Virus record (IMG/VR): IMGVR_UViG_3300020424_000350
Location: 1-63,434 of that record
Reading direction: 5' to 3' (one strand)
DNA from: a virus
Lineage: Duplodnaviria; Caudoviricetes
DNA: 63,434 nt
Below the pieces are notes generated by a model, which saw only the letters and a program-made list of their open reading frames with translations, was not told the DNA's origin and ran no database searches. This document shows, piece by piece, positions 1-63,434 of the stretch (position 1 is its first letter; each line of letters begins with the position of its first letter). A program made the translations under genes and the position numbers.

Positions 1-97
1 CAGGTAACGAAAAAATAAAAATAATTAGGTTTTATAAAAAATGATAGAAAAAATTAAATACGAATCTAGCTTAGTTAAAAAATGGTTTGCACAAACT
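1..97. repeat. Terminal overlap with 63338..63434 (circular contig)
   Basis: 97-nt direct repeat with 2 mismatches (positions 17 and 21); the ORF at 62572..63381 reads across the junction. Confidence 0.95.
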
Positions 98-931
98 GAA
101 TCAAATCAAAATATAAACGAGCCAGGAGTGATAGATATAGTTTTAGAACTTATGCACCACTTTGATATTAAATCAAATAAAAGACTTTTAAAAAGGTTTG
201 AAAAACTAAACTATGCAAAAACATTTTTTGAACAAGAAAGTCTTAGAGATGTAGTTTCTAAAGGTAAATTTTTAAAAGGAACTTTTGGTGCAGCTTTGAA
301 AGATTTTTGGGAGTCACCTGATTATGATAAAGATTTATTTAAAGATGGATTAAAAATAGCAAAAGAAAATAAAAAAGATTTTAAACTTACTGAAAAAGAA
401 AAGAAATTCTGGGCAGCTATATTTGCAGAACATGACTTAATACATTTCTTTTTTGATTTAAAAAACACAACTATGGGAGAAATATCTGTCATAACTTTTA
501 CCATTGCTAAAAGTTTTCGTAGAAGTTTTTTTACAATAATCTTTTTTGCTTTAGTAGGAGCCTTATTAGAGTTTTTAAGAAGTCCTACTGGATTAATTCG
601 TTTGAGATGGAATGTAAGAAAAGTACACTCATTAAAACTACATCATCATGATATTCTTAAAATAATATGGAAAGCATATAGAAATGGCAAAAGATGTCCT
701 TGGATGCTGTCAATAAATTGGCACGACAGATTGCATGAGCCATTACACATAGTTAAAGAAGAATTAGGTCTTGATGTAAATGCTGATTTTTCATTTTACC
801 GCAAGATGGACAAAGAATTAGAGAAACTTAATTGGTGGAAAGAATATGGTAAAAGAACTGCATTTCAACAACAGATATTAGTAGCTAGATTAGTAAAAAA
901 TAATGGTGTGCCTTTTAAAATACTTCCATGA
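41..931 (+). CDS. Coq4-like protein (HDxxH-x11-E metal motif)
   Basis: GTFGAAL...EHDLIHFFFDLKNTTMGEI and ...INWHDRLHEPLHIVKEELGL match the Coq4-family pattern. Confidence 0.7.
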   Translation: MIEKIKYESSLVKKWFAQTESNQNINEPGVIDIVLELMHHFDIKSNKRLLKRFEKLNYAKTFFEQESLRDVVSKGKFLKGTFGAALKDFWESPDYDKDLFKDGLKIAKENKKDFKLTEKEKKFWAAIFAEHDLIHFFFDLKNTTMGEISVITFTIAKSFRRSFFTIIFFALVGALLEFLRSPTGLIRLRWNVRKVHSLKLHHHDILKIIWKAYRNGKRCPWMLSINWHDRLHEPLHIVKEELGLDVNADFSFYRKMDKELEKLNWWKEYGKRTAFQQQILVARLVKNNGVPFKILP

Positions 932-1443
932 TTTGGCGGTCAACTATAGATTTAACAGACACAGAAAGACTTGCCTTAAATATTTTTGCTAAACAATATG
1001 AAGGTTCATCAGAAGAAATAGTGCCTAATGCTTTGAGGCAGTTTCCTTCCGTTTTAGAAAAAGTTAATAATTTAATTGATAGTTATTTACCTAGAAAATA
1101 TAAAAAATATTTAGTGCAGTCTTGGTCAATAAATGTTGCTAAAGATACTGTCATTACTTCTAATCCTCATAATCATGGGTACTCTCATTTTAATTTTATA
1201 TTTTACACCGAGAGTGATGGAGAAAATTGTTTAGTACTGAGGGATGCGAATAATTTAGAATTTAAATTAAAATTAAAGACAAATGAATTTATAATATTAC
1301 CACCACAACAGATACATATGATAGAGATAGGTAAAATTAAATCAGACAGAATATCTTTTGTAGGAGACGTTATACTTACAGAAACAGAATATAAAAGCAG
1401 TATGTTTTTACCACCTGTAAATATTTGGCAAGAACTAGAGTAA
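928..1443 (+). CDS. Putative 2OG-Fe(II) oxygenase
   Basis: SW...PHNH...FIFY...ILPPQQIH...RISF pattern of phage 2OG-Fe(II) oxygenases; ATGA-coupled to the upstream gene. Confidence 0.7.
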   Translation: MIWRSTIDLTDTERLALNIFAKQYEGSSEEIVPNALRQFPSVLEKVNNLIDSYLPRKYKKYLVQSWSINVAKDTVITSNPHNHGYSHFNFIFYTESDGENCLVLRDANNLEFKLKLKTNEFIILPPQQIHMIEIGKIKSDRISFVGDVILTETEYKSSMFLPPVNIWQELE

Positions 1444-1452
1444 AATAAAACT

Positions 1453-2352
1453 ATGTTAGGATTTAAAACATTCGCAGAATCACCTATTTCTTCTTTAGCA
1501 AAGCTAGATGATGTAAATGTAGCCCCTACTGGTCAAGTGGGTACTGGTGCTGTAGGTTCTTTAAGTTTCTCACTAGAACTTAATTTTTTAGTGAGTCAAG
1601 ATACCGAAGAAGTAGCTGCGGCTACAACTGGTTTAGGCACACCAACCATAGTTATACCCAAGTCATTTAGTATTTCAGGACAAGTAGGTACTTCTGCTTT
1701 AGGAAGTGCAGTAGCTAAAGCAGATTCAGATGTCGCTGTTACAGGACAAGCAGCTACGACTGGACTATCTGGTATTGGTGTAAATGGTGGTGTAATAGCA
1801 ATCATACCCAGCTTATCAAGTAGTTTAGGTTCAGTTAGTGTAACTATTGATGCAGAAGCAAATGTATCAATACCTTTAGAAGATGAAGGAGAGGCAGAAC
1901 TAGGAACTCCATCAATTACAGCAAGTTCAATCAACGCTGTAGCAGGACAAGCTGGAACTTCCGCACTAGGAACTGTAGTTATACCTGTAACGATTGGTGG
2001 CGTATCTGCTACTTCTGCATTAGGCACGGCAGTAGCTAAAGCAGACGCAGATGTTTCTGTTTCTGGGTTCGGAATGACTACGGGCTTTGGCACAATTACG
2101 CAAAGAACATCAAACACTATAGTGCCAACAGGATATAGTATGACAGGTTCTGTAGGTGCGATAATTATCAATGCTAACGCTACAATTATTCTTAATTCTT
2201 TAGAAGTAACTACTAGTGTTGGAGCTCCGAATATTTGGACATTAGTAGATGATGACCAAACCGCAGGATACAGTACTATAGATACAACACAATCACCGAG
2301 TTACAGTAACATAAACGATACTCAAAACCCTAATTGGGATGAGGTAGCGTAA
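1453..2352 (+). CDS. Virion/tail structural protein with G/S/T/V-rich repeats
   Basis: MLGFKTFAESPISS start and repeated GQ(A/V)GTSALG motifs; tail gene context. Confidence 0.7.
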   Translation: MLGFKTFAESPISSLAKLDDVNVAPTGQVGTGAVGSLSFSLELNFLVSQDTEEVAAATTGLGTPTIVIPKSFSISGQVGTSALGSAVAKADSDVAVTGQAATTGLSGIGVNGGVIAIIPSLSSSLGSVSVTIDAEANVSIPLEDEGEAELGTPSITASSINAVAGQAGTSALGTVVIPVTIGGVSATSALGTAVAKADADVSVSGFGMTTGFGTITQRTSNTIVPTGYSMTGSVGAIIINANATIILNSLEVTTSVGAPNIWTLVDDDQTAGYSTIDTTQSPSYSNINDTQNPNWDEVA

Positions 2353-2382
2353 ACAGATTTTATTACATATAATTGAGGCACT

Positions 2383-3495
2383 ATGGCAAGTACATACGAA
2401 AATAATCTTAGATTAAATGAGATGGGTACTGGGGACCAGTCTGGTACTTGGGGAACGGTAACTAATACTAATTTAGAGTTAATCGCTGAAGCTTTTTCAT
2501 ATCAAACAGAAGCTACATTCAATAGTGATGGAGATAAAACCGCTACTATAGGGGACGGAGTAACTGATAAATACAGAGCGATGTATATTAAAGTTACATC
2601 GACAACTAGCTTATCTGCCACTAGAACATTAAATATAGCCCCTAATACGCTTTCTAAAATGTTTATTATAGAAAACGCTACTACAGGAGGACAATCAATA
2701 GCTGTATCACAAGGTTCAGGAGCTGATGTAACTATCGCTAACGGAACTTCTAAAATAGTATTTACTGATGGATTAGGCTCTGGTGCAGCAGTTTACGACG
2801 GTTTAGATAAAATAGCTTTATCTGCTAATACAACTATTGGCGGTAGTACTTTAGCTTCTCAAATAGCCAATTTTATAACCGCTTCGAGTACGACTACTTT
2901 GACTAATAAAACTTTTGATGCAAATGGCACAGGTAACAGCATATCTAATATAGAAAATGCGGATATAAGTGCTTCTGCAGCTATTGATTTTAGTAAAATG
3001 GCTAATCTAACCGTTAATAGAGCTTTAATTTCAGACAGTAATGGAGATGTTGTAGTAAGTAATGTTTTAGCAGATGAGATTAACCACCTTGACGGAGCTA
3101 CTTCTAATATACAACAACAACTAAATGACAGAGTTACTCCTAGTAGCTCCGCGACTTTTACTAATAAAGGCGGAAACATATCACAATGGACTAATAACTC
3201 AGGGTATATAACATCTTATACTACTAGTTATTCTCAAGGCTCAACTTCAGGATATATTAAATTTACTAATGGTATGCAAATGTGTTGGGCTAAAGTTTAT
3301 CACTCATATTATGGTACTACTTGGACTTATCCATTAAGTTTTTCTAATGCGGTTGTAAGTGCTTCTAAACACGATATTAGAAGTAACTCCTCGGGAGACG
3401 GTTCTAACTATGTTTATAATATAACTACAAGTAGTTTGGCATATACGGGTAGTGTTTATGCAGGTCATGCACTTTTAATGGCGATAGGATATTAA
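2383..3495 (+). CDS. Tail fibre protein
   Basis: Conserved N-terminus (SGTWGTVTNTNL); C-terminal GYIKFTNGMQMCW...YPLSF...AIGY gp53-like tip. Confidence 0.8.
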   Translation: MASTYENNLRLNEMGTGDQSGTWGTVTNTNLELIAEAFSYQTEATFNSDGDKTATIGDGVTDKYRAMYIKVTSTTSLSATRTLNIAPNTLSKMFIIENATTGGQSIAVSQGSGADVTIANGTSKIVFTDGLGSGAAVYDGLDKIALSANTTIGGSTLASQIANFITASSTTTLTNKTFDANGTGNSISNIENADISASAAIDFSKMANLTVNRALISDSNGDVVVSNVLADEINHLDGATSNIQQQLNDRVTPSSSATFTNKGGNISQWTNNSGYITSYTTSYSQGSTSGYIKFTNGMQMCWAKVYHSYYGTTWTYPLSFSNAVVSASKHDIRSNSSGDGSNYVYNITTSSLAYTGSVYAGHALLMAIGY

Positions 3496-3496
3496 A

Positions 3497-3835
3497 ATGT
3501 CAAAGAAATACGCACATATAGACGAAAATAACATTATAAAAGGTTGGTTTGATGATGAAGTTCATGATTCTATACCCGAACCTAATATAGAAGTTACAGA
3601 GCAACAATGGCAAAAAGCAACAGAAAATAATCACAATTACTGTGGCTCTGATGGTGTAACTAAAAATATAGATGTTGGAATAACTAAAGAACAACAATTA
3701 AGAGTCGCTCAAGCTTATCTATCTGAAACAGATTGGTATGTAATTAGAGAAGCAGACTCAGGTAAAGAAATGCCTAGTGAAATTAAAACTAAAAGAGCAG
3801 AAGCCCGAGAAACTATAAGCGATTTAGAGGAATAA
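3497..3835 (+). CDS. Tail fibre assembly chaperone-like protein
   Basis: Follows the fibre gene; YLSETDWYVIR...KRAEAR motif. Confidence 0.7.
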   Translation: MSKKYAHIDENNIIKGWFDDEVHDSIPEPNIEVTEQQWQKATENNHNYCGSDGVTKNIDVGITKEQQLRVAQAYLSETDWYVIREADSGKEMPSEIKTKRAEARETISDLEE

Positions 3836-3991
3836 ATGGAAACTTTACTTTGGATAATATTTATAACAGTAATTAGTAAAGCATTACTAAAAGCTGTTAG
3901 ACCTGATTTAAATAGAAAATTAAATAAAAGCGTTCAATCAGTAGGTAAAGCGATGAAAGCATATTACGACTACTGTAAGCAGTGGTGGTAA
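3836..3991 (+). CDS. Small membrane protein (51 aa, not in ORF track)
   Basis: GAGG RBS; METLLWIIFITVISKALL; stop overlaps the next ATG. Confidence 0.55.
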   Translation: METLLWIIFITVISKALLKAVRPDLNRKLNKSVQSVGKAMKAYYDYCKQWW

Positions 3992-4200
3992 TGGCTAGAG
4001 CGACAGTAAACGAAGTAGATAAACGTTTAAGTGCTCATGAAGCAGCTTGTGACCAACGTTGGAAAGAAAATTATCGTAGATTAGATTCTATAGAAAATGG
4101 GATTTTATTAATTAATAAAACAATCAGGAATAGCTTAATATTTATTGTTACTATTTCCTTGACTGCTATAGGGTTTCTAGTAAGATACACTTTGTTTTAG
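3991..4200 (+). CDS. Holin/XhlA-like membrane protein
   Basis: HEAACDQRW coiled segment plus C-terminal TM helix; directly before the endolysin. Confidence 0.5.
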   Translation: MARATVNEVDKRLSAHEAACDQRWKENYRRLDSIENGILLINKTIRNSLIFIVTISLTAIGFLVRYTLF

Positions 4201-4209
4201 GAGAGCCAA

Positions 4210-4677
4210 ATGGACTTTTCCTCAGAAACTAAATTATCAAAACACTTTAAATTAAAAGAGTTTGAAAAATCTCAAATGGCTTATCGTCTAGGTATTGATA
4301 ATAGAGTTACTGACAAAACAATATTTAATAATTTAAAAAATTTAAGTGAGGAAATACTTGAACCTATACGAAATCATTTCGGCAAACCTTTTACTCCTAA
4401 TTCTGGTTACCGCTGTTTGGAGCTCAATAGAAAGCTTGGCTCTCGTGACACTAGCCAACATACTTTAGGTCAAGCCGTAGATATAGAAATCGTTGGCATA
4501 GACAACGAGACGTTATTCGCATACATAAAAAATGAATTAGATTTTGACCAAGTCATTTTAGAATACTATGACGGAATAACTCCTGATAGTGGTTGGATTC
4601 ATGTATCATATGTAAGCCCTAAAGATAACAGAAAAAACAGTTTCGCATACGACGGAATAAATTATAGAGTAGTTTAA
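4210..4677 (+). CDS. Endolysin, peptidase M15A family
   Basis: LSKHFKLKEF...SGYRC...SQHTLGQAVDI...WIHVSY. Confidence 0.9.
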   Translation: MDFSSETKLSKHFKLKEFEKSQMAYRLGIDNRVTDKTIFNNLKNLSEEILEPIRNHFGKPFTPNSGYRCLELNRKLGSRDTSQHTLGQAVDIEIVGIDNETLFAYIKNELDFDQVILEYYDGITPDSGWIHVSYVSPKDNRKNSFAYDGINYRVV

Positions 4678-6584
4678 TGCCCTTATTAAAATTACAATTT
4701 AAACCAGGAATCAACAGAGAAGGTACTAACTACAGTAATGAAGGCGGTTGGTTTGACGGCAACTTAATACGTTTTAACAAACAAAACGTAGAAAAAATAG
4801 GCGGTTGGAGAAAAGATAACAGTAATACTTTTTTAGGTAATTGTAGAAAATTACACGGTTGGACAGATTTAAACGGTACAAAATTTTTAGGATTAGGTAC
4901 AACTAGTAAATACTATATCGAAAAGGGTGGTTCATTTTATGACGTTACACCATTAAGGCAAACAACAGCCGCAGGTGACGTAACTTTTGCAGCAACTAAT
5001 GGCTCAAGCGTAGTCACTGTTACTGATACTAATCATGGATTAGGGGTAGGTGATTATGTAGCTTTTAGTGGTGCAACTAGTTTTGGCGGTAATATAACAG
5101 CGGCTGTAATAAATCAAACAGGAACAACATATTTAAATCAAATAGGTTTTATGGTCGCTTCTGTCGTAGACGCTAATAACTATACGATAACTGTACCAGT
5201 AACAGCTAATTCTTCTGACGCTGGTAGTAATAAAGGTGGGAGCAGTGTCATAGGGTACTATCAAATACAAGTAGGATTAGATAGTTATGTCTCAGGAACA
5301 GGTTGGGGAGCAGGAGCATGGGGAGAAAGCACTTGGGGAAGTACAAGTCCGTTAGCTTTCGCTAGTCAATTAAGATTATGGTCACATGATAATTACGGTG
5401 AAGATTTAATTATTAATCCTAGAAACGGTGGTATCTTTTTCTGGGACACTTCCGCAGGGGTAGAATGGGCTACTAATAATAATCACAATAGGGCTAAAGC
5501 GTTATCGGACCTCACAGGAGCTAATTTAGCCCCCACAGTAGGGTTATTTACCTTAGTATCTCAGGTAGATAAACACGCTATTATTTTAGGAGTAGACCCT
5601 ATTAATACAGCAGGAACAGCTAGAACAGGACAAATTGACCCAATGCTTATAGCATTTAGCGACCAAGATAATATTGTAGAGTGGGAGCCAAAATCTACTA
5701 ATACTGCAGGAGCATTAAGTTTATCTGAAGGTAGTACTATCGTAGGAGCAGTAAAGTCAAGACAAGAAATATTAGTCTGGACAGATACCTCTTTATACAG
5801 TATGCAATTTATTGGTCCACCTTTTACATTCGGTATAAATTTAATAAATAAAGAAACTGGATTAATTGGACCTAATGCTGCGATAGTAACTTCAAAAGGT
5901 GTTTTTTGGATGGCGGTAGATAATTTTTATGTTTACACAGGTACAGTACAAAAAGTTCCTTGTACAGTTTTAAGTTATGTTTTTGATGATATAAATGTTT
6001 CAGAAGTTTATAAATTTCATGCTTTTTTAAATGAAGAATTTAATGAAGTAGGCTGGTTCTATACTTCGAAAAACGGTAATGAGATTGATAGATATGTTTC
6101 TTATAACTATGACATAGGTGCATGGGCTTATGGAACATTAAGTAGAACAGCTTGGTTAGACTCGGGTACAGAACCTTACCCAAGAGCTACAAGTAGTAAT
6201 TATTTATACGAACATGAGTATGGTTACGATGACGACGGTAATCCTATGACTAATGTTTTTATAGAAAGTTCAGATATGGATTTAGATGAAGGAGAACAAT
6301 TCAGCCATATATCTAAATTAATACCTGATGTTAGATTTCTAAATAACGCGGCAGGACAAATAAATTTTGTTTTAAAAACTAGAAACTCTCCTGGAGAAAC
6401 ATTAACTACTAAAAGTACTAACGCTGTAACAAGCACTGCGGCTAAAGTAGATTTACGTTCTAGGTCAAGACAGGCAGCTTTTAGATTTGAATCAGATGAC
6501 GACGCTTCTTATCCTGGAAATACAAATACAGGTTGGCGATTAGGTAATAATAGAATAGAAATAAACCCTGACGGAAAACGTTAA
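4677..6584 (+). CDS. Tail tubular/nozzle (DNA stabilisation, P22 gp10-like) protein
   Basis: 635-aa beta-rich protein; MPLLKLQFKPGINRE start and PDGKR end; podoviral tail context. Confidence 0.7.
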   Translation: MPLLKLQFKPGINREGTNYSNEGGWFDGNLIRFNKQNVEKIGGWRKDNSNTFLGNCRKLHGWTDLNGTKFLGLGTTSKYYIEKGGSFYDVTPLRQTTAAGDVTFAATNGSSVVTVTDTNHGLGVGDYVAFSGATSFGGNITAAVINQTGTTYLNQIGFMVASVVDANNYTITVPVTANSSDAGSNKGGSSVIGYYQIQVGLDSYVSGTGWGAGAWGESTWGSTSPLAFASQLRLWSHDNYGEDLIINPRNGGIFFWDTSAGVEWATNNNHNRAKALSDLTGANLAPTVGLFTLVSQVDKHAIILGVDPINTAGTARTGQIDPMLIAFSDQDNIVEWEPKSTNTAGALSLSEGSTIVGAVKSRQEILVWTDTSLYSMQFIGPPFTFGINLINKETGLIGPNAAIVTSKGVFWMAVDNFYVYTGTVQKVPCTVLSYVFDDINVSEVYKFHAFLNEEFNEVGWFYTSKNGNEIDRYVSYNYDIGAWAYGTLSRTAWLDSGTEPYPRATSSNYLYEHEYGYDDDGNPMTNVFIESSDMDLDEGEQFSHISKLIPDVRFLNNAAGQINFVLKTRNSPGETLTTKSTNAVTSTAAKVDLRSRSRQAAFRFESDDDASYPGNTNTGWRLGNNRIEINPDGKR

Positions 6585-6934
6585 TGGCTAAATTATTAAG
6601 AACTTCGCTACCGTTTAGTTCTGACGGTCAAGTAAACGGTGAGTTATATAATAGATTACTTAGAGTATTAGAATTAAATCTAGGAGAGTTTGACCCTGAT
6701 AATACTAGACAAATAACTACTGAGGAAAAATTAGATAATAAATTTAATTTAGGAGCAATCGTATTCGATACGACTTTAAGTAAGCTACAAGTATACGACG
6801 GAGATAATTGGCTTTCTATTGCTACTATACCCCTTGATGTATTTAGTGGACCACCCACCAATGGATTAGAAGCTCAATCTTCTTTAGGTACTTTGTCTGT
6901 TAGTGCTGGTGGGGACACTACAATTACATTATAA
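6584..6934 (+). CDS. Virion structural protein
   Basis: GAIVFDTTLSKLQVYDGDNW motif typical of tail proteins. Confidence 0.55.
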   Translation: MAKLLRTSLPFSSDGQVNGELYNRLLRVLELNLGEFDPDNTRQITTEEKLDNKFNLGAIVFDTTLSKLQVYDGDNWLSIATIPLDVFSGPPTNGLEAQSSLGTLSVSAGGDTTITL

Positions 6935-6969
6935 ATATTTTCAAATATAATACCCAAAAGGAGATTAAC

Positions 6970-7653
6970 ATGATAAATCAATGGTCGTATAGCCGTTTAA
7001 GTTGTTTTGAAAAATGTCCCAAACAAGCAGAATTTAAATTTGTTAAAAAATTAAAAGAGCCTGGAAGTCCAGCAATGGATAGAGGCAAACATATCCATAA
7101 ACTTTGTGAAGAGTATATTCGTGGGTTTCATCAAGAAATACCAGAAGAAATAAAAGGATTAGAAGATAATTTTAAAGAACTAAAAGAACTGCACGAAAGA
7201 GGACACGTGCTTTGTGAAGAAGATTGGGCTTGGGACGAAGAATGGAAACAAACAGGCTGGTTTGATTATAATACTTGGGGTAGAGCTAAAGTGGATGCTT
7301 TTGTATATGAAGAAGGTGTTTCTAAACAAGCTCGAGTTATTGATTTTAAAACAGGAAAGTTCGAAGGTAATGAAGAAGCTCATAGAGAACAGTGTGAATT
7401 ATACGGTTCTATAGCTTTAAAAAGGTTTCCAGAATTAGAAGAAATAGTTACTGAAATGTGGTATTTAGACCATAATAAAATAAGTAAGTTCGTTTACGAT
7501 ACACAAACAATAATTTTAAAAAGAGACCGTATAAACGCTAGAGCTATAAATATGACTACAGCTACAGAGTTTCCTGCTAATCCACATAAATGGAGATGTC
7601 GTTGGTGCCATTTTGGTAAAGAAGGGTTATGCGAAGAAAGAATTACAGATTAA
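6970..7653 (+). CDS. PD-(D/E)XK Cas4/RecB-like exonuclease
   Basis: WSYSRL..F.KCP, RG..IH, KVD...IDFKTGK, Q..LY, C-terminal CRWC...C Fe-S ligands. Confidence 0.85.
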   Translation: MINQWSYSRLSCFEKCPKQAEFKFVKKLKEPGSPAMDRGKHIHKLCEEYIRGFHQEIPEEIKGLEDNFKELKELHERGHVLCEEDWAWDEEWKQTGWFDYNTWGRAKVDAFVYEEGVSKQARVIDFKTGKFEGNEEAHREQCELYGSIALKRFPELEEIVTEMWYLDHNKISKFVYDTQTIILKRDRINARAINMTTATEFPANPHKWRCRWCHFGKEGLCEERITD

Positions 7654-7654
7654 T

Positions 7655-8251
7655 ATGAAACACCCATATTTTATACTTCCAGATGTTTTACCAGATATAG
7701 TGGTAGAAGATATAAAAAACATTGTTTTAAATTACGAAGAAATAGACGGTGGTGTGGGCGGTAATGTAACTCTGCAAGAAGAAGCCACAGTAGATAATGA
7801 AATAAGAAGATGTAAACAACGTTGGATTCCACCTAACGCAGAAGATACTAAAAAGATACATAATCTTTGTACAGAAATATTTGAAGAAGCAAACAGAAGA
7901 TGTTTTAGCGTAAATTTAGATAGGGTGTTTAATATGTTTTACGCTGAGTATCGAGCAGAGGATAATGGTTATTACGCTCAACATAAAGACTCTAATTTAG
8001 GTATTAACGGTGAACTGTACGATAGAAAACTTAGTATGACAATACAACTATCAGACTCTGCTGAATATGAGGGGGGTGATTTTGTTTTTTATGATGACCT
8101 ACATGGTTGGGCTCAACCCGACAAGGAACGTATTAGGAAAAAGGGTGCGGTGTTTGTTTTCCCTTCTTTTTTAGAACATGGTGTAAAACCTGTAACGAAA
8201 GGAATTAGAAAATGTTTCATAGCTTTTATCGAAGGACCCGCTTGGCGTTAA
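7655..8251 (+). CDS. 2OG-Fe(II) oxygenase (prolyl-hydroxylase/PKHD-like)
   Basis: HKD...RKLSMTIQLS...YEGGDF...FPSFLEHGVKPVTKGIR; start reassigned to ATG 7655. Confidence 0.88.
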   Translation: MKHPYFILPDVLPDIVVEDIKNIVLNYEEIDGGVGGNVTLQEEATVDNEIRRCKQRWIPPNAEDTKKIHNLCTEIFEEANRRCFSVNLDRVFNMFYAEYRAEDNGYYAQHKDSNLGINGELYDRKLSMTIQLSDSAEYEGGDFVFYDDLHGWAQPDKERIRKKGAVFVFPSFLEHGVKPVTKGIRKCFIAFIEGPAWR

Positions 8252-8296
8252 TGCATTAACAATCATCTAAAAATACTTTATTATTGTTCTCGGTAG

Positions 8297-8644
8297 GTGA
8301 TTATTATGGAACAACCTAACGAAATCATAAAAACTGGGGAACCTCAAAAGGTTAAACTAGAATTAGAACTAGATACTACACAAAAGAAATACGAACCTAA
8401 TAAGTTTCAAACTTGGGTAGATTTAGCGGTAACTATAGACTCTTGGAGAATCTTCCCTAGATTATTTATTACAATTTACATAGTTTTATTATATAAAACT
8501 TGTGTATGGTTTATGGGCTTAGATACCCCTAGTTTAGAACAAAGTGGGTTTGTATCTATTGTTGTAGGAGCGGGAGCCGCTTGGTTTGGTTTATATGCTG
8601 GTACAGGCGGTGCAAGTAAAACTAAATTAAAACAATATGACTGA
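8297..8644 (+). CDS. Two-TM membrane protein (possible holin)
   Basis: DSWRIFPRLF followed by two hydrophobic helices. Confidence 0.5.
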   Translation: MIIMEQPNEIIKTGEPQKVKLELELDTTQKKYEPNKFQTWVDLAVTIDSWRIFPRLFITIYIVLLYKTCVWFMGLDTPSLEQSGFVSIVVGAGAAWFGLYAGTGGASKTKLKQYD

Positions 8645-8831
8645 TACCTTAAAAATCTATTTAACAGAGTTTGAATACAATGGAGTTACCTACGACGGAC
8701 CTAATATTGTAGCTAAAAATTTTAAGGAAGCTGTACGACATGCTGATGATTTAGGCATAATTGTTGTTGGAAAATTAGATACATTTATATCGTCATCTGG
8801 TGCTGAAAACCATAAAACAACGATACATTAA
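8637..8831 (+). CDS. Hypothetical protein
   Basis: ORF coupled to both neighbours. Confidence 0.6.
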   Translation: MTDTLKIYLTEFEYNGVTYDGPNIVAKNFKEAVRHADDLGIIVVGKLDTFISSSGAENHKTTIH

Positions 8832-9214
8832 TGTATGATATGACTATGTTTGAACTTACGTTAAGCGATTTTTATATCGAGTTTATAGGATTTGTACTTA
8901 CTTTATTAGTAGGATTAGCTGTAAAAGATTATGCTGTAACTTTTGTAAAAGGAGCATTTTTTAGATTCTTTTCACCTTTTGATGAAGGTGATAAAGTAAT
9001 TCTAGACGGACAAACGGCTATGATAATAAAAATTGGTTTTTCGCAAACCGTGTTCGGTGTTTATAGCGAAGATGGATATACATGGAGGTATATCCCGAAC
9101 CAAAAATTAGATAATTTTAAGTTAGAAAAAGTAGTAGACGCTGAATTACACGCTGATACAGCTAAAGAAAAAGCTGAAAAAATACGAGCTATCTTAGAAG
9201 AAAAAGACGATTAG
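8831..9214 (+). CDS. Minimal MscS-like membrane protein
   Basis: TM helix then PFDEGDKVILDGQTAMIIKIGFSQT...IPN, resembling the MscS middle beta-domain. Confidence 0.55.
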   Translation: MYDMTMFELTLSDFYIEFIGFVLTLLVGLAVKDYAVTFVKGAFFRFFSPFDEGDKVILDGQTAMIIKIGFSQTVFGVYSEDGYTWRYIPNQKLDNFKLEKVVDAELHADTAKEKAEKIRAILEEKDD

Positions 9215-9319
9215 GGGCTATACAGCTTGTTAGTTCATAAAGTATAATCACTTTACAGTTATATAGACTGCACCTTAGGATAGGCAAAAATCCGCATTTT
9301 AATTAAAATATATGAGTAT

Positions 9320-10021
9320 ATGAGTGCAGGAATAGCGATGGCAGTGATAGCGGGAGTACAAGCTCTCGATTCTATCCTTAATAAACCTAAAAAACAAATA
9401 CGTCCTGCCGATTCTAAAGTTTTGGGAGAAGACCAACAAGGAATAGCTAGTATCGAATTAGATACTATCGGTGATGAAACACTTAATGAAGCTGACGATA
9501 TTAAATTTAAAGAACTCGAAAAACCCGAAGATATAGAAATAACTGAAACATTAAATACACCAGAAGAAGGGTTAGCAAGTTTACTTAAACAATTACCTAT
9601 ACAACAGGCTGCCGAGGGAGAGGAAATAAATAGTGAAGGTGTGAGTGCTTCTGAAACCGAAGAATACATTAATATGGCATTTAGTATATTACAACTTTTA
9701 TTAGATAAAGATGAAAAACCTCCCATTGCTCCCGCAAGAGCTCCTAGTTTTTCTGTTGAAAGTCAGGGCATAGGTCCACTACAGACTATAGGAATGAATA
9801 CGGGAGGAGAACCTTCAAAAGTTTTAGCAAGACCTATGTTTAATGGTGACCCCGTAGTAGGTCCAGGAGGTCCAAAAGATGATATAATACCAGTACTCGC
9901 TAGTGATGGTGAGTTTATGTTATCAAAAGCAGCGGTAGACCATGCTGGTGGTGGTAATCACGAATTAGGTATCGCTAGATTAAAAGCATTTAATAATAAA
10001 GGTAATCAAAGATATGGCTAG
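9320..10021 (+). CDS. Internal virion protein
   Basis: C-terminal GPGGPKDDIIPVLASDGEFMLSKAAV motif; first gene of the ejection-protein block. Confidence 0.6.
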   Translation: MSAGIAMAVIAGVQALDSILNKPKKQIRPADSKVLGEDQQGIASIELDTIGDETLNEADDIKFKELEKPEDIEITETLNTPEEGLASLLKQLPIQQAAEGEEINSEGVSASETEEYINMAFSILQLLLDKDEKPPIAPARAPSFSVESQGIGPLQTIGMNTGGEPSKVLARPMFNGDPVVGPGGPKDDIIPVLASDGEFMLSKAAVDHAGGGNHELGIARLKAFNNKGNQRYG

Positions 10022-11096
10022 TAGAGAAGAACGAGAATTTTCGTCCCAAGCCCCCGCACCACAGGTAGCGGATATATTAAATACTGGTATTTTTCCAGCG
10101 GCTAGTGGTTTGTTATCAAGAGGATTAGGAGACCCTAATGTTCCTGATAGTAATCCTTATTCTTATACTGGACAACGAATAGCTGATTTTGACCCTAGAG
10201 AACAAAGAGCATTTGGTTTAACTGACCAAGCTATAGGCAGCTATTTACCTTTTTTACAAACAGGAACAGATGTATTAGGTCAGAGTGCTGATGTATTTAG
10301 ACAAGGTATAGGGTCAAGATTTGACCCAACGAGCACTGATGAATTTTTTAATCCATTTTTAGATAGAGTTGCAGGTAGAGTTGAAGATAGAGTCGGTAAA
10401 TTTATTGCAGATAGAACTAATCAATTAAATTTAGGAGCGGCTAGGACAGGTAATCTTGGTAGTGCTAGACAAGGTATAGTAGAAGCAGATATTACTAAAC
10501 AAGGAATAGAAGGATTAACTGACGCGTTAGGTAGTTTATATTCTAAAGGATTTGATACAGCACAAAATTTAGCATTCACAGATTTCACTAGAGGTGCTGA
10601 TAGAGATAGAGCATTAGGTGCTTCATTAGCAGATATTTCAGGTAGAACGTTTAATGTAGCTAATCAATTACCTAATTTACAAAGACAAGATATTAGTTCT
10701 TTATTTTCTACAGGAGGATTAGGTAGAAATAGAGACCAATCTTTATTAGATTTAGATTACCAGAACTTTGTTGGTAGATATAATTTACCATTCCAAAATT
10801 TACAAAACGTTGGAAATATAATGGCGGCTCTTGGTCCGTTGGCAGGTGGTTTCGGTTATGCTGGAGCAATACCTGCAGCAGACGCAACAAACGCTACTGG
10901 TGCAAATCGTTTTGCTCCTGGAATCCCTGGAGTTATAACGAATAATATGGGTGGTTTAAATTACCAAAGTGGTATTATGGGTAGTAACGTAACTCCACCA
11001 ACGTTTGGAAATGTTCCGTTAAACCCTAGTGTATTTCCACAAGGTGTAGCTTCAATATATAACCCAACTAATAATACAGGTAGTTTCTATGGCTAA
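10014..11096 (+). CDS. Internal virion/DNA ejection protein
   Basis: G/Q/A-rich helical protein; FFNPF and GSARQGIVEA motifs. Confidence 0.65.
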   Translation: MASREEREFSSQAPAPQVADILNTGIFPAASGLLSRGLGDPNVPDSNPYSYTGQRIADFDPREQRAFGLTDQAIGSYLPFLQTGTDVLGQSADVFRQGIGSRFDPTSTDEFFNPFLDRVAGRVEDRVGKFIADRTNQLNLGAARTGNLGSARQGIVEADITKQGIEGLTDALGSLYSKGFDTAQNLAFTDFTRGADRDRALGASLADISGRTFNVANQLPNLQRQDISSLFSTGGLGRNRDQSLLDLDYQNFVGRYNLPFQNLQNVGNIMAALGPLAGGFGYAGAIPAADATNATGANRFAPGIPGVITNNMGGLNYQSGIMGSNVTPPTFGNVPLNPSVFPQGVASIYNPTNNTGSFYG

Positions 11097-12855
11097 CGGA
11101 ATAACTGGTCTTAGTCCTTTCCCAACTATGGGCGGTGGAAATCAAGGAGCTCCTGGAATCACTTCTGTAGAAATAACACCAACTAGAGTAAATTTTCCCA
11201 CAGCTAGAACTAGAACTCCTGCACCTGAATCTAATGAATTAACTGGTGCAGAAAAATATATTCCTGGAGTTTTAGGTATAGTAGGTTTAATAGATAATGC
11301 AGTAAATAGAAATAAATATAAAGTTACCACTGAAGGTTTTAAAAAAGAACAAGAAAGAATAAAAAAATTAAACGACGAAGGTTTAATATCTGACGAAGTA
11401 GCAGATGCTGAATTAAAAGCATACGCTATTTATGGTCCTGATAGAGATACAAGCGGAGTAGACGCTATGACTATAGCGGGTACTATAGGTACTTTATTTT
11501 CTGGTAGAACATCTGGAACATCAGCAGCTATAACTAATCAGTTTTTAAATAGAAAAAACACTGAAAACCTATCAATAAATACTAGTAAAAATCAATTTAA
11601 AAAAGAAAGTCTTAAAAAAGATTTCGGTCAAGTAAATATATTAGATTATGCAAACCTTACACAAGGACAAAAACCTAATATTACTTTAGGGATAAGTTCA
11701 GAAAATGATTTCGGCACAGACCTTTTTGTACCTACGGAAGCATTTAAAGGAGACGACCCAATATTAGAAAATGCAGTAACTATTGGTGGTAAAACTTATA
11801 TAAAAAATCCTGAAGGTTTTGTTAAATATACTGAAGGTATCGCAAGGTCTTTAGAAGCTGACGGTAGTTTTAATTTTGCTAGAAAAGACGCACTAAAAGA
11901 TTTAAGACAAAACGTTAATACTCAAAAAGAACAAGACGCTGCTACAGCCAAATTAGTAGGATTAGCAAACCCCGCATTACAAGAACTAAGAAAACAAGCC
12001 GCAGAAAATATGCCAGGAACTACTACAGTAGCTTCTTTCGCAAGTTTCGCAAATGATGTACGAGTAAACTTAAATCAAATTTTCGGTGACGGTAAGATAG
12101 AAAAGTTTTTTGAAGGAGGAGAAGGTGGGTTAGAACCAAATACTTTCGGTAAAAATGCTTCTTCAAAACGACTACTACAGGACCTTTTATCATTAGATGA
12201 AAATTCAGAAACTTATGCGGAAGATGTAAATAAAGCATTAGGTAATTTTATAGATACTGCTGATATAGATTCAAATTCTAGAAATTTCTTAAAAAATAAT
12301 GTACAACAATTAGCGATTAAAAATGCTAAAGTAGCTTCGTTATTTTTAAATATTGCTTATTATGCCGCAGGTACCGCAGGACAAACAGGTAGAACATTAT
12401 CAGATAAAGATTTAGCTAACTTTTTTAGAATTATCGGTGGTGAAGGAAGTCAAGACCCTGCAGTTAAACACGATATTTTATTAGATTTTATAAATAGAAC
12501 TATTAAAGCTAGAAACGATGAAACTGGTGGGGTATTTAGTTTAGCTGCTTTAAGTGAAAGAGACGGTATTTTTGGACCTTATGGTAATTTGAATTTAAAA
12601 AATAAAGAAACTAATGAAAAATTAGGATTATTAAGACCTTTTTACGATTGGGACCCTAATGCGGATGGCGAATACGATTATACAAAACCAAGTAGACAAA
12701 GAACTTTTTTTGAAAGAAATGCTACTGTGCCTAGTATAGTAGAATGGTTATCTAGTAATCAACAAAGATTAGGTGACGGCTTCGAAACATCTAGTGAAGA
12801 AACAGGCACTAAACTAGACACAGGAGACGACGAAAATCCTTTTGCAACCCCATGA
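11089..12855 (+). CDS. Internal virion/DNA ejection protein
   Basis: 588-aa helical protein between ejection genes; GRTLSDKD motif. Confidence 0.6.
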   Translation: MANGITGLSPFPTMGGGNQGAPGITSVEITPTRVNFPTARTRTPAPESNELTGAEKYIPGVLGIVGLIDNAVNRNKYKVTTEGFKKEQERIKKLNDEGLISDEVADAELKAYAIYGPDRDTSGVDAMTIAGTIGTLFSGRTSGTSAAITNQFLNRKNTENLSINTSKNQFKKESLKKDFGQVNILDYANLTQGQKPNITLGISSENDFGTDLFVPTEAFKGDDPILENAVTIGGKTYIKNPEGFVKYTEGIARSLEADGSFNFARKDALKDLRQNVNTQKEQDAATAKLVGLANPALQELRKQAAENMPGTTTVASFASFANDVRVNLNQIFGDGKIEKFFEGGEGGLEPNTFGKNASSKRLLQDLLSLDENSETYAEDVNKALGNFIDTADIDSNSRNFLKNNVQQLAIKNAKVASLFLNIAYYAAGTAGQTGRTLSDKDLANFFRIIGGEGSQDPAVKHDILLDFINRTIKARNDETGGVFSLAALSERDGIFGPYGNLNLKNKETNEKLGLLRPFYDWDPNADGEYDYTKPSRQRTFFERNATVPSIVEWLSSNQQRLGDGFETSSEETGTKLDTGDDENPFATP

Positions 12856-15800
12856 GTACTTTTGCTGAACTACAAAATCAAGCAGTTGCAGAGTTAAAAA
12901 CTCAGCCTGTTTTAGATTTTTTTACAAACCAAACTTATCCTAATTTGTTATACGGTCAATTTCTTAATGATGAGCAACTAAAAAATTTAGCAATATTATC
13001 TAAAAGTAATGTTCAAAAATCATATTTAGAAAACAGAACTGAAAATGAACCTACTTTAGAAGAACTAAAAGAAAATTTTAAAAATGTAACATACCCACAA
13101 AGATTACAACCTTTTTTAAGACAACCTTTAGATTTAGATGTGAATGAATTTTTTCCACTTTATGCGGCTAGATTAAAACAATATGAAGAATCTTTAAAAA
13201 ATAGAGCAAACCCAGAAGAAATATTACAAAGACAACTCACGTATACACGAGGTAATTTTCCAGATAGCTTTGCTTCTGGTACAGAACCCATACCTGTCTC
13301 AACACCCATAGGTTACAAATACACTCAAGAATTAATAAATGCTGGTTACAATCCTGGAAATATTTTAGACGCTACTAGATTTAAATTAGCTATGAACTTT
13401 TTTGCAGGGTCTAATTATACTCCTGATACAGCTAATTATGCTGTAGAAAACGTAGGAGTAGCGGGTCCACGTAATAGTGATTTGATAAAAGCAACTGGAA
13501 TACCTAACCCAAAACTCTATAATTTAGAACCTAAATTCGCTTACGCTATTCCAAACAATCCTAATAATTCTATTGCATATTTTGCAGATATGAAAAACCC
13601 TCAAATACTAGACGCACCTTTTGTGTCAGGGTTAGATTTTTTAGAATTTGGAGCTGCAGAGGGATTGCCCATAATAGCAGAAATTCTTGCAGGTAATAAA
13701 ATAAATCAAAGTAAAAAATTAACTAATTTAATGCAATATGGTATAAAAGATGTAGGCAATATAAGAAAGGCAGCTGGTAAATTAGGTGAATATGGTTTCC
13801 TCGGTACTAGTGCAGCATTAACTTTATTTGGGCAAAGAGTGCTTGGTAAAATGAATGGTTATCATAATTATAGTGGTGAGCAAATGCTATATGAAACAGG
13901 ACTTTTAGCTGCTTTATCAGTGGGAGGACAAACAGTAATTGACGGATTTATGAAAGGTCTTCCACAGGTAGTTAGATTCTTATCAGGTGGTCGTACATTA
14001 GATACGAATGAAATGATAAAAATGAAACAACTACTAGATGAAAGAGCTAAACAATACAATGAGGGCGGTAAATATAAAGATGTATTCGAAGGTAAAGATA
14101 TATCTATAAAAGATATTAATGACGCTATTATTGATATAGCTGACGACGTACAAAGTAAAATAGGAAAATTTGACCCAACAGTAGCTCAAGCAACAAAAGA
14201 CGCATACTATGCAGATTTAGAAAAATTATTAAAAACGGAAGGAGCAACTAATTCAGAATATATAGATTGGTTTAAACAAACTTTAGCAGGTAATGCGGAA
14301 GTACGAGATAAATTTTTTAAAGCTATCTTCGATGGTTTAGATAATACAACAACGGGAGCTACTATAGCGGATGACGTAGGTGGAGCGATAAATAGTGAAA
14401 GGCAAGAATTTGTACAAAGAGGTCAACTTCTTATTAACGATTTTATTGAAGAGTTTGATTCTTTTAAACAAACGGGTGCTAGAAGTGCTGTTGAAGATGT
14501 TTATAGTGCTGATTATGCTACAGAAATAAGACCAGTTTTTCAAAAATTAATAACTGAAAGAACAAACGAATATAGAAAAGTTTTAAATGAACAAGATGTT
14601 GAATATTTAAATGCTTTAGGGTTAAGCGATGCTCCTATAAAAAGAGCTAACCCACAATTAAGAGCGGCAGCAGAGGCTTTAGACGCTGTTAATAATTTTG
14701 ATAATATTGTTAGTAGAGGATTGAGAGCAGGAGATAGAGCTGCTAAAAAAGAAATCGATGAAGTTTTTCCTGCAGACCTTAGAACTCAACTAACCGCATA
14801 CAATAACAATGATTTTACTATTCCAGAATTATTCGCTCTTAGAAAACAAATAGGACAATACCGAAATAGTTTAAATACAAAAATTCCTGCAGAACTTAAA
14901 TTAAATGATAAATTTTTAGCTTTAGAAAATTCTTTAGATAGTCAAATTTTAACAACCGCTAGAAGAGAGTTAAATCCAGCACAGTTTACAGAATTTAAAA
15001 TTTATCAAAGTGAAGCATTTAGAAAAATGTCTGATACTTATAACCCAGTTTTAACTGAAATAGCTAAAAAGAATCCAGAACAAATATTACCTTATTTTTT
15101 AAATCAAACTACTCCTGGAACATCTGTAAATACTCCGTTAAGAAATTTTGTAAAACATTTAGACCAATTAGGAGCTGAAGGTCAAAGTATAAAAAATAGT
15201 TTACAAAATGATTTAATAGATAATATACGATTTAATATTTTTAGTCCTGATAAAACTCCAGTAGAACAAAGCAAAGCATATTTTAGATTTATGCAAGATA
15301 ATAGAGCTTTAGTAAAAGAAATATTTCAAGAAGATAGTGTTTCTAAATTTGCTGACCCTAAGGTTTTTAGAGAAAAATTCTTACCAGAGATAGACGCATA
15401 CGAAGCTAGTCTTCGTAGACTAAACGATACTTTTGGAGAGGGCGATGCTTACAATATAGTAAGTAATATTTTTAATCAATTTGATAATACAGGTCAAGCG
15501 TTTAGTCAATTAGAACAATTAATGAATATTGTAAATTCAAGAGGAAGTAAAAAACTTAAAAAAGATATAACTCAAGTATTTAAAAAATATGTTTTAGACG
15601 CTTCGTCCACCGACGGAGCTTTTGATTTTAATAAATTTCGAAGTTTCGTAAATAACAGATTTACTCCTGATGAAGCTGCTGGTGCTAATTTATCTTTTAG
15701 AGGAGTAGCTAATTTAATTATGGGTAATGAAGCAGGAGATAAATTTGTAAGAAATATGAATGTTTTATCAGAAATGTCTGATAGATTAACACAAGGTTTT

Positions 15801-16268
15801 TTCGATTCTGATACTGCTATAATAAAAAATATGCAAGAAAGTTTTCAAAATCCTGAATTAAATTATTTAAAAAGATTTATTATCCCACCTTTAACTCAAT
15901 TAGGTAGACGAGTAACTGCATTCGAAAAAGCTCTAAGAGAAAGAAATGCTAATTTTTTAAGAACTTTAATTATGGACGCTTCTGAGACAGGTGGAGAACT
16001 TTTTAATAAATATGTAGATGGATTAGAAAATAATCGAGCGGCTCGTACTTTTTTAAAACTATATACTAATTATCAAATAAGAAGTGGTTCTGCATATAAT
16101 TTAACTAAAGATTTTGAACAAGGAAAATACACTACAAAAGAAAAAGATATAATAAAAAATAGACAAGAAGCAGAACAAAAAAGAATAAATGACCTTATAG
16201 GGCAAGAACAAGCAGATACTATAAAACAAATATTAGAGATAGCTAGAAAAGCAGGAGTAGAGTTATGA
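12852..16268 (+). CDS. Large internal virion/DNA ejection protein
   Basis: 1138 aa, helical with hydrophobic segments; largest gene of the block. Confidence 0.6.
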   Translation: MSTFAELQNQAVAELKTQPVLDFFTNQTYPNLLYGQFLNDEQLKNLAILSKSNVQKSYLENRTENEPTLEELKENFKNVTYPQRLQPFLRQPLDLDVNEFFPLYAARLKQYEESLKNRANPEEILQRQLTYTRGNFPDSFASGTEPIPVSTPIGYKYTQELINAGYNPGNILDATRFKLAMNFFAGSNYTPDTANYAVENVGVAGPRNSDLIKATGIPNPKLYNLEPKFAYAIPNNPNNSIAYFADMKNPQILDAPFVSGLDFLEFGAAEGLPIIAEILAGNKINQSKKLTNLMQYGIKDVGNIRKAAGKLGEYGFLGTSAALTLFGQRVLGKMNGYHNYSGEQMLYETGLLAALSVGGQTVIDGFMKGLPQVVRFLSGGRTLDTNEMIKMKQLLDERAKQYNEGGKYKDVFEGKDISIKDINDAIIDIADDVQSKIGKFDPTVAQATKDAYYADLEKLLKTEGATNSEYIDWFKQTLAGNAEVRDKFFKAIFDGLDNTTTGATIADDVGGAINSERQEFVQRGQLLINDFIEEFDSFKQTGARSAVEDVYSADYATEIRPVFQKLITERTNEYRKVLNEQDVEYLNALGLSDAPIKRANPQLRAAAEALDAVNNFDNIVSRGLRAGDRAAKKEIDEVFPADLRTQLTAYNNNDFTIPELFALRKQIGQYRNSLNTKIPAELKLNDKFLALENSLDSQILTTARRELNPAQFTEFKIYQSEAFRKMSDTYNPVLTEIAKKNPEQILPYFLNQTTPGTSVNTPLRNFVKHLDQLGAEGQSIKNSLQNDLIDNIRFNIFSPDKTPVEQSKAYFRFMQDNRALVKEIFQEDSVSKFADPKVFREKFLPEIDAYEASLRRLNDTFGEGDAYNIVSNIFNQFDNTGQAFSQLEQLMNIVNSRGSKKLKKDITQVFKKYVLDASSTDGAFDFNKFRSFVNNRFTPDEAAGANLSFRGVANLIMGNEAGDKFVRNMNVLSEMSDRLTQGFFDSDTAIIKNMQESFQNPELNYLKRFIIPPLTQLGRRVTAFEKALRERNANFLRTLIMDASETGGELFNKYVDGLENNRAARTFLKLYTNYQIRSGSAYNLTKDFEQGKYTTKEKDIIKNRQEAEQKRINDLIGQEQADTIKQILEIARKAGVEL

Positions 16269-16591
16269 GTTTTTACGATGAAGTTTTTCAATATATTGAT
16301 ATGGAAAGAGATATGAAAAATTCTCCTCCGCCACGTAATCAGTACGAAGCAGACGTTTTAAAATATAAAAATAATTATATGAAAGGTATAACCACAGCTT
16401 TACCACAAAGAAGCCCTATAACTCAGTTTACAGTTCCAGTTGAAAATACACCGAAAAACGGTAATTTAGCAAAAGCTACCACTAACCAAAGTAAATTATA
16501 CTCAAATCCATTAGATAGAGGTATAATGACAAACGTAACGGATGTATTTCAAAATGGATTTAGACCGAATAAAACTACATACGGAGCATAA
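16265..16591 (+). CDS. Hypothetical protein
   Basis: GGAG RBS; ATGA coupling. Confidence 0.6.
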   Translation: MSFYDEVFQYIDMERDMKNSPPPRNQYEADVLKYKNNYMKGITTALPQRSPITQFTVPVENTPKNGNLAKATTNQSKLYSNPLDRGIMTNVTDVFQNGFRPNKTTYGA

Positions 16592-16593
16592 TT

Positions 16594-17427
16594 ATGCAAG
16601 GAATAGAGCAATTAACTAACATAATGACAGAGGGCGGTAGGTCAGATGTGCCTATGAGTATGAACTCCTCTCAAGGAATAGCAGGTATGATGCCACCGCA
16701 AGATATGGCGATGATGCAACAAGGACAAGTACCAAACCCTGCTGATTCTGCACCTCAGGGTATCGATATTAATAGCGACGCTGATATGTTAGCTTCAGCA
16801 GTGGTTGGTCGTACTAATGGAGATTTAGATGAGGCGGAGCAAGTATTAGAACAAAGTCTAATGTTAATTAAAACTGCTAAATCACAAACACAACAACCTA
16901 CAATGGCTGCTTACGGTAAACCTATTATGGCAGCAGAAGGTAAACCTATTCCTGACGGTAAAGAAGGAGCGGGTCTTAGAGCATTACCTAACGAAGTCGT
17001 AGAAAAAATGGGTTTTGTAAAAGCTTCAGAAGGTACAGAAATACCAACGCCAACAGAGGAACAACTCAGAGGAATGAGTCAAGCAGATTTTGATAGACTT
17101 TTTAATCTTTCACAAAGGGCTATTTCTGATATGGATAAAAATATATCTCCTAGTGAAAAACTACGTGAAGAAATGAGACGACTTATCATGGGTGCTATGG
17201 CAGCTAAAACACAAACTGGTCGCAGAGTTATGTCTGACAAAGATAGAGAAGTTATGTTAGAGGAACTAATTGTCAAACCCAGAGTAAAGCCAATGAGACC
17301 TAGTAACAAACTAGGAATGGCTTACGGTGGTGATGTTAAAAAAATGATGGGTGGCGGTCCGATGAAATATGCTGACGGTGGTGAAATGGAAGAATACGCG
17401 GGTGGCGGTTTAATCTATTTACCTTAA
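16594..17427 (+). CDS. Low-complexity putative virion cargo protein with (M/Y)AxGG repeats
   Basis: MAYGG, MMGGG, YADGG, YAGGG and AAEGK repeats. Confidence 0.55.
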   Translation: MQGIEQLTNIMTEGGRSDVPMSMNSSQGIAGMMPPQDMAMMQQGQVPNPADSAPQGIDINSDADMLASAVVGRTNGDLDEAEQVLEQSLMLIKTAKSQTQQPTMAAYGKPIMAAEGKPIPDGKEGAGLRALPNEVVEKMGFVKASEGTEIPTPTEEQLRGMSQADFDRLFNLSQRAISDMDKNISPSEKLREEMRRLIMGAMAAKTQTGRRVMSDKDREVMLEELIVKPRVKPMRPSNKLGMAYGGDVKKMMGGGPMKYADGGEMEEYAGGGLIYLP

Positions 17428-18029
17428 ATACCAGTTCTAAAAGTTAAATTAACTCTTTCTCCCCCGCCTTCTACATCAGGTACACTATGAGTAGCGAACA
17501 TCTGTGAGTGTCCATCGAATATAAATAAATCCCCGTCTTCCATTAAATAATTAGTTTCTTTACGAGTGTCTGTAGTATAGATATTCGTTTTACTTGTATT
17601 AGTTTCTTTCTTTATATGATAACCATATTCATGCCATTGAAATATTCTAGGCGCACCAAAAGAAAGCGATACAACTAAATCATTATACGTAGGTACTGTA
17701 TCAGAATGGTGCGGTATACCTTTACCGTCAGTACCATAGTACCCACATAAACAAAATTTAAAATCAACTTCTATATCTAATTCTCTCCGTATAAAAGTTT
17801 CTAAATTACCTTTGATATATTTCATAGGTTGTGTCCAAGCGTCTGGATTATAACTTTTACCTGCATACGAAAATTTACTATCACCGAAACCTCTAGTTTT
17901 TCTACCTTCGATAGTTCTACCTTCGTAAATACGTTTAGTAGGTTTATCCCATTTATCTATAAGAGGGTCGTAACCCTTCATAGCTCCTTTATAAAATTTA
18001 AGCAATCCAATCTCTCCATTTTTCATCAC
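17424..18029 (-). CDS. alkB: AlkB-family 2OG-Fe(II) dioxygenase (ALKBH2/3-like)
   Basis: YY...IPHHSD...VSLSFGAPR.F...GDLFIFDG.SQ...HSVP...RVNLTFR. Confidence 0.88.
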   Translation of the reverse strand: MMKNGEIGLLKFYKGAMKGYDPLIDKWDKPTKRIYEGRTIEGRKTRGFGDSKFSYAGKSYNPDAWTQPMKYIKGNLETFIRRELDIEVDFKFCLCGYYGTDGKGIPHHSDTVPTYNDLVVSLSFGAPRIFQWHEYGYHIKKETNTSKTNIYTTDTRKETNYLMEDGDLFIFDGHSQMFATHSVPDVEGGGERVNLTFRTGI

Positions 18030-19440
18030 CCAATACTTCTTGAGCTAGGTTTAATTTACTTCTTAATGCTTTTACTATCTTTTCATCAACAGTGCCTTTA
18101 GAAACTAAATCGATATATGTAACTTTATTGCTTTGTCCTATCCTATGAGCACGGTCTTCCGATTGTAATCTTTTTTCTAAATCATAGTTATTAGAATAAT
18201 AAACAACTGTATTAGCCGCAGTAAGTGTTATACCATACCCACCAGTTTGTACATTACTAATTAAATATTTCAGTTCTGAATCAGGGTCTTGAAATTTATT
18301 AATTATATTTTGTCTATCTTCCTCAGGAGTATCACCATAATAAGTAGCTACCGCTTCGACTCCTACAGTTTCTTCTAATACTTTTAATATTCTTCGTATA
18401 TCGTATTGATAATTAGCCCAAATAATAGTTTTACCTTGTACCTCTGCTAGTATATTTAATAATTCATCGACACGATTATTTTTTATTTCAACTTCCTCAC
18501 CTTTATCATGTTTTACAAAACCACATACAACTTGATGAAGTCTAAGTATTTGTGTAAGTACAGAAGTTACGCTTACAACTTCATTATCTTCTAGTTCTGC
18601 TAGAGCATAATCTTTTATTTCGTCATATACTTTCTTCTGCTCAGGGGTAAGTTCTACTTCCCTTCGCATATATACTTTATCAGGTAAGTCTAAACATTCT
18701 TTTTTGAGAACTCGGTACGAAAAGTTATTTACTTTATTACTAAGCTCATCTAAATGTTGATACCCTACAACTTGTCTAAAACTTCTTTGTCCCATAGCCC
18801 TATTTATAATTTGAGCATATCTATTTTGGAAAGAGTAATACGAACCATAGCCCAATAATGAAGGAGATAAAAACTCGCTTTGGCTAAATAAATCTAACGG
18901 TGATTGAGTAACTGGAAATCCAGTTAGTATTCTGCGATACTTACAATTTACCGCTAGTTTTAAAAGACTTTTGGTTCGTTGTGCTTTAGGATTTTTTATA
19001 GTCGTTGATTCGTCAACCGCTATCAGTGGGAAGTGGGTATTGATAAATTTATCAACAAACGTTACACCTTTCTTCGTGCTAAATGCTTCAACATTTATAA
19101 CTAATATTTTTAAATCTAAAGTACGGTCAAATAAACTTAATAACTTTTCTTTCTCTTTTTTAGTAGGGTTAGGGTTCCATACACCTACCCTATGTATTAC
19201 GTGGTCAGGTAAATGTGTAGGTATTTCTCTTTCTGACCAATTTTCATAAACACCTTTTGGTGCAATAATTATAGCCGCATTGATTTTACCCCTATCGTAA
19301 AGTACAGCTATATTATCAATAAGGACTTTAGATTTACCTGTCCCCATTTCCATAAAATATGCAAACTCCTCTTTATCCCAAGAGCGTTTTAATGCCTCTA
19401 ATTGATGACCGTAAGGTTCGGTCTTAAATTTATATTTCAT
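17998..19440 (-). CDS. SNF2-family (SF2) helicase
   Basis: MEMGTGKS, DES, LTGFP, GGYGITLT, QSEDRAHRIGQ. Confidence 0.93.
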   Translation of the reverse strand: MKYKFKTEPYGHQLEALKRSWDKEEFAYFMEMGTGKSKVLIDNIAVLYDRGKINAAIIIAPKGVYENWSEREIPTHLPDHVIHRVGVWNPNPTKKEKEKLLSLFDRTLDLKILVINVEAFSTKKGVTFVDKFINTHFPLIAVDESTTIKNPKAQRTKSLLKLAVNCKYRRILTGFPVTQSPLDLFSQSEFLSPSLLGYGSYYSFQNRYAQIINRAMGQRSFRQVVGYQHLDELSNKVNNFSYRVLKKECLDLPDKVYMRREVELTPEQKKVYDEIKDYALAELEDNEVVSVTSVLTQILRLHQVVCGFVKHDKGEEVEIKNNRVDELLNILAEVQGKTIIWANYQYDIRRILKVLEETVGVEAVATYYGDTPEEDRQNIINKFQDPDSELKYLISNVQTGGYGITLTAANTVVYYSNNYDLEKRLQSEDRAHRIGQSNKVTYIDLVSKGTVDEKIVKALRSKLNLAQEVLGDEKWRDWIA

Positions 19441-19676
19441 AGCTACTTTCTTATTTCTAAAGCGGATTATATATTATATTTAAATCAAAATATACTGGAG
19501 TAATAATATTTCTCCGTGCCCTCTAATAGATTTTAGCTAAAACTAATAGGGTACAAACCGTTATAAAAATTAAGTTTTTTAAAACAATCTATTAGTCTAT
19601 TAAAAATATTAGTAGTTCTAAAAACTTTTTTAGATTTAATTTTTTAAATCTGAAAATACTAATAAAAATAATATCC

Positions 19677-19705
19677 TTTACTTTGTCGTTTTAAATTAGT
19701 AAAGT
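19677..19705 (+). promoter_or_regulatory. sigma70-type promoter of the replication operon
   Basis: TTTACT-N17-TAAAGT, followed by an AGAAAGGAG RBS. Confidence 0.6.
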
Positions 19706-19733
19706 AAGCCCTTAGAAATCAGAAAGGAGAAAC

Positions 19734-20054
19734 ATGACAGTATATGTTATACAAGAAGTCCCAGGACGAAACATCACGTCTGCTAGACAGTATGGTGATT
19801 TTGAAGTCTTGTTGCCTTCTAATACTAATATCATGTTAAGTGCTTCACCGTCTATAAAAAGGATGAAACAATCCTTACAAGACTTTAAAGATGAAGATTA
19901 CTTATTACTGATAGGAGACCCTGCCGCGATTGGTGTCGCGTGTTCGGTGGCTTCATATTATAATCGGGGTCGTTATAATATACTAAAGTGGGATAGGCAA
20001 GAAGGTACTTACTATCCTGTCAAAATAGACCTACACGAGAAAGGAGAAATATGA
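19734..20054 (+). CDS. Conserved phage protein
   Basis: Strong RBS; DYLLLIGDP...LKWDR. Confidence 0.75.
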   Translation: MTVYVIQEVPGRNITSARQYGDFEVLLPSNTNIMLSASPSIKRMKQSLQDFKDEDYLLLIGDPAAIGVACSVASYYNRGRYNILKWDRQEGTYYPVKIDLHEKGEI

Positions 20055-20629
20055 CAGAAAATAAACCAACTTTTGAGCAACTAGTCGGAGAAGAAAATGT
20101 TTCGGATTGGGACAAAGATGTTTCTGACGGGGAGCTCTCAACTGTTTCTGCTTTAGCCAATAAACAGCTGAATCTAGAGAAAGAACTTAAAGATTTAGAA
20201 GAAGCTGTAAAGGTTAAAAAAGAAGAACTTAGATTAGTAGCTGAACAAGAACTTCCAGACGCTATGCAAACTGCAGGGCTAACGGAAATAATCTTGAGTA
20301 GCGGAGAAAAGATTACTATAGGAGATTACTATGGTGCTCATATTTCTAAAGCTAATCAAAAACTGGCTTATGACTGGCTTGTTCGTAACGGACATGAAGG
20401 ACTTATAAAAAATGAGGTACTTCTAAAGTTCGGTAGAGATGAAGACGTTGTAGTTAATGAAACTGTAGACGCTCTAAAATCTCGTGGACTAGCTCCAGAA
20501 ATACGTCAAAGCATTCACCCTAGTACTTTAAAAGCGTTCGTAAAAGAACAACTTAGTAATGGAGTGGATATTCCGAGTGAACCATTTGGTGTCTTTGTAG
20601 GCACTAAAGCAACTATAAAAAAGGTGTAA
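20051..20629 (+). CDS. Conserved phage replication-region protein
   Basis: Coiled coil plus IHPSTLKAFVKE motif. Confidence 0.7.
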   Translation: MTENKPTFEQLVGEENVSDWDKDVSDGELSTVSALANKQLNLEKELKDLEEAVKVKKEELRLVAEQELPDAMQTAGLTEIILSSGEKITIGDYYGAHISKANQKLAYDWLVRNGHEGLIKNEVLLKFGRDEDVVVNETVDALKSRGLAPEIRQSIHPSTLKAFVKEQLSNGVDIPSEPFGVFVGTKATIKKV

Positions 20630-20630
20630 T

Positions 20631-21425
20631 ATGGCGAATACGCAAAACACAGAGGTCGCAGAGAAAAAGTCTACCGCAGTAGCGGCATATGATGATTCTT
20701 TGTTATCAGCGGGAACTGGCTTAGAGGAGGCTACAACAGAGGATTATGCTATCCCCTTTATACGTCTGCTCCAACCTATGTCCCCACAACTAAATAAGAA
20801 TAGTGGAAACTATATCGAAGGTGCTTCTGCTGGTGACCTGATAAATACGGTCAGTGGTGAGGTGTATGATGGAGAAAAAGGTATTTCAGTAGTACCTTGT
20901 GCCTACTCTAAAAAGTATATAGAGTGGATTCCTAGAGAAAAAGGTGGTGGATTAGTAGACGCTAATCACGATATGTCTATACTAAAGTCTTGTAAAAGGG
21001 ATGAACAAACTAGACGATATTACTTACAGAACGGTAATGAGATTGTAGAAACTGCACAGTTTTTCGTCTTAGTTACTGAGCCTGACCCACAACAAGCACT
21101 TATAACTATGACTTCTACCCAACTAGGTGTAGCTAGGAAATGGTTGACAATGCTAAGAATGGCTAGAGTGAAAAATAGTGCGGGGGCTTCTGTCCAAGCA
21201 CCTATGTTCGCGTTTACCTATAAATTAGGTACTAGTTCAATGTCTAATGATAAAGGTACATGGAATGTATTTACAGTAAACCAAGAAGGTCAAACTGATT
21301 TAGACACAGCTATGGTAGCTAAAGAGTTTATGTCTTCGGCAAAACAAGGTGATGTTGAAGTTAAACATGAACAAGACGGTACTGTATCAAAAACTAATGG
21401 AGAAGCTGAAGAAGCACCATTTTAA
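20631..21425 (+). CDS. Putative single-stranded DNA-binding protein
   Basis: IPFIRLLQPMSPQ; acidic C-terminal tail ending EEAPF; upstream of the primase. Confidence 0.6.
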   Translation: MANTQNTEVAEKKSTAVAAYDDSLLSAGTGLEEATTEDYAIPFIRLLQPMSPQLNKNSGNYIEGASAGDLINTVSGEVYDGEKGISVVPCAYSKKYIEWIPREKGGGLVDANHDMSILKSCKRDEQTRRYYLQNGNEIVETAQFFVLVTEPDPQQALITMTSTQLGVARKWLTMLRMARVKNSAGASVQAPMFAFTYKLGTSSMSNDKGTWNVFTVNQEGQTDLDTAMVAKEFMSSAKQGDVEVKHEQDGTVSKTNGEAEEAPF

Positions 21426-21439
21426 CATAGGGGTAAATT

Positions 21440-22963
21440 ATGTCGTTGGCAGAGGAATTTGCCAAACGGTTTGCTGGACTTCGTCAAGCGTATGGGACTT
21501 TTACAGCCCTAAACGAAACTAGGGAAGACGGTAAGGCGAGTGGAAAAAATGTAACTATATCTAAAGAGCTATCCGATGAAGGACTGCTTAAACTTTGGGA
21601 GAACCATTTAAAAGGTAAACAAAGTATAGGAATCGTAGCCATTGATGAAAATAATCAATGTGTCTGGGGAGCTATAGATGTAGACGAATATCAACTAGAC
21701 TTAAAAGGACTAGCTAAAAAGATATCGAAACATAAACTACCACTTACCGTTTGTCGTAGTAAAAGCGGAGGAGCACATATTTATCTTTTCGTATCTGAGC
21801 CTGTCGAAGCTTCATTAATGCAACGTAAGTTAAGACAACTTGCTGCGTCAATAGGTTTCGGTCAGGCTGAGATATTTCCAAAACAAACACAACTATTATT
21901 AGATAGAGGGGACAGAGGTAGCACTCTGAATATGCCATATTTCGCAGGAGAGAACTCTACACGGTATGCATATAATGGAGAAGGACAAGCTATAAGTCCC
22001 GAAGAATTTTTAGAAAGAGCAGAAGAATTAATACTATCTCCCTCAGGGCTAGAGTCGTTAGAAGCTAGTCCTTTAAGTGAGGAGATAGATTGGATAGACC
22101 AATCACCCCCTTGCTTACAACATTTAGTCGTACAAGGGTTTCCTAAAGGTACAAGAAACTCGGGTCTGTTTAATTTAGGTGTATTCCTAAGAAAGAAATA
22201 TCCAGACGATTGGGAAAAGAGATTAGAAGAAGTAAATATAAAATATATGCAACCACCATTAGGTGCACAAGAAGTATTAACTATTGCAAAACAAGTAAAC
22301 AGAAAAGATTATTTCTATAAATGTAATGACCAACCTCTCGCGGGACACTGTAATAGTCCTCTTTGTAGAACTAGGAAGTATGGTATCGGAGCGGGAGGGG
22401 GGACACCATTGTTTAGTAATTTAACTAAACAAGATAGTGACCCGCCAATATGGTTTTTAGACGTAGAGGGCGGTAGGTTAGAACTAGAAACAGATGATTT
22501 ACTAAACCAAAATAGATTTCAGCGTAAGTGTATGGACGCTCTAAATAAAATACCACCGAAGGTAAAAGAAAACGTTTGGAGACAAATAATACAACAACTA
22601 CTAGACTCTTTAACGATTGTTGAAGTACCTAAAGAAGCGTCTACCGAAGGATTTTTCTTAGAGTTATTAGAAGCGTTTTGCACCGAAAGACCTGCGAGAG
22701 AACGTGATGAATTATTACTACATAAACCTTGGACGGATAAAGGCAAGACTTATTTTAGATTAGCAGACCTTATGGAGTATCTACATAGACATAACTTTAA
22801 AGAGTATCAAAGAAATAAATTAACTTCTAAATTAAAACAATTAAATGGAGAGCCATACTTTTTCAATATAAAAGGCAAAGGTGTAAACGTATGGCATATA
22901 GATGAATTTAAAGCTCAAGATGAGTCGCATGATTTACCTGAGTTTGATGATAACCCGATATGA
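21440..22963 (+). CDS. Archaeo-eukaryotic-type primase with PriCT-like domain
   Basis: WGAIDVD, RSKSGGAH, EIFPKQ, LNMPY; GTRN and Cys-rich segment. Confidence 0.8.
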   Translation: MSLAEEFAKRFAGLRQAYGTFTALNETREDGKASGKNVTISKELSDEGLLKLWENHLKGKQSIGIVAIDENNQCVWGAIDVDEYQLDLKGLAKKISKHKLPLTVCRSKSGGAHIYLFVSEPVEASLMQRKLRQLAASIGFGQAEIFPKQTQLLLDRGDRGSTLNMPYFAGENSTRYAYNGEGQAISPEEFLERAEELILSPSGLESLEASPLSEEIDWIDQSPPCLQHLVVQGFPKGTRNSGLFNLGVFLRKKYPDDWEKRLEEVNIKYMQPPLGAQEVLTIAKQVNRKDYFYKCNDQPLAGHCNSPLCRTRKYGIGAGGGTPLFSNLTKQDSDPPIWFLDVEGGRLELETDDLLNQNRFQRKCMDALNKIPPKVKENVWRQIIQQLLDSLTIVEVPKEASTEGFFLELLEAFCTERPARERDELLLHKPWTDKGKTYFRLADLMEYLHRHNFKEYQRNKLTSKLKQLNGEPYFFNIKGKGVNVWHIDEFKAQDESHDLPEFDDNPI

Positions 22964-24459
22964 CATTACCTAGTAAAACACAAGTTATTCTTGGACCGCC
23001 TGGAACTGGAAAGACGAGTACCTTACTTGGTCTTATAGAAGATGAATTAGAAAGTGGAACAGAACCTGATAAGATAGGGTTTTTTACCTTTACTAAAAAG
23101 GCGGTATCTGAGGGTAAAGATAGGGCTATAGCTAAGTTTGATAATATTTTAGATAAAGATTTACCTTATTTTAGGACTTTACATTCTCTAGCGTTTAGAC
23201 AACTAGGATTAAATAGAGAGAATGTTCTAGGTCGTAGGGATATATTAGATTTAAATGAAAAAATGAATTTAAAACTAACTGGGTCTAGTAATTCAGACGA
23301 CGGGCATTTATTTGCTATGACACATGATGATAGATTAGCGTTTATAGAAAACCTAGCACGTATGCGAGGGGTAGGTTTAAAAGACCAATGGCACGATGTA
23401 GAAGACGCTGTAGGTTGGTTTGAATTAGAGCGTTATGCGAAAGGATTAAATTTATTTAAACAAGATAGATTACTCGTAGATTACACAGATATGTTACAAG
23501 ACTTTCTTACTAAAGGAGAAATACCTAAGTTAGATGTTATGTATGTAGATGAAGCTCAAGACTTGTCCCCTTTACAGTGGTCGGTGGTGCGTAAGTTAGC
23601 AGAAAACTCTACTAGGGTTTATGTTGCAGGTGATGATGACCAAGCTATTTATAAGTGGGCGGGTGCTGATGTTGATTATTTAATTAGTAATTCTAAAGAC
23701 GCAATGATTTTAAAACAATCCTATCGTGTACCTTTTTCTGTGCATGATGTTGCTATGAGATGTATAAATCAGGTACGTTCTAGGGTACATAAAACATGGA
23801 ACCCTAGAGAACAAAAAGGTACAGTAAGGTGGGAACCAAACATAGATTTAGTAAACATGGAAAGCGGTGAATGGCTTGTATTAGCTCGGACAAACTACCT
23901 TTTAGAACAAGTAGATGAGTATTGCAGGAATGAAGGTTGGTTTTTTGAAGTGAAGGGTAGACCCAGTATTTCTGAAAAAAAGGTACAATCCGTGATAAAC
24001 TGGGAAAGACTTAGAGCAGGGGAAAAAGTAACTTTAGCTGAGTGTGTGAACATCATAAAACAGATTAAATTAAAAAATCCTAAAGTTATAGATACTATCG
24101 ATGAAAAAACGAAACTTGATATGAAAGATATGCTGTATTACTTTCCCGATATACCTCAAAGTGTTTGGTTTGACGCTTTTAGTTTATTAAGTGTAAAAGA
24201 AATCAGCTACATACGAGCCATGCTACGTAGAGGAGAAAAGATTACTAAAAAACCTAGAATAAAATTATCCACTATTCATGCCGCTAAAGGTGGTGAATGT
24301 GAGAATGTAGTATTGATTACAGATATTACTAATAGAGTTTATAAAAATTATCAGCAAAATCCTGATGATGAGAATAGAGTATTTTATGTTGCAGTTACGA
24401 GAACTAAAGAAAACTTGTACCTTATTGAACCTCAAAGTCCTCGCTGCTACCAAATGTAA
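22960..24459 (+). CDS. UvrD/Rep-like SF1 helicase
   Basis: GPPGTGKT, DEAQD, GDDDQAIY, QSYR, STIHAAKGGE, FYVAVTR. Confidence 0.93.
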   Translation: MTLPSKTQVILGPPGTGKTSTLLGLIEDELESGTEPDKIGFFTFTKKAVSEGKDRAIAKFDNILDKDLPYFRTLHSLAFRQLGLNRENVLGRRDILDLNEKMNLKLTGSSNSDDGHLFAMTHDDRLAFIENLARMRGVGLKDQWHDVEDAVGWFELERYAKGLNLFKQDRLLVDYTDMLQDFLTKGEIPKLDVMYVDEAQDLSPLQWSVVRKLAENSTRVYVAGDDDQAIYKWAGADVDYLISNSKDAMILKQSYRVPFSVHDVAMRCINQVRSRVHKTWNPREQKGTVRWEPNIDLVNMESGEWLVLARTNYLLEQVDEYCRNEGWFFEVKGRPSISEKKVQSVINWERLRAGEKVTLAECVNIIKQIKLKNPKVIDTIDEKTKLDMKDMLYYFPDIPQSVWFDAFSLLSVKEISYIRAMLRRGEKITKKPRIKLSTIHAAKGGECENVVLITDITNRVYKNYQQNPDDENRVFYVAVTRTKENLYLIEPQSPRCYQM

Positions 24460-24466
24460 AAAGTCT

Positions 24467-24495
24467 TTTACTTTGTAATAAATATAAAGTAAACT
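24467..24495 (+). promoter_or_regulatory. sigma70-type promoter upstream of the DNA-modification cluster
   Basis: TTTACT-N17-TAAACT. Confidence 0.55.
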
Positions 24496-24770
24496 ACTAT
24501 AGGTAAAGGAGATTAAAATGATAAATTGTGTTATTTGCGACCGTAAACGAGATGAGAAGTTCGGACATAACCCAAGTCCTGTGAAAGATGAGGGAAGGTG
24601 TTGTACCTTTTGCAATACCCATATTGTTATACCCGCACGTATATCTGAGTATATAAACAGAGAACGTGATTAATGGCTAATAAAACTATGACCATGAAGG
24701 AACACATGGAGATGATGGAGAGAATAAAAAATAAAGAAAAGAAACCACCGCGTAGGATAAAGGTAAAGAA

Positions 24771-25256
24771 ATGAATATATTTTATGTATCTAAAAGTCCT
24801 AAAGAAGCGGCAGAGTTTTTACCTGATAAACTGATAGTAAAAATGCCTTTAGAGTCTGCTCAGATGTTATGCACTGCTCATAGAATACATTCCGATGAAG
24901 ATTGGTGTGACGCTAATGGTATTTATAAAATAGCATATAAAAACCACCCATGTACGATATGGGCTAGAACTACTAGTGATAATTATTTTTGGCTATACAG
25001 TCATTTTATTGCTTTATGTTCTGAATATACTAGAAGATACGGCAAAGAACATTTAAGTTTTACAAAATTAGAAGAACCGCTTTCATATCTTCCCACTGAA
25101 ATAAAGTTAGGAGGATTAACGAAATTACCTCAGGCAATGCCTGATGAGTATAAACATGAGAACCCAGTTCTCGCTTACAGAGATTATGTTATACACGAAA
25201 AACATTATGCTAAGTGGGAAAAGGGTAGAGATAAACCAGATTGGTGGGAGGTGTAA
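24771..25256 (+). CDS. Pyrimidine dimer DNA glycosylase-like (DenV family)
   Basis: MNIFY...KMPLESAQMLCTAH...HPCTIW...EYTRRYGKEH...QAMPDEYK. Confidence 0.8.
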   Translation: MNIFYVSKSPKEAAEFLPDKLIVKMPLESAQMLCTAHRIHSDEDWCDANGIYKIAYKNHPCTIWARTTSDNYFWLYSHFIALCSEYTRRYGKEHLSFTKLEEPLSYLPTEIKLGGLTKLPQAMPDEYKHENPVLAYRDYVIHEKHYAKWEKGRDKPDWWEV

Positions 25257-26113
25257 TGTCATCAATAAGAAGAAAACTTACTGTCAATGAAAACGATAGT
25301 AAAAATACTAGAATGGACTTAGCGTCAGCAGGTATTCTAGGTAATTGGAGACCCGATGAGTTAGCTCATATGAGTCGTTTCGATAAAATAGCTTCACTAT
25401 GTATAGACGAAGCTAAAAGATTAGGTAGACCACTTAATACTTTTGAAGTTGGTTGTGGTGAGTGTTGGGCTTTGCGTTGTCTTTATAAGGCATATGTAAT
25501 AAAAAAGACTGACATAATCAGCTCTTATGTTGGATATGATATAGACCCTGCATGTGAGATGGAAAACCCTTATTGGTCTAATGCGGGTGGAGAACTAAAA
25601 GACTCTGCTTGGTTTAAAATATTTAATGGTGAAATACGTATACAAGATTTAACAGTAGACCCTATATTTAAATTAGACGATGAAAGTATAGATTTCTTTT
25701 GGTCTACGGAAGTTATAGAACACATGGGTAGGGAGTTTGTTCCTGCTTGGTTAGATGACGTTGCTAGGGTTATGAGACCAGGAGCATTAGGATATGTATC
25801 TACTCCTAACCATGATGGGTCTAATGATAAACTTCCCGAAGACCATGTATATGAGTGGGGTTTCGAAGAACTAAAAGAAGAACTAGAAAGAAACTTTGAG
25901 ATAGAAGCTGTTACTGGAACATTTATACAACTTCCTAGATTGAAAAAGTTTATGAATGACCCTGAGAATCACCATAGAGAATATGGAGGATGGACTCATA
26001 AACAATTTAGTATGCTAGAAGATAGATTCGGTAAGCAGTTTTTGAGAATGGCAGCAGCGACTTTTTATCCATCAGTAGCTAATAATTGTGCATGGAGAAT
26101 ACGTAAGAAGTAA
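25256..26113 (+). CDS. Class I SAM-dependent methyltransferase (small-molecule/UbiG-like type)
   Basis: EVGCG motif I, GYDID, EVIEH, MRPG, STPN; no NPPY/DPPY or PC catalytic motif. Confidence 0.85.
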   Translation: MSSIRRKLTVNENDSKNTRMDLASAGILGNWRPDELAHMSRFDKIASLCIDEAKRLGRPLNTFEVGCGECWALRCLYKAYVIKKTDIISSYVGYDIDPACEMENPYWSNAGGELKDSAWFKIFNGEIRIQDLTVDPIFKLDDESIDFFWSTEVIEHMGREFVPAWLDDVARVMRPGALGYVSTPNHDGSNDKLPEDHVYEWGFEELKEELERNFEIEAVTGTFIQLPRLKKFMNDPENHHREYGGWTHKQFSMLEDRFGKQFLRMAAATFYPSVANNCAWRIRKK

Positions 26114-27057
26114 TGACCTTTATACCAGAACAAGTAGAACTTTATAAGTATTGGATTTCCGAAAGGGAAGGTATACGAGTGTGTAAAGAATACTATGAAG
26201 ATAAACCGCCTTGGACAGAAGACGAGATACTCAGAAAGTTTAAGTTTTGTCAGGTATATAGAGAAGATGATAGGACTACCCGTTGGTTAAGAACTCATAT
26301 AAGAGACCCATTAAAAGATAAGCCCGAAGTATTTATGGCTACGGTTATCTTTAGGTGGTTTAATCTTATAGAAACGGGTAGAACTCTATTAGATAACAAC
26401 TTACATATAGAATGGGATAGAGAAAAAGCTATAGAACTTATACGAGTACAACCTAAATGGATTACGGGTGCTTATATTATCAAGACACCTAACCGTATGG
26501 ATAAAGTTACAGGAGTCGCTGAGTCTATAACTCATATGTGGAACGCTAAAGATTATATTTTAGAACAACTCTATAAATATAAAGAGCAAGACGGTGGGTC
26601 ATTACAAAAAGCATGGGAACTTATAAAAGAGTATCCGTATATGGGTCCATTTATGGCATACGAGGTAGTCACAGATTTACGATTTACTCATTTGTTAAAC
26701 GAAGCTACAGATATTTGTTCGTGGGCTAACGCTGGTCCAGGTGCAATGAGAGGGCTAAATAGGTTGACAGGTAGAGAACTAACTTTTTCAAAACGAAGTC
26801 ATGACTGGAACTCTGAAATGCAAGAGCTCTACGACATAGTAAAAGTTAATAACCATAATTGGTGGGTATTGAATAAAGGTATGTACGACTTAAAACATAA
26901 CTTCGAAATGAGAGAAGTAGAAGGAGGACTTTGTGAGTTCGATAAGTATTCTCGTATATTAAACGAGGAAGGAAGAACAAGGTCTATTTATAAACATAAT
27001 AAACATCTTCCTATAGTGGAAGACATAAAAGAAGGAGAAAGCATATGGGCAAAATGA
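26113..27057 (+). CDS. 5-hmdU DNA kinase-like protein (aGPT-Pplase1 helical domain)
   Basis: ERE.IR...PPWTED.IL..FKFCQVYREDDRTT...FRWFN...TGAY...GPFMAYEVVTD...GPGAMRGL...LCEFDKY. Confidence 0.85.
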   Translation: MTFIPEQVELYKYWISEREGIRVCKEYYEDKPPWTEDEILRKFKFCQVYREDDRTTRWLRTHIRDPLKDKPEVFMATVIFRWFNLIETGRTLLDNNLHIEWDREKAIELIRVQPKWITGAYIIKTPNRMDKVTGVAESITHMWNAKDYILEQLYKYKEQDGGSLQKAWELIKEYPYMGPFMAYEVVTDLRFTHLLNEATDICSWANAGPGAMRGLNRLTGRELTFSKRSHDWNSEMQELYDIVKVNNHNWWVLNKGMYDLKHNFEMREVEGGLCEFDKYSRILNEEGRTRSIYKHNKHLPIVEDIKEGESIWAK

Positions 27058-27266
27058 GTGATTTAGCCATAGAGCTCTTAGATACGTGGGGTGAGGAAGT
27101 CGATAAATACTATACTCAGTTCGTAGAAGTAGCGTATTTTCTAAACGTACCTGCAGATTATACTCAAGCGGTAGAGTTTATAAAAAGGAAGATACCCGTA
27201 CTTACAGACTCAGAGATAGGGTTTCTTATAGACGAAATAACAGGAATGCATAACTCACCAGTATGA
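27045..27266 (+). CDS. Hypothetical protein
   Basis: AAGGAG RBS; inside the modification cluster. Confidence 0.65.
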   Translation: MGKMSDLAIELLDTWGEEVDKYYTQFVEVAYFLNVPADYTQAVEFIKRKIPVLTDSEIGFLIDEITGMHNSPV

Positions 27267-28324
27267 ATACGTTAAAGGTAAGGAATGTAAATGAAGCCCT
27301 AGAAAGAGGGATTGATTTATTTTGTTTTCCAGATAATTATATAGAACAAGATAGTAGAAACGGTAAAACATTAGAACTAAATGAACCATTAACTACTGTT
27401 TATCAGAACCCTTGGGAACGAGTTTTATTTTGTACTAAACGAGATGCTAACCCATTTTTTCATTTTATAGAAAGTCTATGGATGTTGAATGGTAATAATG
27501 ATTTAGCACCACTTACATATTTTGTAAAATCTATGAAAGATTTTTCTGATGACGGTAGGACTTTAAATGCTGCTTATGGTAATAGGTGGAGAAGTTATTT
27601 TGGTGAAGACCAGATAGAACAAATTATAGATATATTAATTAAAAACCCTGACGATAGACGTGCAGTTTTACAGATGTGGGGTATAAAAGATTTAGCGGAT
27701 AAGTCTTTAGATGTGCCTTGTAATACGAATATTTATTTTAAAATCAGAAACGGAAAATTAAATATGACAGTCTGTAATCGCTCTAACGATATGGTGTGGG
27801 GGGCTTATGGTGCTAATGCAGTACATATGTCTATCCTTCAAGAATATATTGCTTTAGCTATAGGAGTCGATATAGGAGTCTATACACAGATTAGCGATAG
27901 CTTACACGTTTATCAGAATAAAGTTTGGGATAGAATAAAAGGAGCAGAACTTGACCCTTTAACATATAGACATTTAAGTTCTGATTACTGTGACGGTTAT
28001 GAGTATAGTCCACTCTATACGGATAAAGAAATATTCGATAAAGAATTACGAATATTTTTTAGTCCTTTTAATTTATGGTGGCTTGATATAGATGATGTTC
28101 CAGAACATACAGAAAAGAAAATAGATTTATCTAACTATAATTTTAATGAGCCTACTTTCAAAGACATAGCTATGCCTATGGTGAAAGCGTTTAGTGCTCA
28201 TAAAGAAAGAGATTACGATAAAGCGTATGAGTATGTATCTAAAATTACTGCTCAAGATTGGATGGTAGCTTGTTTCAATTGGATAACTAAGAGGGATAAG
28301 CTACATAATTTAAATAATAAATAA
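27263..28324 (+). CDS. Thymidylate synthase-fold enzyme, likely dUMP hydroxymethylase
   Basis: RDANPFF, AYG.RWR, DRRAV, PCN (catalytic Cys), RSNDMVWGAYGAN (Asn indicates a dUMP substrate), SLHVY. Confidence 0.8.
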   Translation: MNTLKVRNVNEALERGIDLFCFPDNYIEQDSRNGKTLELNEPLTTVYQNPWERVLFCTKRDANPFFHFIESLWMLNGNNDLAPLTYFVKSMKDFSDDGRTLNAAYGNRWRSYFGEDQIEQIIDILIKNPDDRRAVLQMWGIKDLADKSLDVPCNTNIYFKIRNGKLNMTVCNRSNDMVWGAYGANAVHMSILQEYIALAIGVDIGVYTQISDSLHVYQNKVWDRIKGAELDPLTYRHLSSDYCDGYEYSPLYTDKEIFDKELRIFFSPFNLWWLDIDDVPEHTEKKIDLSNYNFNEPTFKDIAMPMVKAFSAHKERDYDKAYEYVSKITAQDWMVACFNWITKRDKLHNLNNK

Positions 28325-28333
28325 GGAGTACTT

Positions 28334-28690
28334 ATGACAAGTAAGTGGGAAGCTATGAAAGATATAGCACAGAGAGACCTTGAAGCGTTAAAGAAAGCAG
28401 AAACTTCGTACGGAGATTCTTGGAAACGTAGAGGAGGTGTAGGAGCTTTTATGATGTTAGCTCGTAAGTTCGATAGGATAGAACACCAATCAGAAAAACA
28501 TGGTTGGGATATCTTTGAAGCTGGAGAAGCATTTAAAGGTGAAGCAGGTCTACTAGATGATATACGTGATTTACGTAGATATTTGTTACTTTGTGAACAG
28601 GAGATATTGGCACAGTCCGACCCTGAAACCATAGAGGAAATGTTTAGTACAACTATAATACAGGAGAGTCAAAATGACGATAATAGCTAA
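28334..28690 (+). CDS. Nucleotide modification-associated domain 1 (Nmad1/DUF1599-like; putative dNTP pyrophosphatase)
   Basis: K...YGDSWK..G...RK.DRI...D...DL..Y pattern; follows the TS-like gene. Confidence 0.65.
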   Translation: MTSKWEAMKDIAQRDLEALKKAETSYGDSWKRRGGVGAFMMLARKFDRIEHQSEKHGWDIFEAGEAFKGEAGLLDDIRDLRRYLLLCEQEILAQSDPETIEEMFSTTIIQESQNDDNS

Positions 28691-28886
28691 AGTTCTTAAA
28701 TTTTTTAAGAAAAACGATAAAATCGATGAAGCGTTAGATGAAGCAGCAGTCGATTTACCTAAGTTCGAGGAAAAGAAACATAGACCTAAAGCACCAGAAA
28801 AAACTCAACAAGTTGGTGTAGTTAGGGCTAAAGGTAAGAAACCTAGAGCTAAAAAGACTAAGATACAAACTAAAAATAAAAAGTGA
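28674..28886 (+). CDS. Hypothetical basic protein
   Basis: GGAG RBS; overlaps neighbours. Confidence 0.5.
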   Translation: MTIIAKVLKFFKKNDKIDEALDEAAVDLPKFEEKKHRPKAPEKTQQVGVVRAKGKKPRAKKTKIQTKNKK

Positions 28887-30742
28887 TTCAAGAACCTATG
28901 TTCGCACCTAAGAGTAATTGGGAAGTACCTGAGTTATTTCCTAATATACCTGAGACGAAAACTATCGCGGTAGATTTAGAAACCTGTGACCCTAACTTAT
29001 TAGTTAAGGGTCCAGGTTGGGCTACAGGTGACGGTTATGTTATAGGTGTGGGTATAGCTACTGAAGATTGGAAAGGTTATTTTCCTTTTAGACATCAAGG
29101 CGGGGGCAACTTAGACGAGGGGTTAGTCCTCAAATGGCTGTCTAAAACTCTTTCATCTAATAAACGTGACGTGGTCTTTCATAACTCATTGTACGATGTT
29201 GGGTGGTTAAAAAGAGAAGGTGTAGAGGTGTGTGGGAATATAGTAGATACTATGTTCGCAGCACCTCTCATCGATGAAAACAGACGTTCGTACTCACTAG
29301 ACTCATTGGGTGAGAGTTATTGTAATAATAAAAAAGATGAGTCTTTATTACAAGACGCGGCACTTGCTTATGGTATAAATCCTAAATCAGAAATGTATAA
29401 ACTACATTCTAAATATGTTGGACCTTATGGTGAACAAGACGCGGCACTTACATTAAAAGTTTGGGACAAATTAAAACAAGAAATAAAAAGTCAAGACTTA
29501 TCAAAGATATATGAATTAGAAACTAGTTTGATACCTCTACTTATAGAAATGAGGTGGCGAGGTGTAAGAGTAGATGAAGAAAAAGCTCACTCTATCTCGA
29601 AAGAACTATCTAAAAAAGAACAAAAGATTCAAGTAGAAATAAAAAGGAAGTACGGTTCGGAAGTCAATCTATGGGCTAATGCTTCTCTACAAGACATATT
29701 CGATAAAAATAAATTATTCTATCCTAGAACTGAAAAAGGTATGGCTTCTTTTCAAAGACAGTGGTTAGAAAGCCATACTCATGAACTACCTAGACTAATT
29801 GTAGAAGCTAGAAAATTAAATAAAGCTAGGACTACTTTTATAGATAAAATGATATTAGAACATTCACACGAAGGTCGTATACATGCAGAAGCTCATCCAT
29901 TACGTAGTGATAGAGGGGGCACGGTCAGTGGTCGGTTCAGCTATAGTAATCCTAATCTACAACAAGTACCTGCAAGAGACCCAGAGATTGGAGATATGAT
30001 ACGCTCTATCTTCATACCTGAAGAAGATTGTGAATGGGGTGTATTTGATTACTCACAACAAGAACCTAGATTAACTGTACATTATGCTGATAAAATGAAT
30101 TTAGCGGGAGCTAAAGAGGCAGTTGTAGAGTATACCGAAAGAAATGCAGACTTTCATCAGATAGTTGCAGATATGGCTAATATACCACGTAAACAAGCTA
30201 AGACGATAAATCTAGGACTTAGTTATGGAATGGGTAAAGAAAAATTAATTAATGAGTTAGGTCTAGATGATAACGAAGCACAGAAGCTATTCGACCAGTA
30301 CCATGAAAAAGTACCTTTTATAAAAGGACTACAAGACCAATGTACTCGAATAGCTACGGATAGGGGATATATAAAGACTTTAGGGGGTAGACGATGTAGG
30401 TTCGATTTATGGGAGAGTAGGTTTGAAAGAACTACACCTCTACCATTAGAAGAAGCTAAAAGTGAATATGGTGAAAGTCTAAAAAGGTCTTTCACTTATA
30501 AAGCTCTGAATAGATTGATTCAGGGTTCAGCGGCAGATATGACTAAGTTAGCTATGCTGGAGTTGTGGAAGGAAGGAATTATTCCACATCTACAAATACA
30601 TGATGAAGTTGATATATCTGTGAAAGATAAAACCGAAGCTAAGAAGGTGTGTGAGATTATGCGAGATTGTGTAGACTTAGTTGTACCTTTATTAGTTGAC
30701 TATGAACTTGGTCCATCATGGGGTCAAACGGAGGAGCAATAA
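28883..30742 (+). CDS. polA: Family A DNA polymerase with 3'-5' exonuclease
   Basis: DLET exonuclease motif; PNLQQ; DYSQQEPR (A); RKQAKTINLGLSYGMG (B); IHDE (C). Confidence 0.95.
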   Translation: MIQEPMFAPKSNWEVPELFPNIPETKTIAVDLETCDPNLLVKGPGWATGDGYVIGVGIATEDWKGYFPFRHQGGGNLDEGLVLKWLSKTLSSNKRDVVFHNSLYDVGWLKREGVEVCGNIVDTMFAAPLIDENRRSYSLDSLGESYCNNKKDESLLQDAALAYGINPKSEMYKLHSKYVGPYGEQDAALTLKVWDKLKQEIKSQDLSKIYELETSLIPLLIEMRWRGVRVDEEKAHSISKELSKKEQKIQVEIKRKYGSEVNLWANASLQDIFDKNKLFYPRTEKGMASFQRQWLESHTHELPRLIVEARKLNKARTTFIDKMILEHSHEGRIHAEAHPLRSDRGGTVSGRFSYSNPNLQQVPARDPEIGDMIRSIFIPEEDCEWGVFDYSQQEPRLTVHYADKMNLAGAKEAVVEYTERNADFHQIVADMANIPRKQAKTINLGLSYGMGKEKLINELGLDDNEAQKLFDQYHEKVPFIKGLQDQCTRIATDRGYIKTLGGRRCRFDLWESRFERTTPLPLEEAKSEYGESLKRSFTYKALNRLIQGSAADMTKLAMLELWKEGIIPHLQIHDEVDISVKDKTEAKKVCEIMRDCVDLVVPLLVDYELGPSWGQTEEQ

Positions 30743-31080
30743 TGCAAGGAATAAACCACCAGAAAGCTAAAGAAAATGATGTACGTTATAGAGGTATCTA
30801 TCAAGAGTGGAGAAAAAATAAGTCTACTCTACGAGAAATAGGTCTACGACATAACATAACTAAACAAAGAGTTCATCAAATAATTACTCGATGTAAATTA
30901 GGAGACGGAGACTATTACAATGGTAATAAAATAGCAAAAGAAAAATGGTTAGAATTTGTAAAAGTTTGTGATGATAAAGAAAAAGCTAGAGAACTATTTA
31001 ATACATGGTTAGCAGATAAAGACGTAAAACTAGCCGCAGATAATAAAAAACTAGCCCCACACACGGGTATAGAGGTCTAG
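30742..31080 (+). CDS. sigma70 region 4-like HTH protein
   Basis: TLREIGLRHNITKQRVHQI. Confidence 0.7.
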   Translation: MQGINHQKAKENDVRYRGIYQEWRKNKSTLREIGLRHNITKQRVHQIITRCKLGDGDYYNGNKIAKEKWLEFVKVCDDKEKARELFNTWLADKDVKLAADNKKLAPHTGIEV

Positions 31081-31475
31081 TGGCTAGAGAAAAAGACCTG
31101 TGGCTTCTGTTAAAAAATAATTTAACGGATATACATTTTCAAAGAATAGAAACTGGATTGACAGGTTCGGGTGTACCTGACGTAAATGGTTGTGCTAAAG
31201 GCAAAGAGTTTTGGATAGAATTAAAAGAGATACATAGAGGTAAGTCGCTTACTCTACGACCAATGCAAGTAGCATGGATGGCTAAGAGGTCAGCGGTGGG
31301 TGGTCAGGTGTTCGTACTAGCTAGAAAGCAAGATGTAATTAAACTCTACCATGTTGATGGGTTAAGTGGTGCAAAAGAGTTACAAGAAAACCCTAAAGGT
31401 TTTTATCAAAAGTCTCTAGTAACTCTTATAAAACCATACGAATGGGGTAATCTATATAGTGCTTTACTTTCTTAG
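31080..31475 (+). CDS. Holliday junction resolvase / VRR-NUC-like nuclease
   Basis: RIET...GVPD...WIELK...LRPMQ..W. Confidence 0.8.
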   Translation: MAREKDLWLLLKNNLTDIHFQRIETGLTGSGVPDVNGCAKGKEFWIELKEIHRGKSLTLRPMQVAWMAKRSAVGGQVFVLARKQDVIKLYHVDGLSGAKELQENPKGFYQKSLVTLIKPYEWGNLYSALLS

Positions 31476-31491
31476 GTTTGACGCGTAAAGT
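31463..31491 (+). promoter_or_regulatory. Early promoter
   Basis: tgcTTTACT-N17-TAAAGT. Confidence 0.55.
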
Positions 31492-31557
31492 ACCGCTTAT
31501 GTCCTTTTATATTATTAAAAGGTTAATTAACGTGACATTTATAGAAAGGAGAAATAT

Positions 31558-32592
31558 ATGGCACATCAAATAGAAACTATGGCGTGGGCGGGTGAAAAAC
31601 CTTGGCACCGACTAGGTGTAGAGGTAGACTCTAACCTCACTCCATGGCAAATGCAGGAGGCGGCAAAGCTAGACTGGACAGTTAGTAAACGTCCAAGCTA
31701 TACGCTTGACGCACCTGAGTGGGGCGAAGATGTAGGTCTTATCCAAGCGGAGAATACCTTCCACATCGTTCGCGATTCTGATAACCAAGTTCTAAGCCAT
31801 TGCGGTAGGGACTATATACCTATACAAAACGAGCAAGTTTTTGAGTTCTTCAAACGCTTTACAGAAGCGGGTGCAATGACTATGGAAACTGCAGGTAGTT
31901 TAAAAGGTGGTAAAGAGATTTGGGGTTTAGCCAAAATCTCTGAAGACTTTGAACTAGCGGGGCATGATGAAATTAAAGGTTATCTTTTAATTAATCAGCC
32001 ACATATAGTTGGTAAGTCGATGACTATAAAGCTAACACCTATTAGAGTTGTTTGTAACAATACTCTAACGTTCGCTTTAAGTCATGGCGGCACAGCTTCA
32101 TTCCGTATGCCACACGTCAGAGCGTTTAACGAAGACGTTATGGAAGCGGCACAAGAAGCATTAGGTTTGTCCGCTCAGACTATGGCTGACTTTAAGAACA
32201 AGGCTCAGTTCCTTGCTCAGAAGAAAGCTAAACACTCTAATGTATTAGAGTTTATTAGTGAGGTTTATCAACCTAGCTTACTCGAAGAGTTTCGTCAAGA
32301 GATGAAACAAAAAGAGGAAGGCAAACTAGTCGGAGATATTGTTCCTATTAAAGATAGGTTTAACAAATATCCTGCTCTAGTTGTTGAAGCTCTAGAACGT
32401 CAGCCAGGAGCTGAACTTAAATCGTCTAAAGGTACATGGTGGGGAGCACTAAATGCTGTCACCTATGTAGAAGACCACTTACGTGAGTCTAATGACGAAG
32501 GTAACAATCTACATAGTGCGTGGTTCGGTGCAGGTGCTAATAGAAAAGCACGTGCTCTAGACCTTGCTGTTAAATATGCAGAGGCAGCCTAG
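31558..32592 (+). CDS. DUF932-family protein
   Basis: MAHQIETMAW...PWH.LG; TAGSLKGG; TPIRVVCNNT; GTWWGALNAVT. Confidence 0.85.
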   Translation: MAHQIETMAWAGEKPWHRLGVEVDSNLTPWQMQEAAKLDWTVSKRPSYTLDAPEWGEDVGLIQAENTFHIVRDSDNQVLSHCGRDYIPIQNEQVFEFFKRFTEAGAMTMETAGSLKGGKEIWGLAKISEDFELAGHDEIKGYLLINQPHIVGKSMTIKLTPIRVVCNNTLTFALSHGGTASFRMPHVRAFNEDVMEAAQEALGLSAQTMADFKNKAQFLAQKKAKHSNVLEFISEVYQPSLLEEFRQEMKQKEEGKLVGDIVPIKDRFNKYPALVVEALERQPGAELKSSKGTWWGALNAVTYVEDHLRESNDEGNNLHSAWFGAGANRKARALDLAVKYAEAA

Positions 32593-32856
32593 TTGGGTGA
32601 TAAATACGATAACCCTAGCCACTTTCAGCTTAGTCCTGAAGTGGCGGGGGCTATTTGGATAGCGTTGCAGGAATCCGAGTGTACCGAACTCGCTGAATCA
32701 CTATCCGAAACTATGATAAATCAAGGGTGTCAAGAATTAGTAGACGCTTCTGGTGAAGCAGTACAAGACCCTCTACTAATATTGATGTTTTGGAAAAACT
32801 TTCTGGAAGAAAAAGACTTAGTACATTTTAATCCAGATAAAAATAAGGTGAACTAA
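32593..32856 (+). CDS. Hypothetical protein
   Basis: TTG-start ORF abutting the DUF932 gene. Confidence 0.55.
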   Translation: MGDKYDNPSHFQLSPEVAGAIWIALQESECTELAESLSETMINQGCQELVDASGEAVQDPLLILMFWKNFLEEKDLVHFNPDKNKVN

Positions 32857-33134
32857 TGGAAGAACTAGATATTCAAATAGATTCCGATATACCTTTACCC
32901 GATGATACAAGGTCTAGGAATAGATATCCATTCGGTAAGATGAATGTAGGTGACTCTATATTTATACCTATGGAGCCTGAAGATAATGTTACTCGTATGA
33001 AGAACAGATTATCTCAAGCGTGTAGAACTTTTGGTCAAAAACATGACCCAGAGTGGAAATTTATTATTAGGCAACGTTTAGAACAAGTAAAAGGTTCTGA
33101 AGTATCAGGGGTGCGTATATGGAGAAAAAGTTGA
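32856..33134 (+). CDS. Small conserved phage protein, putative DNA-binding
   Basis: IPLP...RYPFGKMNVGDSIF...GVRIWR. Confidence 0.7.
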   Translation: MEELDIQIDSDIPLPDDTRSRNRYPFGKMNVGDSIFIPMEPEDNVTRMKNRLSQACRTFGQKHDPEWKFIIRQRLEQVKGSEVSGVRIWRKS

Positions 33135-33364
33135 ATACTGAACTCTACATAAAAGATTTAGAAACTAGAGTGACTGACCTCGCTCAAGAAGTTAAATCTT
33201 GGAAAAAGAAAAACTGGCACTTACATACTCTACTAGAAGAACTTGTGACTCATGTAGAACAAGATGTTAGTAGAACGGAAGGTAGTAGACATCTATGGGA
33301 AACTGTAGATGAGGTCAACGATTTATTGTCTGGAGCAACAGGAGATTATGTTAATCAAGACTAA
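33119..33364 (+). CDS. Hypothetical coiled-coil protein
   Basis: ORF in operon. Confidence 0.55.
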   Translation: MEKKLNTELYIKDLETRVTDLAQEVKSWKKKNWHLHTLLEELVTHVEQDVSRTEGSRHLWETVDEVNDLLSGATGDYVNQD

Positions 33365-33384
33365 ATCTAGCTCTCGTATACTGC

Positions 33385-33413
33385 TTTACTTTCCGTTAAT
33401 TCGTAAGTATAGT
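33385..33413 (+). promoter_or_regulatory. Early promoter
   Basis: tgcTTTACT-N17-TATAGT. Confidence 0.65.
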
Positions 33414-33487
33414 TTAGTTATGTTGCGGCACATTATAAAGCCGAAGGTGTCCGAAAGGGCGGTAATTAATTTAGAAAGGAGAAAGTT

Positions 33488-33832
33488 ATGCAAACCTCTA
33501 CTTCAGTATCAAGCTCTGTAAAAAGAGCTCCTAAGAAGAAGGCAGCAGTTAGTATCCCTAAACCTACGACAGCTTCGAAAGGGGCTTCTAGGACTTTATA
33601 TAAGGTCTCAGACTTAGGTTTTAAGGATATTAAAACTCCTCAGATGAAAGCGTTAGTTAAAACCGTGAAAGAAGCTAAGAAAGATGAACTTGATTCATCT
33701 AGCTTCACAGCACAGGACTTGGTGTCCCTAGCGGTGAAGAAAAAGGAATTGTCTACTAGACAAGACCCTTTGAGAATCTTCAGGTTTTACGCTAAAAGAC
33801 TTACTGATGAGGGCTACTTCATTAAGGTGTAA
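33488..33832 (+). CDS. Early basic protein (PQ...TxQxP..I(F/W)..Y family)
   Basis: AGAAAGGAG RBS; resembles 43449..43745. Confidence 0.7.
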   Translation: MQTSTSVSSSVKRAPKKKAAVSIPKPTTASKGASRTLYKVSDLGFKDIKTPQMKALVKTVKEAKKDELDSSSFTAQDLVSLAVKKKELSTRQDPLRIFRFYAKRLTDEGYFIKV

Positions 33833-33908
33833 TGAACATTGGGTGGTATAGACCAGCAAGTCCCCTATACCACCCTCTCATTAACTTGGGACTTAGAAAG
33901 GAGAAAGC

Positions 33909-34151
33909 ATGGAACAACCAGCATATGACCCCGAGACTGAGTATCTGGAAACAGTACTGAGGTTTAAGGTGTATAGACAATATGTAGGTGCTGACGCAAG
34001 AGATGATGAGCCTTGGAGCTTGTGGATGTCTTGCTCAACTCATGAAGGGGCGAAGATTCATGTTCGTAATGATAAAAAACGAACTGATATTTTCGCGTAT
34101 AAAATAATTGACAATAAAGAGCAATCTTTTATTGTCCGTGAACAATGGTAG
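33909..34151 (+). CDS. Hypothetical protein
   Basis: AGAAAGGAG RBS. Confidence 0.65.
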   Translation: MEQPAYDPETEYLETVLRFKVYRQYVGADARDDEPWSLWMSCSTHEGAKIHVRNDKKRTDIFAYKIIDNKEQSFIVREQW

Positions 34152-34160
34152 GAGAAAGAT

Positions 34161-34625
34161 ATGCCAAATCACTGTAGTAATAGAGTAGAAATATATTCTG
34201 ATAATACATTTTTACTCGATGAAATAAGGAAGAACTTGAAGGGCGAAGACACTGAGTTCGATTTTAACAAAATACTTCCACAGCCCGACTGGAAGAAAAC
34301 TCCACTAACTGGAGAAGAAAAATCTTGGTTAGGTAGCGACGAAATACTAGGAGACGTAGGAGAACTTCCTAATGAAGAAGGTATTTTCGAAAGCACAGGA
34401 AAACAAGACTCAAGGTGGTACGATTGGAATATATCTAATTGGGACACTAAATGGAACTCGTACGACGTACAAACAGAACATGACGATGATTGTCTTATGT
34501 ACTTTTTTACAACGGCTTGGAGTCCGCCTGAAGGTGTTATACATGAACTAAGACGAATGTACCCTGACGCTTCGATAACTGCGTTTTACGATGAGCCAGG
34601 AGTAGGAATTGCGGGGTATTTATAA
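34161..34625 (+). CDS. Api92/YubB ferredoxin-like (DUF1281-like) protein
   Basis: MPNHCSN...FDFNKILP...WYDWN..NW.TKW...FTTAWSPP...YDEPG. Confidence 0.8.
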   Translation: MPNHCSNRVEIYSDNTFLLDEIRKNLKGEDTEFDFNKILPQPDWKKTPLTGEEKSWLGSDEILGDVGELPNEEGIFESTGKQDSRWYDWNISNWDTKWNSYDVQTEHDDDCLMYFFTTAWSPPEGVIHELRRMYPDASITAFYDEPGVGIAGYL

Positions 34626-34774
34626 TGGATGAGTATTTCGAATTTTTAGAAGACTTACGAGAGTCTGGTGAGATGAATGTATTCGAAGCTCCTAGAGCAC
34701 TTAGAGAAGCATTCGATTTAGATAAACGAGAAGCTGTGAAAATATTTACAGCTTGGACTAAACAAAAGAGGTAA
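34625..34774 (+). CDS. Small conserved phage protein (49 aa, not in ORF track)
   Basis: YFEFLEDLRESGEMNVFEAP..L...F. Confidence 0.6.
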   Translation: MDEYFEFLEDLRESGEMNVFEAPRALREAFDLDKREAVKIFTAWTKQKR

Positions 34775-34776
34775 TC

Positions 34777-35199
34777 ATGGGTTTAGATTGTTATATTGTA
34801 AAAGGTAATCGTGACGAGGTGTTCAAAGATGAACGCCTCGAAAATTGCACTCTAGTAGGTGGTATGTTTAGTGGTCATGGTAATGGCTCATTTAGAGGTA
34901 AATGTTATGAATCATTTGTAGCTTCTTTAGTTGGAGAACAAGACGGTTTTTGGCACCTTGACGAAGATGAAACTATACCGTCTGACGAATTAGAACGGTA
35001 TGCCAATGTTCTAGATGAATATATAGAACAGAATCTATCAGAGCTTCCTGACGATGAAGAAGTGGAGTGGCAAAAGTTCTATGCTGGTCATCCAGACGGT
35101 GGACCTATCTACCACTATACAGTTAAAGAAATAAAAGACTTAGCACTTATGTTTAGAGTCGCTGCAGAACATAAATGCGTTATGGAAGCTTGGTGGTAG
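34777..35199 (+). CDS. Hypothetical protein
   Basis: GAGG RBS; MGLD start common in phage early proteins. Confidence 0.7.
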   Translation: MGLDCYIVKGNRDEVFKDERLENCTLVGGMFSGHGNGSFRGKCYESFVASLVGEQDGFWHLDEDETIPSDELERYANVLDEYIEQNLSELPDDEEVEWQKFYAGHPDGGPIYHYTVKEIKDLALMFRVAAEHKCVMEAWW

Positions 35200-35202
35200 T
35201 GC

Positions 35203-35231
35203 TTTACTTTGCTAAGTCTCTAAGGTAAAAT
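35203..35231 (+). promoter_or_regulatory. Early promoter
   Basis: tgcTTTACT-N17-TAAAAT. Confidence 0.7.
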
Positions 35232-35325
35232 GGTTTTATATTTAATAAGTAGGGCTGATGGGTTGTGCACAGAAGCAGGAGAAATAGCCCCCTGCACAGT
35301 CCTACACCACTAGAGAGGAGAAAGT

Positions 35326-35655
35326 ATGGCGATATTAAATTATGTAGGTTCATTGAGATATGACACTAAAGGGAAGAAACGAAAAACTAAAAGTCTTAAA
35401 CAAGCTAGGAAGACGAAGACCAGTGCTTCGACTACCCAAGCTGTTCAGTCGGTATATAAAAAGTATGAGCAGCAAGAAAAAGCTAGGCAAGACTTCTTCG
35501 ATAGAATGCGTAACGCAGTGGGCGATACTACAAGAAAAGCAGACGATAGGTATAAACAAGATATCAGTTCAGATTACTCGATTGGTGTTGCTTATAATAA
35601 AGGAGCATATCAAGTTATACCACGTTCCGATATTAAACACATAGGTCGAAAGTAG
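35326..35655 (+). CDS. Conserved basic phage protein
   Basis: C-terminal AYNKGAYQVI...DIKHIG. Confidence 0.7.
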   Translation: MAILNYVGSLRYDTKGKKRKTKSLKQARKTKTSASTTQAVQSVYKKYEQQEKARQDFFDRMRNAVGDTTRKADDRYKQDISSDYSIGVAYNKGAYQVIPRSDIKHIGRK

Positions 35656-35663
35656 GAGGTACT

Positions 35664-36032
35664 ATGGCACTTAGTTGGGATTTAAATAAAGTAAAAGATT
35701 GTGACGATACTTGTTACATAAAAGTGGGTAAGGAGGGGCAACAAAACTATCAGCTATCTCCTGAAACTAATCATCTAATATGGCTTACGATGACAGTAGG
35801 TATCAATAAAATTACCGAAAGTAATTGGAAAGATTTTTATGTACGAGTTATCCATGCTCAGAGGGCTAGAGGTAATGAAAGCTACGGCATAACTGCACAA
35901 GATGTATATAACCATATCGGATTATGTACGAATGCTCAAACTAAAACTAAACGACAGTTTTTAGATAATATCTTCAATGTATTAGAAATAAATACGAAGA
36001 AGTATGAAATATCTGAGGTAAAACATACCTGA
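35664..36032 (+). CDS. Hypothetical protein
   Basis: GGAGG RBS. Confidence 0.7.
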   Translation: MALSWDLNKVKDCDDTCYIKVGKEGQQNYQLSPETNHLIWLTMTVGINKITESNWKDFYVRVIHAQRARGNESYGITAQDVYNHIGLCTNAQTKTKRQFLDNIFNVLEINTKKYEISEVKHT

Positions 36033-36220
36033 TGAATTCGAAAAAAGCGAAAGTATTAAGAAAAAGTTTAAGGGCTGGAGGGGTAGACCCTACTCAACGC
36101 GAGTACGTCCAAAAAAAGATTGGTGAGGAGCTCCAGCCCACGATTTATTTGAAACAAGGTTGCGGTAGATTTATCTATAAAAATGCCAAAACTATCTATA
36201 AAAATGGCGGTATCGGGTAG
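36032..36220 (+). CDS. Hypothetical basic protein
   Basis: Coupled start. Confidence 0.6.
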   Translation: MNSKKAKVLRKSLRAGGVDPTQREYVQKKIGEELQPTIYLKQGCGRFIYKNAKTIYKNGGIG

Positions 36221-36223
36221 TGC

Positions 36224-36252
36224 TTTACTTTCTAAATATTCGCCTTTAGTAT
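36224..36252 (+). promoter_or_regulatory. Early promoter
   Basis: tgcTTTACT-N17-TAGTAT. Confidence 0.6.
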
Positions 36253-36422
36253 ATTAATATGTATTTAAAACAAAACACGACTATTTCAGACAGGGTTTTT
36301 ATTTTTTGTTTTGTCCCTGTCGACGAGAGGGAGTAAGTCTGATAGTATGCGAATCGATGTCAGTATGCGTGAACAGAGGACATACTTCTACTCCCTCTCA
36401 CCTATACTAGAAAGGAGAAAGT

Positions 36423-36647
36423 ATGGTAGACAAAAATACAGAAATGATAGGTAAACTCTTAGATGTTTGTAAAAAACTAAAAGAGACTATTGAAAGTCAA
36501 TCTTCTGTCATCTTTAAACTACATGCACAAATGCAGTCACAAGACGACAGAATTAAAGACCTCGAGTTTGCGTTGACAGGTAATCCTGATAAATATCAGA
36601 GCGTATCTAACGATAATGAAGATTACTTAGTACAACCTAATGATTAA
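36423..36647 (+). CDS. Hypothetical coiled-coil protein
   Basis: AGAAAGGAG RBS. Confidence 0.65.
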   Translation: MVDKNTEMIGKLLDVCKKLKETIESQSSVIFKLHAQMQSQDDRIKDLEFALTGNPDKYQSVSNDNEDYLVQPND

Positions 36648-37229
36648 CGAAAAGTTATATTTTAAACGACGAGCGGCATTAAAAAGTGCCGCGACTCGTG
36701 CGAAGGGGTTAGATTTCCGATTAATATTCGTTCGGAAACTAACAGAACTAGATAGTTTATATAAAAAACAACAAAGGCAAAAAAATGTACAAACTAAATA
36801 AAGAGAAAAAATGTATCAAGATAGGTATAGCAATCTATGATGAGCAGGGAGATAAGTTTCTAACTCAACATAGCCACCTAGCCCTATCAGATAAAACGAT
36901 AAACAAAATATATAAGGAGATTCAGGATGGCAAGAAAGTCTAAACAATTCAATGAGTTACGAGCGTTACGACGAACTATTCGTAAGAAAACTTCGATAGG
37001 TAAACGAAACCTAGCGACTAGTACGATGAATAAACATAAACGCAGGAGATTGGGTCTATGACAATTTACATAGTTTGGTTTTACGATAGTTATGGTAATA
37101 GAGATTTAGTCGCTATTACAAATGAACCTATGAAATGGTTGAAAGAAAATAATGAACAAAGAGTTAATGACGGGGAAGAACCAGAAGAAATCGATGACTT
37201 TGAAATTGAAGCACATGGAGCGTATATCT

Positions 37230-37682
37230 ATGACTAATAAATTTACATGGAACGAAAAAGAACAAACATACTTTCAAAAAAATTATCCTAAAGGGTGGTG
37301 TGTAAGTATAGGTATTTCACCTTATGGTAAAAGTCCTGAGTATCAAGTATCAGATGGAATAGAAAGGACTACAAGTTATGATTTTTATTGTTTAGATGAA
37401 GCTTTAGAAGAATGTGCAAGATTAAATAAATATGACGATTGGTTTAAACGAGCCCCTAAACACCCTGACTTAAAAGCAGGGTATATTTTAGATATATGGG
37501 CTGAACTAGGATATGAACAATCTATATCAGAAAAAGGTAATCACGAGCGTAGTAATTTCGAAGACGAACTCTACGATAGATTTGGTCTAGAGTGCGAGAA
37601 CTGGGGAGAAATAATTTGTACAACCCGAGACGGCTACGAAAAAGTGATAAACGAGATAAAGGCAGCGATAGAAAATGTATGA
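37230..37682 (+). CDS. Hypothetical protein
   Basis: Start reassigned to ATG 37230. Confidence 0.6.
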   Translation: MTNKFTWNEKEQTYFQKNYPKGWCVSIGISPYGKSPEYQVSDGIERTTSYDFYCLDEALEECARLNKYDDWFKRAPKHPDLKAGYILDIWAELGYEQSISEKGNHERSNFEDELYDRFGLECENWGEIICTTRDGYEKVINEIKAAIENV

Positions 37683-37708
37683 AAGCGTTCTACTATTCTT
37701 TATACTGC

Positions 37709-37737
37709 TTTACTTTGCGTACTTTCGTAGGTAAAAT
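37709..37737 (+). promoter_or_regulatory. Early promoter
   Basis: tgcTTTACT-N17-TAAAAT; shares downstream GGTTTTATATTTA with the 35203 promoter. Confidence 0.7.
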
Positions 37738-37772
37738 GGTTTTATATTTATTAATTAAAGGAGAATTATCAG

Positions 37773-38030
37773 ATGTCAAAACAATACAGTAGCTTTGCCA
37801 TTTGGCTAACTCACCCGAACGGTAGGAAACAACTAGTTTGGGAGAAAACAGTCGAGGGTGATACTTTACTAGATAAAGATATGGATAGGTGTGTCGAGCA
37901 ACTTACAGACGCAGGTCATAATGTTGTCGGCAAAAGAGTAATCTTCGGTTCGGAGGGTTTATATCATAATTTAGATGATAGGCTCGGCAAACCGAAACAA
38001 GTTTCAATGGAGGATATATATGAAGGATAA
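37773..38030 (+). CDS. Hypothetical protein
   Basis: AAGGAG RBS after the promoter. Confidence 0.65.
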   Translation: MSKQYSSFAIWLTHPNGRKQLVWEKTVEGDTLLDKDMDRCVEQLTDAGHNVVGKRVIFGSEGLYHNLDDRLGKPKQVSMEDIYEG

Positions 38031-38379
38031 AAACGATTTGTATGTACTTTATATACGATTTAACGAAGAAGCTAACGGTACAGACGGTGAGACTAAACGA
38101 ATGGCTAAGTTTGTTACACTAGACCAAGCCGCAGAAATTGTCGAGCATTATGTAGAGTTATGGCGATTAGTTATGGACTCGCCTGTCGAAAACCAGACTA
38201 AAGCAACTATCGATTATTACGGTGCAGATATATGGACTGAGGACGATATATTACTCGGCTACGAAAGTGGTACTATTTATGCTCGACCCGTGTTCGACAC
38301 CGAGAGACCTACAATGTATTATAAAGGTGAAGACTATCATACTGATACTGTCTGGGCACCTGTGGATTGGGACGAATAA
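38020..38379 (+). CDS. Hypothetical protein
   Basis: GGAGG RBS. Confidence 0.65.
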   Translation: MKDKNDLYVLYIRFNEEANGTDGETKRMAKFVTLDQAAEIVEHYVELWRLVMDSPVENQTKATIDYYGADIWTEDDILLGYESGTIYARPVFDTERPTMYYKGEDYHTDTVWAPVDWDE

Positions 38380-38529
38380 TGGAACTTATAGTTTGGGAAA
38401 AAGGAGTACAAGATATTAAGTATCTTTGCGATAGGTGTAAGAAACAAGTTTCAGAGGATGACGGTTTATGGCAAGTACGCGAAGGTTCGTATTGCCGAAC
38501 GTGTTTTGGAATAAAGAGGAGGAGACCAA

Positions 38530-38721
38530 ATGGCTAATTTTGTAGAGGAGAAAGAACTTTTTGCAAATATGAATATCGAACATAAATTAGAGGAAGTTAT
38601 AGAATGGATTACTAATGATTGTTGGCATGAATTATCACCACAAAGTAAAAAACGAATAATAAGACAGTTAGGATTTATGGGCTATCCTACTGACGATTTA
38701 AAGGAGAATAATAATGAGTAA
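38530..38721 (+). CDS. Hypothetical protein
   Basis: GGAGGAG RBS. Confidence 0.6.
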   Translation: MANFVEEKELFANMNIEHKLEEVIEWITNDCWHELSPQSKKRIIRQLGFMGYPTDDLKENNNE

Positions 38722-39070
38722 TATACGATGTGACGAATGCGGGAAACCCGCGATAGTTAAAGAAGACGGACTATTTCTTTGTGGTCTGTGTTCCGCTATC
38801 ATAGCTAGAGATACTGATAAACTATTGAACAATGAGTGTACCAGTGAGATATAAATACGAGAAAGATATCGAGTATGGCTACGATAGAACAGGAGCGTTA
38901 GTACAAATACATATTATCACTAACGAAGACGATAGGAGAAAAAGACAAATACAATTATTAAAGGAGGGTTCATTAGACCTAAGTACTTAGATTTACGAGG
39001 CGGGTGCATATCTCTTCAAAAAAGCGATAATTCTCCCCTTAGTGCACTCGCCTCACCAACAGAGAGAAGA

Positions 39071-39385
39071 ATGACTAAATTAAAGACAAGAAGTTTTTTT
39101 ACAATGATGAGTGTAGAAAAACTATTAGAAGCTGATACTTTCGAAGTAATTATGGCAGACCATTATGACGAAACTTTGATAGGTATCATTAAAGATAAAT
39201 TCGATAATACCAAACCCTTGCTAAAAGAAGTTGAGCGTATAATAGATGATTATATGTATGATGAAGAAGGCAACCTTGTCAATGGTGAGGGCGGATTTCC
39301 GATTATTAAAACAGATAATGTAAAACTTATAGACCTTGGGAGTGGCTATGAACTTTGTACTCAATTACCTCCGATTAGAGGATAA
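39071..39385 (+). CDS. Hypothetical protein
   Basis: ORF after a hairpin leader. Confidence 0.6.
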   Translation: MTKLKTRSFFTMMSVEKLLEADTFEVIMADHYDETLIGIIKDKFDNTKPLLKEVERIIDDYMYDEEGNLVNGEGGFPIIKTDNVKLIDLGSGYELCTQLPPIRG

Positions 39386-39968
39386 AAGACCCGAAAACAT
39401 TCGATTACCGTACGAATGTGAGTGGTGCGGTGATAACTATGGCGGACGAAAAAGAAAGTATTGTTCAGCAAAATGTAGAGAAGAAGAACATATACATCTA
39501 CTAAGAGAACGTACTCGCCAAAGAGCTATAAAACGACAACAAAAAAGACTAGCCCTAGAAAAAGAAAAACGCGATAAACGAATGGCTGCTTTAGAAAAAG
39601 AAATGCAGCGTCTACTCGCTAACGAGTTTTATTGTCTACAGTGTGATAAAAAACTAGAAGGTTCTAAACGAAAGTTTTGCAGTAGTAAATGCGATACTCT
39701 ATATAGAAATTCATTAATTAACAAACAAGTTTCTAAAACTGATGTTAGTAAAGAAGAGGGTAGCAGACAAGTCTACATCGACCCGAAAGAATATGGTCAT
39801 TGTAATCTAGGAGTTATAGAACCAAATAATCCATTTGTAGTCTACGATTTAAATGACGGTCTACCTCAAGAAGATATATACGCATTGAAAACTTCGATGA
39901 GGTTAGGCATAGAAGACGCTAAAAAAATAGAAGCTAAGAGGTTGCGAAAATCCCTTGTAAAATCCTAG
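39348..39968 (+). CDS. Protein with two CxxC...RK(Y/F)CS.KC zinc-finger repeats
   Basis: CEWCG...RKYCSAKC and CLQCD...RKFCSSKC separated by a coiled coil. Confidence 0.7.
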   Translation: MNFVLNYLRLEDKRPENIRLPYECEWCGDNYGGRKRKYCSAKCREEEHIHLLRERTRQRAIKRQQKRLALEKEKRDKRMAALEKEMQRLLANEFYCLQCDKKLEGSKRKFCSSKCDTLYRNSLINKQVSKTDVSKEEGSRQVYIDPKEYGHCNLGVIEPNNPFVVYDLNDGLPQEDIYALKTSMRLGIEDAKKIEAKRLRKSLVKS

Positions 39969-39997
39969 TATCGTAAATTCGCGGTTTCTAGTACTGC

Positions 39998-40026
39998 TTT
40001 ACTATCGCTTTGTTCGTACTTATAAT
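39998..40026 (+). promoter_or_regulatory. Early promoter (duplicated at 40355)
   Basis: tgcTTTACT-N17-TATAAT. Confidence 0.75.
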
Positions 40027-40059
40027 TTTAGGGTATTATAAATATAAAGGAGAATTATT

Positions 40060-40338
40060 ATGACTGATACAAATTGTGAAAAGGTAGAATGTTGGCAGAA
40101 AGACTGTCGATGTGAAGATAAATGGATAGAGCTAAAAAATGGTGGACAGATATATGAGGGAGATGACGCTTCTGATATGCCTGAGGCACCGTTAGGCGAT
40201 GAGATAGGTAGATACGAAAGTGACAAAGAATTTATAGTCACCCATATCACCGAAGACGATAACTATACTTATATCACCCATAGATTCCCTGGAGGTGCGG
40301 GTGATACAGGCATAGTAATTAGATTGGAGAAATGTTAG
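40060..40338 (+). CDS. Hypothetical acidic protein
   Basis: AAGGAG RBS. Confidence 0.65.
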   Translation: MTDTNCEKVECWQKDCRCEDKWIELKNGGQIYEGDDASDMPEAPLGDEIGRYESDKEFIVTHITEDDNYTYITHRFPGGAGDTGIVIRLEKC

Positions 40339-40354
40339 AGCAATCTACTACTGC

Positions 40355-40383
40355 TTTACTATCGCTTTGTTCGTACCTATAAT
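40355..40383 (+). promoter_or_regulatory. Early promoter
   Basis: tgcTTTACT-N17-TATAAT; near-identical to 39998. Confidence 0.75.
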
Positions 40384-40433
40384 TATATTAAGCGTTTAAG
40401 AATTAACTTAGACCCTACGAAAAGGAGATTATC

Positions 40434-40703
40434 GTGGAAATAAAAAACAATATTAGAGATACCGAGTTTTACGACGTTTTCTTATACTTCGGAGACACCC
40501 GTGCAAAGACTATGTTTGGCGAAGGACGATTTATAGGAAAAATGGCTGTAGATTCGATAATTTTTATAAGTTTTGAGCCGATTAGTAAGATATTACTAAG
40601 GGACTCGAAAGATAGATGGTTCAATTATGTAGAGCCCATGGAAATGAGTTATATGTTAGAGCCGATTGATAAACCTACATTTATTAAGGGAGAAATAAAA
40701 TGA
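40434..40703 (+). CDS. Hypothetical protein
   Basis: AAGGAG RBS, GTG start. Confidence 0.6.
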   Translation: MEIKNNIRDTEFYDVFLYFGDTRAKTMFGEGRFIGKMAVDSIIFISFEPISKILLRDSKDRWFNYVEPMEMSYMLEPIDKPTFIKGEIK

Positions 40704-40954
40704 GTGTAAAAGAAATAACTATAGACTTAACCAATAAAAGCGATTGGTATAGAGTAGTTGACGGGGTCGAATGTGTTGGAACATTCGATAGAAATGAAGT
40801 TATCAGTATTGGATATCAAGACGAGATAGGTGAAGGAATGGAAGATTTCTTCCATATATCTGACGACGAGGTGACTTGTTGGCAGTCATTGATAGACCAC
40901 ATAAGGGAGACTTTACCTTGTGGATTTACTTTAGATACAATCGAGGTGGGCTAA
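40700..40954 (+). CDS. Hypothetical acidic protein
   Basis: GGAG RBS. Confidence 0.6.
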   Translation: MSVKEITIDLTNKSDWYRVVDGVECVGTFDRNEVISIGYQDEIGEGMEDFFHISDDEVTCWQSLIDHIRETLPCGFTLDTIEVG

Positions 40955-41286
40955 TGGCGACTATTAGATTTGATAAAGCGGGAGTGTTCTCATGGGAGGA
41001 CACTATTGACGAGTTCATGCAAGAAGCAGTAGACGACCCAAGCGATATAGCGATAGTTATAAGTAACACGATAGATTCTGCAGCAGAGGAAAAGCAAGAA
41101 CAGATACAAGGACAGTATGCAGGTGACGTTCACGGAGCTATGGGACCAGTCGGACTCTACATTTATACGATGGAAGATGACGACTGGATATATGTGGCAC
41201 ATTTTATTTACGAGGTAGAACACCAATGTTTTTTACACAGACATAGAAAATGGATTAATCCAAAACAAGGAGAAAATAATGGCTAG
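40954..41286 (+). CDS. Hypothetical acidic protein
   Basis: GAGG RBS; start reassigned to 40954. Confidence 0.6.
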   Translation: MATIRFDKAGVFSWEDTIDEFMQEAVDDPSDIAIVISNTIDSAAEEKQEQIQGQYAGDVHGAMGPVGLYIYTMEDDDWIYVAHFIYEVEHQCFLHRHRKWINPKQGENNG

Positions 41287-41535
41287 TGTAGATAAAAAGA
41301 TTGGTCGATTAAAGGCGAAAACTTGGGGACGTACGACGGGTGGATATAGTCCGAAGTACGCGAAACTAGCAAAACGTAGAGGCTCTAAAGGTTCTCGGAG
41401 GGTAGCAAAACAAGAATTAAAGATTTAAAACAGGAACTGCATTTTAGGCATACTCTACAAAAACGAGAGCAATTGACTCTACAGGCTAAGAAGCCAAGAT
41501 AATAAATAGAGCACCTAAGACCAGTACCAAAATTC

Positions 41536-41572
41536 GAAGCCCCGACTATCCCCCCTGTCGGGGTTTCCTTTT
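41536..41572 (+). terminator. Rho-independent terminator
   Basis: GAAGCCCCGAC/GTCGGGGTTTC stem followed by T tract. Confidence 0.65.
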
Positions 41573-41604
41573 ATGCGGTAATCGCTTGGCGGCTCGTGGG
41601 CTGC

Positions 41605-41633
41605 GGTACTTTCTAAAAAATCTACTTTATAAT
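41605..41633 (+). promoter_or_regulatory. Early promoter variant
   Basis: tgcGGTACT-N17-TATAAT. Confidence 0.55.
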
Positions 41634-41690
41634 AATAGGTAAGGTTTAAGAATTAACTTAGACCCGTAAACGAAAAATGGAGAATTTATC

Positions 41691-42401
41691 GTGAAAGAAA
41701 CAAAAATAAACCAAAATACTAAACTATTAGGAGACATAGAACTGTTTATTACTAAGAGTTTAGGATTAGTTAAGGAGTTAGAGAAATCTAACGAATTCGT
41801 ACATTACTGGCTCAACTGTTATGACTCTGAGCGTTTCGATGCTGTGGACCTGTTCCATGCTGTCGTTTTCGATGAGTCGTTAAACTTCGAGCCGTCCGAC
41901 TTGTATCATAATACTTGGGGTCGTAGTACTAATCTTGCTGGTAATGACTTTTGTTATGAGTGGTCGTCGTCAACGTCTCACTCTCGTAGGGGTATTAATA
42001 CTAAAAAAATAAATGTACCTAGTAAGTTTAATGCTGGTCCTATCCATCTGAGTTTGGGTCATCATGAGACTGATTCTAAGGATGTTTTGTTTATACCTAC
42101 TGAGTGTCTGATGGCTGGTCGTAATCGTGAGTTGTATCCTACTTTAAAAAGGTTGACTCCTAGGGGTTCGTTCCCTTCGGAGTTTTATAGTGAATCTATA
42201 AGTGGTGCGTATAATCGTATGCGTTCGGAAATTAGTCATGCGGTGGTAGTGTATCGCGTCGACCAAAACGGTGACCAGGATGTTTCGGTTCGTTGGTACT
42301 CTAGCCATGTTTCGAATAAGTATTGGAGTGATTTTTTCTCTCTTAATGATGTTTTCGACCATCTATGGGAGGGTCTCCAAATCTATCCGTATGGCTACTA
42401 A
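41691..42401 (+). CDS. Hypothetical protein (single-gene cassette)
   Basis: Own promoter, GGAG RBS and downstream hairpin. Confidence 0.7.
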   Translation: MKETKINQNTKLLGDIELFITKSLGLVKELEKSNEFVHYWLNCYDSERFDAVDLFHAVVFDESLNFEPSDLYHNTWGRSTNLAGNDFCYEWSSSTSHSRRGINTKKINVPSKFNAGPIHLSLGHHETDSKDVLFIPTECLMAGRNRELYPTLKRLTPRGSFPSEFYSESISGAYNRMRSEISHAVVVYRVDQNGDQDVSVRWYSSHVSNKYWSDFFSLNDVFDHLWEGLQIYPYGY

Positions 42402-42415
42402 GTAGTTTTCTACTA

Positions 42416-42460
42416 AATACCCTCGTTCCGCTGTCCGTGGTTCGGGGGTATTATTTTATT
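42416..42460 (+). terminator. Probable terminator
   Basis: AATACCCTCG...CGGGGGTATT stem plus T-rich tail. Confidence 0.45.
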
Positions 42461-42708
42461 CGTATTAGTGTTTTTAAAAATAAAATCTTTTACTCGAAGA
42501 AATGTTAAAAACTACTAATATCTCTAATATTCTAATAGAATCGAGCTAGAGTACAGTATTTTATTGGATTTCTTGATTTAGCAAAACTAATAGATTTCGT
42601 ATTAGTTATTAGAAACTAATGGTAAGATTTACCAGAGGGCATGAGAATTTGTTTTTATTTGATAATAAAATCTAATAGAATAATAACACTACTGGAGCGA
42701 GGTATTAT

Positions 42709-43227
42709 ATGAAACAACTGACTTACACACCGTTACAACCTACAGAAGACGGTAAAGGTTTCATCGATGAGAAGGGTAAGATTTGGCAACCATTAAATTC
42801 TAAACAAAAGAAATTTTGTAGGGAATATTTCAAAGGGCAAACAGCAACGGAAGCCGCGATAAAAGCAGGATATACAAAGGATAGGAAGGGGGCTAAGACT
42901 CAAGGCAGTGTACTACTGAATCATAACCCACTAGTAAAGAATTATCTCATTGACTTGGAAATAGCAGCTGCGGAACGCGACCAGATTTCCTTAGAGAATC
43001 ATCTCGGGACTCTACACGACCTCAGGGAAGAAGCCAAGGACCAAGGACAGATATCCGCTGCCATCACAGCAGAAGTACATCGAGGCAAAGCGGGTGGACT
43101 CTACATCGATAGACGCGAAGTACTGACCGCGAAGATTGATTTGATGTCCAAAGATGATATACTCACTCGACTCGAACAATTAATAGAGAAACGTACAGGC
43201 GGTCGAGTCATCGAAAATGAATCTTAG
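42709..43227 (+). CDS. terS: Terminase small subunit
   Basis: LNSKQKKFCREY...ATEAAIKAGY...LL...V HTH; SAAITAEVHRGKAGGLY. Confidence 0.85.
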   Translation: MKQLTYTPLQPTEDGKGFIDEKGKIWQPLNSKQKKFCREYFKGQTATEAAIKAGYTKDRKGAKTQGSVLLNHNPLVKNYLIDLEIAAAERDQISLENHLGTLHDLREEAKDQGQISAAITAEVHRGKAGGLYIDRREVLTAKIDLMSKDDILTRLEQLIEKRTGGRVIENES

Positions 43228-43279
43228 TCTACTCTATCGCTCTACTCTATCTATCGGTCCATCTATCCCTCGGTCCGTC
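43228..43279. repeat. CTCTA/TCTAT short-repeat tract
   Basis: tctactctatcgctctactctatctatcgg. Confidence 0.75.
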
Positions 43280-43365
43280 AGTCTTTTCCACTAACACATC
43301 TACGAGTCCTAGAATCCACGAGTCCTAGATTTTACAAGGGACTAATCTGGTAGTCTTTTTAGTGC

Positions 43366-43394
43366 TTTACTTTCTTTGCAATCCAAGCAATAAT
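43366..43394 (+). promoter_or_regulatory. Early promoter
   Basis: tgcTTTACT-N17-AATAAT. Confidence 0.5.
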
Positions 43395-43448
43395 ATAGGT
43401 AGATAGTAAAAGGGTTTACTATCATTAACTAAAACAAAAAGGAAAATT

Positions 43449-43745
43449 ATGAAAATAAATCCAAACTTTAAAGCAGGTGCCCAAAAGGGTTCGACTAACT
43501 ATAACGAAAGAGTAACTTTAATAGCTACTCCTGAGGGAAAATTCCCGCCCCAAGCTGGGAAAATAATCGAGGCATTACTAGCCGCTAAAGATTATACTTT
43601 GACTGTGGGCGAGTTAGTTGGATTCGATGGCAGTAAAGAGTCCGAGTTAGAAAAGGTGGGACTGGAAACAGTTCAAACTCCGATAGCTATTTGGAATCAT
43701 TACAAACCTAGATTACTAAAAGAAAATCTAGTAAAAATCGGTTAA
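43449..43745 (+). CDS. Early protein (PQ...TxQxP..I(F/W)..Y family)
   Basis: Own promoter and terminator; resembles 33488..33832. Confidence 0.7.
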   Translation: MKINPNFKAGAQKGSTNYNERVTLIATPEGKFPPQAGKIIEALLAAKDYTLTVGELVGFDGSKESELEKVGLETVQTPIAIWNHYKPRLLKENLVKIG

Positions 43746-43759
43746 TCTTTAATCGTCTT

Positions 43760-43787
43760 AAAAGGGTGGCTTCGGTCGCCCTTTTTT
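43760..43787 (+). terminator. Rho-independent terminator
   Basis: AAAAGGGTGGC-TTCG-GTCGCCCTTTTTT. Confidence 0.85.
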
Positions 43788-43790
43788 GTG

Positions 43791-43941
43791 CTCTACTCTA
43801 GTCTACTCTATCCGTCGCTCTACTCTACTCTATCGCTCGGTCTACTCTACACTACTACTTACTCTACACTCACACTACCACCCACAGATTATATAGAGGG
43901 AGCGAACGACAGACGGACGGACGGAGGGACGGACGGATAGA
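43791..43941. repeat. CTCTA repeat array followed by GACG repeat array
   Basis: Many (T)CTACTCTA units at 43791-43868; gacggacggacggagggacggacggatag at 43912-43940. Confidence 0.85.
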
Positions 43942-44030
43942 TTTTTTATGGAAAATATTTAAGTATTTATATAGTTAAATATATATATAGTTTTACTTGT
44001 ATATATATAGTATTGCTGTAATATGTACTT

Positions 44031-44486
44031 ATGGAAAAACAAAAAACAGGTGCGGCAACGCCTTCTAAGGTTGCCAACAAGGGTGCTCCATTAGGTCCTA
44101 AAGCTACTAAGAAAGTTAGTGCGCCTAGTGGTCGCGGTGGTAGTAATATTAACTTAAATACTAGGGTATGGGTTAGTGAGGACTCAGAAAGTAGTGGCTT
44201 ACTAGCTGCCTTACCCCCTCAGTTAGCTAAAGCACTAGAAATAGTTGTTAATGACTTTGAGGGTAATTGTACTTTAGGTCAATTAGATGAAGCATGGCAA
44301 AAGTCTAATAACTTAGATGTTAATGGTGGTCCTTACACTCAAGGCATTAAAGCTAGACCTGGTCAAAATTCTTTTTGGACTCACTACATTAGTGGTACTA
44401 GTTTCAAAAATAATTTGACTAAGCGTAAGCCAATAGTTGCTTTTGGTATTGATAATATATCTAAGTACTTTAAGTTAGCTAATTAA
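44031..44486 (+). CDS. Early basic protein (possible third member of the PQ family)
   Basis: LPPQLAKALE...TLGQL...FWTHY; K/A/P-rich N-terminus. Confidence 0.65.
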   Translation: MEKQKTGAATPSKVANKGAPLGPKATKKVSAPSGRGGSNINLNTRVWVSEDSESSGLLAALPPQLAKALEIVVNDFEGNCTLGQLDEAWQKSNNLDVNGGPYTQGIKARPGQNSFWTHYISGTSFKNNLTKRKPIVAFGIDNISKYFKLAN

Positions 44487-44500
44487 TTAACCTTTAACCG

Positions 44501-44534
44501 AAAAGGGCTAGTGTGAGGTACTAGCCCTTTTTTT
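44501..44534 (+). terminator. Rho-independent terminator
   Basis: AAAAGGGCTAGT...ACTAGCCCTTTTTTT. Confidence 0.85.
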
Positions 44535-44566
44535 ATGTCTACAATAAATCAAAAAGATCTTTTTAA

Positions 44567-44640
44567 TGGTTAATTATTAACCACCCACACTAACACTTAT
44601 ACTACTGGTTAAATATTAACCAATGGTTAAATATTAACCA
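44567..44640. repeat. Three TGGTTAA-N3-TTAACCA palindromes
   Basis: Copies at 44567-44583, 44606-44622 and 44624-44640. Confidence 0.9.
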
Positions 44641-44832
44641 CTAAAACAACTATACCATTTAGTTATATATCTAGCTATTTATATAACTATAAAGTCTATA
44701 CCCCCCCTTGACAAAAATTCCCCCTGCCCTGCGTCCTCACCTTAGGTTCGCACCCTTAATCGGAAGTAGTTTACAAATAAGTCCCTATGAAAAAAATTTT
44801 GCGAAAAAATTTTTGCAGATTATACTTTCGGC

Positions 44833-45237
44833 ATGGGTTTTAAGATGAGCTTAATTTTAGGAGTCCTATTGGTAGCTACTGTGGCGGGGTCAGCAGGGTA
44901 TATAAAATACTTACATGAACAACTTGCTATTGCCTTAGGTAATCAGATAGTATTAGAATCTAAAATAGAGGAGCAGAACGAATCTATAGATAGATATATA
45001 GAAAACCAAAAAATTACGCAAACTAAAATAAATATGTTAGAACGAGAAAAAGCAGAAGCAGGGAAAGAAGTAAAACGTTTACGTAAGATTTTTAGCGAAC
45101 ATGACTTAGGTAATTTAGCTTTAAATAAACCAAAGCTAATAGAAAATATAATTAATAAAGGAACTAAAGCAGCTATGGACAAATTAGTCAATCTCTCCTC
45201 ACCAAAGTATGAAAATACTGATAATCTCCTTGACTAG
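44833..45237 (+). CDS. Putative i-spanin (Rz-like)
   Basis: N-terminal TM plus long coiled coil; overlaps a lipoprotein gene. Confidence 0.65.
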   Translation: MGFKMSLILGVLLVATVAGSAGYIKYLHEQLAIALGNQIVLESKIEEQNESIDRYIENQKITQTKINMLEREKAEAGKEVKRLRKIFSEHDLGNLALNKPKLIENIINKGTKAAMDKLVNLSSPKYENTDNLLD

Positions 45238-45580
45238 TTTGTTTGTCTTCGGAGGCTGTACATTGCTTCCGAAGACCCCAGTACAAGTAAAAACTATTGC
45301 TAAACCTGCACCTTTGTATCATCCTCCGTTACCGTCTGAAATAGAAATATTACCTGTCAACTGGAAAGTTATGACACCAGAACTTATGGAGGAATATTTA
45401 GAACTTTTTAAAAAAGGCGAAGCTCCTGCTGTTCCGTATTATTCTTTAACGACTCAGCAGTATGAGAACTTGTCGTCTAACGTCGCGGATATTACCAGAT
45501 ACATTGAGAATATTTTAAGTATAATAAAATATTACAGGAGTTTAGATGAGGAAAAGCAAAAGGACGGAGGAGCCGAGTAA
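45209..45580 (+). CDS. Putative o-spanin (Rz1-like lipoprotein)
   Basis: Signal peptide with FGGC lipobox; Pro-rich. Confidence 0.65.
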   Translation: MKILIISLTSLFVFGGCTLLPKTPVQVKTIAKPAPLYHPPLPSEIEILPVNWKVMTPELMEEYLELFKKGEAPAVPYYSLTTQQYENLSSNVADITRYIENILSIIKYYRSLDEEKQKDGGAE

Positions 45581-45836
45581 TCAATATTTAGAAGTTATTA
45601 ATAATAAATATTGTTACTTTGGACCTGATTACAAATTTACCCTTACAGATGAGAAATACCATAACTATGCAACGTTAGTTATAAATCCTTCGCATATAAA
45701 AATTGTTAAAAACGAAACTAGCAAAAGTAACCAAGAATTAAAAGAACAAATAGTTAATGATTGGTTTATAGAAGAAAACGAAAGTACTAGAGATAGGAAT
45801 AACCGTAAAGCTAGAGAAAAAAGGAATGGGAACTAA
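45546..45836 (+). CDS. Hypothetical protein
   Basis: ORF in operon. Confidence 0.5.
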   Translation: MRKSKRTEEPSNQYLEVINNKYCYFGPDYKFTLTDEKYHNYATLVINPSHIKIVKNETSKSNQELKEQIVNDWFIEENESTRDRNNRKAREKRNGN

Positions 45837-46314
45837 AACTTGTATATCTTGTGGTAAAGCTAGAAATACTAATAAGTTTTCTCAAAATTTTAAGTTAAAG
45901 AACGGTCAGCCTGGATTTCGTAACGTATGTAGAGATTGCGATTCGTTACGTAAAAACAAATTTATAAGTAGTACTCCATATACTTATTTAACTAAAGTAC
46001 ATACTCAATCTAAAAGTAAACGTTCCAAAGATATGGAATGGTCAATAACTGCGGAAGACTTACATGATTTATGGGATGAACAAGGTGGGCGGTGCGCTCT
46101 CAGTGGTGTATTTATGACGTATGGTAAAGACGGGAACGGTAGTAAAGAATTTAACGCGTCCATTGATAGGATTGATTCGACGAAACCTATATATACACGG
46201 ACCAACGTACAACTGGTCACGTACCGCGTAAATATCATGAAGCACACACTGACCGAGGACCTCTTACTTTGGTGGTGCCGTAATCTAATAGCCAAACACG
46301 ACAAAATCGATTAA
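45826..46314 (+). CDS. HNH-like endonuclease with N-terminal Zn ribbon
   Basis: CxxC...CxxC; LW..QGGRCALSG...SIDRIDS...NVQLV...N.MK. Confidence 0.75.
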   Translation: MGTKTCISCGKARNTNKFSQNFKLKNGQPGFRNVCRDCDSLRKNKFISSTPYTYLTKVHTQSKSKRSKDMEWSITAEDLHDLWDEQGGRCALSGVFMTYGKDGNGSKEFNASIDRIDSTKPIYTRTNVQLVTYRVNIMKHTLTEDLLLWWCRNLIAKHDKID

Positions 46315-46361
46315 TATAAATCGCGACATTAACACCACCTAAGTGTTAAAGTACTTTACTT

Positions 46362-47417
46362 ATGGCTGAACCACAATTTAAACCAGCGAGACCACCTATA
46401 GAACAATTTATATCAGATGTTCGTGGTCAGGGGATATTACAAACTTTAAACCCTAATTTAAAAAACGACCCCGTATTTCAAAAGGTTTCTTCAGCTTTAG
46501 ATTTTATAATACCAGACCCCGACAACCCGTTGGACTTTCTCGGTCCTGGTGGTAAAGTAGCTGCTGGATTTTTTAGTAATTTACCTTTACCGTTAGCTAG
46601 AAAAATAAAAGCTACGATGAAGAAAATAGAAGATTTAGAATTAAAAGTAAAAAGAGAACGAGCAGCTAGAAAATCCGATGGACCAGCCGCTTCTACAGCT
46701 TTAGAGAAAGCGGAAAACTCATTAAAAGCACAAAACGAAAAATTAGATAAACTGTTTGAAGAGGGTGGTGTAAAAGGTCCTCCTCGAGTAATTAAAAATA
46801 AAGAAGAACAATTAGCCGAAACATTAAGTAAAGATAATGTATATCACGGTGGCATAGCAGGATTAAAAACTGAAGCGGGTGAACAATTTTTAAAAAGACC
46901 ACCAGCAGCTACAGATGATGCAGGAGTAGCTCAATCAACGGGAGGTATTTATTCAGTATTAAATGTTGATGACCCTAGATTTTTTAATTTCTCTGGTAGA
47001 AATATCGACCCTAAAAAATCAGGTTACATAGTTTCACCTGAGTTAAGAAGAACGGTAGACGCGGCAGATATGCCAAAAGATTTACAAAACAAACTATACG
47101 ATAGATTGTCTGAATTACAACAAGTCGATGACTTTGGAGGATTAACTCCTTTAGAAAGATATACTTACTTTAATATTTCTAAAATCTTAGGTAAAGAACC
47201 GATTAAAAATTCAGGATTAGTTCCAGGAGTGTTTCAAAAAGAAACTGGAGATATTTTCAGACAAGAAGGATTCGATTCTATATTATTCCCCAGACGACCT
47301 AACTTCAAAGGTGAGGGTAAAACTTTGATATCTGTTGCTGACGACAACTTGCGTATAGCGGATGAAATAAAGTATGATGAGGTCGCTGATTTTATTAGAA
47401 AAATGAGTGGAAAATAA
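46362..47417 (+). CDS. Protein with possible ART-PolyVal-like C-terminal domain
   Basis: VYHGG...GGIYS...EGFDSILF. Confidence 0.4.
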   Translation: MAEPQFKPARPPIEQFISDVRGQGILQTLNPNLKNDPVFQKVSSALDFIIPDPDNPLDFLGPGGKVAAGFFSNLPLPLARKIKATMKKIEDLELKVKRERAARKSDGPAASTALEKAENSLKAQNEKLDKLFEEGGVKGPPRVIKNKEEQLAETLSKDNVYHGGIAGLKTEAGEQFLKRPPAATDDAGVAQSTGGIYSVLNVDDPRFFNFSGRNIDPKKSGYIVSPELRRTVDAADMPKDLQNKLYDRLSELQQVDDFGGLTPLERYTYFNISKILGKEPIKNSGLVPGVFQKETGDIFRQEGFDSILFPRRPNFKGEGKTLISVADDNLRIADEIKYDEVADFIRKMSGK

Positions 47418-47418
47418 A

Positions 47419-47712
47419 ATGCCAAGGAAAAAAGAAAAATCAATTAGACGTACCACAGGTAAAGGCGGTAATTATAGACCGACTAAAGCTGGTGCGGGAA
47501 TGACTAAAAAAGGTGTTGCTGCCTATAGACGTAAAAATCCTGGAAGTAAATTAAAAACTGCTGTTACAGGTAAAGTCAAAAAAGGTAGTAAAGCTGCAAA
47601 AAGAAGAAAGTCATACTGTGCTCGTTCTGCAGGACAGATGAAAAAGTTTCCGAAGGCAGCAAAAAATCCTAATTCTAGGTTGAGACAAGCAAGACGAAGA
47701 TGGAAGTGTTAA
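47419..47712 (+). CDS. Highly basic small protein
   Basis: GMTKKGVAAYRRKNPGSKLK...RRKSYCARS...RRWKC. Confidence 0.75.
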   Translation: MPRKKEKSIRRTTGKGGNYRPTKAGAGMTKKGVAAYRRKNPGSKLKTAVTGKVKKGSKAAKRRKSYCARSAGQMKKFPKAAKNPNSRLRQARRRWKC

Positions 47713-47892
47713 ATGCCAAAACATAGTAAAAAAGGTAAAAGTAAACGTCCAGGATTATGGGCGAATATTCATGCAAAACGTAAACGTATAAAAGCTGGTA
47801 GTGGTGAACGTATGCGTAAACCAGGAAGTAAAGGTGCCCCAACTAAAAAGAATTTTAAACAAGCAAGGTCAACATCTAAGAGAAGGAGGTAG
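47713..47892 (+). CDS. Highly basic small protein (59 aa, not in ORF track)
   Basis: GLWANIHAKRKRIKAGSGERMRKPGSKGAPT. Confidence 0.75.
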   Translation: MPKHSKKGKSKRPGLWANIHAKRKRIKAGSGERMRKPGSKGAPTKKNFKQARSTSKRRR

Positions 47893-47894
47893 GT

Positions 47895-48086
47895 ATGGCT
47901 GAAAAAAGAGCAAAGAGAAAGAAAAAAGCTGCTAAGAGAGGTGGTGCTAAACCAACTAACCCAGCTTTGTATGCTAGAGTAAAAGCAGAAGCTAAACGTA
48001 AATTTAAAGTTTACCCTTCAGCTTATGCTAATGGTTGGTTAGTAAGAGAATATAAAAAACGTGGTGGAGGTTATCGTAGTTCATAA
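47895..48086 (+). CDS. Highly basic small protein
   Basis: PTNPALYARVKAEAKRKFKVYPSAYANGWLVREYKKRGG. Confidence 0.75.
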   Translation: MAEKRAKRKKKAAKRGGAKPTNPALYARVKAEAKRKFKVYPSAYANGWLVREYKKRGGGYRSS

Positions 48087-48262
48087 TGGAATTTATTTGG
48101 TTTCCACTTGTGTTATGTTGTATCGTCGCTATGATTGGAGAACACTCTAACCCTAGAGGTATGAATATTTTTTGGTATAAAGTAACTATAAAAACTAGAG
48201 AATATACAAAAGCATTAACAGAATATGACTCTGGTAATAACGATGGAAACGGACCTAGATAA
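48086..48262 (+). CDS. Small membrane protein (58 aa, not in ORF track)
   Basis: MEFIWFPLVLCCIVAMIG; TAATG coupling on both sides. Confidence 0.55.
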   Translation: MEFIWFPLVLCCIVAMIGEHSNPRGMNIFWYKVTIKTREYTKALTEYDSGNNDGNGPR

Positions 48263-48570
48263 TGGCTAAACCTAAAGGTGGATTAACTGCTTGGTTCGGT
48301 AAAGGACCAAAAGGTGATTGGGTAGATATAGGAGCACCTAAGAAAAAAGGTAAGTTCCAAAAATGCGGTCGTAAATCTGCTAAAGGTAAATCTAAAAGGA
48401 AATACCCTAAATGTGTTCCACGAGCTAAAGCTAGAACTATGACAGCCGCACAAAGAAGAAGTGCTGTGCGTAGAAAAAGAGCAGCAGGGAATCCAGGAGG
48501 CAAACCTACAAACGTAAGAACTATTGTTAAAAAGAGGAAAACCAATGGCAGAAAAAAGAAAAAAGCGTAG
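48262..48570 (+). CDS. Highly basic small protein
   Basis: GLTAWF...WVDI...CGR...YPKCVP...RRKR. Confidence 0.75.
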   Translation: MAKPKGGLTAWFGKGPKGDWVDIGAPKKKGKFQKCGRKSAKGKSKRKYPKCVPRAKARTMTAAQRRSAVRRKRAAGNPGGKPTNVRTIVKKRKTNGRKKKKA

Positions 48571-48727
48571 TAAGTTAAAACAACTAACGCAAAGACAAAA
48601 AGATACTTTAAAAAAGCATAGTAAACATCACACGGCTAAACATATGACCGAAATGAGAAAAATGATGAAAGCGGGTAAAACTTTTACCCAAGCTCATAAA
48701 GGTGCTATGAAAAAAGTAGGAAAATAA
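48545..48727 (+). CDS. Highly basic His-rich small protein
   Basis: LTQRQKDTLKKHSKHHTAKHM...FTQAHKGAMKKVGK. Confidence 0.7.
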   Translation: MAEKRKKRSKLKQLTQRQKDTLKKHSKHHTAKHMTEMRKMMKAGKTFTQAHKGAMKKVGK

Positions 48728-48728
48728 A

Positions 48729-50258
48729 TTGTCTGAAAACTTTAGAGAAAGACTTCAGGCTCTAAAAGAAATTGATATTTCTAGTTTTTCCACAACGGAA
48801 GCAAAAGAATTTACACTGCTTTTAGAACAACTAGAAAAAAGAGAACATCAAGAAAACTCCACTAAAGATTTTTTAGGTTTTGTAAAAGCAATCTGGAAAG
48901 ATTTTATTTCTGGAGACCACCACGTAAAAATGGCAAAAGCATTTGACGATATCGCTACGGGTAAATTAAAAAGATTAATTATTAATATGCCCCCTAGACA
49001 TACTAAATCTGAATTTGCTTCGCATTTATTTCCAGCTTACTTATTAGGTAAAAATCCTAAACTAAAAATTATTGAGGCAACACACACCGCTGACCTCGCA
49101 GTAAATTTTGGTAGAAAAGTTAGGGACTTAATTGACGGTGAAGATTATGCAGAACTTTTTCCTGAAACAGAACTAAAAGCAGATAGTAGAAGTGCAGGAA
49201 AATGGCTTACTAATAAAGGCGGTGAGTATTATGCCGCAGGTATTGGAGGTGCTTTAGCAGGAAGGGGAGCAGATTTGTTTATTATTGATGACCCACATTC
49301 GGAACAAGACGCTATGTCAGATAAAGCATTAGAGGAAGCATACGAATGGTATATGTCTGGACCACGACAAAGGTTACAGCCTGGAGGTGCAATAGTAATA
49401 GTTATGACTCGTTGGAATAAAAAAGATTTAACGGGTAGATTAATTAAGAAAATGGCACAAGAAAAAGGAGCTGACCAATGGGAAGTTATTGAGTTTCCTG
49501 CGATTTTACCTTCAGGAAAACCATTATGGAAAGAATTTTGGAAATTAGAAGAACTTGAAGGCATAAAAGCTTCAGTAAGTCCTTCTAAATGGGCGGCACA
49601 ATACATGCAAAGACCTACGGGTGAGGGTATTTCTATTATTCCTAAAGATTGGTTTAACGTTTGGGAAGAATTAAAACCACCAAAATGTGATTATTTAATA
49701 CAGAGTTACGATACTGCGTTTTTAAAAAGCGAAAGGTCAGACTTTACAGCTATAACAACGTGGGGAGTTTTTTATCCAGAGGGTAAAATAGGCGAAGAAA
49801 CGTATTCTGGAGAAGAAGCTCACTTGATTTTAGTAGATTGTATAAAAGAAAGGTTTGATTTTCCAGAATTAAAAAACGAAGCGTTACGTTTATACGAATA
49901 TTGGCAACCTGATACAGTAATTATTGAAGCAAAAGCATCAGGTATACCTTTGGTACAAGAACTTAGACGTATAGGTATACCCGTAAATACATTTTCTCCA
50001 GGAAAAGGTCAAGATAAAATAGCAAGATTAAATTCTGTATCACCTATTTTTCAAGACGGCAGAGTTTGGGTACCTGATAATAGGTTTGGTGAAGAACTTA
50101 TGGAAGAAGTTAGTGATTTTCCAGCAGGAGAAAATGATGATTTAGTAGACGCTACAACTTTAGCACTTGCTAGATTTAGAGAAGGTGGCTTTTTGAAGTT
50201 ATCAAGTGATTATTATGACGATGAGGATTACTTTCCTACTTCAAGGGTTTATTATTAA
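48729..50258 (+). CDS. terL: Terminase large subunit
   Basis: INMPPRHTKS (Walker A), IIDDP (Walker B), MTRW, SYDTA, NDDLVD. Confidence 0.95.
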   Translation: MSENFRERLQALKEIDISSFSTTEAKEFTLLLEQLEKREHQENSTKDFLGFVKAIWKDFISGDHHVKMAKAFDDIATGKLKRLIINMPPRHTKSEFASHLFPAYLLGKNPKLKIIEATHTADLAVNFGRKVRDLIDGEDYAELFPETELKADSRSAGKWLTNKGGEYYAAGIGGALAGRGADLFIIDDPHSEQDAMSDKALEEAYEWYMSGPRQRLQPGGAIVIVMTRWNKKDLTGRLIKKMAQEKGADQWEVIEFPAILPSGKPLWKEFWKLEELEGIKASVSPSKWAAQYMQRPTGEGISIIPKDWFNVWEELKPPKCDYLIQSYDTAFLKSERSDFTAITTWGVFYPEGKIGEETYSGEEAHLILVDCIKERFDFPELKNEALRLYEYWQPDTVIIEAKASGIPLVQELRRIGIPVNTFSPGKGQDKIARLNSVSPIFQDGRVWVPDNRFGEELMEEVSDFPAGENDDLVDATTLALARFREGGFLKLSSDYYDDEDYFPTSRVYY

Positions 50259-50284
50259 GTAAATAAAGATTATGATTTCGGACT

Positions 50285-52690
50285 ATGGCTATTGAAAAAT
50301 CCCCTTTAGAGTCATCTATGGAAGATGAAACTCCTATCGAGATAGAATTAGAACAAAGTTTAGGAGAACCTGACGGTAGTAAAACTTTTTTAGTACAAGA
50401 AGACGGTTCTTTTTTAGACGCTGACGAATTTGAAGAACAAAGTACGATTGAGTTCGGTGAAAATATAGCAGAATCACTAGACGAAAGTGAACTAAACGAA
50501 ATAGCTTCAGAATTAACTTCACTTTTTGAAGAAGATTTAGAATCTAGAGACGATTGGTTTCAAACTTTTACAAAAGGATTAGATTTATTAGGTATAAACG
50601 GAGAAGATAGGTCAGAACCTTTCGTTGGAGCGTCTGGAGTTCATCATCCAATACTAGCAGAGGCAGTTACACAGTTCCAAGCACAAGCATATAAAGAATT
50701 ACTCCCCGCAGGAGGACCTGTAGACGTAGAAATTTTAGGAAAAACGGATGATAACAAAGTTTCTAGGGGAAATAGAGTAAAAAACTTTATGAATTACCAA
50801 ATTACGTGTCGAATGGAAGAATACGACCCAGAAATGGACCAATTATTGTTTTATTTACCGCTTTCTGGTTCAGCTTTTAAGAAAATTTACTACGACCCCG
50901 CTTTAGGACGTGCTTCAGCTAGATTTATTAAAGCAGAAGACCTTGTTGTACCTTATTATGCGGTAGATTTACTTACAAGCCCAAGAATTACTCACGTAAT
51001 CAACATGACTGAAAACGAATTACGTAAAATGCAACTTTCTGGCTTTTATAGGGACGTAGATTTAGGAAATCCAGGAGCAGACGTAGGTTCTAACGAAGTA
51101 GATGATAAAATTGATGAAATACAAGGTATTAGTAAAACAATTAGTGAAGAAGAATACACTTTACTAGAAGTTCATGTTGATTTAGACATAGAGGGTTACG
51201 AAGATACGGATAAAAATGGTGAACCGACAGGATTAGCGTTACCTTACATAGTAACTATCTGCAAAGATATGAATAAAGTTTTATCTATAAGGGCTAATTA
51301 CGATAAAGAAGACCCAATGCGTAAAAAGATAGAACACTTTACACATTACAAGTTTCTTCCAGGATTAGGTTTCTATGGTTTCGGACTTATACACATGATG
51401 GGTGGATTAACTAAATCTGTTACTGCAATATTAAGACAACTAATAGACGCAGGAACTTTATCTAATTTACCAGCAGGTTTTAAATCTAGAGGATTAAATA
51501 TTCAAAGAATGGACGACCCATTACAGCCTGGAGAATGGAGAGACGTTGACGCTCCTGGTGGTAGACTGACAGATTCGTTTATGACGCTGCCATATAAAGA
51601 ACCTTCGGGAACTTTAGCTAATTTATTAGGTGCTTTAGTAACTTCTGGAAAACAATTCGCTTCTACTATAGAAAATCCGACTGGAGACGGAAATTCTGAA
51701 GCACCAGTAGGTACAACCGTAGCTCTTTTAGAAAAGGGTCAACGTATTATGTCCGCAATACATAAAAGATTACATTATGCTCAAAAAACTGAATTTAAAA
51801 TTTTAAAAAGAATATTTGGTGAATATTTACCAGATGAGTACCCTTACGAAGTACAAGGTGCTTCTTCTACAGTTTTTAAACAAGATTTTGATGATAGTGT
51901 AGATATTATTCCTGTAAGTGACCCTAATATCTTTAGTACAACACAAAGAATCACATTAGCACAAACACAATTACAATTAGCACAATCAGCACCTGAACTA
52001 CACGACTTACGAGAAGCATATCGTAAAATGTATTTAGCGTTGAACGTGAAAAATATAGAAGCGTTATTACCTGAGGTAGAAGAACTACCACCAAGAGACC
52101 CTATTAGTGAACAACAAGCAGCACTAACAGGTAATCCTATAAAAGCGTTTGATTTTCAAAACCACGAAGCATATATAGCAGCACATAGTGCTTTTTTACA
52201 AAACCCAATGGTTGCTCAAAACCCTACAGCTGTACAAGTTATAGGAGCTAATATACAAGAAAGACAAGCTATGCTTTACAGACAACAAATACAACAAGCG
52301 TTAGGTAGAGAGCTACCACCTGTTGGAGAAGAAATGTCTCCAGAGGTTATGAATGAAATAGCAGTAGCAGCAGCTCAAGCAACACAAGTAGTAACAGGTC
52401 AAGCACAAGCTATGGCAGAAGCACAAGCTAGAGCACAAACAGACCCACAAAGAGAGATGTTTGAAAAACAATTAGACTTCGAAAAACAACAATTAGCTCA
52501 AAAAGAAAATGAGGATATAAGAGATAAAGAAGTAGAATTAGCTAAAGCTCAATTAAGTGCTAATTTAGAATTAGAAAAGCTAGATACTCAAACAGCTATA
52601 GATATTCAAAAGCTAGAAGCACAAACTCAAAAGGATTTAGATAAAGATTTTATAGAAACAGTAAAAGTTTTAAAAGACATGGATAGATAA
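50285..52690 (+). CDS. Portal protein
   Basis: Follows terL; HP.LAEAVTQFQA, GSAFKKIYYD, GFYGFGLIH. Confidence 0.9.
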   Translation: MAIEKSPLESSMEDETPIEIELEQSLGEPDGSKTFLVQEDGSFLDADEFEEQSTIEFGENIAESLDESELNEIASELTSLFEEDLESRDDWFQTFTKGLDLLGINGEDRSEPFVGASGVHHPILAEAVTQFQAQAYKELLPAGGPVDVEILGKTDDNKVSRGNRVKNFMNYQITCRMEEYDPEMDQLLFYLPLSGSAFKKIYYDPALGRASARFIKAEDLVVPYYAVDLLTSPRITHVINMTENELRKMQLSGFYRDVDLGNPGADVGSNEVDDKIDEIQGISKTISEEEYTLLEVHVDLDIEGYEDTDKNGEPTGLALPYIVTICKDMNKVLSIRANYDKEDPMRKKIEHFTHYKFLPGLGFYGFGLIHMMGGLTKSVTAILRQLIDAGTLSNLPAGFKSRGLNIQRMDDPLQPGEWRDVDAPGGRLTDSFMTLPYKEPSGTLANLLGALVTSGKQFASTIENPTGDGNSEAPVGTTVALLEKGQRIMSAIHKRLHYAQKTEFKILKRIFGEYLPDEYPYEVQGASSTVFKQDFDDSVDIIPVSDPNIFSTTQRITLAQTQLQLAQSAPELHDLREAYRKMYLALNVKNIEALLPEVEELPPRDPISEQQAALTGNPIKAFDFQNHEAYIAAHSAFLQNPMVAQNPTAVQVIGANIQERQAMLYRQQIQQALGRELPPVGEEMSPEVMNEIAVAAAQATQVVTGQAQAMAEAQARAQTDPQREMFEKQLDFEKQQLAQKENEDIRDKEVELAKAQLSANLELEKLDTQTAIDIQKLEAQTQKDLDKDFIETVKVLKDMDR

Positions 52691-52769
52691 TGGCATATCA
52701 TAAAAAGAAAAAGAAAAAGAAAAAGAAGACTAGTAAATAATCAAAAGATTAACATATAATACACGGATT

Positions 52770-52907
52770 ATGGAAAATAAGATAAAAGAAGTAAAGCAAT
52801 CAAAGCTGATTACTGATTCCGAAGGGAAAGTTGTAGGTGAGGAAATTCAAATAAAAGGCTCAGGTGCAGCGACAAAAGGAAACAAGTTTTATAGATACAT
52901 TAAGTAA
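52770..52907 (+). CDS. Small protein (45 aa, not in ORF track)
   Basis: C-terminal KGSGAATKG motif; follows TATAAT. Confidence 0.5.
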   Translation: MENKIKEVKQSKLITDSEGKVVGEEIQIKGSGAATKGNKFYRYIK

Positions 52908-52910
52908 TTA

Positions 52911-53108
52911 ATGGATTTTATAATGGGTACGGAGTATTTACTCCGTAAAGTGCGAGAGAGACGCGAAGCTCTTTCGCAGACACTTGCTGTTGGAGGTGTT
53001 GAAGACTTTAATCAATACCAGAAGATAGTAGGGCAAATCGCAGGATTGAATTTCATTGAACAGGAAATTCAAGACCTACATTCTAATATGGAGGATGTTA
53101 ATGACTAA
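52911..53108 (+). CDS. Small conserved head-region protein
   Basis: YQKIVGQIAGL motif; sits between portal and groES. Confidence 0.7.
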   Translation: MDFIMGTEYLLRKVRERREALSQTLAVGGVEDFNQYQKIVGQIAGLNFIEQEIQDLHSNMEDVND

Positions 53109-53532
53109 TACTGTTCCCGACCGAGTAGAAAATTTCGGTAGCGATAAAACTCCTGTTCCTCAGGAGTCAAAAATCACTCACGAAAATTTAGACTCGCATA
53201 AAGAGCGATTACCCAAACCAACGGGTTATCGAATTTTAATATTACCTTTCACTATGTCTAGTATAACTAAGGGTGGAATACACTTAGCTTCACAGACTGT
53301 AGATAAAGAAAGGTTAGCAACCGTTGTTGGATATGTCGTATCTCTTGGACCTGACGCTTATGGTGATTTAGGAAAATTTCCTGATGGAGCTTGGTGTAAG
53401 GAAGGAGATTGGGTTATATTCGGTAGATATGCTGGTGCTCGTTTTCAAATTGATGGTGGCGATATGCGACTGTTAAATGATGACGAAATATTAGCAGTTA
53501 TCGATAATCCAGAAGACATACTATCATCATAA
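53101..53532 (+). CDS. groES: Co-chaperonin GroES
   Basis: PTGYRILI...TKGGI...VVSLGPDAY...GDWVIFGRYAG...LLNDDEILAVI. Confidence 0.9.
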   Translation: MTNTVPDRVENFGSDKTPVPQESKITHENLDSHKERLPKPTGYRILILPFTMSSITKGGIHLASQTVDKERLATVVGYVVSLGPDAYGDLGKFPDGAWCKEGDWVIFGRYAGARFQIDGGDMRLLNDDEILAVIDNPEDILSS

Positions 53533-53548
53533 TCATGGAGGAGGTACC

Positions 53549-54433
53549 ATGCAACAAGAAGAAGAAACAATAGAACTAGAACTTCCTGAAGGGGAAGTTG
53601 ATATAAGGGAGGCTGATGTAGACGATACTATCGTTGATGAGCCTGAACAAGAACCAGAAGTAGTAGAAACTAAAGATGAATTAGATTCTATAAGTGAATC
53701 AGTACAAAAACGTATTGATAAACTAACTTATAAAATGCGTGAGGCAGAACGTCAAAGAGACGAGGCTGTAAAATACGCTGAAACTTTAAATAGTGCTAAT
53801 TCTGATTTAAAAAGTAAATTAAAAAGTTCTGACTCATCCCTTTTCAAAGAGTATGAAAATAGGATACAATCTGACCTCGAAAGAGCCAAAATTGAGCTCA
53901 GAGAAGCAAATGAAGCACAAAATGCAGAAGCGATTACAATCGCTACAGAAAATTTATCTAGAGCAGCCGCTGAAGCTGAAAACTTTAGAAGGTTATCTGC
54001 ACAACAACAGCTTAGAGAAGAAAATGAAGAAAAAGTTGAAACTGAGTACACTGCTCCACAGCAGTATTCTCAACCTCAACCACAACCTGACCCTAAAGCT
54101 GAAGAATGGGCTTCTAAAAACAAATGGTTCGGAGAAGACCAAACCATGACGTTTACTGCTTTTGGATTACATAAAGAATTAGTGGATTCAGGTGTTGACC
54201 CACAATCTGATGAATATTATGAAAAAATAGATTCAGGTATGAGAGATATCTATCCAAACAAGTTTTCAGAAGAGCAACCTAAACCCGTGCAACAAGTTGC
54301 CGCCTCTAGCAGAGGTGCTAGTGGCAGAAAAGCGTCACGCAAGGTCAAGCTGACACCGAGTCAAGTAGCAATAGCTAAAAGACTTAATGTCCCGCTTGAA
54401 GAATATGCTAAACACATAGAAAAAGGAGTATAA
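53549..54433 (+). CDS. Capsid scaffolding protein
   Basis: Acidic coiled coil; VQKRIDKLT; C-terminal KLTPSQVAIAKRLNVPLEEYAK. Confidence 0.75.
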   Translation: MQQEEETIELELPEGEVDIREADVDDTIVDEPEQEPEVVETKDELDSISESVQKRIDKLTYKMREAERQRDEAVKYAETLNSANSDLKSKLKSSDSSLFKEYENRIQSDLERAKIELREANEAQNAEAITIATENLSRAAAEAENFRRLSAQQQLREENEEKVETEYTAPQQYSQPQPQPDPKAEEWASKNKWFGEDQTMTFTAFGLHKELVDSGVDPQSDEYYEKIDSGMRDIYPNKFSEEQPKPVQQVAASSRGASGRKASRKVKLTPSQVAIAKRLNVPLEEYAKHIEKGV

Positions 54434-54434
54434 A

Positions 54435-54935
54435 ATGACAGATGATATTAAAAACCCAGAAGTCAGCCCAGAGCGAAACTCACGTTCTGCAGAGACACGA
54501 GAATCTCAAACTCGCAGAAGACCTTGGCAACCCCCGTCCATGTTGGACGCACCCGAAGCACCTCCTGGATATCAGTTCAGGTGGATTCGTGAATCTACAA
54601 GAGGAAGCGACGATAAATCTAATATGTCTAAACGTATTAGAGAAGGATATGAACCTGTGAGAGCAGAAGATTATCCTAATTTTGAAGCACCTACCGTAGA
54701 GAACGGAGCTAATAAAGGAGTAATAGGAGTTGGAGGTTTAATACTTGCAAAAGTTCCAGTCGAAACTGCAAACGAGCGTAACGCTTACTTTAATAATCAA
54801 GCTAGAGACGCTATGAGCGGTGTAGACCAAAACTTCTTGCGAGAAAGCGACCCTAAAATGCCTTTGAAAGATAGTGATATCCAAAGGTCATCTAAAGTCG
54901 CATTTGGTAGTAGGAAAAATTCCGAAAGTGATTAA
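54435..54935 (+). CDS. Conserved head-region protein
   Basis: WQPPSMLDAP...FRWIR...REGYEPV. Confidence 0.7.
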   Translation: MTDDIKNPEVSPERNSRSAETRESQTRRRPWQPPSMLDAPEAPPGYQFRWIRESTRGSDDKSNMSKRIREGYEPVRAEDYPNFEAPTVENGANKGVIGVGGLILAKVPVETANERNAYFNNQARDAMSGVDQNFLRESDPKMPLKDSDIQRSSKVAFGSRKNSESD

Positions 54936-54966
54936 TTTGTATTTAATATAAAGAGGTAAGAAAAAA

Positions 54967-55506
54967 ATGGCAAATACAGACGCACCTAATGGATTTACTC
55001 CCGCATATCACATCTATGGTGGTACTATCAGACCTGCTGAAATGAGAATTGCTAGTGGAACCAGCACTTCTATTTTTAGCGGTGACGTAGTAACTTTATC
55101 AAGTGGTTATGTAACACAAGCAGGAGCCACTGATACACCTATAGGTGTTTTTTACGGAGTATTCTTTACAGCAACGGATGGAACTCCTACGTTTTCTAAA
55201 GTATGGACAGGAAGCACAGCTACTCAAGGTAGTGCTGACGCCAAAGCTCTTGTATACAATGACCCTGGAATCGTATACGAAGCTCAATTTACAGCGGGAA
55301 CTCCTGCAGTAAGTTTTATTGGTAACAAATACACTTTATCAACTACTGCTGGTAGTACACTAAACGGCAGAAGTAAAGAAGGTGTAACAGCAACTACTTC
55401 AAGTGGTGTAGCTTTATGTGTAGGGTTTAATCTAGCACCAAGCAACTCAATAGGAGCTAATGCTAGAGCTTACTTTACTTTCCCAACTAACACATTCGCA
55501 GTCTAA
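54967..55506 (+). CDS. Capsid decoration/cement-like protein
   Basis: MANTDAPNGF...IFSGDVV...GVFYGV; immediately upstream of the MCP. Confidence 0.65.
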   Translation: MANTDAPNGFTPAYHIYGGTIRPAEMRIASGTSTSIFSGDVVTLSSGYVTQAGATDTPIGVFYGVFFTATDGTPTFSKVWTGSTATQGSADAKALVYNDPGIVYEAQFTAGTPAVSFIGNKYTLSTTAGSTLNGRSKEGVTATTSSGVALCVGFNLAPSNSIGANARAYFTFPTNTFAV

Positions 55507-55519
55507 TTAGGAGGACATC

Positions 55520-56428
55520 ATGGCAATAAATAGAGCCCAACTCGTAAAAGAGTTAGTTCCTGGTCTACATGCTCTCTTTGGATTAGAGTATGACCGTTAT
55601 GAAAACCAACACGAAGCTATCTTCGACACAGAAAACTCTGATAGAGCTTTTGAAGAAGAAGTTATGCTTTCTGGTTTTGGTCAAGCAACCGTAAAAGGTG
55701 AAGGTGCAGCTGTTAGTTATGATACTGCTCAGGAAGCGTGGACCAGTCGTTACACACATGAAACAGTAGCATTAGCTTTTGCATTGACAGAAGAAGCTAT
55801 CGAAGATAATCTCTACGATACTCTTTCTTCTAGATACACAAGAGCTTTAGCTAGGTCAATGTCAACAACTAAACAAGTAAAAGCAGCTAACGTATTAAAC
55901 AATGCGTTTAGTTCTTCTTTTGTTGGTGGTGACGGAAAAGAACTGTGTGCAACAGACCATCCAACAGTTGGTGCAGGTGATTTGAGAAATGAACTTGCAA
56001 CAGCAGCAGACCTTAACGAAACTTCTTTAGAACAAGCATTGATTGACATTGCTGATTTTAAAGATGAAAGAGGATTAAAGGTTAATGCACAAGCAGTAAG
56101 ACTAATAATTCCACCTGCTCTACAATTCGTAGCAGACAGACTAATGGAATCTCAAGGTCGTGTCGGAACTTCAGATAATGACATCAACGCTATTAGAAAT
56201 CTAGGAATGATTTCTGGTGGTTACACTGTCAACAATTATCTAACTGACACAGACGCTTTCTTCATTAAAACTGATGTTCCTAACGGATTAAAACATTTCG
56301 TTAGAACTCCAGTTTCAACCAGCATGGAAGGAGACTTCGAAACTGGTAATGTAAGATACAAAGCTAGAGAACGTTACAGTTTTGGTTTCAGTGACTGGAG
56401 AGGAATCTTCGGTTCACCTGGAGCTTAA
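55520..56428 (+). CDS. Major capsid protein
   Basis: MAINRAQLVKELVPGLHALFGLEY...RYKARERYSFGFSDWRGIFGSPGA; followed by a terminator. Confidence 0.92.
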   Translation: MAINRAQLVKELVPGLHALFGLEYDRYENQHEAIFDTENSDRAFEEEVMLSGFGQATVKGEGAAVSYDTAQEAWTSRYTHETVALAFALTEEAIEDNLYDTLSSRYTRALARSMSTTKQVKAANVLNNAFSSSFVGGDGKELCATDHPTVGAGDLRNELATAADLNETSLEQALIDIADFKDERGLKVNAQAVRLIIPPALQFVADRLMESQGRVGTSDNDINAIRNLGMISGGYTVNNYLTDTDAFFIKTDVPNGLKHFVRTPVSTSMEGDFETGNVRYKARERYSFGFSDWRGIFGSPGA

Positions 56429-56443
56429 TCTTAAACGATTAGT

Positions 56444-56475
56444 AGGAAGGGGAACTTCGGTTCCCCTTTCTTTTT
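56444..56475 (+). terminator. Rho-independent terminator
   Basis: GGAAGGGGAAC-TTCG-GTTCCCCTTTC plus T tract. Confidence 0.85.
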
Positions 56476-56581
56476 GGTAAAAAACAAGATAGACTTTACC
56501 AAACTAGGTAATAACTTATTCTATAGACTGACCTAGCAGACAAGCCAAGACTATAGAGTATTTTTCTTTTAGGAGGAAAAA

Positions 56582-57088
56582 ATGGCAAAATCAACATTTT
56601 CAGGTCCAGTAAGGTCACTTGCTGGTTTTATTTCCGCAGGAAATGCAAACGCAGTTAGCTTAACAGCTGACACAACTTTAACAGTAGACGCTCACGCAGG
56701 TAAAATCTTGTTGTGTAACGACGCTGACGGTAAATTCACTTTACCTAGTATCGTAGCAACAGCTCCTGGACGTGATGACGACCCAAACCAAACTAATAAC
56801 TTAGGTGCTACTTTTACTTTCGTAGTAGAAACAGCAGCTACTGATTTAGATATATTGACCGACGGAACAGATAAATTCGTTGGAGGGTTATACACAGGTG
56901 TAAATAATGCAACTGGAAAAACTTTTATATCTGGAGCAACTAATGATGTTATTACTTTAAACGGTACTACTAAAGGTGGTCTTGCAGGAAGTATAATAAC
57001 AGTAACAGCTATAGCTTCTGCTAAATATGCCGTAGAAGGTATTATTTTAGGTTCAGGAACTTTAGTAACTCCATTTGCTGACGCGTAA
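56582..57088 (+). CDS. Virion structural protein
   Basis: MAKSTFSGPVRS start; AGGAGG RBS. Confidence 0.7.
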   Translation: MAKSTFSGPVRSLAGFISAGNANAVSLTADTTLTVDAHAGKILLCNDADGKFTLPSIVATAPGRDDDPNQTNNLGATFTFVVETAATDLDILTDGTDKFVGGLYTGVNNATGKTFISGATNDVITLNGTTKGGLAGSIITVTAIASAKYAVEGIILGSGTLVTPFADA

Positions 57089-57105
57089 TAATTTAGGAGC
57101 TTAAA

Positions 57106-57432
57106 ATGCATTCATCAGATGTAAAAGTAACAGTCCCTTTAACGAGTTCAGGACAACTTCAAGGATATATAGGTAGTGGTGCAGGTAGTGCTACAAACTT
57201 AGGTCCTATAAGAATTAAGTCCATTCAAGCTCAGACAAGTGCGGCTGACGCTAGTATAAAAATATATGATGGCACTAGTGCTTCTGGAACTAAATTATTA
57301 ATAGAGTTTAAATTTGGTAGTGCGGCAAATGAATCATTTGACCAAAGATTACCAAGCGACGGAGTTAGATTTAGTACTGGAGCTTATGTCGTATTAGCAA
57401 ACTGCGACTTTTTTGTAGCATACGTTTCTTAA
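57106..57432 (+). CDS. Virion structural protein
   Basis: Beta-rich; LPSDGVRF. Confidence 0.6.
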   Translation: MHSSDVKVTVPLTSSGQLQGYIGSGAGSATNLGPIRIKSIQAQTSAADASIKIYDGTSASGTKLLIEFKFGSAANESFDQRLPSDGVRFSTGAYVVLANCDFFVAYVS

Positions 57433-57433
57433 T

Positions 57434-58108
57434 ATGGCAACTTCTGGAACTAGAGCATTTAGTTTAGATGTAGCAACCGCTATCGAAGAGGCTTACGAAC
57501 TTGCAGGTATGGAAGTTCGTACCTCTTACGACGCGGTTACTGCACGACGTTCAATGAATATAATGTTTGCCGATTGGTCAAACAGAGGTATTCAAATGTG
57601 GGAAGTATCTAAAGTTACCCAAGACTTAACACAAGGCACTAATGAATACACAATAAACTCATACGATATAGATATATTAGACGCTTACATTAGTAGAACT
57701 GATTATGGCGGAGTAACTACTGACCATAATATGGAGCGTATAGATAGAAACGAATATATTAGAATACCACAAAAATCAACTCAAGCTAGACCAACACAGT
57801 TTTGGTTAGAAAGAGTTAAAACACCAGTAATTCACGTTTATCCAACACCAGAGAATTCAACCGACAAACTCATTTACTATGTTTGGAGAAGAATAGAAGA
57901 TTCTACTGCTTCTGTAAATGATGTAGATATACCAAGTAGATTTATGCCTTGTTTAGCTTCTGGCTTAGCATATTACTTATGCTTAAAAAAGAATATACAA
58001 AAGGCACCTTTAATAAAACAACAATACGAACAAGATTTACAGAATGCCTTAAAATATGATGAAGATAGGTCTTCTGTTAGGATAGTACCGAAACAACAAT
58101 ATATCTAA
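57434..58108 (+). CDS. Head-tail adaptor-like protein
   Basis: MATSGT...IEEAYE...TARRS.N...WSNRG; LASGLAYY. Confidence 0.7.
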   Translation: MATSGTRAFSLDVATAIEEAYELAGMEVRTSYDAVTARRSMNIMFADWSNRGIQMWEVSKVTQDLTQGTNEYTINSYDIDILDAYISRTDYGGVTTDHNMERIDRNEYIRIPQKSTQARPTQFWLERVKTPVIHVYPTPENSTDKLIYYVWRRIEDSTASVNDVDIPSRFMPCLASGLAYYLCLKKNIQKAPLIKQQYEQDLQNALKYDEDRSSVRIVPKQQYI

Positions 58109-58932
58109 TGGCTTACGCTTCTGGTAAATATGCAAAATTCATATGTGATACTTGCGGTTTTGCATACCCATATACAACAGCAAAAGTAACTTGGAAAGGT
58201 AACAGAGTTTGTGAGGAGTGTTACGAGCCTAAACACCCACAAAATGACCCTCCATTCTTAACAGTAGACGCAGAGGCTTTGTTCCAACCAAGAACAGAAG
58301 TACCTTTACCTCAAGCACAATTAGGTAAAGTTTTTACTGATAATCCAGGAAACGTCAACCCTGATGAAGACTTAATAGGAACTAAATTTTCTCTATACGC
58401 TGTAACAAGCTCTGTAGGCGATGTAACTATCTCCACTACAGATGGAAGTATAACAATAAGTGCTAACTCCCTTTCACTATCCTCAGCTTTAGGAAGTATT
58501 ACAATAAGCGGAGACGTAACTTCTACTTATCAAGTAACTGGTCAAGCAGCTACGTCTTATTTAGGCACACCAACTATTAACACTAATTATACAGAATATT
58601 CTGTGACTGTAGCTGCTGGAACTAATTCATACGGTTACGGTAATAAATTCTATATAGACGGAGTAGTAAGTCCAACATTATCTTTAACTGAAGGTAATAC
58701 ATATAGATTTGACCAATCCAATAGTAGTAATGCTACACACCCTTTAAGATTCTCAACAACGGCAAACGGAACTCATGGTGGAGGAAGTGAATACACAACG
58801 GGAGTAACTACAAACGGCACTCCTGGAAGTTCTGGAGCGTACACACAAATAGTGGTTGCGGTAGGAGCTCCAACCCTTTATTATTACTGTACGAACCATT
58901 CTGGTATGGGAGGACAAGCGAATACTCCATAA
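58108..58932 (+). CDS. Virion protein: N-terminal Zn ribbon plus C-terminal cupredoxin-like domain
   Basis: CDTCGF...VCEECYEPKHPQ; THPLRFS...LYYYCTNHSGMG. Confidence 0.65.
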   Translation: MAYASGKYAKFICDTCGFAYPYTTAKVTWKGNRVCEECYEPKHPQNDPPFLTVDAEALFQPRTEVPLPQAQLGKVFTDNPGNVNPDEDLIGTKFSLYAVTSSVGDVTISTTDGSITISANSLSLSSALGSITISGDVTSTYQVTGQAATSYLGTPTINTNYTEYSVTVAAGTNSYGYGNKFYIDGVVSPTLSLTEGNTYRFDQSNSSNATHPLRFSTTANGTHGGGSEYTTGVTTNGTPGSSGAYTQIVVAVGAPTLYYYCTNHSGMGGQANTP

Positions 58933-58950
58933 TCAGAGTATAATTTAATT

Positions 58951-59619
58951 ATGAGTTTTACTTACGCACAATTAAAAACAGCTATTCAGGATTATTCTGA
59001 TTATTCTGAAACTTCTTTCGTAAATAACTTAGATAATTTTATAAAAACAGCAGAAGAAAGAATTTTAAAAACTGTGCAATTACCTGTTTTTAGAAAAAAT
59101 GTAACGGGTACAGCTACTTCTAGTAATACTTATTTAGCCACCCCTAGTGATTTTTTATCACCTTATAGTTTAGCTTTAATAGACTCAAGTAATAATTATA
59201 ATTATTTATTACTAAAACACGTCTCGTTTATAAGGGATTATACTCCAAACGCTAGTACTACTGGAGAACCCCTTTACTATGGTTTATTTGATGATAATAC
59301 TTTTATTCTAGGTCCAACCCCTAATTCTAATTATACATTCGAGCTACATTACTATTATAGACCTTCTTCTTTAACAGCAGGATTAGATAATGGTGTTACA
59401 TGGCTTTCAGATAATGCTCCTAACGCTATTTTATATGGAGCATTAGTTGAAGCAGCAGTATATATGAAACAAGACCCTAATACGATTGGATTATACGAAA
59501 GTAAATTTCAAGAAGCATTAGTTTTATTAAAATCATTAGGAGAGTTTAAAAATATGAGAGATGAATCTAGAAACGATAGTATAAAATTAACACCACCAGT
59601 AAACCAATCAAATGTTTGA
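58951..59619 (+). CDS. Head-tail connector / tail tubular A-like protein
   Basis: TYAQLKTAIQDY...AEERI...PTP...ELHYYYRP...LYGALVEA. Confidence 0.7.
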   Translation: MSFTYAQLKTAIQDYSDYSETSFVNNLDNFIKTAEERILKTVQLPVFRKNVTGTATSSNTYLATPSDFLSPYSLALIDSSNNYNYLLLKHVSFIRDYTPNASTTGEPLYYGLFDDNTFILGPTPNSNYTFELHYYYRPSSLTAGLDNGVTWLSDNAPNAILYGALVEAAVYMKQDPNTIGLYESKFQEALVLLKSLGEFKNMRDESRNDSIKLTPPVNQSNV

Positions 59620-59902
59620 AATAGAAGTTACTAGTAATATAGGAGATATTTCTGTAGCAACTGAAAATAACAAAGGACATTCTTCAGATTATTGGGCTCA
59701 AAGATGTGCTGATAAAATCTGCGGTATTTCTGAAAATGCTACACCTGAAGTCAGGCAACAAGCTGAAGCATTCAAGGTAGCTATTTATCAGACAATACTT
59801 TATTATATGAACCAAGCTATAACTAGTGATAGAACAACTGTAACCCAGATGTTAAGTAAACAAGGTCACGGTGATTTAGCAAAAATTATAAAGGAGCTTT
59901 GA
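59612..59902 (+). CDS. Conserved tail-region protein
   Basis: QQAEAFK...SDRTT. Confidence 0.6.
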   Translation: MFEIEVTSNIGDISVATENNKGHSSDYWAQRCADKICGISENATPEVRQQAEAFKVAIYQTILYYMNQAITSDRTTVTQMLSKQGHGDLAKIIKEL

Positions 59903-59903
59903 C

Positions 59904-60332
59904 ATGGCAATAACTTCAACTTTGACAACTAGTTTTAAAACTGAGCTTTTAACTGGTACTCATAACTTTACTAACAGTAGTGGAGATACTTTTAAATTAG
60001 CACTTTTTACAAGTTCTGCTACTTTAGGGGCTTCAACTACAGCTTTTGGAACTACTAATGAAGTTTCTGGTACTGGTTATACTTCAGGTGGAGGAACTCT
60101 TACTAACGTTACTCCGTCAGCTGATGGAACCACTGCAATCACAGATTTTGCAGACTTAACTTTTAGTAGTGCCACAATAACCGCTAGAGGTTGTTTAATT
60201 TATAATAGTTCTGATTCTAATAAATCAGTAGCTAGTATAGATTTTGGTGGTGATAAAACATCTACTAACGGTGACTTTACTATTCAGTTTCCAGCAGCAG
60301 CAGCTAGTACAGCTATTATAAGAATAGCGTAG
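59904..60332 (+). CDS. Tail structural protein
   Basis: TSFKTELL...FKLALFTSSA...ITARGCLIYN...DFGGDKT. Confidence 0.7.
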   Translation: MAITSTLTTSFKTELLTGTHNFTNSSGDTFKLALFTSSATLGASTTAFGTTNEVSGTGYTSGGGTLTNVTPSADGTTAITDFADLTFSSATITARGCLIYNSSDSNKSVASIDFGGDKTSTNGDFTIQFPAAAASTAIIRIA

Positions 60333-60341
60333 GAGGAGAGC

Positions 60342-61583
60342 ATGGCTCTTGTCCTAAACGATAGGGTAAAAGAAACTACCACTTCTACTGGTACAGGCAC
60401 CATAAATTTAGCAGGTGCTGAAACTGGTTTTGAAACTTTCGTAGCGGGAATAGGTAATTCTAATACTACCTATTACGCTATTGTTCATACAAGTGCAAAC
60501 GAGTTCGAAGTCGGATTAGGCACGGTTACTGACGCTTCTCCAGATACATTATCTAGAACTACAATCATAAGTAGCACTAACTCTGACTCTGCAGTAGATT
60601 TTTCTGCAGGAACTAAAAACGTATTTTGTACGTTACCTGCTAGTAAAGCTGTAGTTATACCCACTTCGGGAGATATGACTGTTGATGTTCCAGGAGATAT
60701 TATTTTTGATGCAGATGGTGGGGATATATTATTTAAAGACGCTGGAACTTTGGTTGGAACTATTGGTGGATTTGCAGGTAATAATGTAACCATTAAATCA
60801 GAGGTATCTGATGGGGATGTAATTTTTCAAGGTAATGATGGCGGCTCTGGAATAACTGCTCTTACTCTTGATATGTCAGAGCAAGGAAATGCAACTTTTA
60901 ATAAAAATGTAATATTCGGAGATAACGGTAAAGCTCTGTTTGGTGCAGGTACAGATTTAGCAATATTTAGTGATGGTACAGATGGAAAGATAGAAGCTAG
61001 TGGAACTCTTATTCTTGATGCTGATGGCACAACTATATCTTTAAGAGATGGCGGTACAGAAAATAGTCAGATTGGATTAGATAGTGCAGGTCTTGTTTTC
61101 ACAGTAGTAGGTGCAGACAAAGACTTTTTTATATCAGGAAATGATGGTGGTTCAGCAATCACGGGAGTTAGAGTGGATTTTTCTGATGCTGGTGCAATAA
61201 TTTGTAATGGCAATATTACAGCTTTTGGAAACACGTCAGATATAAAGTTAAAAGAAAATATTGAAGTTATTTCTGATGCCCTAGATAAAGTAAAAAAGTT
61301 AAAAGGAATAACTTTTAATTACAAAAAAGATGGAAAAAGAAGTACAGGACTTATAGCACAAGACTTAGAAAAAGTATTACCAGAGGCTGTTTATGAATCT
61401 TCTGATATAGACAATGATGAAGATAAACACTTAGCTATTCGTTATGGCAACACAGTAGGTTTATTAGTAGAAGCTATTAAAGAACAACAAAAAGAAATAG
61501 ATACTTTAAATGACTATGTGAAATTACAGTCAGCTACCATCATGGACATGGAAAGAAGATTGAATGAATTAGAGGATAAATAA
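60342..61583 (+). CDS. Tail fibre with C-terminal intramolecular chaperone (peptidase S74)
   Basis: MALVLNDRVKET start; repeated (I/L)DADG motifs; SDIKLKENI...GLIAQDLEKVLPEAV...LVEAIKE. Confidence 0.88.
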   Translation: MALVLNDRVKETTTSTGTGTINLAGAETGFETFVAGIGNSNTTYYAIVHTSANEFEVGLGTVTDASPDTLSRTTIISSTNSDSAVDFSAGTKNVFCTLPASKAVVIPTSGDMTVDVPGDIIFDADGGDILFKDAGTLVGTIGGFAGNNVTIKSEVSDGDVIFQGNDGGSGITALTLDMSEQGNATFNKNVIFGDNGKALFGAGTDLAIFSDGTDGKIEASGTLILDADGTTISLRDGGTENSQIGLDSAGLVFTVVGADKDFFISGNDGGSAITGVRVDFSDAGAIICNGNITAFGNTSDIKLKENIEVISDALDKVKKLKGITFNYKKDGKRSTGLIAQDLEKVLPEAVYESSDIDNDEDKHLAIRYGNTVGLLVEAIKEQQKEIDTLNDYVKLQSATIMDMERRLNELEDK

Positions 61584-62353
61584 TGGCTTTATCAAGTTCA
61601 GGTTCACTATCCATGAGTCAAATACAATCTGAGTGGGGCGGTAGTAACCCTATAGGTCTTAATGAGTATTATTTAGGAAGTTTATCTAACGCTACTAATC
61701 AAAGCTCAGTCGCTGTAACTCCTTCTATAAGTTCATCTAGTTCAAGTGTATACACACCTGGAACTAAACTAATTGGTGCCTATACTACTTATTATTACAC
61801 TGCTGGATTTAGAAACTCAAACCTCTCTACTAGTTCGAATTTTCCTGCTTTGGGTTCTAGTTCACAAGGTGTTTCAAGAACAATAAACGCAGATAGTTCA
61901 GGTAACGCAGGAACTATACCCTCTTCAGGAGCAATCTCATTCAACCATTTTAGAGGCACAGCAAAAGGCACAACATCAACATTTACTGTTTATGGTTGGG
62001 TTACTGAACAATATAGTGGCGGTCTAACTGGTGGTTTTAGTCCTGGTTTTTTATATTTATATTTAGGAGGTCACTGGGGAGGTGCTTCAGAGGGCGGTCC
62101 GAGTGGAGGAGCTTGGACAGGTACACCATTTAATTATTTTACTACAAATGCAGTAGGAAACAATGTACAAATGCCCGCAACTACTTGGTATGCAGGAACT
62201 AATACAGTAAATGGAGCTAATGGTAACCAATGGACTAAGACTCATAAAACTTATCCTAATATTGGCAGTGTTACTGAGTTCACATGGGCTTTGACTGGTA
62301 GCAATGCTTTTGGGGGGTTTAGTGGTACAGTAACTATGACCTTCACATATTAA
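61583..62353 (+). CDS. Putative fibre-tip adhesin/receptor-binding protein
   Basis: SSGSLSMSQIQSEWGG.NPIGLNEYY and IPSSGAISFNHFRG; G/S/T/aromatic-rich. Confidence 0.6.
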   Translation: MALSSSGSLSMSQIQSEWGGSNPIGLNEYYLGSLSNATNQSSVAVTPSISSSSSSVYTPGTKLIGAYTTYYYTAGFRNSNLSTSSNFPALGSSSQGVSRTINADSSGNAGTIPSSGAISFNHFRGTAKGTTSTFTVYGWVTEQYSGGLTGGFSPGFLYLYLGGHWGGASEGGPSGGAWTGTPFNYFTTNAVGNNVQMPATTWYAGTNTVNGANGNQWTKTHKTYPNIGSVTEFTWALTGSNAFGGFSGTVTMTFTY

Positions 62354-62356
62354 TGA

Positions 62357-62572
62357 ATGAAACCAGAGGATTTATATCTTTACTACAGCTCTATAGAGGG
62401 AGAAGAATTTGTGCACACATATTGGAATGGTGTTAAAGTTAGTGTTAGAAAAGAAAATAAAACAGAACAACAAATAAGAGAAGACCTTTTAGATAGAATA
62501 AACAGTGAAGACATACAAGAAATTAACAAACTTTTAAACAACCCACCACCCATGGACATTGAGGAGATATAA
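62357..62572 (+). CDS. Hypothetical protein
   Basis: ORF in operon. Confidence 0.6.
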   Translation: MKPEDLYLYYSSIEGEEFVHTYWNGVKVSVRKENKTEQQIREDLLDRINSEDIQEINKLLNNPPPMDIEEI

Positions 62573-63381
62573 TGGCATCAGAACATGATTTAGAAGGAGA
62601 CATTCTAGGGACAATATTTGATTTTAAAGGTGTAGAAGGTGCTCCACAACACACTATAGATAATCAATTTCAACTTTCAGTTATAGTCGGAAATAAAGGA
62701 GATAGAATAGGTCGTAGAAGTTTAAACGTACTTAATCACGACTACATGGATTATCACCCAGAGTCAGATAAACTAATTAAATCACTGCACTGTTGGTTTT
62801 ATTGTTCTGGAGCATTTAAATCCTATTCCGATTTAAGAGGTCAAGGTATAACTGTAGAAGATTGGAGAGTTTACTTAGGTCTTCAACCCCCAGCACACCC
62901 TGAAATAGCAAATCTAGTAGACAATTATCCACCGCCAGATTTACCAGATAATATTTCTGACGAAGCTCTAGAAGCATGTGAAGAAACTTATGGAAGTATT
63001 TATTGGAAAGACCAAGAAACACCTGAGTGGACAAAGTCAGTTATGGAATATGAATGGAAAGTAGACTACAGTTATTTTGAAGCAATAGAAGACAATACAA
63101 TATTTATTTGTTTTTTACCCTTACAGTCGAGGTGGAGAGCAGGGTGGGAAGTAGAGCAACTTATATTACATCCAGGAGAAATGAAACCTACCGATAAAAA
63201 AGGACAACTGTGTTATTTATTTACATCTGGTGATTGCGAAGTTATAGACTCAGGTAATGGTACACCTAACATCACACATTATTTTAAACAGTGGGATTGT
63301 AAAAAACTTACTAAAGAGCATTACTTAGTAAAAAATACAGGTAACGAAAAAATTAAATTAATTAGGTTTTATAAAAAATGA
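62572..63381 (+). CDS. Hypothetical protein with cupin-like C-terminus
   Basis: LHPGE...CYLFTSG...LVKNTGNEKIKLIRF; ATGA-coupled to the Coq4-like gene across the junction. Confidence 0.55.
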   Translation: MASEHDLEGDILGTIFDFKGVEGAPQHTIDNQFQLSVIVGNKGDRIGRRSLNVLNHDYMDYHPESDKLIKSLHCWFYCSGAFKSYSDLRGQGITVEDWRVYLGLQPPAHPEIANLVDNYPPPDLPDNISDEALEACEETYGSIYWKDQETPEWTKSVMEYEWKVDYSYFEAIEDNTIFICFLPLQSRWRAGWEVEQLILHPGEMKPTDKKGQLCYLFTSGDCEVIDSGNGTPNITHYFKQWDCKKLTKEHYLVKNTGNEKIKLIRFYKK

Positions 63382-63434
63382 TAGAAAAAATTAAATACGA
63401 ATCTAGCTTAGTTAAAAAATGGTTTGCACAAACT

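Follow-up and report, generated by a model that had tools for sequence, protein, structure and literature searches.

A Hen1-like methyltransferase in the position of the 5-hmdU DNA kinase in a probable thymidine-modification cassette of a marine podovirus

The sequence analyzed here, hereafter the window, is the whole stretch of 63,434 nucleotides; it is a complete genome by CheckV (100%), as the first-pass annotation had stated, and is linear, end repeats being absent. It is that of an HTVC023P-type marine podovirus, a group whose cultured members infect Pelagibacter, and its nearest cultured relatives are 023Pt_psg01, HTVC023P and HTVC027P. A cassette of about 4 kb sits between the helicase and the DNA polymerase (PolA) genes. 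In cultured HTVC023P and 023Pt_psg01 the cassette is absent, and the helicase is followed by two small ORFs and PolA. The six ORFs of the cassette, all on the + strand and with the boundaries originally assigned to them, encode a Pyr_excise-like protein of the T4 endonuclease V family (24771..25256, 161 aa), a Hen1-like class I SAM-dependent methyltransferase (MTase; 25256..26113, 285 aa), an aGPT-Pplase1 (HMUDK_hel) protein of the helix-hairpin-helix glycosylase-like type (26113..27057, 314 aa), a 73-aa product (27045..27266), a thymidylate-synthase (TS)-fold enzyme (27263..28324, 353 aa) and a 118-aa conserved protein (28334..28690). A TAATG overlap at 25254-25258 couples the Pyr_excise-like ORF to the MTase gene, and another at 26111-26115, with a 1-nt overlap at 26113, couples the MTase gene to Pplase1. 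The MTase, Pplase1 and TS genes were acquired together as one cassette, which HTVC023P does not have.

The Pyr_excise-like gene is a variable accessory of the cassette, found in 38 of 80 related loci and in 46 of the 107 distinct loci with the main architecture. Its initial description as DenV-like agrees with matches to Pyr_excise PF03013 (E = 3.2e-9) and phrog_624 (E = 1e-55). The 73-aa ORF, for which there was no Pfam, PHROG or NCBIfam match, was detected by tblastn in 48 of the 80 loci. The 118-aa protein was present in 77 of the 80 loci, and in 105 of the 107 distinct ones. It had been called Nmad1-like, and this likeness is weak: pairwise BLASTP relates it to the DUF1599 region of a protein from locus L085 (E = 6e-4), and 11% of the members of its atlas neighbour cluster carry DUF1599, but it had no match to PF07659 at E ≤ 10.

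The TS fold was borne out by matches to Thymidylat_synt (E = 3.2e-25) and phrog_5131 (E = 3.9e-106). The protein is 42 to 43% identical, over 97% of its length, to the enzymes of M6/PaMx11-type phages, whose DNA carries 5-hmdU-derived bases according to PMC8989533. Its closest solved protein is the CMP 5-hydroxymethylase MilA (E = 1e-23), while the best thymidylate synthase among solved proteins gave E = 1.6e-19, and it falls under every NCBIfam thymidylate synthase equivalog cut-off (101.6 compared to 174.55; 77 compared to 327). The catalytic Cys153 and Asn185, the latter aligned with an Asp in MilA, were kept in 103 of 103 sequences. Judging from these comparisons, the TS homologue is probably a dUMP 5-hydroxymethylase, and its product would be 5-hmdUMP.

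The gene coupled to the MTase had been annotated as an aGPT-Pplase1/5-hmdU DNA kinase-like protein. The first half of this description was correct: PF18723 (HMUDK_hel) matches at E = 9e-43, over profile positions 4-278 of 281. The second half had to be given up. The helical aGPT-Pplase1 domain is the sole domain of the 314-aa protein, a Walker A motif is lacking, and the PaMx11 protein with which it aligns is gp50 (42% identity over 279 aa), so that it was rejected as a 5-hmdU DNA kinase (5-HMUDK). The TAATG coupling of the MTase to its neighbour is thus real, but the neighbour is Pplase1. Its AF2 model (pLDDT 88.6) matches the folds of QNG1 (Z = 11.3), an archaeal Ogg (Z = 11.1) and PUGT (8z2n, Z = 10.4 over 229 residues). 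PUGT is PaMx11 gp46, a 5-PmdU glycinyltransferase that shares the helix-hairpin-helix glycosylase-like fold and a Glu-x3-Cys motif with Pplase1, although it belongs to Pfam ADDT and the window protein to the clade 1 family (PF18723). In Pplase1 this motif corresponds to E270 and C274, which did not vary in any of the 106 sequences and which hhalign lines up with E243 and C247 of PUGT (probability 29%, E = 5.8e-4). Since the latter include the catalytic Cys of PUGT, Pplase1 may attach something first. We propose that Pplase1 is either a DNA-binding, base-flipping partner or the enzyme of a second catalytic step.

A search for the kinase elsewhere in the window was negative. The PF18748 and AAA_33 profiles gave nothing at E ≤ 10, the assayed P-loop kinase PaMx11 gp49 used as a tblastn query gave no match, and a custom kinase HMM run against 463 six-frame segments gave a best E of 0.83, that is, no P-loop 5-HMUDK. 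Four other complete clade genomes, for which a positive control was run, lacked 5-HMUDK as well. The first-pass annotation had recognized neither an amino acid:DNA transferase nor any PLP or radical SAM enzyme in the genome, and this held: the window had no match to ADDT (PF18724) or aGPT-Pplase3 (PF18746) at E ≤ 1, and neither PLP nor radical SAM families were found at E ≤ 1e-3 among the 79 ORFs of at least 70 aa outside the cluster. Likewise, no dNMP-kinase family was seen in the Pfam results for the window, and no FAD lyase or acetyltransferase was present. The window pathway has neither the kinase of M6, ViI and PaMx11 nor the amino acid:DNA transferase. The phosphorylated substrate on which PUGT acts cannot be made in the window phage.

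The MTase likely starts at the ATG at 25256, and not at the TTG at 25241. Its assignment to class I was confirmed by Methyltransf_23/11, and the single sequence matched no NCBIfam model at E ≤ 0.1. When the family profile was compared with PDB sequences, the best seven matches were all Hen1/HENMT1 (E = 2e-9 to 2e-8), with the ExxEH, TPN and DHxFEW motifs in common. The MTase had been regarded as of the small-molecule type; the nearest match to its family profile is instead Hen1, which O-methylates hydroxyls of nucleic acids. Residues E152, E155, H156 and H197 align with the four Mg/Mn ligands of Hen1 as named in PMC10781085, and all 107 distinct sequences keep the SAM-motif and metal-ligand residues. 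The AF2 model (pLDDT 90.7) has CmoM (4htf) as its top fold neighbour (Z = 17.7, compared to 15.9 for the next matches; rmsd 4.0 over 212 residues, 14% identity); HEN1 (3htx) also matches (Z = 15.7), and the fold matches besides CmoM are generic class I MTases. CmoM converts cmo5U of tRNA into mcmo5U by methylating the end of the uridine C5 side chain, and is thus an O-methyltransferase for the end of a uridine C5 substituent in a polynucleotide chain; it acts, however, on a carboxylate and on RNA, and no sequence-level relationship with the window MTase was detected. Hen1/HENMT1, for its part, methylates the 3'-terminal ribose 2'-O of RNA and has N-terminal/RNA-binding regions and a Pnkp partner, whereas the window MTase has none of these, carries a conserved N-terminal motif of its own (NxNDSKNTR...LAHxSRY), and has DNA-modification genes as neighbours. 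Hen1 also coordinates a vicinal diol, which 5-hmdU does not have, and this, like the missing NCBIfam match and the otherwise generic fold matches, counts against the MTase acting on 5-hmdU. Overall, by sequence and model, the MTase resembles O-methyltransferases of nucleic acids.

Conservation of the MTase-Pplase1-TS synteny in relatives, a check suggested at the outset, was complete: all 107 distinct complete loci have the three genes in this order and on the same strand, including one (L242) whose PolA is only 27% identical to that of the window. None of the 107 had a kinase or ADDT HMM match within 6-7 kb, and neither the L242 contig nor the four other complete clade genomes had 5-HMUDK, ADDT or aGPT-Pplase3. 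Eight distant members exceeded 200 bits with the MTase HMM. Seven of them have a thymidine-hypermodification gene (TS, kinase or ADDT) as neighbour, the exception being a 13%-complete fragment (L088). 5-HMUDK co-occurs with the MTase in five of the eight (L084, L085, L086, L173 and L172), and ADDT is also present in four of these five. Originally, the family may therefore have served to methylate an appended group and not 5-hmdU itself. In L087/L173, a complete 49-kb genome, HMUDK (PF18748, E = 4e-23) is directly upstream of the MTase, which suggests that kinase and MTase may cooperate elsewhere.

The layout is close to that of PaMx11 and M6 (Lee et al. 2018, 2021), in which the TS-family dUMP hydroxymethylase is about 42%, aGPT-Pplase1 about 41-42% and PolA about 41% identical to those of the window. 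In both cases the order is X-Pplase1-TS, PolA is nearby and X overlaps Pplase1 by 1 nt, but the place of X is taken by the P-loop 5-hmdU DNA kinase in PaMx11/M6 and by the Hen1-like MTase in the window. In PaMx11 the genes are gp49 (kinase), gp50 (Pplase1) and gp51 (TS), with base 39786 shared by gp49 and gp50; the window has MTase, Pplase1, the 73-aa ORF and TS, and, unlike PaMx11/M6, no ADDT, FAD lyase, acetyltransferase, PLP or radical SAM enzyme. In SP10, M6 and PaMx11, aGPT-Pplase1 is fused or adjacent to the kinase. The MTase, which had been thought to replace the amino acid:DNA transferase, stands instead in the position of the kinase. TS and aG/PT-PPlase1 have been reported as 'partner AMGs' near PolA in HTVC023P-type pelagiphage clades V, VIII and IX, with an M6-like function assumed for the pair (Wittmers et al. 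2022, PMC9599517), and the window cassette is very probably the same. The pair is already published, but the MTase and the missing kinase go unmentioned in the main text of that paper, where 'methyltransferase' occurs 0 times and 'kinase' twice, both times as histidine kinase.

We propose, tentatively and at somewhat less than even chances, that a dUMP hydroxymethylase supplies 5-hmdU and that the MTase O-methylates it in DNA. By homology, the TS-fold enzyme would convert dUMP into 5-hmdUMP, host enzymes would phosphorylate it further, and the phage PolA would incorporate it as 5-hmdU. The metal-dependent Hen1-like MTase, to judge from family likeness and gene position, would then methylate the oxygen of the 5-CH2-OH group, giving 5-methoxymethyl-2'-deoxyuridine (calculated nominal nucleoside mass 272 u). 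The translationally coupled aGPT-Pplase1 may bind DNA and flip the base for the MTase. The idea of an O-methylated end product had been put forward initially; as a derivative of 5-hmdU it is reasonable, since a dedicated MTase belongs to the conserved gene order, but the methyl ester of 5-PmdU loses its basis, as its phosphate has no maker.

Other explanations were considered. Pplase1 could be a Cys-dependent transferase, a paralogue of ADDT, that puts a nucleophile onto the C5 methylene without phosphorylation, after which the MTase would methylate a hydroxyl or carboxyl of the appended group, the base being larger than 5-methoxymethyl-dU. The PUGT fold, the invariant Glu/Cys pair aligned with that of PUGT (mechanism in PMC11472151), the distant MTases that adjoin ADDT and possible cyclitol- or amino-sugar-like nucleophile genes, and CmoM, whose target is a C5 side-chain carboxyl, all point this way. 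Nevertheless, we consider it rather unlikely: hydroxide is a poor leaving group unless activated, the hhalign probability is low, the window showed no gene for the synthesis of a special nucleophile, and M6 gp55, of the same clade as Pplase1, was dispensable for transfer in lysates, where the kinase and gp51 sufficed, according to PMC8989533. A similarly low probability is given to a DNA with plain 5-hmdU or thymine only, the MTase acting on a protein, a small molecule or the 3'-terminal 2'-OH of RNA, for instance in tRNA or small RNA protection or repair during infection. The closest solved sequences are indeed Hen1 proteins, and nothing links the MTase physically to DNA, fused forms having been sought and not found. 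Yet the MTase arrived with TS and Pplase1 as one cassette, the order in which it is coupled translationally to Pplase1 does not vary, nearly all its distant relatives lie next to hypermodification genes, and a Pnkp-like RNA repair partner is absent from the Pfam lists of the genome.

A reading of the TS gene as an auxiliary metabolic gene for an ordinary dTMP synthase, with no base modification and an unrelated role for the MTase and Pplase1, would suit the Pfam and PHROG names of the enzyme and its conserved catalytic Cys and dUMP-binding residues. It is very unlikely, given the equivalog cut-offs, the fact that a hydroxymethylase, and not a thymidylate synthase, is the nearest solved protein, and the pairing of TS with Pplase1 as in thymidine-modifying phages, as PMC9599517 has it. 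We give least credence, and hardly any, to the scheme of the first-pass annotation, in which 5-PmdU is formed by a kinase and its phosphate is then either methyl-esterified by the MTase or displaced. The HMUDK upstream of the MTase in L087/L173 is in its favor, but an ADDT scoring weakly (29 bits) lies in that cluster too, what was taken for the kinase in the window is helical Pplase1, and neither the window nor the four other complete clade genomes have a P-loop kinase of this or a related family.

Methylation of 5-hmdU in DNA by the MTase thus remains our proposal. A literature search retrieved no paper on a DNA methyl ether of this kind. The carriers of the cassette are a widespread group of ocean phages, kin of those that infect SAR11, and 5-methoxymethyl-dU, if the proposal is true, would be a DNA base as yet undescribed in nature.

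At 24771-28690 lies a variant of the thymidine hypermodification systems with neither kinase nor transferase and with a gene for a Hen1-like methyltransferase; this cassette is common in marine phages. The genome is a 63,434 bp IMG/VR record of 100% completeness (CheckV), with genes on the plus strand nearly throughout. Six closely packed ORFs fill the space between a UvrD-type helicase (22960-24459), the 5' neighbour, and a family A DNA polymerase (PolA, 28883-30742), the 3' neighbour. They encode a Pyr_excise-like protein (24771-25256; PF03013, E 3.2e-9; phrog_624), a class I methyltransferase (MTase, 25256-26113; Methyltransf_23/11), a 314-aa protein designated 'Pplase1' (26113-27057; PF18723 'HMUDK_hel', E 9e-43), a 73-aa protein (orf73, 27045-27266), a homologue with the thymidylate synthase fold (TS homologue, 27263-28324; PF00303, E 3.2e-25; phrog_5131, E 3.9e-106) and, last, a 118-aa protein (orf118, 28334-28690). 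The Pplase1 and TS genes are separated by 206 bases and one small ORF. TAATG overlaps are present in the sequence at 25254-25258 and 26111-26115, and the start of the MTase is therefore most likely the ATG at 25256, which is preceded by a GGGAGGTG ribosome-binding site; alignments of MTase relatives begin at residues 3-6 of the longer TTG-start form.

Just upstream of the cassette lies a 51-aa ORF (24518-24673, plus strand) whose two Cys pairs (CxxC ... CxxC) may form a zinc ribbon, and which is present in just 3 of 80 related loci. Two 2OG-Fe(II) oxygenases are encoded outside the cassette: an AlkB-like one (17424-18029, minus strand; PF13532, E 5.7e-17), adjoining a 480-aa minus-strand ORF, and a second at 7613-8251 (plus strand; 2OG-FeII_Oxy_3, E 2.9e-13). 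The regions 1-24459 and 46362-63381 also code for Pam3 gp32/33/34-like tail proteins, two SU10-type adaptor proteins, a Cpn10/GroES homologue, a DUF932 protein, an AEP-type primase and an SNF2-related helicase.

The first-pass annotation had taken the ORF at 26113-27057 for a 5-hmdU DNA kinase, coupled by TAATG to the MTase. The coupling at 26111-26115 stands; the coupled gene is that of Pplase1, not of a kinase. The 5-hmdU DNA kinases that have been assayed, namely M6 gp54, PaMx11 gp49, ViI gp67/gp243, SP10 gp186 and phiW-14 gp37, are P-loop proteins according to the text of PMC8989533. Pplase1 aligns with PaMx11 gp50 (42% over 279 residues), the product of the gene next after kinase gp49, while a tblastn search of the window with gp49 itself gave chance matches only (E >= 3.8). 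By Pfam, gp49 is AAA_33, Zeta_toxin and HMUDK_HMUD1, and gp50 is HMUDK_hel; coverage of the ORF at 26113-27057 consists of the helical domain alone. A Walker A scan of the window found motifs solely in ORFs at 11773, 22993 and 37311, and none in 26113-27057. Lacking a Walker A motif, gp50-like rather than gp49-like and covered by the helical domain alone, this ORF was ruled out as a 5-hmdU DNA kinase. PF18723 is, we take it, the family formerly named aGPT-Pplase clade 1, and phage records call the gene of the matching protein 'aGPT-Pplase1 domain-containing protein', in agreement with a clade 1 identity. The Pfam name 'HMUDK_hel (5-hmdU DNA kinase, helical domain)' invites misreading of stand-alone clade 1 Pplase proteins as kinases; Pplase1 of the window is, by itself, no kinase. 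GenBank names for the PF18723 gene vary from hypothetical and aGPT-Pplase1 to 5-hmdU DNA kinase helical domain and even terminase small subunit.

A kinase was then sought elsewhere in the genome, together with the other enzymes of known pathways. PF18748 (5-HMUDK) and AAA_33 had no match in the window at E <= 10. The amino acid:DNA transferase family (ADDT, PF18724) and aGPT-Pplase3 (PF18746) had none at E <= 1, a result to be read with the fact that the initial genome scan had overlooked one weak ADDT (29 bits) in a different genome. Custom HMMs built from five kinases and five transferases were run, with filters off, on the 463 stop-to-stop segments of at least 40 aa in the window: the best E-value of the kinase HMM was 0.83, and the sole match of the transferase HMM was the paralogous Pplase1 ORF (E 0.038). 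As a positive control, the kinase HMM detected an independent kinase in a control contig, and kinases were also found in other contigs. Among 79 further ORFs of at least 70 aa, Pfam scans (E <= 1e-3) turned up neither PLP nor radical SAM enzymes, and neither dNMP kinase nor HD-domain families. The earlier remarks that the genome shows no amino acid:DNA transferase, and no PLP enzyme, radical SAM enzyme or dNMP kinase, were thus borne out by these searches. Kinase and transferase were also missing from four more CheckV-complete genomes of the clade and from a 34-kb contig, L242, described below. A 176-aa ORF of the window (37152-37682, plus strand) contains the string GISPYGKS, similar to a Walker A motif, at about residue 54; the group Pfam scan that took this ORF in brought up no kinase family.

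Compared with the M6/ViI/PaMx11-type pathway, the window retains the homologue of the TS-family hydroxymethylase and a TS-adjacent clade 1 Pplase, and lacks the P-loop kinase and the ADDT. The genes of PaMx11 run kinase gp49, Pplase1 gp50, TS gp51, and base 39786 belongs to both gp49 and gp50; those of the window run MTase, Pplase1, orf73, TS homologue, with the same one-base overlap between MTase and Pplase1. The MTase thus holds the slot of the kinase.

The TS homologue shares 42-43% identity with enzymes of M6-like phages across 97% of its length, and 41.5% with PaMx11 gp51. Its best solved match is MilA, a CMP 5-hydroxymethylase (E 1e-23), ahead of the best thymidylate synthase (1.6e-19) and the E. 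coli enzyme (about 2e-13). At the pyrimidine-reading position, MilA has Asp and the TS homologue Asn185; in this enzyme family, Asn at this position presumably reads uracil. Cys153, Arg173, Ser174, Asp176 and Asn185 are conserved in 103 of 103 distinct relatives. We infer from these sequence features that the protein is a dUMP hydroxymethylase.

The AF2 model of Pplase1 (pLDDT 88.6) adopts a helix-hairpin-helix glycosylase fold, and its matches are tied at Z of about 10-11: a queuine salvage enzyme, archaeal Ogg, and the PaMx11 gp46 transferase PUGT (8z2n, Z 10.4 over 229 residues). Across 21 family members Cys274 is invariant and Glu270 nearly so, and neither residue changes in any of the 106 distinct clade sequences. 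By hhalign, the stretch with these two residues aligns with that of PUGT containing Glu243 and Cys247, with a probability of only 29% (E 5.8e-4); in PUGT, Glu243 is metal-binding and lies near the catalytic Cys247 (PMC11472151). The conserved pair and this weak alignment suggest that Pplase1 may be more than a passive DNA binder. Among characterized phages, the clade 1 domain of SP10 is fused behind the kinase (PMC5889632), and the text of PMC8989533 reports that M6 gp55, a clade 1 Pplase, was omitted from lysate reconstitutions without loss of product.

The MTase belongs to a small family, with 220 of 1.84 billion cluster representatives matching at E <= 1e-3 and 17 at E <= 1e-30. Close relatives number at least 120, and the 120 listed are all unnamed proteins from marine metagenomes; none of 50,697 cultured-phage records encodes the gene. 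An alignment of 32 members showed G66, G68, D146, E155, H156, N185, H197 and G221 to be invariant, and E152, T183 and P184 nearly so. When the profile of this alignment was compared with all PDB sequences, the top seven matches were Hen1 (4xrp, 5wy0, 4xcx, 3jwj, 3jwh, 3jwg and 3jwi; E 2e-9 to 2e-8), followed by phosphoethanolamine N-methyltransferases and UbiG. The family motifs ExxEH, (S/T)TPN and DHxYEW pair with the same motifs of Hen1 in the profile alignments, and E152, E155, H156 and H197, conserved in 107 of 107 distinct sequences, align with the Hen1 metal ligands (Glu, Glu, His, His). As given in the text of PMC10781085, the Mg/Mn ligands of HEN1 are Glu796, Glu799, His800 and His860 (E132, E135, H136 and H181 in the human protein), which hold the metal together with the ribose 2'- and 3'-OH.

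The MTase model (AF2, pLDDT 90.7) has a Rossmann-type class I SAM fold. Its nearest fold is 4HTF (Z 17.7; rmsd 4.0 over 212 aligned residues); the runners-up score 15.9 and plant HEN1 scores 15.7. The remaining structural neighbours are generic, and Foldseek against the PDB returned generic class I methyltransferases only (TM about 0.5). 4HTF is CmoM, described in the text of PMC10516636 as methylating the carboxyl group at the end of the cmo5U C5 side chain in tRNA. Hen1 and CmoM are both O-methyltransferases that work on polynucleotides. The single MTase sequence matched no family at E <= 0.1 in NCBIfam, a library that we take to include a Hen1 model. Given this and the otherwise generic fold list, the MTase is termed Hen1-like, not a Hen1. 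Searches for longer proteins, a weak form of evidence, found no fused forms of the MTase or of Pplase1; ten longer weak MTase relatives contained only generic methyltransferase domains, one LAGLIDADG domain and one DUF3383 domain, and single-protein scans for distant relatives gave nothing useful. A complex prediction for the MTase with Pplase1 scored 0.00 without control runs, which says nothing for or against contact.

A first survey covered 80 IMG/VR loci retrieved with the MTase. Pplase1 followed the MTase in all 80, and the TS homologue was found in 78, the two others ending about 1.5 kb past the MTase. The helicase (79/80), orf118 (77/80) and PolA (77/80) were nearly as constant; the Pyr_excise-like gene was present in only 38. 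In a wider survey of 254 IMG/VR loci, 247 had a match to the MTase HMM, corresponding to 131 distinct MTase ORFs: 107 with the main gene order, 5 in cut loci fitting it, 8 distant family members, and 11 with weak scores (23-95 bits), which were left out as generic methyltransferases. The order MTase, Pplase1, TS on one strand held in all 107 distinct loci, with a median MTase-Pplase1 stop-to-stop gap of -24 nt, and no kinase or transferase HMM matched at E <= 1e-4 within the 6-7 kb fetched on each side. Of the synteny of MTase, kinase and TS suggested earlier, the gene order therefore holds throughout these loci, the ORF read as a kinase being that of Pplase1. More generally, the first observation was largely right, in that the cluster is real and strongly conserved; its kinase interpretation has been corrected.

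PolA was found in 106 of the main loci, and was 50-99% identical to that of the window in 105 and 27% in one, L242. This contig (34 kb, 78% complete) carries the MTase-Pplase1-TS triad without kinase or transferase, and had no helicase or orf118 match; with its distant PolA, it is either a second lineage with the same triad or a case of module transfer. Among cultured phages, 023Pt_psg01, DSL-LC04 and the Pelagibacter phages HTVC027P and HTVC023P come nearest (TerL 51-60% identity, PolA 48-55%). In HTVC023P and 023Pt_psg01 the helicase, two small ORFs and PolA are present and the cassette is missing; the block of about 4 kb is thus an insertion in one part of the phage group. The window stretch was near-identical (0.79-0.95 of sampled words) in 14 marine DNA runs from at least six studies, a possible source excluded. 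In three runs, RNA libraries gave contigs (90-97% alike) that span portions of the MTase, Pplase1, TS, orf118 and PolA genes; they were not counted as expression, since DNA carry-over is possible.

The eight distant members of the MTase family are 26-43% identical to the window MTase, and the phages that carry them have a PolA with about 25% identity or less. Seven of the eight lie inside thymidine hypermodification clusters of different make-up: Pplase1-TS-ADDT-MTase-DSP phosphatase-HMUDK (L084), Pplase1-inositol-1-phosphate synthase-MTase-ADDT-DSP phosphatase-HMUDK-Nmad1-PolA (L085), Pplase1-TS-HMUDK-ADDT-GFO/IDH/MocA oxidoreductase-DegT aminotransferase-MTase (L086), weak ADDT-HMUDK-MTase-TS (L087/L173), HMUDK-MTase-small P-loop protein-TS (L172) and MTase-small P-loop protein-TS (L174 and L175). 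In the remaining one (L088), a 13%-complete fragment, the MTase alone is visible. The family is thereby tied to thymidine modification independently of the pelagiphage clade; outside that clade, the MTase acts beside kinase and transferase, perhaps on the appended group.

Some of these clusters hold further enzymes. A myo-inositol-1-phosphate synthase (PF01658, E 8e-38) and a DSP-type phosphatase stand beside HMUDK, ADDT and MTase in L085 (4873-8862), and a GFO/IDH/MocA oxidoreductase and a DegT-type aminotransferase in L086 (1817-6759); these sets hint at cyclitol- or amino-sugar-like groups on thymidine. The P-loop protein between MTase and TS, of about 150 aa with an N-terminal GxDGxGKT/S, was seen among the loci only in L174 (8024-8476), L175 (1636-2100) and L172 (1374-1847), and the window has no counterpart (best E 0.89). 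We see it as a divergent 5-hmdU kinase or else a short dNMP-kinase-like protein.

For the window cassette, a methyl ether of 5-hmdU is a plausible product. The oxygen of the 5-CH2-OH group is a nucleophile that a kinase and an O-methyltransferase could both target; a Hen1-like metal site could hold this hydroxyl, perhaps with O4, for methyl transfer, and Pplase1 would present the flipped base to the MTase. We consider it quite possible, short of probable, that the outcome is the simplest one, 5-methoxymethyl-dU formed on a base flipped and presented by Pplase1. The full proposal, that HTVC023P-type pelagiphages substitute 5-methoxymethyl-2'-deoxyuridine for part of their thymidine by a kinase-independent module of two proteins, a Hen1-like O-methyltransferase and Pplase1 as its base-flipping partner, is more doubtful and is put forward tentatively.

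Should Pplase1 exceed a passive DNA binder, it might itself catalyse an attachment, with methylation following; the Pfam ADDT model has no match to the Pplase1 ORF, and we regard this course as unlikely. The Hen1-like MTase could also have its target outside DNA. It consists of the 285-aa core only, without the RNA-binding extra domains of Hen1, the genome Pfam lists contain no polynucleotide kinase, phosphatase or ligase family of a Pnkp-type partner, and most distant relatives sit in thymidine modification clusters; such a target is likewise improbable. The TS homologue scored under the cut-off of all eight NCBIfam thymidylate synthase equivalog models (101.6 vs 174.55 bits, 77 vs 327), and there is very little chance that it is an ordinary dTMP synthase. 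The methyl ester of 5-phosphomethyl-dU, one product named in the first-pass annotation, is scarcely credible, since the kinase required to make the phosphate is missing from the genome. A role of the MTase as an activating enzyme, with methanol as the leaving group, was set aside on chemical grounds, because methoxide leaves no better than hydroxide.

In the main text of Wittmers et al. (PMC9599517), whose figures and data sets may show more, 'methyltransferase' occurs 0 times and both uses of 'kinase' concern a histidine kinase. For metavirome clusters, the text of Lee et al. 2021 describes radical SAM, PLP, flavin, acetyltransferase, amidoligase and glutaminotransferase partners; its four mentions of 'methyltransferase' all concern other enzymes, and figures or supplements may show more (PMC8989533). 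We found no description in the literature of a methyltransferase with 5-HMUDK, of O-methyl-5-hydroxymethyluracil or of Hen1 with 5-hydroxymethyluracil in phage, and no paper on 5-methoxymethyl-deoxyuridine in bacteriophage. We know of no natural occurrence of 5-methoxymethyl-2'-deoxyuridine, and the thymidine hypermodification pathways worked out so far all proceed, to our knowledge, via 5-phosphomethyl-dU and an amino acid:DNA transferase.

If true, a branch without kinase and transferase would bring phage DNA modification both a new enzyme class and a chemistry new to it, that of a DNA base ether. Clade 1 Pplase proteins, so far without a function, would gain a first role, that of an adaptor offering 5-hmdU to the kinase or methyltransferase encoded upstream. 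HTVC023P-type pelagiphages count among the commonest phages in surface ocean waters, and the cassette is common (107 distinct versions in IMG/VR), so that a modified base could distort the sequencing of marine viromes and any handling of them that relies on restriction. If present, it would also bear on the escape of these phages from host nucleases.
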